Shown piece after piece: positions 1-64,000 of a DNA stretch of 64,000 bases. The notes beneath the pieces were generated by a model. The model saw nothing but the letters and a program-made list of their open reading frames with translations. It had not been told where the DNA came from and searched no databases. The stretch is from the NCBI RefSeq assembly GCF_963921235.1, contig NC_086108.1:58034001-58098000 (forward strand). The letters are read 5' to 3'. Within the stretch, counting starts at the first letter, position 1. Every line of letters begins with the position of its first letter. This stretch comes from Mobula hypostoma (Eukaryota). Both the position numbers and the translations under genes were made by a program.

Positions 1-334
1 TATATACCACCAGACTAGTGAGGATTTAGACACCTGTAAATCTGCTAATACCCACCCCTAATACCTCCTTTGGCAGTTTGTTCCAGGTGCTCACCACTGT
101 GTGGAAAAACCTGTCCCTCAGGACCCTTTTATATCAAATCATCTGAAGTTATACCTGTCCCTTCCAGTTTTACATTCCCTGATGTGGGAACAAGGACTGT
201 GATGATCTACCCTACTGATGCCCCTTGTGATTTTATGAACTTCCATAAGGTCAGCCCTTAGGCTCCGTCGCCACAGGGAAACAGTCCTAGTCAATCCAGT
301 CTCTTCTTTTAACTTAAGCTCTCTAGTCCCAGCA
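1..334 (-). mobile_element. Decayed CR1-type LINE 3' fragment
   Basis: Resembles the reverse-strand 3' ends of the other CR1 copies in the window (e.g. 'caccactgtgtggaaaaacctg' versus 54177-54200). No intact ORF. Confidence 0.55.
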
Positions 335-372
<38 letters not shown>

Positions 373-394
373 ATGCACACACACACACACACAC
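335..394. repeat. (CA)n microsatellite, interrupted, at the 3' end of the Penelope-like element
   Basis: Direct reading: acacacacac... with cgca/catg interruptions. Confidence 0.95.
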
Positions 395-444
395 AACGCT
401 GGAGGAACCCAACAGGCCAGGCAGCATCTATGGAAAAGAGTAAA

Positions 445-482
445 CAGTCGATGTTTCAGGCTGAGACCCTTCATCAGGACTG
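445..482 (-). ncRNA. Minimal type I hammerhead ribozyme motif (Penelope type)
   Basis: Minus strand cagtc-CTGATGA-agg gtctcag cct-GAAAC-ATC-gactg. Both core boxes are present, with stem I cagtc/gactg and stem II agg/cct. The stem III palindrome is ACAT rather than ACGT. Confidence 0.75.
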
Positions 483-516
483 AAGAAAAAAGTTGAGAAG
501 ACAGAGGAAGAAGGTA

Positions 517-3500
517 GGGGGGGTGGGGAGGAAGAAGTACAAGGAGGTAGACAATGAGTGAAACCGGGGGGGGGGGGGGGAGGAGGAAGAAGTACAAGGT
601 GGTAGGCAATGAGTGAAACTGAGGGTGGGGGGGTGGGGGAGAAAGAAGTACAAGGTGGTAGGCAATGAGTGAAACCGGGGGGGGTGGGGTGGGTGGGGAG
701 GAAGAAGTACAAGGTGGTAGGCAATGAGTGAAACCGGGGGGGTGGGGTGGGGTGTGCAGGAAGAAGAACAAGGTGGTAGGCAATGAGTGAAACCGGGGGG
801 GTGGGGTGGGGTGGGGAGGAAGAAGTACAAGGTGGTAGGCAATGAGTGAAACCGGGAGGGTGGGGTGGGGTGTGGAGGAAGAAGTACAAGGTGGTAGGCA
901 ATGAGTGAAACCGGGGGGGGGGTGGGGAGGAAGAAGTACAAGGTGGTAGGCAATGAGTGAAACCGGGGGGGTGGGGTGGGGTGGGGAGGAAGAAGTACAA
1001 GGTGGTAGGCAATGAGTGAAACCGGGGGGGTGGGGTGGGGTGGGGAGGAAGAAGTACAAGGTGGTAGACAATGAGTGAAACCGGGGGGAGGTGAGGAGGA
1101 AGAAGTACAAGGTGGTAGGCAATGAGTGAAACCGGGGGGGGGGTGGGGGGGTGAGTAGGAAGAAGTACAAGGTGGTAGGCAATGAGTGAAACCGGGGGGG
1201 GTGGGGGAGGAAGAAGTACAAGGTGGTAGGCAATGAGTGAAACTGGGGGGGGTGGGGTGGGGTGGGGAGGAAGAAGTACAAGGTGGTAGGCAATGAGTGA
1301 AACCGGGGGGGTGGGGTGGGGGAGGAAGAAGTACAAGGTGGTAGGCAATGAGTGAAACCGGGGGGGGGGGGGTGGGGGAAGAAGTACAAGGTGGTAGGCA
1401 ATGAGTGAAACCGGGGGGGGGGTGGGGGAGGAAGAAGTACAAGGTGGTAGGCAATGAGTGAAACCGGGGGGGGTGGGGTGGGGTGGGGGAGGAAGAAGTA
1501 CAAGGTGGTAGGCAATGAGTGAAACCGGGGGGGGGTGGGGGGGGTGGGGGAGGAAGAAGTACAAGGTGGTAGGCAATGAGTGAAACCGGGGGGGGGGTGG
1601 GGGAAGAAGTACAAGGTGGTAGGCAATGAGTGAAACCGGGGGGGTGGGGTGGGGGAGGAAGAAGTACAAGGTGGTAGGCAATGAGTGAAACCGGGGGGGG
1701 GGTGGGGTGGGGTGGGGGAGGAAGAAGTACAAGGTGGTAGGCAATGAGTGAAACCGGGGGGGGGGGTGGGGGAGGAAGAAGTACAAGGTGGTAGGCAATG
1801 AGTGAAACCGGGGGGGGGGGTGGGGGAGGAAGAAGTAAAAGGTGGTAGGCAATGAGTGAAACCGGGGAGGGGGGTGGGGGAGGAAGAAGTACAAGGTGGT
1901 AGACAATGAGTGAAACCGGGGGGTGGGGAGGAAGAAGTACAAGGTGGGGGGTGAAACCGGGGTGAGGGAGGAAGAAGTACAAGGTGGTAGGCAATGAGTG
2001 AAACCGGGGGGGGGGGTGGGGTGGGGGAGGAAGAAGTACAAGGTGGTAGACAATGAGTGAAACCGGGGGGGGGTGGTGGGGAGGAAGAAGTACAAGGTGG
2101 TAGGCAATGAGTGAAACGGGGGGGGGGGTGGGGGAGGAAGAAGTACAAGGTGGTAGACAATGAGTGAAACCGGGGGGGTGGGGTGGGGTGGGGGAGGAAG
2201 AAGTACAAGGTGGTAGGCAATGAGTGAAACCGGGGGGGTGGGGTGGGGTGTGGAGGAAGAAGTACAAGGTGGTAGGCAATGAGTGAAACCGGGGGGGGGG
2301 GTGGGGAGGAAGAAGTACAAGGTGGTAGGCAATGAGTGAAACCGGGGGGGGGGGTGGGGAGGAAGAAGTACAAGGTGGTAGGCAATGAGTGAAACCGGGG
2401 GGGGGGGGTGGGGAGGAAGAAGTACAAGGTGGTAGGCAATGAGTGAAACCGGGGGGGGGGGTGGGGAGGAAGAAGTACAAGGTGGTAGGCAATGAGTGAA
2501 ACTGGGGGGGGTGGGGTGGGGTGGGGAGGAAGAAGTACAAGGTGGTAGGCAATGAGTGAAACCGGGGGGGTGGGGTGGGGTGGGGAGGAAGAAGTACAAG
2601 GTGGTAGGCAATGAGTGAAACCGGGGGGGGGGGGGGTGGGGAGGAAGAAGTACAAGGTGGTAGACAATGAGTGAAACCGGGGGGGGGGAGGAAGAAGTAC
2701 AAGGTGGGGGGGAGGTGAGGAGGAAGAAGTACAAGGTGGTAGGCAATGAGTGAAACCGGGGGGGGGGTGGGGGGGTGAGTAGGAAGAAGTACAAGGTGGT
2801 AGGCAATGAGTGAAACCGGGGGGGGTGGGGGAGGAAGAAGTACAAGGTGGTAGGCAATGAGTGAAACTGGGGGGGGTGGGGTGGGGTGGGGAGGAAGAAG
2901 TACAAGGTGGTAGGCAATGAGTGAAACCGGGGGGGTGGGGTGGGGTGGGGAGGAAGAAGTACAAGGTGGTAGGCAATGAGTGAAACCGGGGGGGGGGTGG
3001 GGGGGGTGGGGGAGGAAGAAGTACAAGGTGGTAGGCAATGAGTGAAACCGGGGGGGGGTGGGGGAAGAAGTACAAGGTGGTAGGCAATGAGTGAAACCGG
3101 GGGGGTGGGGTGGGGGAGGAAGAAGTACAAGGTGGTAGGCAATGAGTGAAACCGGGGGGGGGGGGAGGAAGAAGTACAAGGTGGTAGGCAATGAGTGAAA
3201 CCGGGGGGGGGGTGGGGTGGGGTGGGGGAGGAAGAAGTACAAGGTGGTAGGCAATGAGTGAAACCGGGGGGGGGTGGGGGTGGTGGGGGAGGAAGAAGTA
3301 CAAGGTGGTAGGCAATGAGTGAAACCGGGGAGGGGGGGTGGGGGAGGAAGAAGTACAACGTGGTAGGCAATGAGTGAAACCGGGGGGTGGGGTGGGGGAG
3401 GAAGAAGTACAAGGTGGTAGGCAATGAGTGAAACCGGGGGGGGGGTGGGGGGGGTGGGGGAGGAAGAAGTACAAGGTGGTAGGCAATGAGTGAAACCGGG

Positions 3501-6500
3501 GGGGGGGTGGGGGAGGAAGAAGTACAAGGTGGTAGGCAATGAGTGAAACCGGGGGGGGGGGGTGGGGGAGGAAGAAGTACAAGGTGGTAGGCAATGAGTG
3601 AAACCGGGGGGGCGGGTGGGGTGGGGGAGGAAGAAGTACAAGGTGGTAGGCAATGAGTGAAACCGGGGTGGGGTGGGGGAGGAAGAAGTACAAGGTGGTA
3701 GGCAATGAGTGAAACCGGGGGGGGGGTGGGGTGGGGTGGGGGAGGAAGAAGTACAAGGTGGTAGGCAATGAGTGAAACCGGGGGGGGGGGTGGGGGTGGT
3801 GGGGGAGGAAGAAGTACAAGGTGGTAGGCAATGAGTGAAACCGGGGAGGGGGGGTGGGGGAGGAAGAAGTACAAGGTGGTAGGCAATGAGTGAAACCGGG
3901 GGGTGGGGTGGGGGAGGAAGAAGTAAAAGGTGGTAGGCAATGAGTGAAACCGGGGAGGGGGGTGGGGGAGGAAGAAGTACAAGGTGGTAGACAATGAGTG
4001 AAACCGGGGGTGGGGGGTGGGGGAGGAAGAAGTACAAGGTGGTAGGCAATGAGTGAAACCGGGGGGGGGTGAGGGAGGAAGAAGTACAAGGTGGTAGGCA
4101 ATGAGTGAAACCGGGGGGGGGGGTGGGGTGGGGGAGGAAGAAGTACAAGGTGGTAGGCAATGAGTGAAACCGGGGTGGGGTGGGGGAGGAAGAAGTACAA
4201 GGTGGTAGGCAATGAGTGAAACTGGGGGGCGGGTGGTGGGGAGGAAGAAGTACAAGGTGGTAGGCAATGAGTGAAACTGGGGGTGGGGGGGGGGGGAGGA
4301 AGAAGTACAAGGTGGTAGGCAATGAGTGAAACCGGGGGGGTGGGGTGGGGTGGGGGAGGAAGAAGTACAAGGTGGTAGACAATGAGTGAAACCGGGGGGG
4401 TGGGGTGGGGTGGGGAGGAAGAAGTACAAGGTGGTAGGCAATGAGTGAAACCGGGGGGGGGTGGGGAGGAAGAAGTACAAGGTGGTAGACAATGAGTGAA
4501 ACCGGGGGGAGGTGAGGAGGAAGAAGTACAAGGTGGTAGGCAATGAGTGAAACCGGGGGGGGGGGGTGGGGGGGTGAGTAGGAAGAAGTACAAGGTGGTA
4601 GGCAATGAGTGAAACCGGGGGGGGTGGGGGAGGAAGAAGTACAAGGTGGTAGGCAATGAGTGAAACTGGGGGGGGTGGGGTGGGGTGGGGAGGAAGAAGT
4701 ACAAGGTGGTAGGCAATGAGTGAAACCGGGGGGGTGGGGTGGGGTGGGGAGGAAGAAGTACAAGGTGGTAGGCAATGAGTGAAACCGGGGGGGTGGGGTG
4801 GGGTGTGGAGGAAGAAGTACAAGGTGGTAGGCAATGAGTGAAACCGGGGGGGGGGGGGGGGGGGAGGAAGAAGTACAAGGTGGTAGGCAATGAGTGAAAC
4901 CGGGGGGGGGGTGGGGTGGGGTGGGGGAGGAAGAAGTACAAGGTGGTAGGCAATGAGTGAAACCGGGGGGGGGGTGGGGGAGGAAGAAGTACAAGGTGGT
5001 AGGCAATGAGTGAAACTGGGGGGGGTGGAGTGGGGTGGGGAGGAAGAAGTACAAGGTGGTAGGCAATGAGTGAAACCGGGGGGGTGGTGGGGTGGGGGAG
5101 GAAGAAGTACAAGGTGGTAGGCAATGAGTGAAACCGGGGGGGTGGGGTGGGGTGGGGAGGAAGAAGTACAAGGTGGTAGACAATGAGTGAAACCGGGGGG
5201 GGGGTGGGGGGGTGAGTAGGAAGAAGTATAAGGTGGTAGGCAATGAGTGAAACCGGGGGGGGTGGGGGAGGAAGAAGTACAAGGTGGTAGGCAATGAGTG
5301 AAACTGGGGGGGGTGGGGTGGGGTGGGGAGGATGAAGTACAAGGTGGTAGGCAATGAGTGAAACCGGGGGGGTGGGGTGGGGGAGGAAGAAGTACAAGGT
5401 GGTAGGCAATGAGTGAAACCGGGGGGGGGGGTGGGGGAAGAAGTACAAGGTGGTAGGCAATGAGTGAAACCGGGGGGGGGGGGTGGGGGAGGAAGAAGTA
5501 CAAGGTGGTAGGCAATGAGTGAAACTGGGGGGGGGGGTGTGGTGGGGTGGGGGAGGAAGAAGTACAAGGTGGTAGGCAATGAGTGAAACCGGGGGGGGGT
5601 GGGGTGGGGTGGGGGAGGAAGAAGTACAAGGTGGTAGGCAATGAGTGAAACCGGGGGGGGGGTGGGGGGGTGGGGGAGGAAGAAGTACAAGGTGGTAGGC
5701 AATGAGTGAAACCGGGGGGGGGTGGGGGAAGAAGTACAAGGTGGTAGGCAATGAGTGAAACCGGGGGGGTGGGGTGGGGGAGGAAGAAGTACAAGGTGGT
5801 AGGCAATGAGTGAAACCGGGGGGGGGTGGGGGCAGAAGTACAAGGTGGTAGGCAATGAGTGAAACCGGGGGGGGGTGGGGTGGGGTGGGGGAGGAAGAAG
5901 TACAAGGTGGTAGGCAATGAGTGAAACCGGGGGGGGGTGGGGGGGTGGGGGAGGAAGAAGTACAAGGTGGTAGGCAATGAGTGAAACCGGGGGGGGGGTG
6001 GGGGAAGAAGTACAAGGTGGTAGGCAATGAGTGAAACCGGGGGGGGGGGGAGGAAGAAGTACAAGGTGGTAGGCAATGAGTGAAACCGGGGGGGGGGGGT
6101 GGGGTGGGGTGGGGGAGGAAGAAGTACAAGGTGGTAGGCAATGAGTGAAACCGGGGGGGGGTGGTGGGGGGTGGAGGAAGAAGTACAAGGTGGAAGGCAA
6201 TGAGTGAAACCGGGGAGGGGGGTGGGGGAGGAAGAAGTACAAGGTGGTAGGCAATGAGTGAAACCGGGGGGGGGGTGGGGGAGGAAGAAGTACAAGGTGG
6301 TAGGCAATGAGTGAAACCGGGGGGGGGTGAGGGAGGAAGAAGTACAAGGTGGTAGGCAATGAGTGAAACCGGGGGGGGGGGTGGGGTGGGGGAGGAAGAA
6401 GTACAAGGTGGTAGGCAATGAGTGAAACCGGGGTGGGGTGGGGGAGGAAGAAGTACAAGGTGGTAGGCAATGAGTGAAACCGGGGGGCGGGTGGTGGGGA

Positions 6501-9500
6501 GGAAGAAGTACAAGGTGGTAGGCAATGAGTGAAACTGGGGGTGGGGGGTGGGGGAGGAAGAAGTACAAGGTGGTAGGCAATGAGTGAAACCGGGGGGGGT
6601 GGGGTGGGGGAGGAAGAAGTACAAGGTGGTAGACAATGAGTGAAACCGGGGGGGGGTGGGGGTGGGGGAGGAAGAAGCAGAAGGTGGTAGGCAATGAGTG
6701 AAACCGGGGGTGGGGTGGGGGGGAGCGGAAGAAGTACAAGGTGGTAGGCAATGAGTGAAACCGGGGGCGGGGTGGGGGGGGTGGAAGAAGTACAAGGTGG
6801 TAGGCAATGAGTGATACCGGCGGGGGGGTGGGGGGGGTTGAAGAAGTACAAGGTGGTAGGCAATGAGTGAAACCGGGGGGTGGGGTGGGGGAGGAAGAAG
6901 TACAAGGTGGTAGGCAATGAGTGAAACCTGGGGGTGGGGGTGGGGGGTGAGGAAGAAGTACAAGGTGGTAGGCAATGAGTGAAACCTGGGGGGTGGTGGG
7001 GGGTGGAGGAAGAAGTACAAGGTGGTAGGCAATGAGTGAAACCGGGGGCGGGGTGGGGGGGGGAGGAAGAAGTACAAGGTGGTAGACAATGAGTGAAACC
7101 GAGGGCGGGGTGGGGGGGGAGGAAGAAGTACAAGGTGGTAGGCAATGAGTGAAACCGGGGGGGTGGGGTGGGGGAGGAAGAAGTACAAGGTGGTAGGCAA
7201 TGAGTGAAACCGGGGGTGGGGGGTGTGGGGGAGGAAGTACAAGGTCGTAGGCAATGAGTGAAACCGGGGGGGGGGTGGGGGAGGAAGAAGTAAAAGGTGG
7301 TAGGCAATGAGTGAAACCGGGGGGGGTGGGGGAGGAAGAAGTACAAGGTGGTAGGCAATGAGTGAAACCGGGGGGGGTGGGGGGGGAGGACGAAGTACAA
7401 GGTGGTAGGCAATGAGTGAAACCGGGGGGGGGGTGGGGTGGGGTGGGGGAGGAAGAAGTACAAGGTGGTAGGCAATGAGTGAAACTGGAGGGGGGGCGGG
7501 TAGTGGGGGAGGAAGAAGTACAAGGTGGTAGGCAATGAGTGAAACCGGGGGGGGTGGGGGAGGTAGAAGTACAAGGTGGTAGGCAATGAGTGAAACCGGG
7601 GGCGGGGGGGTGGGGGAGGAAGAATTACAAGGTGGTAGGCAATGAGTGAAACCGGGGGGGTGGGGTGGGGAGGAAGAAGTACAAGGTGGTAGGCAATGAG
7701 TGAAACCGGGGGGGTGGGGTGGGGAGGAAGAAGTACAAGGTGGTAGACAATGAGTGAAACCGGGGGAGGGGTGGGGGAGGAAGAAGTACAAGGTGGTAGA
7801 CAATGAGTGAAACCGGGGGTGGGGTGGGGGAGGAAGAAGTACAAGGTGGTAGGCAATGAGTGAAACCGAGGGGGTGGGGGAGGAAGAAGTACAAGGTGGT
7901 AGGCAATGAGTGAAACCGGGGGGGGGTGTGGGGTGGGGGAGGAAGAAGTACAAGGTGGAAGGCAATGAGTGAAACCGAGGGGGTGGGGGAGGAAGAAGTA
8001 CAAGGTGGTAGGCAATGAGTGAAACCGGGGGGGGGGGGGGGGGGTGGTGGAGGAAGAAGTACAATGTGGTAGGCAATGAGTGAAACCCGGAGGGGGCGGG
8101 TGGTAGGGGAGAAAGAAGTACAAGGTGGTAGGCAATGAGTGAAACCGGGGGCGGGTGTGGGGTGGGGAGGAAGAAGTACAAGGTGGTAGGCAATGAGTGA
8201 AACCGGGGTGGGGGGTGGGGGAGGAAGAAGTACAAGGTGGTAGGCAATGAGTGAAACCGGAGGGGGGGGGGTTGGGGGAGGAAGAAGTACAAGGTGGTAG
8301 GCAATGAGTGAAACCGGGGGGGGGGGGTGGAAGAAGTACAAGGTGGTAGTGAATGAGTGAAACCGGGGGGGGTGGGGGAGGAAGAAGTACAAGGTGGTAG
8401 GCAATGAGTGAAACCGGGGGGGGTGGGGGACGAAGAAGTACAAGGTGGTAGGCAATGAGTGAAACCGGGGGAGGGGTGGGGGAGGAAGAGGTACAAGGTG
8501 GTAGGCAATGAGTGAAACCGGGGGTGGGGTGGGGGAGGAAGAAGTACAAGGTGGTAGGCAATGAGTGAAACCGGTGGGGGTGGTGGGGTGGGGGAGAAGA
8601 AGTACAAGGTGGTAGGCAATGAGTGAAACCGGAGGGGTGGGGTGGGGTGGGGGAGGAAGAAGTACAAGGTGGTAGGCAATGAGTGAAACTGGAGGGGGGG
8701 CGGGTGGTGGGGGAGGAAGAAGTACAAGGTGGTAGGCAATGAGTGAAACCGGGGGGGGGGGTGAGGGAGGAAGAAGTACAAGGTGGTAGGCAATGAGTGA
8801 AACCGGGGTGGGGGGTGGGGTAGGGGAGGAAGAAGTACAAGGTGGTAGGCAATGAGTGAAACGGGGGGGGTGGGGGAGGAAGAAGTACAAGGTGGTAGGC
8901 AATGAGTGAAACGGGGGGGGGGGTGGAAGAAGTACAAGGTGGTAGGCAATGAGTGAAACGGGGGGGGGGGGTGGAAGAAGTTCAAGGTGGTAGTGAATGA
9001 GTGAAACCGGTGGGGGTGGTGGGGTGGTGGAAGAAGAAGTACAAGGTGGTAGGCAATGAGTGAAACCGGGGGGGGGGTGGGGGAGGAAGAAGTACAAGGT
9101 GGTAGGCAATGAGTGAAACCGGGGGGGCGGGGGTGGAAGAAGTACAAGGTGGTAGGCAATGAGTGAAACCGGGAGAGGGGTGGGGGAGGAAGAAGTACAA
9201 GGTGGTAGGCAATGAGTGAAACCGGGGGGGGGGGTGGGAGGAGGAAGTACAAGGTGGTAGGCAATGAGTGAAACCGGTGGGGGTGGTGGGGTGGGGGAGG
9301 AAGAAGTACAAGGTGGTAGGCAATGAGTGAAACCGAGGCGGGGGAGGAAGAAGTAGAAGGTGGTAGGCAATGAGTGAAACCGGGGGGCGGGTGTGGGGTG
9401 AGGGAGGAAGAAGTACAAGGTGGTAGGCAATGAGTGAAACCGGGGGGGGGGGTGTGGAGGAAGAAGTACAAGGTGGTAGGCAATGAGTGAAACCGGTGGG

Positions 9501-12500
9501 GTGGTGGGGTGGGGGAGGAAGAAGTACAAGGTGGTAGGCAATGAGTGAAACCGGGGGGGGGGTGGAAGAAGTACAAGGTGGTAGTGAATGAGTGAAACCG
9601 GGGGGGTGGTGGGGGAGGAAGAAGTACAAGGTGGTAGGCAATGAGTGAAACCGGGGGGGGTGGGGGAGGAAGATGTACAAGGTGGTAGGCAATGAGTGAA
9701 ACCGGGGGAGGGGTGGGGGAGGAAGAGGTACAAGGTGGTAGGGAATGAGTGAAACCGGGGGTGGGGTGGGGGAGGAAGAAGTACAAGGTGGTAGGCAATG
9801 AGTGAAACCGGTGGGGGTGGTGGGGTGGGGGAGAAGAAGTACAAGGTGGTAGGCAATGAGTGAAACCGGAGGGGTGGGGTGGGGTGGGGGAGGAAGAAGT
9901 ACAAGGTGGTAGGCAATGAGTGAAACCGGGGGGGGGTGGTGAGGGAGGAAGAAGTACAAGGTGGTAGGCAATGAGTGAAACCAGGGTGGGGGGTGGGGTG
10001 GGGGAGGAAGAAGTACAAGGTGGTCGGCAATGAGTGAAACCGGGGGGGGGGGGTGGAAGAAGTACAAGGTGGTAGGCAATGAGTGAAACGGGGGGGGGGG
10101 TTGGAAGAAGTTCAAGGTGGTAGGCAATGAGTGAAACCGGGGGGGGGGTGGGGGAGGAAGAAGTACAAGGTGGTAGGCAATGAGTGAAACCGGGGGGGTG
10201 GGGTGGAAGAAGTACAAGGTGGTAGGCAATGAGTGAAACCGGGAGAGGGGTGGGGGAGGAAGAAGTACAAGGTGGTAGGCAATGAGTGAAACCGGGGGGG
10301 GGGGGGTGGGAGGAGGAAGTACAAGGTGGTAGGCAATGAGTGAAACCGGTGGGGGTGGTGGGGTGGGGGAGGAAGAAGTACAAGGTGGTAGGCAATGAGT
10401 GAAACCGGGGGGGGGGGGGGGAGGAAGAAGTACAAGGTGGTAGGCAATGAGTGAAACCGGGGGGGGGGGGTTTGGGGTGGGGGAGGAAGAAGTACAAGGT
10501 GGAAGGCAATGAGTGAAACCGAGGGGGTGGGGGAGGAAGAAGTACAAGGTGGTAGGCAATGAGTAAAACCGGGGGGGGTGGGGGGCGGTGGAGGAAGAAG
10601 TACCATGTGGTAGGCAATGAGTGAAACCCGGGGGGGGGGGGGCGGGTGGTAGGGGAGGAAGAAGTACAAGGTGGTAGGCAATGAGTGAAACCGGGGGCGG
10701 GTGTGGGGTGGGGAGGAAGAAGTACAAGGTGGTAGGCAATGAGTGAAACCGGGGGGGGGTGTGGAGGAAGAAGTACAAGGTGGTAGGCAATGAGTGAAAC
10801 CGGGGGGGGGGGTTGGGGGAGGAAGAAGTACAAGGTGGTAGGCAATGAGTGAAACCGGTGGGGGTGGTGGGGTGGGGGAGGAAGAAGTACAAGGTGGTAG
10901 GCAATGAGTGAAACCGGGGGGGGGGGGGGGTGGAAGAAGTACAAGGTGGTAGGCAATGAGTGAAACCGGGGGGGGGGGTGGGGGAGGAAGAAGTACAAGG
11001 TGGTAGGCAATGAGTGAAACCGGGGGGGGTGGGGGAGGAAGAAGTACAAGGTGGTAGGCAATGAGTGAAACCGGGGGAGGGGTGGGGGAGGAAGAGGTAC
11101 AAGGTGGTAGGCAATGAGTGAAACCGGGGGTGGGGTGGGGGAGGAAGAAGTACAAGGTGGTAGGCAATGAGTGAAACCGGTGGGGGTGGTGGGGTGGGGG
11201 AGAAAGAAGTACAAGGTGGTAGGCAATGAGTGAAACCGAGGCGGGGGAGGAAGAAGTAGAAGGTGGTAGGCAATGAGTGAAACTGGGGGGGGGGTGTGGG
11301 AGGTAGAAGTACAAGGTGGAAGGCAATGAGTGAAACCGAGGGGGTGGGGGAGGAAGAAGTACAAGGTGGTAGGCAATGAGTGAAACCGAGGGGGGTGGGG
11401 GGTTGGAGGAAGAAGTACAAGGTGGTAGGCAATGAGTGAAACCCGGGGGGGGCGGGTGGTGGGGGAGGAAGAAGTACAAGGTGGTAGGCAATGAGTGAAA
11501 CCGGGGGCGGGTGGGGTGGGTGAGGAAGAAGTACAAGGTGGTAGGCAATGAGTGAAACCGGGGGGGGGGGTGAGGAGGAAGAAGTACAAGGTGGTAGGCA
11601 ATGAGTGAAACCGGGGGGGGGGGGGGGTGGGGTGGGGGAGGAAGAAGTACAAGGTGGTAGGCAATGAGTGAAACTGGGGGTGGGGGGGTGGGGGAGGAAG
11701 AAGTACAAGGTGGTAGGCAATGAGTGAAACCGGGGGGGGGGGGTGGGGAGGAAGAAGTACAAGGTGGTAGGCAATGAGTGAAACCGGGGGCGGGTGTGGG
11801 GTGGGGAGGAAGAAGTACAAGGTGGTAGGCAATGAGTGAAACCGGGGGCGGGGTGGGGGGGGAGGAAGAAGTACAAGGTGGTAGGCAATGAGTGAAACCG
11901 GGGGGGGGTGGGGTGGGGTGGGGGAGGAAGAAGTACAAGGTGGTAGGCAATGAGTGAAACCGGGGGGGGGGGGTGGGGTGGTGGGGGAGGAAGAAGAACA
12001 AGGTGGTAGGCAATGAGTGAAACCGGGGGGGGGGGTGGGGGAGGTAGAAGTACAAGGTGGAAGGCAATGAGTGAAACCGGGGGGGGGGGGTGGGGGAGGA
12101 AGAAGTACAAGGTGGTAGGCAATGAGTGAAACCGGGGGGTGGGGTGGGGGAGGAAGAAGTAAAAGGTGGTAGGCAATGAGTGAAACCGGGGAGGGGGGTG
12201 GGGGAGGAAGAAGTACAAGGTGGTAGACAATGAGTGAAACCGGGGGTGGGGGGTGGGGGAGGAAGAAGTACAAGGTGGTAGGCAATGAGTGAAACCGGGG
12301 GGGGGTGAGGGAGGAAGAAGTACAAGGTGGTAGGCAATGAGTGAAACCGGGGGGGGGGGGGGGGGGGGAGGAAGAAGTACAAGGTGGTAGGCAATGAGTG
12401 AAACCGGGGGGGGTGGGGAGGAAGAAGTACAAGGTGGTAGGCAATGAGTGAAACCGGGGGGGGGGGTGGTGGGGGTGGAAGAAGTACAAGGTGGTAGGCA

Positions 12501-15500
12501 ATGAGTGAAACTGGGGGGGGGGGTGGGGAGGAAGAAGTACAAGGTGGTAGGCAATGAGTGAAACCGGGGGGGGGTGGGGTGGGGTGGGGGAGGAAGAAGT
12601 ACAAGGTGGTAGGCAATGAGTGAAACCGGGGGTGGGGGGTGGGGGAGGAAGAAGTACAAGGTGGTAGGCAATGAGTGAAACCGGGGGGTGGGGTGTGGAG
12701 GAAGAAGTACAAGGTGGTAGGCAATGAGTGAAACCGGGGGGGAGGGGTGGAAGAAGTACAAGGTGGTAGGCAATGAGTGAAACCGGGGGGGGGGGGTGGA
12801 AGAAGTACAAGGTGGTAGGCAATGAGTGAAACCGGGGGTGGGGTGGGTGAGGAAGAAGTACATGGTGGTAGGCAATGAGTGAAACTGGGGTGGGGTGGGG
12901 GAGGAAGAAGTACAAGGTGGTAGGCAATGAGTGAAACCGGGGGGTGGTGGGGTGGGGGAGGAAGAAGTACAAGGTGGTAGGCAATGAGTGAAACTGGGGG
13001 TGGGGTGGGTGAGGAAGAAGTACAAGGTGGTAGGCAATGAGTGAAACTGGGGTGGGGTGGGGGAGGAAGAAGTACAAGGTGGTAGGCAATGAGTGAAACC
13101 GGGGGGTGGTGGGGTGGGGGAGGAAGAAATACAAGGTGGTAGGCAATGAGTGAAACCGGAGGGGGGGCAGGTGGTGGGGGAGGAAGAAGTACAAGGTGGT
13201 AGGCAATGAGTGAAACCGGCGGGGGGGTGGTGGTGGGGGAGGAAGAAGTACAATGTGGTAGGCAATGAGTGAAACCGGGGGGGTGGTGGGGTGGGGGAGG
13301 AAGAAGTACAAGGTGGTAGGCAATGAGTGAAACCGGGGGGGGTGGGGGTGGGGGAGGAAGAAGTAGAAGGTGGTAGGCAATGAGTGAAACCGGGGGCGGG
13401 GTGGGGGGGAGCGGAAGAAGTACAAGGTGGTAGGCAATGAGTGAAACCGGGGGCGGGGTGGGGGGGGTGGAAGAAGTACAAGGTGGTAGGCAATGAGTGA
13501 TACCGGCGGGGGGGTGGGGGGTGTTGAAGAAGTACAAGGTGGTAGGCAATGAGTGAAACCTGGGGGTGGGGGTGGGGGGTGAGGAAGAAGTACAAGGTGG
13601 TAGGCAATGAGTGAAACCTGGGGGGTGGTGGGGGGTGGAGGAAGAAGTACAAGATGGTAGGCAATGAGTGAAACCGGGGGCGGGGTGGGGTGGGGAGGAA
13701 GAAGTACAAGGTGGTAGGCAATGAGTGAAACCGGGGGGGGTGGGGAGGAAGAAGTACAAGGTGGTAGACAATGAGTGAAACCGGGGGCGGGGTGGGGGGG
13801 GGAGGAAGAAGTACAAGGTGGTAGGCAATGAGTGAAACCGGGGGGGTGGGGTGGGGGAGGAAGAAGTACAAGGTGGTAGGCAATGAGTGAAACCGGGGGG
13901 GGTGGGGAGGAAGAAGTACAAGGTGGTAGACAATGAGTGAAACCGGGGGCGGGGTGGGGGGTGGAGGAAGAAGTACAAGGTGGTAGGCAATGAGTGAAAC
14001 CGGGGGCGGGGGGGGGGGGGGGAGGAAGAAGTACAAGGTGGTAGGCAATGAGTGAAACCGGGGGGGTGGGGTGGGGGAGGAAGAAGTACAAGGTGGTCGG
14101 CAATGAGTGAAACCGGGGGGGTGGGGGGGGAGGAAGAAGTACAAGGTGGTAGGCAATGAGTGAAACCGGGGGGTGGGTGGGGGGTGGTGGGGGAGGAAGA
14201 AGTACAAGGTGGTAGGCAATGAGTGAAACCGGGGGGGGGGTGGGGGAGGAAGAAGTACAAGGTGGTAGGCAATGAGTGAAACCGGGGGCGGGTGTGGGGT
14301 GGGGAGGAAGAAGTACAAGGTGGTAGGCAATGAGTGAAACCGGGGGGGGGGGGTGGGGTGGGGGAGGAAGAAGTACAAGGTGGTAGGCAATGAGTGAAAC
14401 CTGGGGGGGTGGGGGGGGAGGAAGAAGTACAAGGTGGTAGGCAATGAGTGAAACCGGGGGGTGGGTGGGGGGTGGTGGGGGAGGAAGAAGTACAAGGTGG
14501 TAGGCAATGAGTGAAACCGGGGGGGGGTGAGGGGGGGAGGAAAAAGTACAAGGTGGTCGGCAATGAGTGAAACCTGGGGGGGTGGGGGGGGAGGAAGAAG
14601 TACAAGGTGGTAGGCAATGAGTGAAACCGGGGGGTGGGTGGGGGGTGGTGGGGGAGGAAGAAGTACAAGGTGGTAGGCAATGAGTGAAACCGGGCGGGGG
14701 GTGGGGGAGGAAGAAGTACAAGGTGGTAGGCAATGAGTGAAACCGGGGGCGGGTGTGGGGTGGGGAGGAAGAAGTACAAGGTGGTAGGCAATGAGTGAAA
14801 CCGGGGGGGGGGGTGGGGTGGGGGAGGAAGAAGTACAAGGTGGTAGGCAATGAGTGAAACCGGGGGGGGGGTTGGGGGAGGAAGAAGTACAAGGTGGTAG
14901 GCAATGAGTGAAACCGGGGGGGGGGTTGGGGGAGGAAGAAGTACAAGGTGGTAGGCAATGAGTGAAACCTGGGGGGGGGGGTGGGGGGTGAGGAAGAAGT
15001 ACAAGGTGGTAGGCAATGAGTGAAACCGGGGGGTGGGGTGGGGTGGGGGAGGAAGAAGTACAAGGTGGTAGGCAATGAGTGAAACCGGGGGGGGGGTTGG
15101 GGGAGGAAGAAGTACAAGGTGGTAGGCAATGAGTGAAACGGGGGGGGTGGGGGAGGAAGTACAAGGTGGTAGGCAATGAGTGAAACCGGGGGTGGGGTTG
15201 GGGAGGAAGAAGTACAAGGTGGTAGGCAATGAGTGAAACCCGGGGGGGGCGGGTGGTGGGGGAGGAAGAAGTACAAGGTGGTAGGCAATGAGTGAAACCG
15301 GGGGGGGGGTGTGGTGGGGGAGGAAGAAGTACAATGTGGTAGGCAATGAGTGAAACCGGGCGGGGGGGGTGTGGAGGAAGAAGTACAAGGTGGTAGGCAA
15401 TGAGTGAAACCGGGGGCGGGGGAGGGTGGGGTGGGGAGGAAGAAGTAGAAGGTGGTAGGCAATGAGTGAAACCGGGGGGGGGGTGGGTTGGGGGAGGAAG

Positions 15501-15891
15501 AAGTACAAGGTGGTAGGCAATGAGTGAAACCGGGGGGTGGGGTGGGGTGGGGGAGGAAGAAGTACAAGGTGGTAGGCAATGAGTGAAACCGGGGGGGGGG
15601 CGTTGGGGGAGGAAGAAGTACAAGGTGGTAGGCAATGAGTGAAACCGGGGGGGGGGGGGGGGAGGAAGTACAAGGTGGTAGACAATGAGTGAAACCGGGG
15701 GGGGGTGGTTGGGGAGGAAGAAGTACAAGGTGGTAGGCAATGAGTGAAACCGGGGTGGGGGGTGGGGTGGGGTGGGGGAGGAAGAAGTACAAGGTGGTAG
15801 GCAATGAGTGAAACCGGGGTGGGGGGTGGGGTGGGGTGGGGGAGGAAGAAGTACAAGGTGGTAGGCAATGAGTGAAACGGGGAGGGTGGGG
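517..15891. repeat. Giant G-rich minisatellite: 38-bp core GAGGAAGAAGTACAAGGTGGTAGGCAATGAGTGAAACC plus a variable ~8-25 nt G-run spacer, roughly 280-300 units (estimated from length)
   Basis: Direct reading. The core is near-invariant and spacers are G runs punctuated by T, occasionally C or A. The + strand is very G/A-rich and C-poor. Confidence 0.98.
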
Positions 15892-16574
15892 AAGTAAAGA
15901 ACTAGAAAGTTGATTGGTGCAAGAGATAAAGGGCTGAAGAAGGGGGAAACTGATTGGAGAGGTAGGAAGAAAGACCATGGGAGAAAGGGAAGGGGGAGCA
16001 GCACCAGAGGCTGATGATGGGCAGGGAAGAAGACAAGGTGAGAGAGGGAAACAGGCATGGGGAATAGTAAGGGGGGGGGCAATTACCGGAAGTCCGAGAA
16101 CATTGATTTTTATTCCTTAATAAATATACCTTTGCCACCTGATTATCACTTCTGTAGATTATATCTGGGAATGCTGAGATGCCAGTTCTATTCTCTCAAC
16201 CATTCTCTCTGAAAATGACTATGCCATATTACCATGCATAGAACAATGGTCTGCCTTAGCAGTCAGATTGCTTGTAATAAAAGCAATATAGCTTTTCATT
16301 CGTCCCATGTGCCATGTTGTGATCATGTCTTTTCTGATTATTGGATTGGTCTCGTTGTCCTGCTACATTTGATCGTACCTCCACCCTGATCTGTACATTT
16401 ATTCTGTGTCCCATTCTCCAGTCAAGTTCGTTTAAGCCCTCCCTCTCTATGGTTCTATGATTCAAAGTTCGTGATTTTCAAGAGGATGTGATAAAAAGAG
16501 AGAGGCAAAGATAAAAGTTTAAATAATTTTAAAATAGAGTGTAAAACATTTCATTTTCTTTTGCACTTTCTCAG

Positions 16575-16719
16575 CCTCTTGCAAAGTTGAAACATCTGAC
16601 CTACTTGGATATGTCGAAGAACAGAATAGAAACTATTGAGTCAGATATTTCTGGATGCGAAGGCCTCGAGGACCTCCTGCTTTCATCCAATATGCTGCAA
16701 CAGCTGCCTGACTCCATAG
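16575..16719 (+). CDS. LRRC7: LRRC7 (Densin-180) internal coding exon, LRR region: [49 protein letters not shown]
   Basis: Polypyrimidine tract with tctcAG acceptor and GTagga donor. 145 nt, phase 0 to 1. The peptide matches my recollection of vertebrate LRRC7 ([10 protein letters not shown]...[19 protein letters not shown]) better than the paralogue ERBIN. Confidence 0.93.
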
Positions 16720-17741
16720 GTAGGAACAATGTTACTATTTTGCATTAATTTTAATCAGCTCCAGTACAGAATCCAAAGAGAAATGAAACAGAGAATGTCT
16801 AAGAGGGATAATTTTCATTTTAATACATTTGCAATGATTTTGAAAGATGACCATAACACAGTAAACAAAATACTCAACCTTCCTGAAAAGAGACACGAAT
16901 TGCTATATGTCTTTTTTTTTATGTGTAGTGCTTGTCAGAATTAAAGACATTATGGTAAACAATCTCATCTCTGTGACTCAGCAGAATGATGAATGTAGTT
17001 CCTTGTATATATAGATGAGAAATACCCAGTTACTTCTAAATGAAGTCATCTTTGGTGGGGAAACAACAGTCCTGATACAATTGTCTGCACACCTCTCAGC
17101 TCAAGGGAGAAGAATATAAACATACCAATTAGGAGAAGGAGTAAGCCTCTCCAGTGCCTCAAGCATATTTTGTATTTTAATAAGATCAAAGCTGATCTAA
17201 TTATAACCTCAACACCCCATTCCTGCCTACTTCTTGCTCATCAAGGATCAACTTTACTGTGCCATTAAAAATGCTCAAAGGCTGTTTCCAGAACCCTTTG
17301 AGGAATACAACCATGTGAAATAATTTCCCTCCTTCTGCCTCAATCAGGTGACCTTTTCTTTTTGTAGTGTAGCTTATTCCACAAAGGAACGCATCTTCTC
17401 AGAATCCACTCAATCTGTCAAAACCTCCAGGATCTGCTTCAATATTGTAATCAAATGCCTTCACATTTTTCTAAATTCCAAGATATCAGTCTGATTTTTA
17501 AGTGTGTTTGTGTGACTATCATACAAGGTTGAGATCTAAATCCAACTTATCTTTGATACTGCTCATTCGTAAAATAATTTGGGTAATGTCTCTGTGGGTT
17601 TATGGATAAAGATTCCACACACTCCACACAATTTGCCACATTTGAAGCTTCTTACAGGCATAATGTGCATTAAAATGAAAGCAAATAAAGAGCTCAAGCT
17701 ATATGCCCATTTACAATGCTAGCCATCCTCTTCTGATGCAT

Positions 17742-17940
17742 ACAACAGGAATTCTGCAGATGCTGGAAATTCAAGCAACATACATCAAAGTTGCTGGTGA
17801 ATGCAGCAGGCCAAGCAGCATCTATAGGAAGAGGTGCAGTCGACGTTTCAGGTCGAGACCCTTCGTCAGGACTAACTGCACCTCTTCCTATAGATGCTGC
17901 TTGGCCTGCTGCGTTCACCAGCAACTTTGATGTATGTTGC
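17742..17940 (-). mobile_element. Short Penelope-derived fold-back insertion with 14-bp target-site duplication
   Basis: 17742-17874 is nearly the reverse complement of 58248-58380. Inverted arms of 66 bp lie at 17775-17840 and 17875-17940. The direct repeat ctcttctgatgcat is at 17728-17741 and 17940-17953. Confidence 0.9.
17838..17873 (-). ncRNA. Minimal type I hammerhead ribozyme motif, intact core
   Basis: Minus strand agtc-CTGACGA-agg gtctcga cct-GAAAC-GTC-gact, with the GUC cleavage triplet and palindromic ACGT stem III. Confidence 0.85.
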
Positions 17941-18570
17941 TCTTCTGATGCATTATTGATTTCTACAACACACGATGGTGATCCGATTGTATGTAGAAGA
18001 AACTGCTTCATGGCATTTATATATTTATGTCATTATTGGAATTAAATCAGTTTCTTCATAAGTGAAGGAGACTTAATTGTAGAATAATTGTGAAGGGACA
18101 AAAACAATGAATATAATTTGGCTGGGAGGTGCAAGTTGGGAAAAATCATCAAAACACTGCCACCTACTGTTGAGACAATTTTTTGCAGAGAAAGATGGTA
18201 AAATGGAATTAAGACTTGGAAACATAGGAACAGAATTTAGGTCATTCAGCTCCATCATTTGATCATGGCTGATTTATTTTCCTCCTTAATTCCATATGCC
18301 ATAACTTTTGCCAATTTTACTAATTAAGAACCTATTTATCTGTGCTTTAAATATACCTAATAACCTGGCCTCCACAGCTGTCTGTGGCAATGAATTCCAC
18401 TGATTCACCACACTCTGTCCAAAGAGATTCCTCCTCATCTCTGTTATAAAGTGTTATCTTTCTATTCTGGGACTGGTCCTGGACTCTTCTTCCTGTTGGA
18501 AACATCCTCCCCACATCCAATCTATCTCTGCCTTTCAATATTCGGTAGGCTTTAGAGAAATTCCTCCTCA

Positions 18571-19390
18571 ACTTGGCTGAGTGGTGTAATACGACAACCT
18601 TTCACTCCATGTCAATAAGACCAAGGACTGCCTGTAGACTTCAGGTGAGGGAAACCAGATGTCCATGAGCCAGTAATCATCAGAGGATCAGAGGTGTCCT
18701 GGGTGTCACTATCTCAGAGGACTTGTCCCAGACCCATCATATAAATATTATTATGAAGAATGCACGACACTGCCTGTACTTCCTCAGGAGTCTATAGAGA
18801 TTCGGCATGTCATTGAAAACCTTGACAAACTTCTATAGATGTGTGGTGGAAAGTGTGCTGACTGGCTGTATTATGGCTTGGTATGGGAACACTAATGCCT
18901 TTGAGCAGAAAATCCTACAAAAGTAGTGGATTCGGCCCAGTACATCCCAACCATTGAGCATATCTACATGAAATGTTGCCACAGAAAAGCAGAATCCAGA
19001 CCCTCACCACCCAGGCCGAGCTCTTTCCTCGCTGCTGCCATCAGGTGGAAGGTACAAGTGCCTCAGGACTCGGACCACCAGGTTCAAGAACAGTTACTAT
19101 CCCTCAACCATCAGGCTCTTGAACAAAAGGGGATAGCTACACTCATTTAAGGACTCTGTTATATTGTTATTTCATGCTTGTTATTTATTGCTATTTATAT
19201 CTGCATTTGCACAGTTTGTTTACAATTAACAGTTCCTGATGTTTACAGTTTACAGATCCTGTTTACAATTACTGTTCTGTAGATTTGCTAAGGATGCCCA
19301 CAGAAAAAAAATCTCAAGTTTGTATGTGGTGACATATATGTACTCTGATAATAAATTTTACTTCGAATTTTTGAACATTGAACTTTGAAC
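18571..19390 (+). mobile_element. Rex1/Babar-like LINE 3' fragment
   Basis: Encodes remnants LTNFYRCVVESVLTGCIMAWYGN, as in the ORF at 53585-54073. Ends in an aataaa signal and a ttgaac-repeat tail. Confidence 0.75.
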
Positions 19391-19509
19391 CTCCCCCATT
19401 CTTCTAAATTCCAGTGAGTACAAGCCCAGAGCCATCAAATGCTCCTCATACATTACCCATTTCATTCCTGAAATTTTTTCTTGTAAACCTCCTCTAGGCC
19501 CTCTCAATT

Positions 19510-19665
19510 ATTTCAAATCTCTTACTAGCTCTTCTTTCAGTTAGTCCTGACGAAGGTTCTTGGACCGAAACCTCTTCCAATAGATGCTGCCTGGCCTGCT
19601 GCGTTCACCAGTAACTTTTATGTGTGTTGCTTGAAATTCCAGCATCTGCAGATTTCCTCATGTTT
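19510..19665 (+). mobile_element. Penelope 3' cassette with a deleted hammerhead and 12-bp TSD
   Basis: ttagtcCTGACGAaggttcttggaccGAAAC is followed by loss of the GTC/stem I segment. gccctctcaatt is duplicated at 19498-19509 and 19666-19677. Confidence 0.85.
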
Positions 19666-20699
19666 GCCCTCTCAATTCTTTTCCTGGATATGGGTCTAAA
19701 ACTGCTCTCAATACTCCAAGTGCAGTCTGATCAATGCCTTATAAAGCCTCAATATTACATCCTTGTTTTTATATTCTAGTCCAATGGAAATGAATGCAAA
19801 CGTTAAAAATGCCTTCCTTACTACTGACTTAACCTGCAAGTTAACCATTAGAGAATCCCACAATGACTACTCCAAGTCCCTTGCAGAAGTTACAGTTGTA
19901 CATCATGTTGACACATTATATAGAGTTGTCACTTTAAATTCCTGCAGTTATATTACCTGAGCTGATCGGCTCATGTGCAAAACTGGGAAGAGTATCAGGT
20001 AGGCTCTGATACAGAATCATAGAAATTAATGACACAACCAGAAAGATATTTGAACCATTGGGATTCATGCCAGCTAAGCAAAAATAGACATTTAGTCCAA
20101 TCACCTTCCCTGCTTTTTGTTTAAAGCCATGATGTTATCATACTTCAAGTGGTTACCTAATTAATTCTCTTGAGTCACAATTTAAATTTTCCTGCTGGAG
20201 TTCTAAAACTGAGCTGTAATAAAAGTATGTCACAAATTGCAATCTCATTTGGGTGTGCCAGGGGCTATCAAGGCTGTGTCTCACCCATATCATGGCATTT
20301 CTGATAAAAGGCTTTCAGTAGGTAAGAGAATGATCTTTGCAGATTGTTCTTTCTGCTCTTGTCACTGAAAATCAGGGAAATTCAATAGTGTGAATATAAA
20401 CTGAGCTTTTACAGATGTGCCATAATAATTATTCAAACATATTTAGGTTGTTCTTCTCATGCTATGGACATTAAAAAGGAGGATCTCTAAAGACGATATT
20501 TGCAATATTCAGCATCTGCATTATCCTGTGTTACTAATGCAAACAATAACAAGCAAAACCATACAATCGGGGACAACACACTCAAGACATTGCGACTTGT
20601 GTTTAGAGCCTAATATAATTTCCTCATAATTGATTTGTATGACTTCTTGACCAATAGACCACAAACTGTAAGATTGCACATCAACAACTTTGCCAGTTA

Positions 20700-21535
20700 T
20701 TTTCAATGCTGGTGTTCCACAAGGTGCATCTTCAGCCTCCTACTCTCTGTACACTCATGAGTGTGGGCCAAATGCTGCTCTAACTCCATCTACAAGTTTG
20801 AAAAGATTTGGTCATTGACCTCAGGAAGTGGGGGGTTGGTGTTGCACACGCTCCTGTCTTCATCAATGATGCTGAGATCGAGAGGGTTTAGAGCTTTGAG
20901 TTTCCAGGAATGAACATCACCAATAGCCTGTCCTGGGCCAAACACATAGGTGTCATGACTGAGAAAGATCACAAACACCTCTATTTCTTCAGGAGACAAA
21001 AGAAAATTGCCTTCATCATCCCTTACCGATTTTATTGATGCACTATACAAAGCATCTTATCTGAATGCATCACATCTTGGTATGGGAAGTGTTCCTCTTG
21101 TGACCACATGAAACTGCAGTGGGTTGTGCTCACAACTGTGCATACCACAGAAACCAGCCACTCTCCATCGGCTCTGTCTACACTTCTCACTGCCTCAGTA
21201 AAGCAGCCAGCATAATCAAAGACCCATACCACTCTGGACATTCTCTCTTCTCCCATTTCCTATCCAAAAGAAGCTACAAAAGTCTGAAAGTACTTATCAT
21301 CAGCTTCTGCCCCACTGCTATAACACTAATGAATGATTTCTTAGCATGATACGATGGACTTCTGACCTCACAATCTACCTCATTATGATTTTGCTCCTTA
21401 TTGTCTACCTGCACTACACTCTCTCTGTAGCTATTGCACTTTATTTTGCATTCTGCATTATTTTACTCAATGCATCAGCTAATGATTTGACCAGTATGAA
21501 GAGTATGCAAGATAGTACATGTAACAAGAATAAAC
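20700..21535 (+). mobile_element. Decayed Rex1/Babar-like LINE fragment
   Basis: RT remnant 'ggtgttccacaagg...agcctcctactctctgtacactcatga' (G.PQG..LSP.LY.LYT.D-like) and the AASIIKDP.H.GH.LFS motif. Confidence 0.65.
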
Positions 21536-23354
21536 CAATTCCAGTGCTCTGTGAAGAACATTTGAGAGATGCCATGCACTCTGCTGGTATCTGGAGACCA
21601 AATGAAAGAACCTTTTGATCATGTCCGTTGCTTGCTTTTCACATATTGCACAGCATGGTTCTTGTATGAGAATGACACTTGATCCTATGTCCACTTTCAA
21701 AAGAGATGCTTTCTGACTGGAGCCAAGGCTTCTTTGAGCTCCACACTTCTGCAGAGGGATATTTCTTATAATAATGCCACATCAATCTCACCCTTCAACC
21801 ACTCATTAAAATAATTCAATAAATGTGACATAGCGTGATGATCAGACAACCATCACGGTATTAGGTGTAATACAGCAATATGAAACAACAAAATATAAGT
21901 TCCATCGAATTCCATTGGAATCCAATACCATGTTTCTACATAAATCTCTTATTCAGATTTATGTATACCAGGAGAATAAGAACAACAGGAATTCAAGTGG
22001 ATAATGGAATGTCACTTAGAATGATTCCAAACACGGTCTCCCCCTCTCATATTGAATGTATCACCAACATCTACAGTGTTACCTCTTCACGCAGCACTAG
22101 TCTATCTCCTTTCCAAAGCGTAAACCAAACAGCCATCACATTCCTTCCTCTTAGAGAAACTGTTGAGGTAGATGACTAAATTAGAGCTTAAAATATTCAA
22201 GATTAAACTGAGATTCTTGAAGGGTGTTGACTAAGTAGATGCCAAGAGGTTGTTTCCCTTAGTAAGAGTGTATAACACAGGAGTATGCAATTTCATGATA
22301 AGGAATAGTCAATTACAAATCTAATGAACAAGTTATGAGTCTCTGAAAAAACTGCCCTGAAAGCAGTTGTTGTTCAGACGCTGAATCGGTTCCATTCTGA
22401 GGTCTGTATTTATGGACTCTTAAGGGAGTCTAAAAATGAAGGGAAAGGAAAACAGAACTGATGCCTGAAACAAGCTCTGATCTTACTGAATGATGTAGCA
22501 GGCAGCGGTGTTTGGGTGGCCAATTTCCATAACTATCCTTCATGATTTTTTTTTGTCTAAAAGATGCATCCTGTAATTGTGTATTGAAGAGATATTTTTG
22601 GTGAAGACATGCAGACCTGGAAAATGAATTGCCTGGCTATGCAATTGAATTTGTGCTTTGGAGTATAAATTGAGAAAAAAAACAGTAATTCTATGCATAT
22701 CTTACTGTTCATGAAATTTAATTAGCCATCAACTAGCATGATGTGCACCGGAAATGGTGAGATGCTTGGAGTGCAAATTACGTGAAAGGTGTCGGTCATG
22801 CAACATTTATTTGAAGCATTGCCACTGAAATTAGGTTATATCTTCCCGTTTTAGAAATATTAGCCAACTAGAAGGAACCATGTTCTTGTAGCACCTCCTC
22901 CTCTGCAACTGTACAATGTCAAAGCTACTCAGACAATTGTAGCTTACCGCTTCAGTCTGTTGGAGACATTTAAGGCCATAAGATATAGTTGCAGAATTAG
23001 GCTATTTGGCCCATCAAGTCTGCTCTGTCATTTCATCATGGCCGATCCATTTTTCCTCTCAGCCCCAATCTCCTGTCTTCTTTCCGTATCCCATCATGCC
23101 CCGACCAATCAAGAATCTATCAACCTCTGTCCTAAGTATAAAAGATATGGCCTCCACAATCGCCTGTGGCAATGAATCCCACAGATTAATTGCAATGCAG
23201 TGATATCATCCCAGGGCTTTAGACTTGAAGTGAAAAGTTGAGAGGAATAGGTAGACATGAATGGACTGAAGTAGCTGACAATAGTTATACTGGTCCTGAA
23301 TGATAATGATCTGCGGCACATTGGAGATTTCCTGGAATATCATCCTGAAACTAA

Positions 23355-24337
23355 GGCTGCATCCACACTACGCCGGATAATTTTGAAAACAAAGCTTTTT
23401 CTCTTCGTTTGACCTTCCGTCCACACCGAAACGGCATTTTCAGCCCCCGAAAATGGAGATTTTCAGAAACGGTCTCCAGAGTGAATAAATCCGAAAACGC
23501 CTAATATCCGTTGCAGTGTGTACGGGGTAACCAGAGCTTTTTAAAACCACTGTCATGACATGCCGGAACAGATGGCGACAGTACGGTGTTTCATTGTTTT
23601 CTTCTTATTATTTTTATTCTTATTATTACTACTTTATTGTTGCCAAAGAATTGATACTAGAGCGTACAATCATCCCAGCGATATTTGTTGCGTTTTGCAG
23701 AACCTAACAATTTCAGAACAGACGGCAACGAGACTGAAGCCAGAAGAGTTAGAAATGTACTCACCAAATACTTTGACCCATAGCTTACTGAATAAATAAG
23801 TATACTCACTTTGCCCTGTTTTCTGTCCTTGCTTGTATGAAGGTGGTTTACCTATTTATGCAAGTATTTCTCTGGCAATAGATGTGTAACAGCCTATTGT
23901 AACATTGTATGGAAATACAAGATAACACTGATGCAGACATGTTTTATACATTTAACAAGGTGCTTTATTAATGCAACAGAGTTAGTCAGTTTTTCAATGT
24001 TCGTTGTCAGCTGGGTCATACTGTCCATGAACTCTCTGTCGGTTGCCTCCATACGCTCCAGTATTTGTTTTTTTTTGTTTTAAGTCCTCCTGCGCGAGAG
24101 CCAAGAGCAATTCCTTTCAAGTTTTTCTAGTCTGTAACTGGACAAATGCGCTCCAAGTATACCGTTTCCTCTTCGCTTGTTTTCTGTGTGCCCTGCGCAT
24201 GCCCAGTAGGAGGAGATTCGCCCAAATATTCGCCTAATGTGGATGGAGATATTTTGAAAAATGCTTAGTGTGGACGCCTATCGTTTTTACTCGAAACCAG
24301 CGTTTTCAAAATTATCCGGTGTAGTGTGGACGTAGCC
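23355..24337. mobile_element. Non-autonomous PIF/Harbinger-type DNA transposon
   Basis: 36-bp TIRs ggctgcatccacactacgccggataattttgaaaac (23355-23390) and gttttcaaaattatccggtgtagtgtggacgtagcc (24302-24337), with 3 mismatches. TAA flanks both sides (23352-23354, 24338-24340), and a 3-bp TWA TSD is the Harbinger hallmark. Confidence 0.85.
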
Positions 24338-25149
24338 TAAAGTGAAGTTAGTTTAAACCCTCCCATGTAGCACTAGAAAATTTTCTTGCAAGGATATTGG
24401 TCCTTCTCTTACTCAAGTGTAACACATACCCCCCCCCCAACATACAACACTGGGTGAAGTGTTCTGACATTTCTTTTCTTATTACTTCTTCGCCAAGGGT
24501 GCTTCTGAGATTATCTCACTGAGTGTGCTGCCTGAGCTGGAGCTTCAAGGCAGGCATCCAAAAGAGTCATGAATTGCTGGCAGTGAGCGTGTGCAATGGC
24601 GTGATGAGCACATGCAATGTTGTGATGAGCAGTCAAATGAGGAGAAATAAGGTACTGCAAAAGAACAGCAGCTTCTAGGTCCACAGTGCCATCAACACTC
24701 TTGTGGAACTGGGCTGCTATCAGCTTTCAGTGCCTCCTGACCAATACCAATTCTACATGGAAGCAGTTTGCTCCAACACAACAGCTGTGAGTTCCTATTT
24801 CTGAAATAACAGCCGACTGCCTCTGAGTGAGCACTGTTTTCAAGGGCCTGAGACTACTGAGATATGAGGACAATAGATTTTCTTCTCTTGAGCCTCAAAG
24901 GAGGCAGAGCTTTCAGCTGCTGCACTTTGGGAGTGTCACGCGTGTGAGCATAGAGATGTGCCCCACTTCCATTGTGGTTTTTCTGTATAAAATCCAGAGA
25001 AGCATTCCCACCAAGTTACTTCATATTATATTTCCTTACAATATAGGCTGTTTTGCCCATTGAGTATAGGCCAACTCACAGAGTAGGCCTGCCAGTTACT
25101 AAATTGATTTTGTGGCAATGTATTCTCTCATGTCAGTTCCACCCTGAGT

Positions 25150-25368
25150 CATCCACCACTCACCAGCAGTAAATTACAGCAATCAATACAGCTACCAACC
25201 GGCTCATCTTGGGTATGTGGGAGGAAACGGGATCTTGCATTGGAAACCCATGAGTTAACCGGGAGTACACACAAATTGCAATTGCACTTAGCAAGGGAGG
25301 CCAGGATTGAACCCAGGTCACTGTAGCTGTGTGGCAGCAATGCCACCTGCTATGCCACTGTGCTGCAC
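25150..25368 (-). mobile_element. Decayed tRNA-derived V-SINE (HE1-like)
   Basis: Minus strand: A-box-like agtggcatagcagg, B-box gggttcaatcc, then V-domain-like tgggtttcc...ccgtttcctcccacat. Confidence 0.7.
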
Positions 25369-26898
25369 CTTGGAGAGTGCCAGCAAGGACAGCTAGACGC
25401 AAAGCCAGGCATTTGCAATATCCTATTAGAGACCTTTGGAACCGAAATGAACAGCAGTCTCTATGCAGGCAGCTGGCATGGTAGCTTTCCTATCCCTCTG
25501 ACTTGGCTAGCAGATTCTGGTTTCCCTCCTTATGAGATGTGTGTTTGTTGAGCCCATGTGTTGTACTAATTTGAACTGATGATTAGTAATGTTCGGCACA
25601 ATAATGTGATGTTTTCCTCCAAGTCCTCCTGCATGAAGTACAGCTCATTAACAGGTGCTGCAATGGTTGTGTGCCGCTGGATAGATGATATCTACTTGAA
25701 CTCTGCACGGTGCGAATGACTGCACAGTGCTGTTAAGAGGAATATTCAAAGAGAGAAGCACACAGAGAGAAAACTTTCATTACTATGAAGCAAGAAGACC
25801 TGCCAAGGGTCCTGGAGATACTTGCATACATAAAATACAGGAGCAGAGCATACAATTGCCCAACTCTACTCTGCCATTCAACAAGATTATGGTTGTTCTG
25901 ATTAGGACTTCAATTTCATTTCCTGGTCCATTTTTCACAAATGTCAGAATCAGGTTTATTATCACCGGCATGTATTGTGAAATTTGTTAACTTATATAGT
26001 TGATTCCACTTTGCCAATTAGGCATGCTCCACAGTTCGCTGGATTAAAAAAAAAATTCACAGGTAGTAATTTCCAGATTACTCCTAGTGCTCCCTGCTAG
26101 CATGGTTAGACATCAACAGGCCAGATTAATGTGTGTTTGAGGGGTTGGTACCAAGGGCAGGGATTCAGGTTTGCTTGGATTTCTTCTGGGACAGGTTGAA
26201 TCTGTACATGTGAGACGTGCTGCACTTGAACCAGAGAAGGGCCAATATCCTTCCAAGAAGATCTGCTAGTTCTACCTCAGAGGATTTAAACTAAATTGGC
26301 AGGGTGTGATGCTCTGAGTAGAGGCAAGTCATAAAGTTAAGCAACCTGAACTCACTCGGCAGGGGCACAGTAACGGGAAGGAAAAGAATACTCAGTTAAA
26401 CTGCATTTATTTTAAAGCAAGTAGCTCAACAGGCAAGGCAGCTGAACCAAGAGTGTGGTTTGGCTATGGGAACTGGCTTGTTATAGCCATAACCGAAACA
26501 TGACTGAAAGAAAGGCACGACTGGCAACCCACTGTTCCGGGTTACAGATACTTCAACCATGACAGAGATACTGGTAAACGGGGAGTGCATGTTGCCTTTT
26601 TGATAAGGAAGATGTAACAGCAGTACTTAAAGATGTCTTTCTTGGGGATTTGTCCAGTGAGGCCATATGGATAGATCTTAGAAACCAGAAGGGGAGGGTC
26701 ACTCTATTGGGGCTGTATCATAGACCTCCCAATAGTCAGTGGGAACCTGAGGAGCAAGTGTGTAGAAAAATTGCTCATAGTTGGAATCTAATATATTTCA
26801 ATTTTTCTGGTAGTCACTGGGCCACCCAGAGCTTTAAAGGGCCTGGGTGGGTGGAATTTATGATATTTGTCCTGGAAAGCTTCCTGAGTCAATATACA

Positions 26899-29800
26899 GA
26901 CCATAAGACCGTAAAACAGAGGAGCAAAATTTGGCAATTTAGCCCATCGAGTCTGCTCCACCATTCAATCATGGTTGATCCTTTTCTCCCCCTCCTCAGC
27001 CCCAAACCCCGGCCTTTTACCTGTAACCTTTGATGCCATAGCCAATGAAGAACTTATCAATATCTGCCTTAAATACACCCAATAACTTGGCTCCACAGCT
27101 GCCTGTGGTAACAAATTCCACAAATTCACCACTCTCTGGCTAAAGAAATTACTCTGCATCTCTGTTTTAAATGGACACCCCTCTATCCTAAGGCGGTGCC
27201 CTCTTGTCCTAGACTCCCCCAACCATGGGATACATCCTTTCCACATCTACTCTCTCTTGGCCTTTCAACATTCAAAAGGTTTCAATGTGATTTCCCCCCT
27301 CATTCTTCTAAATTCCAGTGAGTACAGTGAGTGGTTGTAAACGAGTCATATTCTGCATGGAGGTCAGTGACCAATGGTGTGCCTCAGGGACCTGTTCTGG
27401 GACCCTTACTCTTCGTGATTTTTATAAATGACTTGGATGAGGAAGTGGAGGGATGGGTTAGTAAGTTTGCTGATGACACAAAGGAAGGGTGTTGTGGATA
27501 GTGTGGAGGGCTGTCAGAGGTTTCAGCGGGACGTTGATGGGATGTAAAACTGGGCTGAGAAGTGGCAGATGGAGTTCAACCCAGATAAGTGTGAAGTGGT
27601 TCATTTTGGTAGGTCATATATAATGGCAGAATATAGTATTAATGGTAAGACTCTTGGCATTGTGGAGGATAGAGGGGTCTTGGGGTCCTAGTCCATCGGA
27701 CGCTCAAAGCAGCTGCGCAGGTTGACTCTGTGGTTAAGAACGCATACAGTGCATTGGCCTTCATTAATCGTGGGAGTGAGTTTAGGGGCCGAGAGGTAAT
27801 ATTGCAATGATATAGGACCCTGGTCAGACCCCACTTGGAGTACTGCGCTCAGTTCTGGTCACCTCACTACAGGAAGGATGTGGAAACCATAGAAAGGGTG
27901 CAGAGGAGATTTACAAGGATGTTGCCTGGATTGGGGAGCGTGCCTTTTGAAAACAGGTTGAGTGAACTCGGTCTTTTCTCCTTGGAGTGACGGAGGATGA
28001 GAGGTGACCTGATAGAGTGTATAAGATGATGATCGTGTGGATAGTCAAAGGCGTTTTCCCAGGGCTGAAATGGCTGCCACAAGTGGGCACAGGTTAAAGG
28101 TACTGGGGAGTAGGTACAGAGGAGATGTCAGGGGTAAGTTTTTTACTCAGAGAGTGGTGAGTGCGTGGAATGGACTGCCGGCAATGGTGGTGGAGGCGGA
28201 TGCGATAGGGTCTTTTAAGAGCCTTTTGGATAGGTACGTGGAGCTTAATAAAATAGAGAGCTATGGGTAACCCTAGTAATTTCTAAGGTTCGGCTCAACT
28301 TTGTGGGCTGAAGGGCCTGTATTGTGCTGTAGGTTTTCTATATGATAACCCTTTCATTCCCGGAGTCATCCTTGTGAACCTCCTCTGAATACTCTCCAAT
28401 GCCAGCACATCTTTTCTGATATATGAGGCCCAAAGGTGTTAACAGCACTCCAAATACAGCCTGACTTGTGTCTTATAAAGCCTCAGCATTATTTCCTTGC
28501 TTTTATATTCTATTCTCCTTGAAGTAAATGCCAACATTGCATTTGTCACCTTTACCACAGACTCAACCTATAAATTAACCTTCTGGGAGTCTGATGTTTG
28601 AATTTTCTTCCCTTTTAGATAATTATCTGCACTATCGTTCCCTTTACCAAAGTGTATTATCATACATTTCCCAACACGGTATTCCATCTGCCACTTTTTT
28701 GCCCTTTCTTCCAATTTGTCTAGGTCCTGCTGCAATCACATTGCTTCCTCAGCACTACCTACCCCTCCACCTGTCTTCATATCATCCACAAACGTTGCCA
28801 CAAAGCCATGAATTCCATTATCTAAGTCACCAACAAACAATGTGAGAAGTAGCGGTCCCAAAACTGACCCCTGGGAAAACCACTAGGCACTGGCCACCTA
28901 CCAGAAAAGGCTCCCTTTATTCCCACTCGCTGCTTCCTACCTGTTAGCCATTCCTCTATCCATGCCAGTATCCTTCATGTAATGCCATTGGATCTTGTTA
29001 AGCAGCCCCTTGCGTGGCACTTTATCGAATGCCTTCTGAAAATCTAAGTAAATGCCTCTCCTTTTTTCTTCTCCTCACTTCCTCAGAAATCTCTAACAGA
29101 TTTGTCAGGCAAGATTTCCCTTTACAGAAACCATGTTGACTTTGATTTATTTTATCATTAGTCTCCAAGTACCTCAAAACCTCATCCTTCATAACACTTT
29201 CCCAACCACTGAGGTGAGGCTAACTGGCCTATAATTTCCTTTCTTATGCCTTCCTCCCTTTTTAAAGAGTGGGGTGACATTTTCAATTTTCTAGTCCTCT
29301 GGGATCATGCCAGAATAAAGTGATTCTAGAAAGATCATGATCAATGCATCCGTTATCACTTTAGCAACCTCTCTCAGGACTCTGAAATGAAGTCCATCTG
29401 GTTCAGGTGACCTATCCACCCTTGAGTTTGCCTAGCACTTTTTCCTTTGTAATAGCAGTGGTACTCACTCCTGCTCCATGACACTCTTGGACCTCCAGCA
29501 CACTGCCAATTTCTTCCACAGTGAAGACTGATGAAAAGTACTCATTAAGTTCTTCTGTCATTTCTTTGTCCCCCATTACTACCTCTCCAGCATCATTTTC
29601 CAGTTGTCCAATATCAATTCTCACCTCCCTTTTACTCTTTATATAATTGAAAAATCTTTTAGTATCCTGCTTTGTAGTATCGGTTAGTTTGCTCCCACGT
29701 TTCATCTTTTCCCTACTTATAGCTTTTTTTTAGTTACCTTTTAGTGGATTTTAAAAGCTTCCCAGTCATCCAACTTTCCGCTCACTTTTGCTATCTTATA

Positions 29801-30220
29801 TGCACTTTCCTTGGCTTTTATGCAGTTCTCAACTTCCCTTGTCAGTCATCTTGCCTACTCCTGCCATTTGAGAACTGCTTCTTCTGTGGGACATATCTAT
29901 GCTGTGCCTTGTGAACTGCTCCCAGAAATTTCAGCCATCTTTGCTCTGCCATCATCTCCGCCAGTATCCTCCTCCAATTCACCTGGAGCTCCTCTCTCAT
30001 GCCTCTGTAATTCCCTTTATTCCATTGTGATACTAATACATGCGACTTGTGCTTCTCCCTCTCAAACTGCAGTATGAATTCAATCATATTATGATCACTG
30101 TCTCCTAAGGGTTCCTTTATGTTAAACTCCCTAATAAGATCTCAGTTATTACACAACACCCTTTCTAAGAGCCTGGTAGGCTCCAGCGCAAGCTACTCTA
30201 AAAAGCTATCTCATAGGCAA
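26899..30220 (-). mobile_element. CR1 LINE (5'-truncated, decayed ORF2) nested in the older CR1
   Basis: Minus-strand ORF fragments FFSQRVVNLWNLLP (26965-27246), KRFFNYIKSKR (29412-29705) and MIEFILQFE (29842-30087). Confidence 0.8.
27327..28342 (+). mobile_element. Younger CR1 3' fragment (RT C-terminal half and 3' UTR), same family as 53976-56475
   Basis: GVPQG..LGPLLF and KFADD motifs. Close sequence match to the reverse complement of 53985-55010. Confidence 0.85.
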
Positions 30221-31128
30221 CCCCTCACCGCCCCCCACATTCTTCTAGCAAGTACAGGCCTAGAACCATCAAACGTTCTTCATATGATAATCCTTTCATT
30301 CCCAGAATCATCCTTGTGAACTTCCTCCGAACCCTCTTCAATGGCAGAGGGCCTAACTCAGGAGGATGCAATACTGGACCTCTTCTTAGGTGAGCGAGGC
30401 AAGGCAAGTCAGGGAGCACTTTAGCTCGAGTGACCATAATTTATTAGTTTTAGGACAGTAATGGGAAAAGATAGGACAAGTCCACAGGTTAGAGCCGTAA
30501 ACTCTAGCAGGGGATTTAAGCAGAATTTAGCAAAGTTCAATTGGATAAGGCTACCTGAAGGGAAAGGAATGCATGGCATGTGGGGGGCGCTCAACAGTAT
30601 GCTATTAAGAGTCTGAGCAGCATGTTCCTGTGAGGGTGAAGAGTAAATCTGGCAAGTTTAGAGAAAGCAGACTGGCAGATATTTAGGCTCTGTTGAGGAA
30701 AAGAAGGAAGTAGTCAGGAATGAGTGAATCCCTTGATGACTATAAAATGATTAAGAACTCACTCAAGAAGGAAGTCAGAAGGGCAAAGAGAGGATATCGT
30801 TTGGACCTGGTAGGCAAGTTTACAGAAAATATCAAGAGGTTCTATAGATGCATTAAGAGTAAAAGGAGGCCTAAGTTGAGAGTAGGTCCCCTTAGAGATC
30901 AGCTGGGTTGTCCATGTCTTGAGCTGCGGGAGATGGGTAGGATTATTAATGAATATTTCTCCTTGATGTGTACTGAGAAGAAAAACCATGGTTGCTCATG
31001 AGATAAGGAAAACAAGTGGTGATGTTTTGGAGAAAATTCATATTACCAGGGAGGAGGTATTTGCAGCCTTACAGCGCATTCAAGTGGGTAGATCCCCAGG
31101 TCCTGACCGAGGGCATCCTCAGAATTTG

Positions 31129-31600
31129 TTCAAAGTTCAAGGTGAATTTATTGTCAAAGTACATGTATGTCATCACATAACAACACTGAGGTTTATTTAC
31201 CGGCAGGCATATTCAGTAAATCCAAGACCACAATAGAATCAATGAATGACTCCACTAACAGGATGGACAACCACACAATGTGTAAAAGACAGCAAGTTGT
31301 GCAAATACAGAAGAAAATAGTCATCATAAATAAATAAACAATAAATATCAAGAACATGAGATGAAGAGTCCTTGAAAGTGAGTCCACTGGTTTTGGGAAC
31401 AGTTCAGTGATGGGACAACATGAAGTTGAGTGAAGTTGTTCCACCGGTTCAAGAGCCTGATGGTTGAGGGGTGATAACTGTGCCTTCTTCCTGATGGTAG
31501 CAGCGAGAAGAGAGCATGACCTGGGTAGTGGGGGTCCCTATCATGGATGCTGCTTTCTTGGGATAGCGCTCTATGTAGATGTGCTCAATGGTGGAGAGGA
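31129..31600 (-). mobile_element. Rex1/Babar-like LINE 3' end
   Basis: Tail ttcaaagttcaagg and the IEHIY...KAASMI motif shared with the other Rex1-like copies. Confidence 0.7.
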
Positions 31601-31744
31601 CAGTTAGAGAAAAAATTTTAGAGGCTCCTGCAGAAGTGTTTGCTTTATCATTAGCATCAGAATTGGAGCAGTGCAAAGCTAGGGAGCATAGGTTTAGGGT
31701 GAGATATTTAGGGAAGTCGACTGAGGTGTAGGAAACAGATTTTA

Positions 31745-33570
31745 GTACCAATAAGAGCCATAAAAGACCTAAAAAAGCCATAAAGATAGGAAAGATGAAA
31801 TACGAAGGGAAGCTTGCCAATAATATAAAAGAGCAGACAAAATATTTTTTCAGATCTATAAGGAGTAAAAGAAAGATGAGAGTCGATATCAGACCGCTGG
31901 AAAATAACACTGGAGAGTTAGTAACGGAGGACAAAGAAATGACTGACGAACCGAAAAAGTATTTTGCATTTCTCATCACTGTGGAAAGCATTAGCAGGAT
32001 ACCAGAAATGCTAGAGGTCAGGGGGCAGAGGTGAGTGTCATTCCTATTTCTAAGAAGAAGGTATTTGGGAAGCTGAAAATTGTGAAGATAGTTAAGTTGC
32101 CTGGACCAGATAGACTATACCCCAGGGTTCTGAAAGAGGTAGCTGAAGAGATTGTTGAGGTATTAGAAATGATATTTCAATAATCACTAGATTCTGCAAT
32201 GGTTCCTGAGGACTGAAAAATTGCAAATGTCACTCTACTCTTTAAGAGAGGAGTGAGGCAGAAGGTTAGTTGGAAAGATGCAGTCTGTTATTAAGGACAA
32301 GGTTTTGGATTTCATGGAGGCACATTATAAAATAGGCCAGAGTCAGAATCGTTTCCTTAAAGGGACAAATCTGTTGGAATTCTTTGACAAAATAATAGGC
32401 AGGATAGACAAAGGAGAGTCAGTGGAAGTCATTTCTATAGATTTTCAGAAGGCCTTTGACAAGGTGTTGCACATGAGGCTGCTGGTACTATGGGAAAGGT
32501 ACTAGCATGGATAGAAGATTGGCCGATGGGCAGGATAAAGGGGTCCTTTTTTGGTTGGCTGCCAGTGACTAGCAGTGTTCCGCAAGGGTTACTGTTGAGA
32601 CTGTTTTTCATGTTATATTTCAATGACTTGGATGAAGGAATTGTTGGCTTTGTGGCCAAGTTTGTGGATGATATGGAGATAGGTGGAGGGGCAGGTAGTG
32701 TTGAGGAAGCAGGGTGTCTGCAGAAGGACTTAGACAGATTGGGGGCAACAGGCAAAGAAGTGGAAGACGGAATACAGTGTAGGAAAGTACATGGTCATGC
32801 ATTTTGGGAGAAGGAATAAAGGCATGGACCTTTTCTAAATGGGGAGATAATTCAAAAATCAGAGGTGCAAAAGGATTTATGAGCCCTTGTGTAGGATTCC
32901 CTAAAGGTTAACTTGCAAGTTGAATGGGTGATAAGGAAAGCAAATGAGATATTCGCATTCATTCAAAAAGACAAGAATACAATAACAAGGATTTAATGCT
33001 GAGGCTTTATAAGGCATTGGTCGGACAGCACGGAGTAGTGTGAGCAGTTTTGAGTCCCTTATCTAAGAAAAGCTGTGCTGGCATTGGAGGAAGTCCAGAG
33101 GAGGCTCATGAGAATTATCTCAAGAATGAAAGGGTTAATGTTTGAGGAGTGCTTGATTTCTCTGGGCCTGTACAATGCTGGTGTTTAGAAGAATGAGGGG
33201 GCATCTCATTGAAACCTATTGAATATTGGAAGGTCTAGATAGAGTGTATGAGGAGAGGATGTTTCCTATAATGGGGGAGGCTAGGACCAGAGGGCACTGC
33301 CTCAGAATTTAGAACAGAGATGAGGAAAAATTTCCTTAGCCAGAAGGTGGTGAATTTATGGAATTCATTGCTACAGGTGGCTGTGCGGGCCAATTCCCTG
33401 GGTATATTTAAGGTAGCGGTTGATTGGTTCTTGATTAATCAGGGCATCAAAGATTATGGGAAAAAGGCAGGAGAATGGAGTTCAGAAGGATAGTAAATCA
33501 CCTGTGCTAAATAGTGGAGTAGACTCGATGAGCCAATAGCCTAATTTTACTCCTACATCCATGGTCATAG
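31745..33570 (+). mobile_element. CR1 LINE RT fragment with 3' UTR
   Basis: ORF fragments DFQKAFDKV (32278-32505) and SVPQG...VAKFVDD (32490-32819). Confidence 0.8.
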
Positions 33571-34683
33571 TCTAAGTGCAAGCTCATGCATTTGGTTAGT
33601 TGGGCACTAGGGAATGCAGTGGATATAGAGGGACATAGGAGTACAAGTGCATAGCCTGTTGAAAACAGCATCACAGTTAGACAGGGTGGTGCAAACGTCT
33701 TTTAGTATACTGGCTTTCATCAGTCAGGGTGTTGAGTACAGGAGCTAGAACATTAGGTTGCAGTTGTACAAGTTGTTAGTGAGGTCACACTTGGAGTACT
33801 GTGTACAGTTTTGGTCAGCCTATGGTGTGTTTAAACTCCTAAAAGAGCAGAGAGCTTTATGAGGAAGATTCAGGGATTGGAAGGCCTGAGTTATTGGGAG
33901 AGGTTGGCCAGGCTAGTTCTTTATTCCTTGGAACATAGGGGAATGAGGGGCAACCATATAAAAGTGTTTAAAACTATCTGCGGCAAAGATAAAGTGGGTG
34001 GTAACAGTCTTTCCTATTGGGTAGGGCATTGGTTGAGGGAGAAAGGGCAGAGATATAAAAGGACCTGAGGGGCAACTTTTTCACGCAGAGTGTGGTGAGT
34101 CGTTGGAATGAGCTGCCAGAGGAAATGATTGAGGCAGGTACAATAGTGTCATTTAAGAAACCCTCGGGTAGGTACATGGAGGGGTGGGGTTTAGAGGAAT
34201 GTGGGCAAGATGCAGGAAATTGGGACTACCTGGGGGTGGGAAGGAGAACAGGAGGCATTGTCATCAGCATGGAGTCATTGAGCCAAAGAGCCTGTATTTC
34301 TTTATAACTCTATGACTTATAACTCTTATAACTTTATAACTCTATTCTGGAAGAATAGTTATATTTTATTATAGAACTATGTGACTTAATTTCAGAATCC
34401 CCGCAGTGGGAAATATCCTCTCTACATTTATCCTGTCACTTTTCTTTCCTTCATATCAAATGGAGAATTTCGTTTTGCCATTTTTTTCTCATTTACTGAA
34501 CATATTATCTCTCTACAGACTTTTTATCACCTCCTAAAAATGATGCATCTGTCATTGCATCATCATAAGATCAAGTGACAATTCAATAGACCCATTCATC
34601 TAAAGCAGTTATGTCGTAAATAATTGAAGCTCACAACTTCAATTTCTGTGCATCACACTGGCAACTGCTTACTATCGTGATAC

Positions 34684-35230
34684 ATAGAAACATAGAAATC
34701 TACAGCACATTACAGGCCCTTCTGCCCACAATGTTGTGCCGACCATGTAAACTACTCTAGCACCTGCCTAAAATTTCCCTACGGCATTGCCCTCTATTTT
34801 TCTAAGCTCCATATACCTATCTAAGAGTCTCTTAAAAGACCCTGTTGTATCTGCCTCTACCACCTTCACTGACAGTGCTATCCGCACACCCACCACTCTC
34901 TGTGTGAAAAACATCTGCTCTATACCTACTTCCAAGCACCTTAAGACTATGTGTTAGCCATTTCAGCCCTGGGGAAAAAACCTCTGGGGAGAAAAGTTCA
35001 ATGCCTCTCATCACCTTATACACCTCTATCAGGTCACCTCTCATCCTCTGTCACCAAGTTCACTCAACCTATTCTCAGAAGGCATGCTCTCTAATCCAGG
35101 CAATATCCTTATAAATCTCTTCTGCACTCTCTCTATAGTATCCACATCCTTCCTGTAGTGAGGTGGCCAGAACTGAACACAGTACTCCAACTGGGGTCTA
35201 ACTAAGGTCTTATATAGCTGACCTATATAA
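34684..35230 (-). mobile_element. CR1 3' fragment
   Basis: ORFs 34832-35241 (LYKTLVRPQLEYCVQFW, RGDLIEVYK) and a (catagaaa)n tail. Confidence 0.8.
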
Positions 35231-36272
35231 ATAGGTCCCATTTATCTCTGTTCTCTATTTTCTGTTGGTTAGCCAATTCTGTATCTGCAGCCACCAACAT
35301 TATCAGCTCTTTATCGTGCAGTAAGCATTCATGTAACATGTTATCAATTGTCTTTTGGGTATCCATCCTTTAACCACCTTGCTCATTGCATCCACAAAGA
35401 GCTGTTTAATATTCTGTGACAGTCTCTTTTTCTTTTGAAATTGCACCCAATGATTACCGTGAAGATGAAGCTGTTTTTCAGCCTCATGAAGCTTTGAGAT
35501 ATGAAGTGTTTCCCTGTGGTCAATTGGGACAATTGTCTGGTATAAGTCACTTGATCTTGCAGGATAAAGGAGAATAATAATGCCAAAAGCCTACTGTGAA
35601 ATGATTACAATAGTTCAGATGTTGTGTTTGGATATGTGATATATGTTTTGAGTTGTGTTGAATTAAATGAGTTCCTAGAATTTCATTTTATTTTGCATAC
35701 CTGTTGGAAGGGAAACAATTCTAGTGGTGATTTTTGACTGTGTCTAGTCTTCATCTTTTCATCTCTGATTCAGGAGCCTTGGTGTGCAGAATACATTGCC
35801 TCTTTTCTCAACTTCATTCTTTTGGTGTGGTTGTGAATCACTACGCCCTTATCTACATAGGCTCCCTCTGGGTTGTCTCAGTAAAGAATAGCCAATATAT
35901 GTACCTACGGCAATCTTCGTAGAGAGGGACCAACCTGATCAAGTGTTCCATACTCAAAATGAACATTAAAATTGTAATTGAATAGCATGATGAGCCAAGA
36001 CTAGTCTGAAAAGGTCAGCTTAACTTCTCAGTAAAGTTGAGGAGCATTCATGTTCTTCCCAATTTTGAGCAGAACATCAAAGAATTTGTTTGATGATTTA
36101 TTTTAAAAAACATTGATCAATGGATTAGAATGCATGGCTGTTGCAGAGCAAAAATCAATGTATTAATATTATATTGCTCAGCCTTATTAGGTATATATTC
36201 TGTGGACTTAACTGATTATGAACTTGGTTGTCTTTTATGGAATATTGAATTCTCATCTTTTCTACTTATAAG

Positions 36273-36345
36273 GATTATTGAAAAAACTAACAACACTGAA
36301 GGTCGATGACAACCAGCTAAATGTTTTGCCCAACACAATTGGAGG
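36273..36345 (+). CDS. LRRC7: LRRC7 internal coding exon: (G)LLKKLTTLKVDDNQLNVLPNTIG-G
   Basis: Acceptor ctcatcttttctacttataAG and donor GTaagt. 73 nt, phase 1 to 2, in frame with both neighbouring exons. Confidence 0.93.
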
Positions 36346-36484
36346 GTAAGTAGTAGGCTTTGTTGTGGTGCCCTAAAGCCAAATATTCTGTGAATGCTCA
36401 CTGTGTTCATCTTTTATTATTTATTTTTAATTATCTATAATTAATATCAATAATATAAATGTCAATAATTAATTATTGAGAATC

Positions 36485-39400
36485 ATGTCCATGACATTCT
36501 AAAGGGGGAGAGTGAGCAGACAGATGTCTTGGCATATATTGGTACCAATAATTTAGGAAGCAAAAGAGAGGAGGTCATAAAGAGAGAATGTAGGGGGGCT
36601 AGGTAGAAAGCTGAAAAGCAGGACCTCCGGAGTAACAATCCCTGGATTGCTGTCTGTGCATGCACCAGTGAGGGGAAGAATCGGATGATTTGGCAGATGA
36701 CTGCGTGGCTGACGAACTGGTGTAGGGGGCAGGGCTTCCGATGTTTTGGTCATTGTGTTCTCTTCTGGGGAAGGTATGACCTGTACAAAAGGGACGGGCT
36801 GCACTTGAACCTGAGGGGAACCAATATCCTTTCAGGCAGGCTTGCTAGAACTGTTGGGGAAGGTTTAAATTAATTTGGCATCAGGACAGGAACCAAAGTG
36901 ATAGAGCTGATTATAGGGATGTTGGTTTACAAGCAGAGGTAGTGTATAGTGAGACTATCATTAAGGGCAGGCAGATGATAGGGCAAAATAGCAGTCAGTG
37001 GGATGGGTTGCAGTATAAAAGGGGAACAAAATTGAAAATGGTGACAGATATAGGACTGAAGGTGTTATATTTGAATGTACACAGTATATGAGAAAAGGTA
37101 GATAATCTTGTAATGCAGGTAGAGATTGGAAGGTATGATGTGGGTATCACGGAGTCATGGCTGAAAGACAGTTGTAGTTGGCTGCTTAATATTCAAGATA
37201 CATACTCTATCAAAAGGACAGGGAGGTAGGCAGAGGAGGAAGAGTGGCTCTTCTGGTTAAAAAAAAAATGAAATTATTTCTTTAGGAAGAGGTGACATAG
37301 GATCAGAAGATGTAGAATTCTTGTGGGTAGAGTTAAGAAACTGCAAGAGTAAGAAGACCCTGATGAGAGTTATTTACAGGCCTCTGAACGGTAGCCAGGA
37401 TGTGGTCTACAAATTACAGCCTGGTGACAGATAAAACGTCAAAAATGCAGTCATACGTTAGTCATGGGGGTTTTCAATAAGCAGGTAGTTTGGGAAAATT
37501 AAATTGATGCTGGATCCCAGGAGAGAGACTTTATTAAATGCCTCCAAGTTGGCTTTTTGGAGCTGCTTGCCATTGAGCCCACTAGGGGATCAGCAATTAT
37601 GGATTGGGTGTTATGTAATGAACTGAATATGAATAGGGAGCCTAAGATAAAGGAACCCTTAGGAGGTAGTGATCATACTATAATAGAATTCACCCTGCAG
37701 TTTGAGACAGAGAAGCTAAAGTCAGATGTATCAGTATTGTAATGGAGTAAAGGGAATTACAGAGGCATGAAAGAGGAACTGGTCAAAATTGCTTGGAAGG
37801 GGACACTAGAAGGGAGATGGCAGAGCAGAAATAGCTGGAGTTTCTGGGACCAATTTGGAAAGTGCAGGATAGACACATCCTGAAGAAGAGAGAATATTCT
37901 AAAAGCATGGCTAACAAGGGAAGTCAAAGCCAACATAAAATCAAAAGGAAGGGCATATAATAGAGCAAATATTAGTGGGAAATTAGTGGATTGGGAAATT
38001 TTAAAAATCAGCAAAACGCAACTGAAAAAAACATAAGGGGGGAAAGATGAAATATGAAAGTAAGCTAGCCAATAATATCAAAAACGATACCACTCTGTTT
38101 TTCAGATATATAAAGAGTAAAAGAGAGATAAGAGTAGATATTGGACTGCTGGAAGATGATGCTAGAAAGATAATAACGTGGTGGCAGGAGACAAGGAAAT
38201 GCTGAACAAACTGAATAAGTATTTTGCATCAGTCCTCACTGTGGAAAACACTAGTAGTATACCAGAAGTTCAAGAGTGTCAAGGAGCAGAAGTGAGTGCA
38301 GTTGCTATTACTAAGGAGATGGTAGCTGAAGCAATTGTGGTGATCTTTCATGAATCAACAGATTCTGGCATGGTCCCAGAGGACTGGAAAATTACGAATC
38401 TCTTTCACTCTTCAAGAAGGGAGGAAGGCAGAAGAACAGAAATTATAGGCCAGTTAGCCTAATTTCAGTGGTTGACAAGATATTGGAATTGATTGTTAAG
38501 GATGAGGTTTCATGGTACTTGGAGGCACATGACAAAATAGGCCAAAGTCAGCATGGCTCCTTTAAGAGAAAATCTTGCTTGAAAAATCTATTGGAATTCA
38601 TTTGAAAAAATAACCAGCCGGATAGACAAAGGAGAATCAGTGTATTTTGTATAATTGGATTTTCAAAAGGCCATTCACAAGGCGCTGCACATGATACTGC
38701 TAAAAAAAGATATGAGCCCATGATATTACAGGAAAGATACTAGCATGGATAGAGCATTGGCTAATTGGCAGGAGGCAAAGGGTGGGAATAAAGACATCCT
38801 TTTTAGATCGGCTGCTGGTGACTTGTGGTGTTCCATAATTTGGGACTGCTTCTTTTTATGTCGTGTGTCAATGATTTGGATGACAGAATTGATGGCCTTA
38901 TGGCCAAGTTTGCAGATGATATGAAGATTGGTGGAGGGGCCGGTAGTGTTGCGGAAACAGGAAGGTTGAATAGGATTTAGACAGATTAGGAGAATGGGCA
39001 AGGAAGTGGCAACTGAAATACAATGTTGGAAAATGCATGGTCATGCACTTTGGTAGAAGGAATAAATATGCAAACTATTTTCTAAATGGGGAGAAAATCC
39101 AAAAATCTGAGCTGCAAAGGGACTTGGGAGCCCTTGTGCAGAAGACCCTAAAGATTAATTTGCAGGTTGAGTCGGTGGTGAAGAAAGCAACTGCAATGTT
39201 AGCATTCATTTCAAGAGGACTAGAATATAAAAGCAAGGATTGCAGAAGGACTTAGACAAATTAGGAGAATGGGCAAAGAGGCAGATGAAATATGGTCTAG
39301 GGAAGGGTCTGGTCATGCACTTTAGTAGAAGGAATAAAAGCATAGACTATTTTCTAAAAGGGCATTCCGTTTAGGTTAATTTGCAGCACACCTAAAATGC

Positions 39401-40255
39401 TGGTGGAACGCAGCAGGACAGGCAGCATCTATAGGAAGAGGTACAGTTGACGTTTCGGGCCAAGACCCTTAGGACGAAGGGTCTCTGCCCGAAACATCGA
39501 CTGTACCTCTTCCTATAGATGCTGCCTGGCCTGCTGCGTTCCACCAGCATTTTGTGTGTGTTGCTTGAATTTCCAGCATCTGCAGATTTCCTCGTGTTTG
39601 TGAGGATAATTTGCAGGTTGAGTTGGTGGTGAGGAAGGCAACTGCAATGAAAAACTCATTTCAAGAGGACTAGAATATAAAAGCAAAGATGTAATGCTGA
39701 TGCTGCACCAGGCAATTTTGAGCAATTTTGAGCCCTTTATTTAAGAAAGGATGTGCTGACATTGGAGAGGATTCAAAGGAGGTTCATGGGAACGAAAGAG
39801 TTCTCATATGAGCAGTGATTGAAGGCTCTGGGTCTGTATGTGCTGGAATTCAGAAGAATGAGGGGGATTCTCATTGAAACCTATCGAATGTTGAAAGGCC
39901 TTGATGGAGCGAATGTGAGGAGGAGGATGCCTCATTTGGTGGAGGAGTCTAGGACCAGAGGGCACAGTCTCAAAATAGTGGGACGTCCATTTAGAACAGG
40001 GATGAGGAATTTCTTTAGCCAGAGGATGGTGACTCTGTGGAACTCCTTGGCACAGGCAGCTGTGGAGACCAGGTCACTTCGTGTATTGAAGGTGGAGTTT
40101 GATCGATTCTTGATTAGTTAGGATGTGAGAGGATATGGGGAGAAGGAAGGAGAATGGGGTTGACAGGGTAACGGATCACCCATTATGAAATGGTGGAGCA
40201 GACTAAATGAGCCGAATGGCCTAATCCTACTCCAATGTCTTATGTTCTTATGGAG
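36485..40255 (+). mobile_element. Near full-length decayed CR1 LINE (ORF1 SGNH-esterase remnant plus ORF2 EN-RT), with a duplicated RT segment and a Penelope insertion
   Basis: ORF1-like WCRGQGFR...DLYKRDGLHLN (36685-36873), endonuclease SDH (37557-37742), KFADD near 38905, and 3' FFSQRMVTLWNSL. Confidence 0.85.
39387..39602. mobile_element. Head-to-head (palindromic) Penelope 3' cassette
   Basis: Inverted arms of ~84 bp (39387-39470, 39477-39560) surround aggacg. Flanking agg(t/a)taatttgcag occurs at 39373-39386 and 39603-39616. Confidence 0.85.
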
Positions 40256-41311
40256 AATTGTCTCAAGTATAATTAAAAGGCCCTTGGATTAAGTATGTGA
40301 AGGTGGAAAAGTACTTGACCCCAGTATTCCAGCTCAGTTATGCAATATTAATATTTAAGGATTTGGCTTAAATTGCTGTTCATGTAGATCTTAGATCTTC
40401 AGATTTGATCCTCAAATGGTGTGGAAATAAATTGAGCATTGACTTAAATTTTAGTGAGACAAATCCCATTGCATAGCAGAAGGATAGGATTTCTACTATG
40501 CTGTACTTTTCCTCTTTGTTTCTGAAATCTGTCAAGCCAATACAAAACATTATGTAATTTCAAGCAAGTGTAAGTGAACAGAGTTTTCAAAAATCTAAAA
40601 CAAATTAGAAGCAGGCAGCGATCACAATATTAATGATGTTTGCAGATCAAATTAATTACCTTCAGGAGTTCCTTTTAATTATAGTTTGAATGATTCAAAT
40701 CCATTTTAAAGTTTAAGCTAGTTCTTTTGGACATAAGGGGACTTGTAGTTTTAAAAGTTTTTCAATAAAGTTTCTTAAACTTAAGAAGTTGACTATTATA
40801 CAAGTATTCAGAATTGTATTAAAAATAGAATTAGGATTAGTGTAACTGGATGTGATATGGTCAGTGGCAGAAGGGCCTGTTTCTGGTCTCAGCAGGTAGA
40901 CATGTCTATTTCCAGCCCCTATGACATTATTCAATGAATGTATGACTCTGCACAGTTTAGTGAAATTTTTCTGGTTATTTGAAATCACTTAAAATATTAG
41001 ATATTGTAATCAAAAATAATATTTTTGTGCTAAGCTATTTTTAGCTCTATTAACTAAAATGAACTGTTAAAACCTGAAAGATTTTCCCTGATATATTTAA
41101 AAGAATTTCTAATTGCACTTATCCATGACAAAGTTTATATTTGACAATATGCAATAAATGTAAGCAGAAACTTGATAGTTTTCAATTTGCACCTAGATTA
41201 GCTATTTTGCCAAAAATAGAAACCATACTTTATTAATGTTTTAATAATTTAGATTCTGAAGTCACAATGGATTTCAAAAGTAGATTAACTATGCTTTCTT
41301 CTCTTTACCAG

Positions 41312-41441
41312 TCTTTCTGTTTTGGAGGAGTTTGACTGCAGCTGTAATGAACTTGAAACACTTCCCCACACCATTGGATACTTGCACAGCCTCCGAACCT
41401 TTGCAGCTGATGAAAACTTCCTGGTGGAATTGCCCAGAGAG
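41312..41441 (+). CDS. LRRC7: LRRC7 internal coding exon: [43 protein letters not shown]
   Basis: Acceptor ctttcttctctttaccAG and donor GTgagg. 130 nt, phase 2 to 0. Matches the LRR consensus and the LRRC7-type [11 protein letters not shown]. Confidence 0.94.
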
Positions 41442-42499
41442 GTGAGGTGGCTTTTGGTATAACCATGTGATTTTAATTATAATTTAAATTAGACATAAAT
41501 TCCCTCATCAAAAATATGAAAACCGCAAGCAAATTACTTGTCAAATTGCAGGTTCAGTGAAAGGTGTGCTAAATCAGGACAAATGTTTTCTCCTCTAACT
41601 TTCCTGTCACTAATTAGAAGCTACTTCAGAAATTATGTGCCTACAACCTGCAATTAGTCATCTATTATTCCTGAAATATTTAAGATGAATTTGATAACTT
41701 GATGCTGATCAGACTTGTTGACAACAGCCCATTGCTTAACACTTCAAAGATCCACTTTCCTATTGCAAATCCTTCTCCTATTGTAAATGGTATCTAAGAT
41801 CTTTGGTCCCTTGCACCACCCCATCCCATCGCTTCACCCACTGCTCCTTCCTCCAAGTCTTCCTTCCTTTCTGCTGTACATGAGGTCTTAAAGGCTCAAG
41901 TTGTATCTTGTATTATCTAGTCTGCATCCTCTTGAGTAATGTTAAATTCTATACACCCTAACTCTTCACTTGACCATTTCTCTTTAAAAAGTATAAATTT
42001 ATTTTATTCATTGCATATTGATTAGCCAAACATGGCCTTCTAGTAATTTATTGCTTCCTAATACGATAAGGTCTAAAATATTCAACAGACAAGTATTTAC
42101 TGTGTTTCAATATTGATTGTACATTTAAAGTTCCTTAAGTCATATTCAATATTCTACAGCAGTTTAAAAATAAAAAAGTAACTGAGTTCTAATTATGAAT
42201 ATTCATTTTTAGTCGAGATGTTTCAATTCAAAGAGCACTGACTCCAGTCCTGGGGAAAGAGAGAACTGTTTTTTTGGCATGGGCTCTGATCACTGACCTG
42301 TCACACTGAATAACTAGTGCTGCAATAATGGACTTGAACCACCTTCTCCACCACCGCACACCCCCAACTATTGTATTAAGTGTGGGGAAATGCAGGAGTG
42401 TAAAGAGGAAGGACAAGTAATAGTGCAATGCAGCAGTATGAGTAAGGTACACAAGTGAAAAGACGTAACGTATAAAATTAATGGTGCAGCAGCAAAGAA

Positions 42500-44165
42500 G
42501 GGCTGGAAGTATTGTGAATATCAAATTAGGAGCTAATTACCTGAAAGCACAAGATATTTACTGTTTAATAATAAGGATGAATAAGTGCATTTAGATATAC
42601 AGATGAACCGAACTTGATCTAATAACCTCTACAGAGATGTCTCTGTAAAATGACGAAGGCTGCAAAATAAATGTACATATGAGATTGCAGAAAAATTTAA
42701 AGAATAGAAAGCATTGTCAGGGCTGGTTAATTTAGGGAGAAAGAATCTTGGCTCAGAATATGAGGAAGTGCGGTTATTTGGGTGAACAGACAGAATATAT
42801 ACTGGTAAGAGTGATTTATACCAGCTCCCATTTCACTGTCCTCTCTCCGCCCCAACGATGATAACAATATTGTTGAATAGGCAATATGTACTGGAGGTTT
42901 GTAACAAAGCTAATATATTAATCATCTGGGATTTTAATTTCAAATATAAATGACAAAGGTAGTCTTGAAGGTGAGATCATGGAGTGCATTGTAAATTGTT
43001 ATCCCATCACTGAATAGTCTATCTGAAATGAGTTTATATGATAAGATTAATCAGCCATCTTTTGGTAAAGAATTCCCTGGGGAAGTGTGAGAACAATTTA
43101 TGATTTCATTTTACATTCAGAATGAAAGTGACAACTTAAAGCTACAAACTAGAATCTTAAACTCTAATAGAGGAAATTGCATGGGTATAAGGTCAAGTGG
43201 GTTGAATTTTGAAACCACTATAGTAGATAAAACTGTAGCCGAGGTGCAAAGATATATTTTCTAATTCTCAATGAACACACATCCCACTGAGCAGGAAAAC
43301 ATTCTTGGTTAAAGTGATCTTTCCTCATTATTTGAAGAAATGAAGGATGGTATTGCTTTGAGAGCAAAACCTTATAAAGTTGCAAAGATTAATAGGTCTG
43401 AGCTTTAGGCATACTGTTAGAAACCAGCAAAGGATTGTGTGCAGTTCTAGTCGTTGCATTACAGGAAGAATGTGGAGGATTTGGAGAGGGTGCATAGGAT
43501 TGCTAAAACTGGAGGACATATTATAGATTAAAGGTGAGATTAAGGTAGATTTGGAAGGCTATATTTTTTGCATAATAGTAGTTGCCTAGAATGTACTACA
43601 GATGCAACAGCAATATTTAACAAGCATTTAGACAGATACATGAACAGGCAGGGAATGGAGGGATATAGATGATAAACAGGCAGATGTGATTAGTTTACTT
43701 TGGCGATTTGGTCACCACAGACTTTGTGTTGTACTGTTCTATGTTCTCTGATAACAAAATGATGTTAAAGAGGCAGAAAATAAATTGTGAGTGAGACCCA
43801 GGAAGAAATATGAAACAGGTGTGAGACGATTTAATGTTCATGATCAGAGGGCTCTCGGCAGCTTCATTTAGAAAGTTAGCAGCAGGTACAGCAGTTATTA
43901 GGAAGGGAAATACAATGTTTTTACTCGGGGCATAGAAAGAAATTTGGAAATGTTGCTGTAACTGGATAAGCCTTTGGCAAGACCATAGCTGGAATAGTGC
44001 ATTCAGTCTTGACCTTTTTTATTTAAATCTTGTCTAAATTGTTGCCTGGAATGGGGGAATTGTCTTACAGAAATAGATGTGCAGAATGCACCTATTATCT
44101 ATAAGACGGCTTGACTGATTGGTTACTGTGAGAATGCTTCCCATGATAGTAAATCTAGAATTTAA
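42500..44165 (+). mobile_element. Highly decayed CR1-like fragments
   Basis: Scattered motifs such as 'gtgtgcagttct...cattacaggaag..tgtggag', 'atttagacagatacatgaacagg' and 'gaccatagctggaatagtgc' resemble the CR1 3' ends elsewhere in the window. Confidence 0.45.
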
Positions 44166-44254
44166 GTGCATATATTCTTTGCATACTTTATGTGTTAGTT
44201 ACACCAGGCCAGCTTCTACTAGTTCCATTCTATATTAAATTCTTACGAAATCTT

Positions 44255-45210
44255 ATTGATGGAAAGGCCACAGTCAGTTCATGTTGACAGAAGCAGTTCT
44301 TGTTCCATCACACTGAGCACCAGAGCTCCTCAGGGCTGTGCGCTCAGCCCACTGTTGACATATGACTGCACTGTAGATCCTGTTCAAACTGAATCAGGTT
44401 TGCTGATGATGCACCAGTGACTGGCCTTATCAACAATGGCAACGAGATGACATACAGAGAGCACAACAACTTGAGTGTCAGTGTGATCAAAGATCAAAGA
44501 GATGATTGTGGTCTTCAGGAAGCTGCAAGCTGACCATTCCTCTCTGCACATAAACAGCTCCTCCTTTGGGAGAGTTAGCAGCACCAAGTCTCTGGGCGTT
44601 CACATAATGGACGATCTCACCTCTTCGGTTTAAAAAGCATGCAGCGTCTGTCTCCACTTCCTTCCCCCCCATTTTAATTAACTTTTACAAGAGCACCGTC
44701 GAGAGTGTCCTGACCAGCTTCACTGTCTGGTACGGGAATTGCAAGGTATCTGACTGCAAATCTCTACAAAGGATTGCAAGGACTGCTGAAGGGATCATGG
44801 GGGGAGGGGGAGAGGTCCCTCTTCTACCCAATAGAGATTTTTATTAGTAGCGCTGTGTACACAGGATCCTTCGCATTGCAATTAATCCCTGCCCTCTGAC
44901 CAGCAATGTCTTTGACTCCATGCTGTAGTTTTAGGACAAAAGCTGTTAGGATGGCCAATAGCTTCTTCGCCCAGACTGTAAGACTACTGAACTCCCTGCC
45001 ATCACCCAGGTCTCATCACATATGAAGCATCAGTACCATTATTTTAATTTGTGTTATAAATGCACCTTTTTGTTTGTTGATTTATTTGAGATAATGTTAG
45101 TTTGTGTTTTGTGTGTGAGTTACAGTATATGTACTGTGTTGTGCACCTTGGTTCAGAAGAACATTGTCTCATATGGCAGTATGATTGAACGACAATCAAC
45201 TTGAACTTGA
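44255..45210 (+). mobile_element. Decayed Rex1/Babar-like LINE fragment
   Basis: RT motifs 'gctcctcagggctgtgcgctcagcccactg' (APQGC.LSP) and 'tttgctgatgat' (FADD). Tail acttgaacttga. Confidence 0.7.
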
Positions 45211-46894
45211 AATGCCAAAGAATAGTGAAAGGAGATTTCCACAACACTTTTCTTTATCTTTGAATCCCTACATCTGTAACGGCAAGGTCAGGATTGGGAA
45301 GTTGTCATGCTGATGGTAATCGGGAATTGTAAGGAATTGTCCTGGTTTTTTTCATCCTGCAGCAATTCAAATATTCTACCTTATTCACAATCGGAAGCTG
45401 TGAAAATGTGGTGTGCCAAATAGGAACACATTGCTGATGAGCAGAAAGGTATTGAGAAAATGCCCTTTTAATGCCAGGATTACTGAGATTGCATCATACT
45501 CTGATCACTCCTAACGTCACACTCCGTCATGTTACTGCTGCACCTCTTTCGTATATTTTGCTGCAGACTGTTGTTACAATGTTTTTCTCAAGTGTATACA
45601 TGACTAGTGCTGCAATGTCCTCAACCAACACTGAGAGTAAATTCTGAGTGTGTCAGCTGTCATTTGTCATACTTGTCATCGTGGTCAAGTTTTCAGGGTC
45701 AATGACTTTTTACATGGAGCTTCAATCGTAAGTAATGGCTTCTTTGAGTCTTCTTACAAAAACTCTGCAACATTATCTAGGTCTTCAGTTCCCAAGTAAC
45801 ATGCTCCAGATCTTAAAACAAATCAAACGTGTTGCTAAATGGAGGTCAGGAACTTCATCACATGGAGAAAAGAAGCGCACAGACCAATATCATGATGAAA
45901 TTTAGGACAAATGCATTCAGGTTAGCTTTTGCTTCATTATTTTGTTCTCATTCATTAACAAAATGATGGAAAGTATCATTTGTTATATATCATGTGACAC
46001 TGACCAATAACCTGCCCACAATGCTTGCTTAGGCAGCTTGGAGGATACTTAGTTCAAACAAGGGCAAAAGGTCTGAATTGTAGGCATAAGGGTGAGTGAT
46101 CGTGATATCAATGTAGCATTTGACAGAAGGTAGCATCAAGGTACATTTAACATTGAAGTTATTGGAAATCCAGGGGTAAGTTTTCTATTGGCTTGTATCT
46201 TTCAAAATCATTTGTAGGCCAGTCATCTTTGTCCCAAGGCATTGTTCTGGCAGGTTGAGACTGTTCTGGGTCTGACAACCATTTAAGTGCTTCATCAGTG
46301 GCTTTACCCCTTTACAATTGCACTACCACCACTTCTGTTCCTTCTGCTCTGCTCCTCTTTTGCTATTTTCTCAAGTCGTGAAGCAATTAATATAAACCTT
46401 CATCTAGACAGGAGAGCATTCAACACAGATTGATACTTGGTTATTATCAGTCACATCATAGTTTCATATAACCGCTAGTCACTGTCTCCATTCATTTTCC
46501 AGGTTCCCTACCATCAATATCCTTTTTGGGGGGAGGGTTAAGGCTCTCTTGACTATCCGAACTGGACAGGCCGCACAGATAATATGACTACAGGAGTAGG
46601 TTGAAGGTTGGGAATTCTGTATTCAATGATCATTTTGTTTCTTTCAAAAACCTTTCCACTATCTTTACATGTAACAAGTCAGGAATACTGTTGAATGTTG
46701 TGCACTTGTCAGGATTAGTGTGCGTCCAATTGCACAAAGCAACCTAAAGCATTCGCTCCTTCTCTGTCCAGCACACGGCACTGCAACAACTTGCTAAGGC
46801 TTTTTCAGCGGCATCTCATAAACCAGTGACTACTTAGAAAAATAAACGCAATGATGCACAGGAATCCACTACCTGCACATTCCTTTGAACACCC

Positions 46895-47165
46895 CTTTTA
46901 GAATGCCCCTTTAGAACAGAAATGAGGAGGAATTTCTTTACCTGAAGGGTAGTGAGTCTGTGGAATTCATTGCCACAGATGCCACAAGCCATTCAGTTTA
47001 TTTAAAGTGGAGATTAATAGGTTTTTGATTAGTAAGGGCATCTCAGGTTATGGGAAGAAGGAAGATCAATGGGGCAGAGAGGGAAAATAAATCAGACATG
47101 ATTGAAAGGTGGAGCAGATTCAATGGGCCAAATAGTCTAATTCTGATCACATGTCTTATGATCTT
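46895..47165 (+). mobile_element. CR1 3' end fragment
   Basis: tttagaacagaaatgaggaggaatttcttt...ctgtggaattcattgcc matches 33308-33372 and 39990-40050. Confidence 0.65.
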
Positions 47166-47917
47166 TCCAAATCACGCACAATCCTGAATTGGAAATACCT
47201 TATCAGATTCCTGTCACTGTTGGATCAACATTCCAGAATTTTCTATCCAGCAGACTATGGGAGCAAATGAAACACATCCACTAGCTGGGGGATTTTAGAA
47301 TTCTGATTGCTAAAATGCCTATGTATTTATTTATTATTCAATCATGTTTTTTCTTTCATGTGATGTTTAGATAATCCAACTTTCTAATGATATTTATTTA
47401 CCTTCTTTCAATTGAAAAAGAATAATATATAATATAGGAATTGAGAATCAAAATCAGGTTTAATATCACTGGCAGATGTTGTGAAATGTGTTCATATAAA
47501 TCATCCATTAATGTATATTACCTGAATGATCATGAACTATATCCCAAAGGTACATGGACTAATTGGCTTAAAAAAGGCTACAGAGAGCCTTTAGTAAAAT
47601 AAGGGCAATAACTGCACAATATTATTGATTGAGATTTTATGTCAGACTTTTCCTAAATGTCAAAAGATCATTGATACAAAGTTTTCACAGATTATCATAA
47701 TGGTACATACTAATAAAAAGTAGTCTCATTTGAATAATTATAATTGTCAAAATGTAAATATGAATAATTATCAATACTAGGTTGCAGCAGTAATTGTAAA
47801 GCACTTTGATTTTAGGCAAATGATCATTTAAAAAGGCACTGCATGAAATCGTTTCTCAGAGGATAGGTTCTGAAGAGAATTAAAATGCAATCATTTGCTA
47901 ATATCTTTTCAATACAG

Positions 47918-48033
47918 ATTGGAAGTTGTAAAAATGTGACTGTTATGTCTTTACGGACAAACAAACTGGAGTGGTTGCCTGAAGAGATTGGACAGATGCA
48001 AAAACTGAAAGTGTTAAATTTAAGTGATAACAG
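47918..48033 (+). CDS. LRRC7: LRRC7 internal coding exon: [39 protein letters not shown]
   Basis: Acceptor tcttttcaatacAG with upstream gctaat branch-like site, donor GTaata. 116 nt, phase 0 to 2. Confidence 0.95.
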
Positions 48034-50389
48034 GTAATAAAAACTTTTGACCTTGTAGAATATGTAAAATACATGCATGTTAATACTCTGCTATATTACA
48101 TTTATGTTTCTAAATCACGGATGGCTATACACTTGCACAGCAACTTTAAAGTATGTGTTGCTGGAACATAGAATTCATTCTCATTGTATTCTCATGCAGT
48201 TTTTGTATTCTCGTCATTATTTTTAATGTTATTGGCACAATTAGGGATAAGGTTATATTCAGCCTATTTCTTTCCCTAGGTTAAAATTTATGCTTCTGGA
48301 ATAGGACCTGATGCAAAATAGATTTAAAATTAAGGCAAATAAAGGACATACAATACAGGCATTGTTTATTTGTCAGTTGGCAGAATGCATACCTTCACTT
48401 TCTCAAACTCTGGATTCTTATCTCAGTTGGGCTTTGATGCAGGAAAAACCAAGAAACTTCCAAGGCATGGTATTAAACAATAGACACCTAGAGGAACCAC
48501 ATTGCAGGGACCTGACAAAAACAGCCCACTTAAATGGCATGGAAACATGTGAGAGAGGTGAATAAGAGTAGGGAACCTTTTCTGAGATGCCATGTGTTAT
48601 AGCACCAACATTCAGCCTCAGAAAAGTCGAAGCACTCTCTAAATTTTATTCTGGCAAGAAGCTACTGGCAAATTGCAACACAACAATGAGGGAGATAGAA
48701 GTATTGAATGGCTTATTTTCAGAGCTATCATTATTTTAAGTCAAGAGCAGTGAAGACAACTGCCAGGGACCATTGTTCTCCTATGTTGAAACTTAAGAAT
48801 TTGACTTACACATCCTGTATTGTGTTAACAGTATGATAACAACTGGACCTGCATTGTTACAGTGCTACACTTGGACACATTATGGGCTGTATTCATTTGG
48901 ACCTATGGATGATCTTCACCGAGGCCTGTCAGTTTCAGAGCACATAGTAATGACTATTATTTCAATGAACATGGTTGGGATTGGTGAGGCAGAAAATTTG
49001 GACGAGGGGGGAAGCTTCTTGGTTATGAGGAGCAGAGGGCTGCAAGGTCAATACCAAATAAGTTGAAGGATATGTCTCAAGTAAGGCATGCATTGATTGC
49101 AATGTTGACAAGTTATTTCTGGGAAGAGTTATAATAGTTAAGTATGATCATTTCCAAAATATTCCAGCTTAAAAATTAACTGAGAAATAAGGTTGTAAAG
49201 AATCCTTCAATAGTACCTTTTAGCTATCCTACATGTATTCCTCTTTTCTTTTTTATAGATACTCTATCATATGTGAGTGCAAATACCCAGAACAATTAAA
49301 AGGCAGAAAAGTCGAAAGTACACCACAGTGTTAATAGTGCCTCATTTAAATGCAACAACACATTTTGAGTCTGATTATTCCTAAAAGCAGATATATAATT
49401 GCAAACTTATTTGGGTAGGAAGTTATGTGCCTGCTAACTGCCAAAATATAGGCGAGAAACAAATGAGAGATTGTTTAATACTGCTTGTTATTCCTGCTTC
49501 TGTGGAAGAAGAAACTGTAAAGTAGGAATTAAGCCCAAAATGCTCCATCATCAGGCATAGCAGAGATTGATTGCTTTATGAATAGAGTATTCTACCCACA
49601 GCCCCTCTCTGAATTAATGACATACAATGGAAAGTTTTTTTTTAATTTCGAAGTCTAAAAATTTATGTGAACCAATGATTATCACTGATCTTTCAGTGAT
49701 TAAGGCATGCATTAAATTTCCAAGAGAGTATGATACAATAACAGCTAATGTATGATATTATGTGATTTAGAATTTTGGTATAGTAAATTAATTTCTAAAT
49801 TAGAATGCTGCCATTATTTCTTCCAGAAATTGTTATCGCGTTAAATTATATGGTAAATAATGGTAGCTGCAAAATATCTCCAAAGTTAGCACAAATTAAA
49901 CACCATTCTCTCATGCCAGTCAACACACACAAATCAAAGATGCCCATTGTGGTATTACAGATGTTAACTGGTGGGTTGCAAATATTTTGTGTGCATTTTT
50001 AAGATCTGGGGAAATTTACACATTGTGGCAAATGAATAATGCAACAATCAACATGGGAGATGTATGCAAGTAAAAGGACTGGAGTTATTTGGTAAATGCA
50101 ACTGATGAACACAAGGTACTTGTGGAGGCCTCTGAGTGTAGTAAGGTTTTATTAGTAAAATGTGATTTACGGTCTGTATTATTAATGGTAATTTGTAAAA
50201 ACTTAGTTGATCTACACCATTTTGAAAAGTGTCAATTTCCTTGGCTAAGAGAGCACGTATCTGCATCCTGGATTAACATCTGCAACTTGGACTATATATA
50301 CTGTTCATCAGGAACATGATGAATTCATTAATTCAACCCAATTTAATTTGAATAACCTTATTACAAAGCAATTTCTCTTTAATGTCAGT

Positions 50390-50822
50390 AATATCAGACC
50401 AAACATCAGAATAGGGAAAAAAATGTGATATAAGTGACTTTGACTGTGGAATGATTGTTGGTGCCATATGGGGTGGCTTGTGTATCTCAGGAACTACTGG
50501 GATTTTCACGCACAAAAGTCTCTAGTATTTACAGAGAATGTTGAATAAAACAAAAAGTTTCCCGTGAACAGCAGTTATATGGGCAAAAACACCTTATTAA
50601 TCAGAGGTCAGAGGAGAATAACCAGACTGATTCAAGCTAATAGGAAGCTGACAAAAACTCAGATGACACATTACAACAGTGGTGTGCAGAAAAGCATCTC
50701 TGAAAGCACAACACATGAAACCTTGAAGTGGATGAGCCCCAACAGTAGAAGACCACGAACATGTGCTCAGTGGCCACCTTATTAGGTACAGAAGGTACAT
50801 TATAAAGTGGCAACTGAGTGTA
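50390..50822 (+). mobile_element. Tc1/mariner remnant (N-terminal HTH region of the transposase plus TIR)
   Basis: Translates as GKKCDISDFDCGMIVGA... and RGQRRITRLIQANRK...YNSGVQKSISE, typical of Tc1 transposase N-termini. Ends ...aaagtggcaactgagtg-TA. Confidence 0.75.
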
Positions 50823-52453
50823 AGTGTTCAGTTAGCTGACCTCAAAATTAGCCATTGCATTCATCAAAGAGGAAGGCAATTACAGCTATGGTTCCTGCTC
50901 CTAATCATTTTACAGAACTATTTTTTTTAGAAATCAGTGATACAAAACCTCAAGCAACATTGTTGGTGCACATACTTGAAAGATAACCACATAAAAGATG
51001 AATTGGACAATGCTGTCTTGTATCTGTATTGGGAGGGAACTGGGAGATGAAAGAAAGATGCCATGGCTGTGGATTATCCTAGGTTTTATTTGAGGGGAAA
51101 AAAGATGATTGTTTACATCGTGGAAAACACTCAGGAAGAGTGTTTTCGTTTTGCTTTTCCATTTTTTTCCCACTGGCTTTTGTTGGTATATGACTTCACT
51201 CATGCAGACAACATTTTTGAGTTTATGGTTGAAGAGTCTGCAGGTACTTGTATTAGTAAAATAGGTGTTACAGAGATGTGCTTTTGACATTTCTGGAAAA
51301 GTCATCAACATGAGAGAATTCACTTCCTCAATTGGAACTGATATAAAATTGAAAAGAAAAAAAAATCATTGAAGTTAAAAATAAAATCATCTATGGCCCA
51401 TTTCATAAAGTTTAATGTTAAAATGCAGTGTAATAATTTACACCTTAAAACAATTCCACTTTTATTTTGTGCTCTTTCCTTTGGAACAAGAGATGATTGA
51501 TCCTTTTTGTGTAGCACTATCTTGTAGTTGCCAGCCTCCTCCATTCTTTTCATTCTGGGAGGGAATACAGATACTCCTCCATATCCTCTACTGTTTTTTA
51601 ATCACGACACAGGCAACAAGACCTGGATTTCTCTTTGAGGCAGATGGCCTATCAGTTGCATCACTGGAGGGGAGCCTCTTAAGTGGATGAGGTGAGAATC
51701 GCACAAAACACCTTAAAGATTAGGTTAGTCACCATCACAGCAAACTCATAACCAAAGCAGGTTACCCAGCAGCGATAATGCCAGAGTGTTAAACCCTTGA
51801 AAAGGAGGTCTGTTTTCAAATGTGGTCTCCACTGAGACAAATCGACAGAATTTCAACTGTTAGATTATCTATGCAAGAGGAAAATGGTTACAGGTCTTTC
51901 ACAGCATTAGTCACACATGCCTTTTTGGCTCTCTAACAGTGTGTTGGAGATGCCCACCAGTTAGGTCATTTTCTTCTCCTTTCTGTGGAGAACTGCATGG
52001 ATATAGTTGTCAGTCTGTGAATATTGGAGAAACTAGTGTGTAATTAAGCATGGGGAGTCTAATAATAATGGTGTGATGTTGAATGTCTAAGTCATTATCT
52101 CAAGTTGATTTTAGTATACCTTCTTAGAATATAAGTTGAAAATAATTTATTTGAAGATATGAAAGTCACAACCATTTTTTTACATTTGGAATACTCTATC
52201 TTGCATTTTGTAAAACAATTGAAAAATACCTATATAATTTGATATTTGTTTTGGAAGTATGTTTAAAACAACAATAACTACATAGGCAAACCAAAGAGGA
52301 CCTTGTTTATTTGGGATTTTTGCATTCGTAGCTTTTCAGAAATGATTTGCAAACCATCAGAGCTTTTAACTAGTAAAATTATAATGGTAAACAATGACTT
52401 TTGTGTATAAAGTGACTGTGATCTATAAAATAATTGTTCTTTTATATTTTTAG

Positions 52454-52523
52454 GTTGAAGAATTTGCCATTCAGTTTTACTAAACTTAAAGAACTGGCAG
52501 CATTGTGGCTATCTGATAACCAG
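52454..52523 (+). CDS. LRRC7: LRRC7 internal coding exon: (R)[23 protein letters not shown]
   Basis: Acceptor ttcttttatatttttAG and donor GTaatg. 70 nt, phase 2 to 0. The peptide matches the recalled LRRC7 LRR end/LAPSDa ([14 protein letters not shown]). Confidence 0.95.
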
Positions 52524-53372
52524 GTAATGAAACATAAATATTGTCAAAAGAAAAAGATACCAAATAGCGTCTAAGATAAACTATACTTACTTCAGCATCT
52601 GACTTTAGAGAAAATCCTTCTCTACTTACAACAGGTGGAAAATGTAGGAAGAATTTTACATTCCCCACTTTTCCTCTTTTGCCGACATTCAGGTGCAGTA
52701 GGCATCATTAGCATCACCAGGTTGAAAAATTGTTGTTGCATGGGGGAAGAAGATCAAGATCTGAACTGTTACAAGTTAGGCGGAAACTAAAGGGGCAATG
52801 AGGTGAGTGAGAAAAGGGAATGGAAAAAGTTTGTGGAAGGATTAGAAAACAAAGCTGGAAACGTTAAAGGGAAAATAAGCAAAGGATAAGGAGAGTGGGA
52901 ATGAGGGGAAATAGGAGAGGGACACGACTTAAAAGAGAGAAAATGGGAAAACATACAGCAAAAGAGAACATGAAGAAAATGCGATAAGGAAAGGGGCAAT
53001 TGACGGCATTGCAGGGACAGAATGAAAATGTGATAGTGAGTTTAACAAAGAAGGCAAAGTGAATGACAGTGACGGGAAATCTAAAAGGATGAGAGCTAAG
53101 GAAAGATGGAATTGAGAAATGAGAAGAAAACAGAAGTTGGTAGCAGTTATGGAGGATAAAAGTGGAGGAGGTGGCTAGTAAGCATTATTGCATGAAGGAA
53201 AGACCACAACAGCATTAATAGAGAAGGACTGGGGCCAGCAAGTGCACGGCACAGAGAGCTTGGATTAACTCTGGGCACAATGAGTAACAACTTTATCATG
53301 ACAAGGAGAAAAAGCATTTCAGCAGAAAAGTGGAGGGGACAAAAATCAAAAACTGAGCCGGTAAGAATGGAC

Positions 53373-56300
53373 TAAAGTTGAAAGTAAAATTTATTATCAG
53401 AGTACATACATGTCACCACATACAAAACTGAGATTCCTTTTCTGTGGGCATACTTAGTAAATCTACAGAACAGTAATTGTAAACGTCAGGCCCTGTAAAC
53501 AAACTGTGCAACTGCAGATACAATAAATTGCAATAAATAATGAGGATGAAATAACAAGATAAAAGAATCCATAAATGAGTGTAGTTATCCCCTTTTGTGC
53601 AAGAGCCTGATGGTTGAGGGGTGGTAACTGTTCTTGAACCTGGTGGTGAGAGTCCTGAGGCACCTGTACCTTCGACCTGATGGCAGCAGCGAGAAAAGAG
53701 CATGGACTGGGTGGTGAGGATCTTCAATGATGGATGCTGCTTTTCTGCGGCAACGTTTCATGCAGATATGCTCAATGGTTGGGAGGGCTTTACCCATGAT
53801 GTACTGGGCCATATCCACTACCTTTTGTAGGATTTTCCGCTCAAAGGCATTGGTGTTCCCATACCAGGCCATTATGCAGCCAGTCAGCACACTTTCCGCC
53901 ACACACCTATAGAAGTTTGCCAGGTTTTTGATGACACACCGAAACTCTGCAGACTCCTGAGGAAGTAGAGGCAGTACACAGAAACATAGAAAACCTACAG
54001 CACAATACAGGCCTTTTGGTCCACAGAGTTGTGCCGAACATGTCCCTACCTTAGAAATTACTACGGTTACCATAGCCCTCTATTTTTCTAAGCTCCATGT
54101 ACCTATTGAAGAGTCTCTTGAAAGACTCTATCATATCTGCCTCCACCACCGTTGCCAGCAGCCTATTCCACACACTCACCACTCTCTGCGTAAAAAACTT
54201 ACCCTTGACATCTGCTCTGTACCTGCTCCCAAGCACCTTAAACCTGTGTCCTTTTGTGGCAGCCATTTCAGCCCTGGGAAAAACCCTCTGATTATCCACA
54301 TGATCCATGCTTCTCATCATCTTATACACCTCTATCAGGTCACCTCTCATCCTCCATTGCTCCAAGGAGAAAAGGCCGAGTTCACTCAACCTGTTTTCAT
54401 AAGGCATGCTCCCCAATCCAGGCAACATCCTTGTAAATCTCCTCTGCACCCTTTCTATGGTTTCCACGTCCTTCCTGTAGTGAGGCGACCAGAACTGAGC
54501 AGAGTACTCCAAGTGGGGTCTGACCAGGGTCCTATATAGCTACAACATTACCTCTCGGCTCCTAAATTCAATTCCATGCTTGATGAAGGCCAATACACTG
54601 TACGCCTTCTTAACCACAGAGTCAACCTGCACAGCTGCTTTAAGCGTCCTATGGACTCGGACCCCAAGATCCCTCTGATCCTCTACACTGCCAAGAGTCT
54701 TACCATTAATACTATATTCTGCCATTATATTTGACCTACCAAAATGAACCACTTCACATTTATCTGGGTTGAACTCCATCTGCCACTTCTCAGCCCAGTT
54801 TTGCATCCTATCAATGTCCTGCTGTAATCTCCGACAGCCCTCCACACTATTCACAACACCCCCAACCTTTGTGTCATCACCAAACTTACTAACCCATCCC
54901 TCCACTTCCTCAACCAGGTCATTTATAAAAATCATGAAGAGTAAGGGTCCCCGAACAGATCCCTGAGGCACACCATTGGTCACTGACCTCCATGCAGAAT
55001 ATGACTCGTCTACAATCACTCTTTGCCTTCTGTGGGAAAGCCAGTTCTGGATCCACAAAGCAATGTCCCTTGGATCCCATGCCTCCTTACTTTCTCATTA
55101 AGCCTTGCTGAAATCCATATACACTACATCTACTGCTCTTCCTTCAACAATGTGTTCAGTCACATCCTCAAAAAATTCAGTCAGGCTCGTAAGGCATGAC
55201 CTGCCTTTCACAAAGCCATGCTGACTATTCCTAATCATATTATACCTCTCCAAATGTTCATACATCCTGCCTCTCAGGATCTTCTCCATCAACTTACCAA
55301 CCACTGAAGTAAGTCTCACTGGTCTATAATTTCCTGGCCTATCTCTGCTCCCTTTCTTGAATAAGGGAACAATATCCGCTACCAATCCAATCCTCCGGGA
55401 CCTCTCCCGTCCCCATTGATGATGCAAAGATCATCGCCAGAAGCTCAGCACTCTCCTCCCTCATATCCTACCTGAGCCTGAGGTACATCTCATCCGGTCC
55501 CGGCGACTTATCCAACCTGATGCTTTCCAAAAGCTCCAGCATATCCTCTTTCCTAATATCTACATGCTCAAGCTTTTCAGTCTGCTGCAAGTCATCTCTA
55601 CAATCACCAAGATCCTTTTCCATAGTGAATACTGAAGTAAAGTATACATTAAGTACCTCTGCTCTTTCCTCCAGTTCCATACACACTTTCCCACTGTCAC
55701 ACTTGATAGGTCCTATTCTTTCACGTCTTATCCTCCTGCACTTCACATACTTGTAGAATATCTTAGAGTTTTCCTTGATCCTGCCCGCCAAGCCCTTCTC
55801 ATGACCCCTTCTGGCTCTCCTAATTTCCTTCTTAAGCTCCTTCCTGTTAGCCTTATAATCTTCTAGATCTCTAACATTACCTAGCTTTCCGAACCTTTAG
55901 TAAGCTTTTCATTTCTTCTTTACTAGATTTATTACAGCCTTTGTACACCACGATTCCTGTACCCTAACATAACTTCCCTGTCTCATTGGAACGTACCTAT
56001 GCAGAACTCCACACAAATATCCCCTGAACATTTGCCACATTTCTTCCATACCTTTCCCTCAGAACATCTGTTCCCAATTTAAGCTTCCAAGTTCCTGCCT
56101 GATAGCCTCATAATTCCCCTTACTCCAATTAAATGCTTTTCTAACTTCTGTGTTCCTATCTCTCTCCAATGCTACGGTAAAGGAGATAGAACTGTGATCA
56201 CTATCTCCAAAATGCTCTCCCACTGAGTGATCTGACACCTGAACAGGTTCATTTCCTAATACCAAATCAAATACAGTCTCTTCTCTTGTAGGCTTATCTA

Positions 56301-56640
56301 CATATTGTGTCAAAAAACCTTCCTGAATACACCTAACAAACTCCATCCCATCTAAACCCCTTGCTCTAGGGAGACGCCAATCAATATTTGGGAAATTAAA
56401 ATCTCCCACTACAACAACTCTGTTATTACTACACCTTTCCAGGATCTGTTTCCCTATCTGCTCCTTGATATCCTCGCTACCGTCGTGTTTTCTTCGTGAT
56501 TATATTTATACGATGAGTTCAGGACAGATCTTCTAAGATAGTGACTCCCAGGAATTTAAAGTTACAGACCCTCTCCAGCTCCGATCCTCTGATGATTACT
56601 GGTTCATGGACCTCTGGTTTCCCTCTGCTGAAGTCTCCTA
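53373..56640 (-). mobile_element. Rex1/Babar-like LINE 3' fragment (own segments 53373-53975 and ~56476-56640) split by a CR1
   Basis: ORF 53585-54073 contains NFYRCVAESVLTGCIMAWYGN...AASIIEDPHHP. 56580-56636 is the reverse-complement homologue of 18635-18692. Confidence 0.8.
53976..56475 (-). mobile_element. Relatively young 5'-truncated CR1 LINE (EN C-terminus, RT, 3' UTR) with stops and small deletions
   Basis: Consecutive ORF fragments GDFN..SDH (56059-56409), KSPGPD, NYRPV.LTS..DFSKA, GVPQGSV.GP..KFGDD and RGDLIEVYK. Tail (catagaaa). Confidence 0.9.
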
Positions 56641-56873
56641 TCAATTGTATTTCTGTTGTAACTGTTGTATTTCTGAAAAGTCTTGAATTTAATGACCTGC
56701 CAAATCCCTCTTATTTTGGCCTGCATAAGGTAGAATGTCTTTGTGAACTGGTTAAACAGAGATTAGTAGTGCAAGAATTTCTGGTGTAATATAAAAAGAC
56801 AAATGAACTAGGAAAATTCTAAAAAAAACTTTTTTTGCTGAAGGTTGTTCTAAATTTCCTGCAGCAGCAGTAA

Positions 56874-57950
56874 ATGGGAAGTGGCAGATTAAACTGCATT
56901 GGCGCTGCTTCCTGCACGCATGCAGAACTCGTTGACTTTATTAACTTTGCCTCCAACTTTCACCCTGCCCTCAAGTTTACCTGGTCCATTTCCGACACCT
57001 CCCTCCCCTTTCTAGATCTTTCTGTCTCTGTCTCTGGAGACAGCTTATCCACTGATGTCTACTATAAGCCTACTGACTCTCACAGCTATCTGGACTATTC
57101 CTCTTCTCACCCTGTCTCTTGCAAAAACGCTATCCCCTTCTCGCAATTCCTCCGTCTCCGCCGCATCTGCTCTCAGGATGAGGCTTTTCATTCTAGGACG
57201 AGGGAGATGTCTTCCTTTTTTAAAGAAAGGGGCTTCCCTTCCTCCACTATCAACTCTGCTCTTAAACGCATCTCCCCCATTTCACGTACATCTGCTCTCA
57301 CTCCATCCTCCCACCACCCCACTAGGAATAGGGTTCCCCTGGTCCTCACCTACCACCCCACCAGCCTCCGGGTCCAACATATTATTCTCCGTAACTTCCG
57401 CCACCTCCAACGGGATCCCACCACTAAGCACATCTTTCCCTCCCCCCCTCTCTCTGCATTCCGCAGGGATCGCTCCCTACACAAATCCCTTGTCCATTCG
57501 TCCCCCCCATCCCTCCCCACTGATCTCCCTCCTGGCACTTATCCGTGTAAGCGGAACAAGTGCTACACATGCCCTTACACTTCCTCCCTTACCACCATTC
57601 AGGGCCCCAAACAGTCCTTCCAGGTGAGGCATCACTTCACCTGTGAGTCGACTGGGGTGATATACTGCATCCGGTGCTCCCGATGTGGCCTTTTATATAT
57701 TGGTGAGACCCGACGCAGACTGGGAGACCGCTTTGCTGAACACCTACGCTCTGTCCGCCAGAGAAAGCAGGATCTCCCAGTGGCCCCACATTTTAATTCC
57801 ACATCCCATTCCCATTCTGACATGTCTATCCACGGCCTCCTCTACTGTAAAGATGAAGCCACACTCAGGTTGGAGGAACAACACCTTATATTCTGTCTGG
57901 GTAGCCTCCAACCTGATGGCATGAACATCGACTTCTCTAACTTCCGCTAA
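56874..57950 (+). pseudogene. Penelope-type RT thumb plus GIY-YIG endonuclease reading frame (358 aa, N-terminally truncated; the ATG lies in flanking DNA)
   Basis: PLE RT motifs LKFT, LPFLD, VYYKPT, YLDYSSSHP and QFLRLRRICS. Cys/His linker C..NKCYTC. GIY-YIG variant GVIYCIRC..CGLLYIGETRR.L..RF.EH and terminal G.N. It appears to begin just after the RT catalytic aspartates. Confidence 0.88.
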
Positions 57951-58383
57951 GGCCCCACCTCCCCCTCGTACCCCATCTGTTACTCATTTTTATGCACACA
58001 TTCTTTCTCTCACTCTCCTTTTTCTCCCTCTGTCCCTCTGAATATACCTCTTGCCCATCCTCTGGGTCACCCTCCCCCCTCCTTGTCTTTCTTCCGGGAC
58101 GTCCTGTCCCATGATCCTCTCGTATCCCTTTTGCCTATCACCTGTCCAGCTCTCGGCTCCATCCCTCCCCCTCCTGTCTTCTCCTATCATTTTGGATCTC
58201 CCCCTCCCCCTCCAACTTTCAAATCCCTTACTCACTCCTCCTTCAGTTAGTCCTGACGAAGGGTCTCGGCCTGAAACGCCGACTGCACCTCTTCCTAGAG
58301 ATGCTGCCTGGCCTGCTGCGTTCACCAGCAACTTTGATGTATGTTGCTTGAATTTCCAGCATCTGCAGAATTCCTGTTGTTTG
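56892..58383 (+). mobile_element. 5'-truncated Penelope-like retroelement (RT C-terminus, GIY-YIG endonuclease, 3' UTR with hammerhead cassette)
   Basis: Uninterrupted frame to 57950, pyrimidine-rich UTR, then hammerhead cassette 58249-58380. Possible short TSD agatta at 56886-56891 and 58384-58389. Confidence 0.92.
58249..58284 (+). ncRNA. Minimal hammerhead ribozyme motif with a cleavage-site substitution (GTC to GCC)
   Basis: agtc-CTGACGA-agg gtctcgg cct-GAAAC-GCC-gact. The sister copy at 17838-17873 has GTC. Confidence 0.75.
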
Positions 58384-58677
58384 AGATTATCCACCAATTA
58401 TGTTTGCACTTATTTCTGCCACTGCTAAGGGTTAAACTTAAATTTAATGAAAAAGATCAAAAGGAACAACCCTAGTCACCTGCTTCATAACAAAGTGGTT
58501 TGTTTTCAACACCTCATCATCAGTATCCTTTCACTAACCCCGGCCAGAGCTCAGATGTCTGTCTGAACTGCTTGTCAATTCAGCTTCTGAGGGGATACTT
58601 AAAATAGCTATTTTAAACAAGCACTTACTTGAGCAAAGAAACTTTTGATCATGTAGGTAGCTAAGTTGCTGGAAAAG

Positions 58678-59640
58678 TACATAGAACACAGAACAGGCAC
58701 TTCAACCAATGATCGTGTGTGAAACTAATTAAGCTAATGATGCCTAATTACAGTAATCCCTTCTGCCTGCACGTGGCCCATCTCCCTGCACGTGGTCCAT
58801 CTCCCTGCACGTGGCCCATCTCCCTGCACGTGGCCCATCTCCCTGCACGTGGTCCATCTCCCTGGACGTGGCCCATCTCCCTGCACGTGGTCCATCTCCC
58901 TTCACGTGGCCCATCTCCCTGCACGTGGTCCATCTCCCTGCACGTGGCCCATCTCCCTGCACGTGGCCCATCTCCCTGCACGTGGCCCATCTCCCTGCAC
59001 GTGGTCCATCTCCCTGCACGTGGCCCATCTCCCTGCACGTGGTCCATCTCCATGCACGTGGTCCATCTCCCTGCACCCTCTGCTTATCCAAGAGCCTATT
59101 AAATATCTTTATCATATGTGTATATTACACTCTCTGTGTAAAAAAAAAAATCTTGCCCCACGTGTTTCCTTTGAATTCTCCTCCTCTGACCTTAAACACA
59201 GGACTGCTGCTGTGAGATACTCTGACCCGGGCAACAAAACACCAGTTGTCTGCTCTGTCTATGCCTCTTGTAATTTTATAAACTTCAATCTAATTTCTCA
59301 TCAACCTCCACCACTCCAAAGAAAACAACTCTAGTTTCTCCAACTTCTCCTTTACATATACTGCCTCTAATCTGTGTAAATCTCTTCTGTGCCCTCTCTA
59401 AAGCTTCCATGTCCTTCCTGTAATGGGGCAACCAGAACTGAATGCAGGATTCCAGATATGGCCAAACAAGAGAATTATAAAGTAGCAATGTAACTTCCTG
59501 ACCTTGAACTAGGTACCCCAAATAATACTGTACAGGCAAGCATGTCATATGCCACCTCTACTAGTTATTATCTTGTGCAGTCCCTTTCAGGGAGCATTGA
59601 ACTTGGATCTCAAGATTCCCTTGCACATTAGTGCTGTTGA
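58678..59640 (-). mobile_element. CR1 3' fragment hosting the 19-bp minisatellite in its 3' UTR
   Basis: ORF 59285-59548 LYNSLVWPYLESCIQFWLPHYRKD. Tail catagaacacagaac. Confidence 0.75.
58767..59076. repeat. 19-bp minisatellite CTGCACGTGG(C/T)CCATCTCC x16
   Basis: Direct count: 16 full units plus a partial one. 15 units contain CACGTG. Confidence 0.97.
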
Positions 59641-62364
59641 GTAAGCTAGTAAAAGTAACAATGCACGAAATTCCTTTACATTTTTTCTAGCTCACCAGAT
59701 ATTCACTCCTGATTTCTCTTGTTGGCTCTCATAAAACAAACCCAATGAAGCCTAAGTTCTACCACATGATAGAACGATATGTCTGAAGGGTAATTATCTT
59801 CACAATGAACCTAACAGATAGTGCACTTTTGCAGTAGCCTCTTTAAACTAGCCATAAATCTTCAACAATTTGGATATTGAAATAACCACAGCCTTCTCCT
59901 ATTCAGTCTTGAGCTTCCGGTGGCAAGGCTTTCGTAATCAAAATAAAGTCATTATGCAGCAATTATTAACATCAGCAGGGAATACGCCTATTTGCTGTGA
60001 GCATTGGATCTGCTTCAATTTATTCTTTAATTTAAAAAGCTTTAACATGTACATAGCTTTGCTTATTAGAAAACATGGAGACATCCCCTACATCAGATAA
60101 TTGCCAAGAGGAGCAATGCACAGAGTACGATGTCTCCCCTGTGTCCCAATCTGGAAATGACAGGTGAAACCATGTGTGGTAGTGGCAAGACTAGAAGAAG
60201 TTGTGGCTTTATTTAATTTTCTCCCATCCAAAGTGAATGACAGATGCTTCCTCTTCCTTTCTAGTCTGTACATAAATCTGTGCATTTTTTCAATAGATTG
60301 TTGCTAAAGTGTACATATTTTGCACTATTGTTATAAGAACATTCCTGAATGTCTTGTGATAGTCTGTCACCATTTTCACAGGCTGAACAGTTATAAATTG
60401 TAAATCTGAAATCAGTACAAATTTATTAATGTAAGATAATTAATTTTTAATTAAAGGAAAATATATTATTAGATGTGAGTAATAGCTTTGTTTCATATTT
60501 TAATTTACAATTTTTTATCTTGAAATATGACAGACAGAAAATACGGGAAAGTTAGTTAACTATATTTCAACCAATGTTTGTAAGGTTTTACTGAATGACT
60601 GTACAATATTAATTTTGTGCTTTAAGAACAAGCCAAAATGCTTTATAGCAAATTAATTGCTTTTGAAGTGCAACTAACATTGTTTTATGGGCAAATAGGT
60701 GCAGATTAAATACTAAATGACAGCAAATAATTTCTCTCTTTCACTTCAATGTGAAAGATAGTTTCCATACTTTGTTTGACAAAGTATGGCCTCTGTTTAA
60801 TGTCAATTTATACCACCACAGAAAGGCACTATGGTACTGTAGATTATGTTCTCAAGTGCTTGGTCTGAGAATTTTCTGGTTCAAAGATTGAGATTGCCAC
60901 TACTAAATGAATGAGGTGATATTTATTGCTGATGCCTATTTTTCTTACTAAGGATAACAGCCAAAGTCTCAGTGATGACTTAGCATTACTGACAACTTGA
61001 TTAAAGAATGTTCTTATTTATTACTTTCACTTTTCAAAGTATATTTTGTTCTGTTGCTTATGCATAATTATTTTAAAAACTCTATTTATCCCTATTAATT
61101 TCTACTGTTATATTTGTTTTTTTTTAATTTTCTTTTTGATTGTGATTATTCCAAAATTTAATAGTAAGATAAATAAACATGAAAATTATAAGCCTTTTAT
61201 TCAAATGTGGTTCTGTGCAAATTACTATTTTTTTTATTATGAACCGTGTCTTGAATATTTGGCTATATGGATGACCTACGCATTACAAGGGGTTGTGTTC
61301 CTCGAGAAGTGTCTATATAGTGATTTTCCATAGCACAAAATCCTACTTCTGTTTGAATTCTATGTTATAAATGGAGATTCATTCCTATGGGATGTTTATA
61401 TCTCAGCAGTAGTGATGAGCTGTTGTACTGTAGCTGTTGTTTCACAGTGGAGGGGTGATCGGCATTTCAGAAATTTGCTATGAAAACTGGCAAAGCACTC
61501 TCGAGTGGCCAGCAGCTGTGTTTGGAGACACAAGCAAATGCAGATGCTTATCGCCTTCCGGCCTTCAGCTTGAGTGGTGACATATACATTTAAAAGCATA
61601 TCAAATATAGGTAAGATAGTTTAATAATAAAATTCACAACAAATAACAGTGGTTGTTTTGGCTTGCAACTTGCACTTAAACTTGCTCGCCCTGTTTCAGA
61701 TATTTTTAGGTTAAATTATGCACGAAACTCTTGAGGATAAAAAGCATCTGCTGTACAGCGAAATGAACCTACTACACTACTAAAGAAAACATATTATCTG
61801 TGACTATGTCAAGAAATGCAAGTTTTAAAATAAATTAACAGTAGACAAGTTTCTTTCACATTTTCTGGTTATTTATTTATTTTCCCCCCACATTAATTCT
61901 GTGAGGATAAACTTTATCCCATATCGCAGTGATTTGGGGATTACGTAAGGGTGAATTTCCAGAAGTTAAGCGCCATAGGATGGGTGCTTGAGCTAATCAA
62001 CGACAACTGCTTTGGCATGTTTGATGAGTTAAATAGAAACATTCTGAGGAGGTAACTAACATGATAGGTTTTGGATTATTTATCAGTATTATTTTTATGG
62101 TTAGTCATTATTTTGAGCATTACCTTTATTCCAAGAATGCTGGAATACAAAAGGCTAGAAATGATTTGATGGCTGATCAGAACTCTGCTTTGATGCCATC
62201 TAGAATAGTTTTAAAACTTTTACCTCAAAACTGACTATATGAAGTATATATTGACCTTGAAGGGTGAAGTTTAAATTCACTGGGAATAAGAGGTTTAAAT
62301 AATGAAGATGCTGCTTAGAATTTTGGAAAAAGCTGATCAAGCTAAACTGTTTGAAAAGAATAAA

Positions 62365-62471
62365 AATCAGAAACCGTTTTCAATATCACTGGCATACATA
62401 TTGAAATTTGATGTTTTGTGGCAGCAGTACATTGTAATACATAATAAAAACTAAAATACATTAAGTATATA

Positions 62472-62518
<47 letters not shown>

Positions 62519-63452
62519 AATTAAATTACTGAGGTAATGTTCATAGGTTCAATGTCCATTCAGAAACTTGATGGTGGAGGGGAAGAAGCACGTTGAGTGT
62601 GTGTCTTCAGATTCCTATAACTTCTTCTTGATGGTTGCAATGATAAAAGGCTAGGTGATGGGGGTCCTTAATGATGGATTCTGCCTTTTGGAGGCATCGC
62701 CTTTTGAAGGTGCCCTTGGTGCTGGGAAGGCTAGTGCCCATGATGAAGCTAACTGGGTTTACAATTTTCTACAGTTTTTTCCAATCTTGTGCAGTGGCCC
62801 CTCCACACCAGACAGTATGCAACCAGCTCTGCATGGTACATCTGTAAAAGTTAGCAAGTATCTTTGGTGATATACCAATTCTCCTCAAACTCCTAAAGGT
62901 ATACTGCTACTGTCATGCCTTCTTGGTAATTGTATCAATATGTTGGACCCAGGGTAGATCCTCAGAGATATTAATACCCAGGAACATGGAACTATTCACC
63001 CCTTCCTCAGCTGATCCCTTACTGAGGACTGTTGTGTGTTCCTTTGACTTACCCTTCCTGAAGTCCACACTCAGTTCATTGATCTTAAGTTGGGTGCATG
63101 GTTATAACTACAACACCACTTAACCAGCTGAAATAGCTCACTCCTGAAATTCTGTCATCAATAGTTCACTCTTGAAATTTTGTCATCAATAGTTGTGTTG
63201 TCAGTAAATTTATAGATGGTGTTTGTGCTGGGCTGAGTGACACAACCCTGGGTAAAGGGAGAGTAGAGCAGTGGGCTAAGCACACATCCTTGAGGTGCAC
63301 CAGTGCTGATTGTCAGTGAGGAGGAGATATTATTTCCAATCCATACAGACTGTGGTGTCCTGTTGAGGAAGTCAAAACTCCAGTTGCAGAGGAAGGTACA
63401 GAGGTCCAGGTTTTGGAGCTTGTTGATTAGAACAATTGTGTTCAACGCTGAG
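62365..63452 (-). mobile_element. Decayed Rex1/Babar-like LINE RT fragment
   Basis: ORF 63158-63514 [34 protein letters not shown]. Confidence 0.8.
62474..62517. repeat. (GT)n(AT)n microsatellite
   Basis: Direct reading. Confidence 0.95.
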
Positions 63453-64000
63453 CTGCAAGATTGAACAGATCTGTGAAAATTGCTGATAATTGTACATCCC
63501 ATTTTAGTTTGCATTTTATTGACAGGAATAGAAAATTATGCAGAGTATCGTGGATATTTGGTGCCCCTCCTGAAGTTGAATGCATTCCTGTGGTTAAGTG
63601 TGATTTGTATGAAAAAAATACATCAGTGGTCACCCCTGCAAATAAAACGCAACAAAGTAATTTCTGACTTCAAAAATATATACTACTTAATCCTTCTTTT
63701 ACAGATGAATATTATACAGACTTTGACTTAGTTTTAATATTTTTTATGTTTTACCATTTGTTGAATGTCTTACGATTACAACAAGAAGATAATATCATGA
63801 TCATAAGACATTCTGCAAATAGTACAACCTGGAAAATGTTCAGCATACGATGGATTTGAACAATGATGCTCATCCTTGTTGAAATCCTGTCACTAGATAT
63901 TACCAAACTGATATATTGGTGTAGATTCTTATGAGTGAAGCACTTCCAGGGAGTCAGTGGTGCACAGCCCTTCTCTCTGATTAACTAAACAAATGGAAAA

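Follow-up and report, generated by a model that had tools for sequence, protein, structure and literature searches.

The locus described here raises the question of how a short piece of a Penelope-like element (PLE) came to be repeated in tandem over 15 kb, and whether the hammerhead ribozyme motif beside it had any part in that growth. It is proposed that the array is very probably a single-locus minisatellite, born within a truncated Penelope-like insertion in an intron of LRRC7, in a cartilaginous fish, through copying errors at the DNA level, with the hammerhead as a passenger. Positions are those of the window, the whole stretch of 64,000 nucleotides that was analysed.

The array and its repeat unit

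517-15891, plus strand: minisatellite array of 277 units, each a 38-bp core with a G-run or (GGGGT)n spacer; the G-rich strand is plus
521-529, plus strand: left copy of a 9-bp direct repeat, identical to 15884-15892
15884-15892, plus strand: right copy of this repeat, identical to 521-529; the pair bounds the array

The array holds 277 anchor sites and 276 whole units, which are 32-65 bp long with a mean of 55.5 bp; the 280-300 copies given in the initial annotation are slightly too many, though the array itself is confirmed. Its description as a 38-bp core with variable G-run spacers agrees with the counts: the core is found 160 times exactly and 275 times with up to four substitutions allowed, and the spacers, which are G-runs of variable length and (GGGGT)n, fall into 146 distinct forms among 274. 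There are 191 distinct units, and the variants are interspersed along the array, as in a single-locus minisatellite. A 19-mer private to the array has 241 copies in the genome, every one of them within the window, indicating a minisatellite confined to one locus. The earlier label of satellite is therefore overstated; classical satellites form very long or multi-locus heterochromatic arrays of one family, and this one measures 15 kb at one intronic locus. A canonical G-quadruplex (G4) motif is present in 146 of the 276 units and absent from the family majority sequence. An open frame of 5,325 codons (139-16116, minus strand) was rejected as a gene, since the C-rich strand of the unit is nearly stop-free and unit lengths are independent of triplets (91 of 276 are divisible by 3).

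The Penelope-like relic

331-16116, minus strand: 5'-truncated Penelope-like element relic, with about the last 10 codons of the GIY-YIG ORF, the 3' UTR/pseudo-LTR, a hammerhead and an AC-rich end
16083-16085, minus strand: ORF stop codon of the family (TTA on plus), placed by family alignment
335-395, unstranded: (CA)30 microsatellite where other copies of the element have a short ACAC tract close to the 3' end

With the array collapsed to one unit the relic is about 0.45 kb long; its flanks match the family majority at 88% and 84% identity and, together with one unit, align colinearly with the single-unit copies of an abundant Penelope-like family. The two flanks had been joined into one minus-strand Penelope remnant, and in all 19 of the 19 other right-flank loci fetched (L002-L020) the left flank is indeed adjacent and colinear. 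The ORF stop had also been placed correctly and matches that of the family; the extent of the remnant needed correction, to about 331 (through the CA microsatellite) at one end and about 16116 at the other, with only about 10 ORF codons left. As expected from the earlier reading, the core is part of single-copy Penelope 3' ends: the unit segment occurs once per copy in an alignment of 22 copies, it is homologous to an internal segment of the transposable element (TE), and the element continues in register on both sides of the array. The family alignment thus supports in-place amplification of one segment of about 53-55 bp between two G/C tracts of the Penelope-like 3' end. No target-site duplication is evident by eye at the two ends of the relic, and the insertion is old. 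The (CA)30 tract is likely a second in-place expansion within the same copy.

The family is identified through its ORF ends. The ORF end of another copy (L003) is 67% identical to window positions 56874-57947, which pass the Pfam cut-off for GIY-YIG; the L003 piece alone gave no Pfam match, and a 358-aa fragment gave none to a reverse transcriptase domain. By this sequence link the host is a predicted endonuclease-bearing Penelope-like element.

The LRRC7 intron

16575-16719, plus strand: coding exon of LRRC7 (densin-180), 145 bp, AG..GT, Pfam LRR, 100% identical to chondrichthyan LRRC7

Seven LRRC7 exons with compatible splice phases were recognised, and the array lies within the intron of about 22 kb that precedes the exon above, the previous exon ending near L094:4420. 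It makes up about 69% of that intron, which it triples in length, and it ends about 680 bp before the acceptor, adding 738 G-runs to the pre-mRNA; the host-sense strand of the array is the G-rich one, and the hammerhead is antisense to LRRC7. This setting was missed in the earlier reading. A Pfam search of 150 of the 190 open frames of at least 62 aa around the array gave one match, the LRR exon. PDB and Atlas searches returned generic LRR or LAP leads only.

Junctions and block structure

The family majority (507 bp) carries a 10-bp G-rich direct repeat at a spacing of 53 bp, the longest exact repeat at spacings of 25-89, and the 9-bp repeat bounding the array is homologous to it. Best-fit junctions of the window array and nine others fall at majority positions 170-190 and 223-241, overlapping the 10-bp pair, with periods of 50-56; this mapping covers arrays with a correctly extracted modal unit, 4 of 14 rows (L061, L062, L091 and L155) having been dropped for a wrong chain. 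Both perfect 10-mers are retained in only 2 of 66 single copies, which suggests that seeding is easiest in young copies. A short direct repeat is insufficient by itself to seed an array, since a 9-bp repeat at spacing 46 in the same family predicts 46-bp arrays and none was found (two loci have periods of 30 and 42).

The array is composed of multi-unit duplicated blocks. By edit-distance alignment, duplicated blocks with scores higher than in any of 25 order-shuffles take in 239 of 276 units; a stricter first test, insensitive and superseded by this alignment, had placed 32 of 276 in significant blocks. Exact runs of three to four identical units recur four times, against none in 100 shuffles. 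Long G-runs agree in 4 of 9 matched block pairs, compared with 84 of 575 random same-signature pairs.

Recurrence at other loci

A check proposed earlier, for independent expansions elsewhere, was positive: the same segment is tandemly repeated at about 36 other loci, 5-13 times more commonly than two control segments. Tandem loci number 12 per 3,114 matches of the first unit anchor and at least 25 per 14,836 of the second, against 2 per 6,625 and 8 per 25,901 for the control anchors, two of which provided the whole normalisation (odds ratios 12.6 and 5.5, p<2e-6). Half of the first-anchor loci (6 of 12) cluster in a region rich in other tandem repeats (C82:12.7-14.9 Mb), and without C82 the first ratio is 6.3. 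Six C82 arrays differ in their units, which are 77-90% alike from one array to another, and share no long flanks beyond dispersed repeats. Many second-anchor arrays, which were counted without flanks, have other periods (32-60 bp), and some derive from sister subfamilies. A separate array of about 182 units of 69 bp, 12.5 kb in all, lies inside another family copy. The segment is a recurrent minisatellite-forming site across copies of the family.

The hammerhead motif

445-482, minus strand: minimal type I hammerhead motif, stem I of 5 bp, CUGAUGA and GAAA core intact, helix III changed

A motif scan, using the definition in PMC4209133, confirmed the reported hammerhead-like motif, which lies 35 bp from the array on the minus strand, with the CUGANGA and GAAA core and stems I and II present and a predicted cut between window positions 450 and 449. 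Its palindromic helix III (positions 15.2-16.2, dimeric pairing) is altered at window position 452, likely through CpG decay; these positions are intact in 9 of 66 family copies, and both parts in 4 of 66. At gathering score Rfam gave no match in the window, and single-strand folding of the motif region gave z-scores of -0.1 and -0.7, within those of shuffles, although stable folding on its own is not expected of a minimal hammerhead.

The special link between array and ribozyme that had been suggested is not upheld. The distance between them is inherited (34 bp in the majority of 66 copies), the motif is outside the unit, and helix III is changed. The genome contains 25,901 occurrences of a 16-letter piece of the motif. 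The motif lies antisense to LRRC7, and no RNA record that contains it was listed. Three hammerhead motifs were found in the window and none is inside 517-15891, the nearest on the same strand being at 17838-17869, 17 kb away. Retrozymes are recognised by a hammerhead in at least two consecutive units; the motif's place outside the unit, its inherited distance, the decay of helix III and the more than 25,000 like motifs together indicate that this array is not a retrozyme. The hammerhead is likely a bystander of array growth.

Age and relatives

The insertion is an old one, which the related organisms B and C also carry; the flank differs by 1.7% from organism B (21 of about 1,220 letters), and the unit head differs by 1.1% from its mode. 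In X1, a run of the array's organism, contig depth on the private motif is 5,576-11,260 against 13 on the single-copy flank. In organisms B and C the motif depth is 0-34, near their single-copy flank depths (4.5 and 7-9), and the array appears restricted to one organism among those sampled. One DNA sample of the array's organism, stored as contigs, was listed. Contig depths, when summed, do not measure copy number, and X1 may itself be the source sample; the length and recency of the array are therefore not independently proven.

Proposed origin and alternatives

We propose that the first dimer would have formed, following the Haber-Louis model, when the short repeats slipped or exchanged unequally with each other. 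Whole blocks of units would then have been multiplied by unequal exchange or gene conversion, probably later than the split from the nearest sampled relative. An A-to-T difference in the G-tract of this copy may have created the (GGGGT)n microsatellite, whose own slippage would account for the variable spacers. The least certain step, put forward tentatively and somewhat below an even chance, is that growth could have been sped by G-quadruplexes or R-loops forming on the G-rich strand, which is the non-template one in this transcribed intron; among 12 arrays the G4 score shows little relation to array size (Spearman 0.14, p 0.66; canonical motifs 0.55, p 0.07), and canonical G4 motifs are nearly absent from the 12.5-kb array. 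A bolder version appears improbable: that the G-rich stretch of the Penelope pseudo-LTR is a genome-wide nursery of minisatellites, its thousands of dispersed copies of known ancestral sequence having given rise to dozens of independent arrays of 2-277 units, that runaway growth sets in once a point change makes the tract a G4-forming (GGGGT)n on the non-template strand of a transcribed intron, and that the resulting hypermutable, lineage-specific array alters LRRC7 transcription or splicing in the brain.

A different source of the first dimer would be reverse transcription at insertion, by a template slip across G-tracts, with DNA-level growth later. The scarcity of copies with both perfect 10-mers is compatible with this, as is the larger number of tandem repeats from younger TEs described in PMC3389668, where a link to retrotransposition is suggested. 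It is nevertheless unlikely, given that nearly all units carry private substitutions of this copy that are absent from family copies, which places amplification or homogenisation after divergence; moreover, the relatives with the same insertion show near single-copy depth, and the junction agrees with the 9-bp repeat that this copy carries. An early state of two units is nonetheless conceivable. A ribozyme origin, in which reverse transcription of a rolling-circle RNA of retrozyme type gave the tandem array, draws on the PLE-derived retrozymes of up to 300 units described in vertebrates, including one chondrichthyan (bioRxiv 10.64898/2026.07.22.740005), and on tandem arrays of hammerhead-containing units elsewhere in this genome. 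The unit here lacks the defining hammerhead, the array, found at one locus only, is in register with the single intact relic around it, and its nested block duplications fit stepwise DNA turnover better than a single burst, making this origin extremely improbable.

The array could also have been selected for a function, for example as a multiplied pseudo-LTR promoter whose antisense RNA would terminate at the hammerhead, or as a modulator of LRRC7 splicing or transcription through its G-runs. Its closeness to the acceptor and the G-runs it adds speak for this, as does the amplified region itself, the pLTR, a likely PLE promoter site according to PMC11167929; against it stand the apparent restriction of the array to one sampled organism, the same expansion at many unrelated loci and the decayed helix III. 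Selection is very unlikely, and the array is explicable without any function. G-homopolymers are error-prone, and a short array inflated in assembly, with homopolymer errors as its spacer variation, might be suspected. No contig in any of the runs searched spanned the array or joined both flanks, and long G-runs agree in just 4 of the 9 matched block pairs. That agreement nonetheless exceeds the random level, the 191 distinct units include substitution variants that recur in ordered, distant blocks, and the X1 depth on the private motif is several hundred times single-copy depth; an artefact is highly improbable.

Relation to known systems

The array is a transposon-derived minisatellite, a known kind that includes Alu-derived examples (Jurka and Gentles 2006), the mouse MaLR-derived Ms6-hm and a SINE B1-derived VNTR family (cited in PMC3389668 and PMC6947457). 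It shares with these the in-place amplification of an internal TE segment that lies between short direct repeats (the 9 bp here being within the 5-20 bp of the Haber-Louis type) and recurrence at TE hotspots, as described for AluS and LTR12 in PMC3389668. It differs in its Penelope-like pseudo-LTR source ('Penelope' occurs 0 times in PMC6947457), in exceeding with 277 units the norm of roughly 100 given in PMC3389668 and PMC6947457, in a unit that contains its own slipping microsatellite, and in the existence of two independent arrays of more than 12 kb from the same segment. Neither a Penelope-derived minisatellite hotspot nor the present array was found described in the open-access texts searched; as far as this literature goes, the Penelope source and the recurrent hotspot seem to be new for TE-derived minisatellites. 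The supplements of the retrozyme preprint could list chondrichthyan arrays.

The human G4 minisatellites CEB1 and CEB25, as described in PMC3486850 and PMC2673046, resemble the array in G-rich strand asymmetry, in units of tens of bases and in canonical G4 motifs, present here in 146 of 276 units; in contrast to them the present locus is interstitial and intronic rather than subtelomeric, G4s are known here as sequence motifs only, and size among the sister arrays is not predicted by G4 score. Minimal hammerheads of metazoan PLEs (Cervera and De la Pena 2014, PMC4209133) are likewise of type I, in the terminal repeat of mostly truncated single copies, whereas here the palindromic helix III pair is lost; according to that paper a single minimal motif gives no cleavage in vitro. 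Non-LTR retrozymes, as the preprint cited above presents them, are also tandem and derived from the PLE pseudo-LTR, with units from 51 bp and up to 300 copies, but they carry a hammerhead per unit, whereas the unit here starts 35 bp from the motif. The array is not a new ribozyme system.

The birth of minisatellites is only partly explained, known models accounting for 6% of human TE-derived tandem repeats as given in PMC3389668. In the present family minisatellites have been born dozens of times independently from a single ancestral sequence, at all sizes from dimer to 15 kb, so that microhomology, G4 potential, transcription strand and local recombination can each be tested directly as causes. 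The array locus is also likely a hypervariable marker.

Structure of the array and its position in LRRC7

Tandem Repeats Finder places a single array at window 517-15891. Splitting it at a conserved anchor gave 277 sites and 276 whole units, 32-65 bp long with a mean of 55.5 bp, each combining a 38-bp core, exact in 160 units and with at most four substitutions in 275, and a spacer, 146 of 274 spacers being distinct. The unit head (first 30 letters) diverges from its mode by 1.1% on average, and the GC skew is ~ +0.75 throughout. A 19-mer private to the array has 241 copies in the 3.48-Gb genome, 241/241 of them inside the window. A stop-free frame of 5,325 codons (window 139-16116, minus strand) runs through the C-rich strand; it is a by-product of the stop-codon-free unit and a potential trap for gene predictors.

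The gene context of the array, absent from the initial annotation, is an LRRC7 intron. A leucine-rich repeat match was found in one of 150 open frames scanned around the array, which is bracketed by seven plus-strand LRRC7 exons with AG/GT ends and compatible splice phases (L-numbers are fetched loci; coordinates marked ~ are approximate):

window 16575-16719, plus strand, LRRC7 exon of 145 bp, peptide identical to LRRC7 of two rays and a shark
window ~36273-36345, plus strand, LRRC7 exon, compatible splice phase
window ~41311-41441, plus strand, LRRC7 exon, compatible splice phase
window ~47918-48032, plus strand, LRRC7 exon, compatible splice phase
L094 ~4345-4420, plus strand, LRRC7 exon, compatible splice phase
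L170 ~615-680, plus strand, LRRC7 exon, compatible splice phase
L169 ~2730-2785, plus strand, LRRC7 exon, compatible splice phase

The array makes up ~69% of this 22-kb intron and ends ~680 bp upstream of an LRRC7 acceptor. Since the exons lie on the plus strand, the G-rich strand of the array is in the host pre-mRNA, with the hammerhead antisense to it. Elsewhere in the window (54051-56499, minus strand) are fragmented LINE-like frames, presumably endonuclease- and reverse-transcriptase-like and of CR1/L2 type.

The host Penelope-like element

The relic extends from ~331 to 16116 and retains ~10 codons of its ORF; its flanks are 88% and 84% identical to the 507-bp majority sequence of its family, and its AC-rich end carries a (CA)30 microsatellite. 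The right flank has at least 4,048 candidate sites in the genome, the left flank adjoins it at 19/19 other fetched loci, and the unit segment is present once per copy in an alignment of 22 family copies. Read on the minus strand, the longer copies share one C-terminal peptide at their end, and the ORF end of one of them is 67% identical to a 358-aa frame (window 56874-57947) that matches Pfam GIY-YIG. This match, made via the family copy, together with the hammerhead identifies the family as a putative endonuclease-bearing Penelope-like one. The stretch from stop codon to hammerhead is the pseudo-LTR of such elements, as described in an excerpt of PMC11167929. The Penelope-like copy that holds the 358-aa frame (window 56874-58386, plus strand) is younger and belongs to a sister subfamily; its 3' UTR is different, and its hammerhead lies at 58253-58284. 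The hammerhead end of the element is also found as short two-armed (inverted) insertions at window 17735-17941 and 39383-39603; a motif at 17838-17869 (minus strand) has both core and helix III intact.

Birth of the array and recurrence at other copies

In the family majority, the longest exact direct repeat at spacings of 25-89 is a G-rich 10-bp word whose two copies stand 53 bp apart and bound exactly the unit. In the relic, the array is bounded by a 9-bp repeat (521-529 and 15884-15892), which is the signature of minisatellites in the Haber-Louis model, where the first dimer arises via slippage or unequal exchange between short direct repeats (excerpts of PMC3389668 and PMC6947457). A second, imperfect repeat of spacing 51 overlaps the 10-bp repeat, and a 51-bp array at C12:185.4 Mb matches it by eye; the junction overlaps the 10-bp repeat pair in 10 usable arrays (14 tried).

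Tandem copies of the unit segment were sought with paired anchors. The first pair found them at 12 loci and a second at 25 or more among the listed 100 of its 111 matches, two of them common to both; with the 12.5-kb array described below, this makes ~36 tandem loci beyond the LRRC7-intron array among the matches listed. At all 13 fetched loci the array is in register within a family copy and has its own unit: nine of these arrays have 7 to 34 units, three have 2 to 3, and the last is a 12.5-kb array at C50:2.68 Mb (69 bp x ~182; G000:C50:2677292-2689784; L091, L092). The latter comes from an overlapping segment of another family copy, and canonical G4 motifs are almost absent from it. Per single-anchor count, the tandem rate is 0.39% and at least 0.17% for the unit anchors versus 0.03% for two control anchors; when only arrays with at least three units are counted, it is 0.29% and at least 0.12% versus 0.015% and 0.012%.

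Several observations count against a simple direct-repeat model: the 46-bp arrays expected from a 9-bp repeat at spacing 46 were not found, both perfect 10-mers are kept in only 2 of 66 family copies, many tandem loci have other periods, six of the 12 first-anchor loci cluster on contig C82, and the family's hammerhead segment also forms small tandem arrays, at eight loci. In the C82 stretch at 12.7-14.9 Mb (L155-L160), segment arrays occur in no fewer than seven separate family copies (six fetched, 2-34 units) over 2.2 Mb, set among other G-rich tandem repeats, which suggests that this region of a small chromosome is prone to form minisatellites. A control segment of the family forms a 36 bp x 20.5 array at G000:C67:56.31 Mb (L163), next to a copy with a 68 bp x 3.7 array, and an unrelated minisatellite (19-bp x 17, 93% matches) occupies window 58758-59076.

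Growth, age and reality of the array

Ordered blocks of units recur within the array (137-168 with 160-193, 110-119 with 232-241, and 53-69 with 201-218); blocks scoring above all 25 shuffles contain 239 of the 276 units, and a cruder block test covered only 32 of 276. Such blocks point to growth that may have proceeded by stepwise unequal exchange or conversion, and argue against both a single rolling-circle burst and assembler inflation. The A-interrupted G-tracts of the family lack the canonical G4 motif, which is present in 146 of 276 array units, where the tracts are (GGGGT)n. In yeast, human CEB1 is unstable in a G4-dependent manner (PMC3486850, in excerpt), whereas in 12 sister arrays here the G4 score did not predict array size; G4-driven growth is a possible step that these sizes do not support.

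In three related organisms, B, C and D, contigs with the orthologous flank continue into the relic (in D for only 45 bp), so the insertion predates those splits. The depth of the private unit motif, summed over contigs and not a copy number, is 5,576-11,260 in X1, a sequencing run of the array-bearing organism, versus 0-34 in the B and C runs, for single-copy depths of 13, 4.5 and 7-9; at 88% likeness, the unit exceeds the family segment in X1 and in none of B, C and D. As the depths are summed and X1 is possibly the source sample of the assembly, they are a strong hint rather than proof that the array is real and lineage-restricted.

The hammerhead motif and classification

At window 445-482 (minus strand), stem I, CUGAUGA, stem II and GAAA are all present, and the predicted cut falls at 450/449, in agreement with the site near 450 in the initial annotation. 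The ribozyme link that it also claimed for the array did not hold: the motif is the standard hammerhead of the family (the genome holds 25,901 matches to a 16-letter piece of it) and lies at the usual distance from the G-tract (35 bp here, 34 bp in the majority of 66 family copies), its palindromic helix III pair, which 9 of 66 copies keep intact, is lost, and a motif scan found no hammerhead within the array. Such minimal hammerheads are reported to need a dimer, a single motif having shown no cleavage (Cervera and De la Pena, PMC4209133).

The array is a TE-derived minisatellite, behaving like that class and showing its testable features. It does not qualify as classical satellite DNA and, having no hammerhead motif within it, falls outside the retrozyme definition as excerpted from bioRxiv 10.64898/2026.07.22.740005. 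In our literature search, neither the LRRC7-intron array nor a Penelope pseudo-LTR hotspot was found described; what merits genome-wide attention is how large the array is, that it lies in an intron and that such arrays were born independently many times, not a ribozyme link. Elsewhere in the genome, a tandem array with a hammerhead-containing unit (54 bp x 7.6) occurs twice, inverted and ~14 kb apart, at G000:C67:62.56-62.58 Mb (L161, L162), and a 36 bp x 13.4 array at G000:C40:14.479 Mb (L164) has the motif in its unit; both match the tandem-hammerhead pattern of retrozymes more closely than the LRRC7-intron array does.
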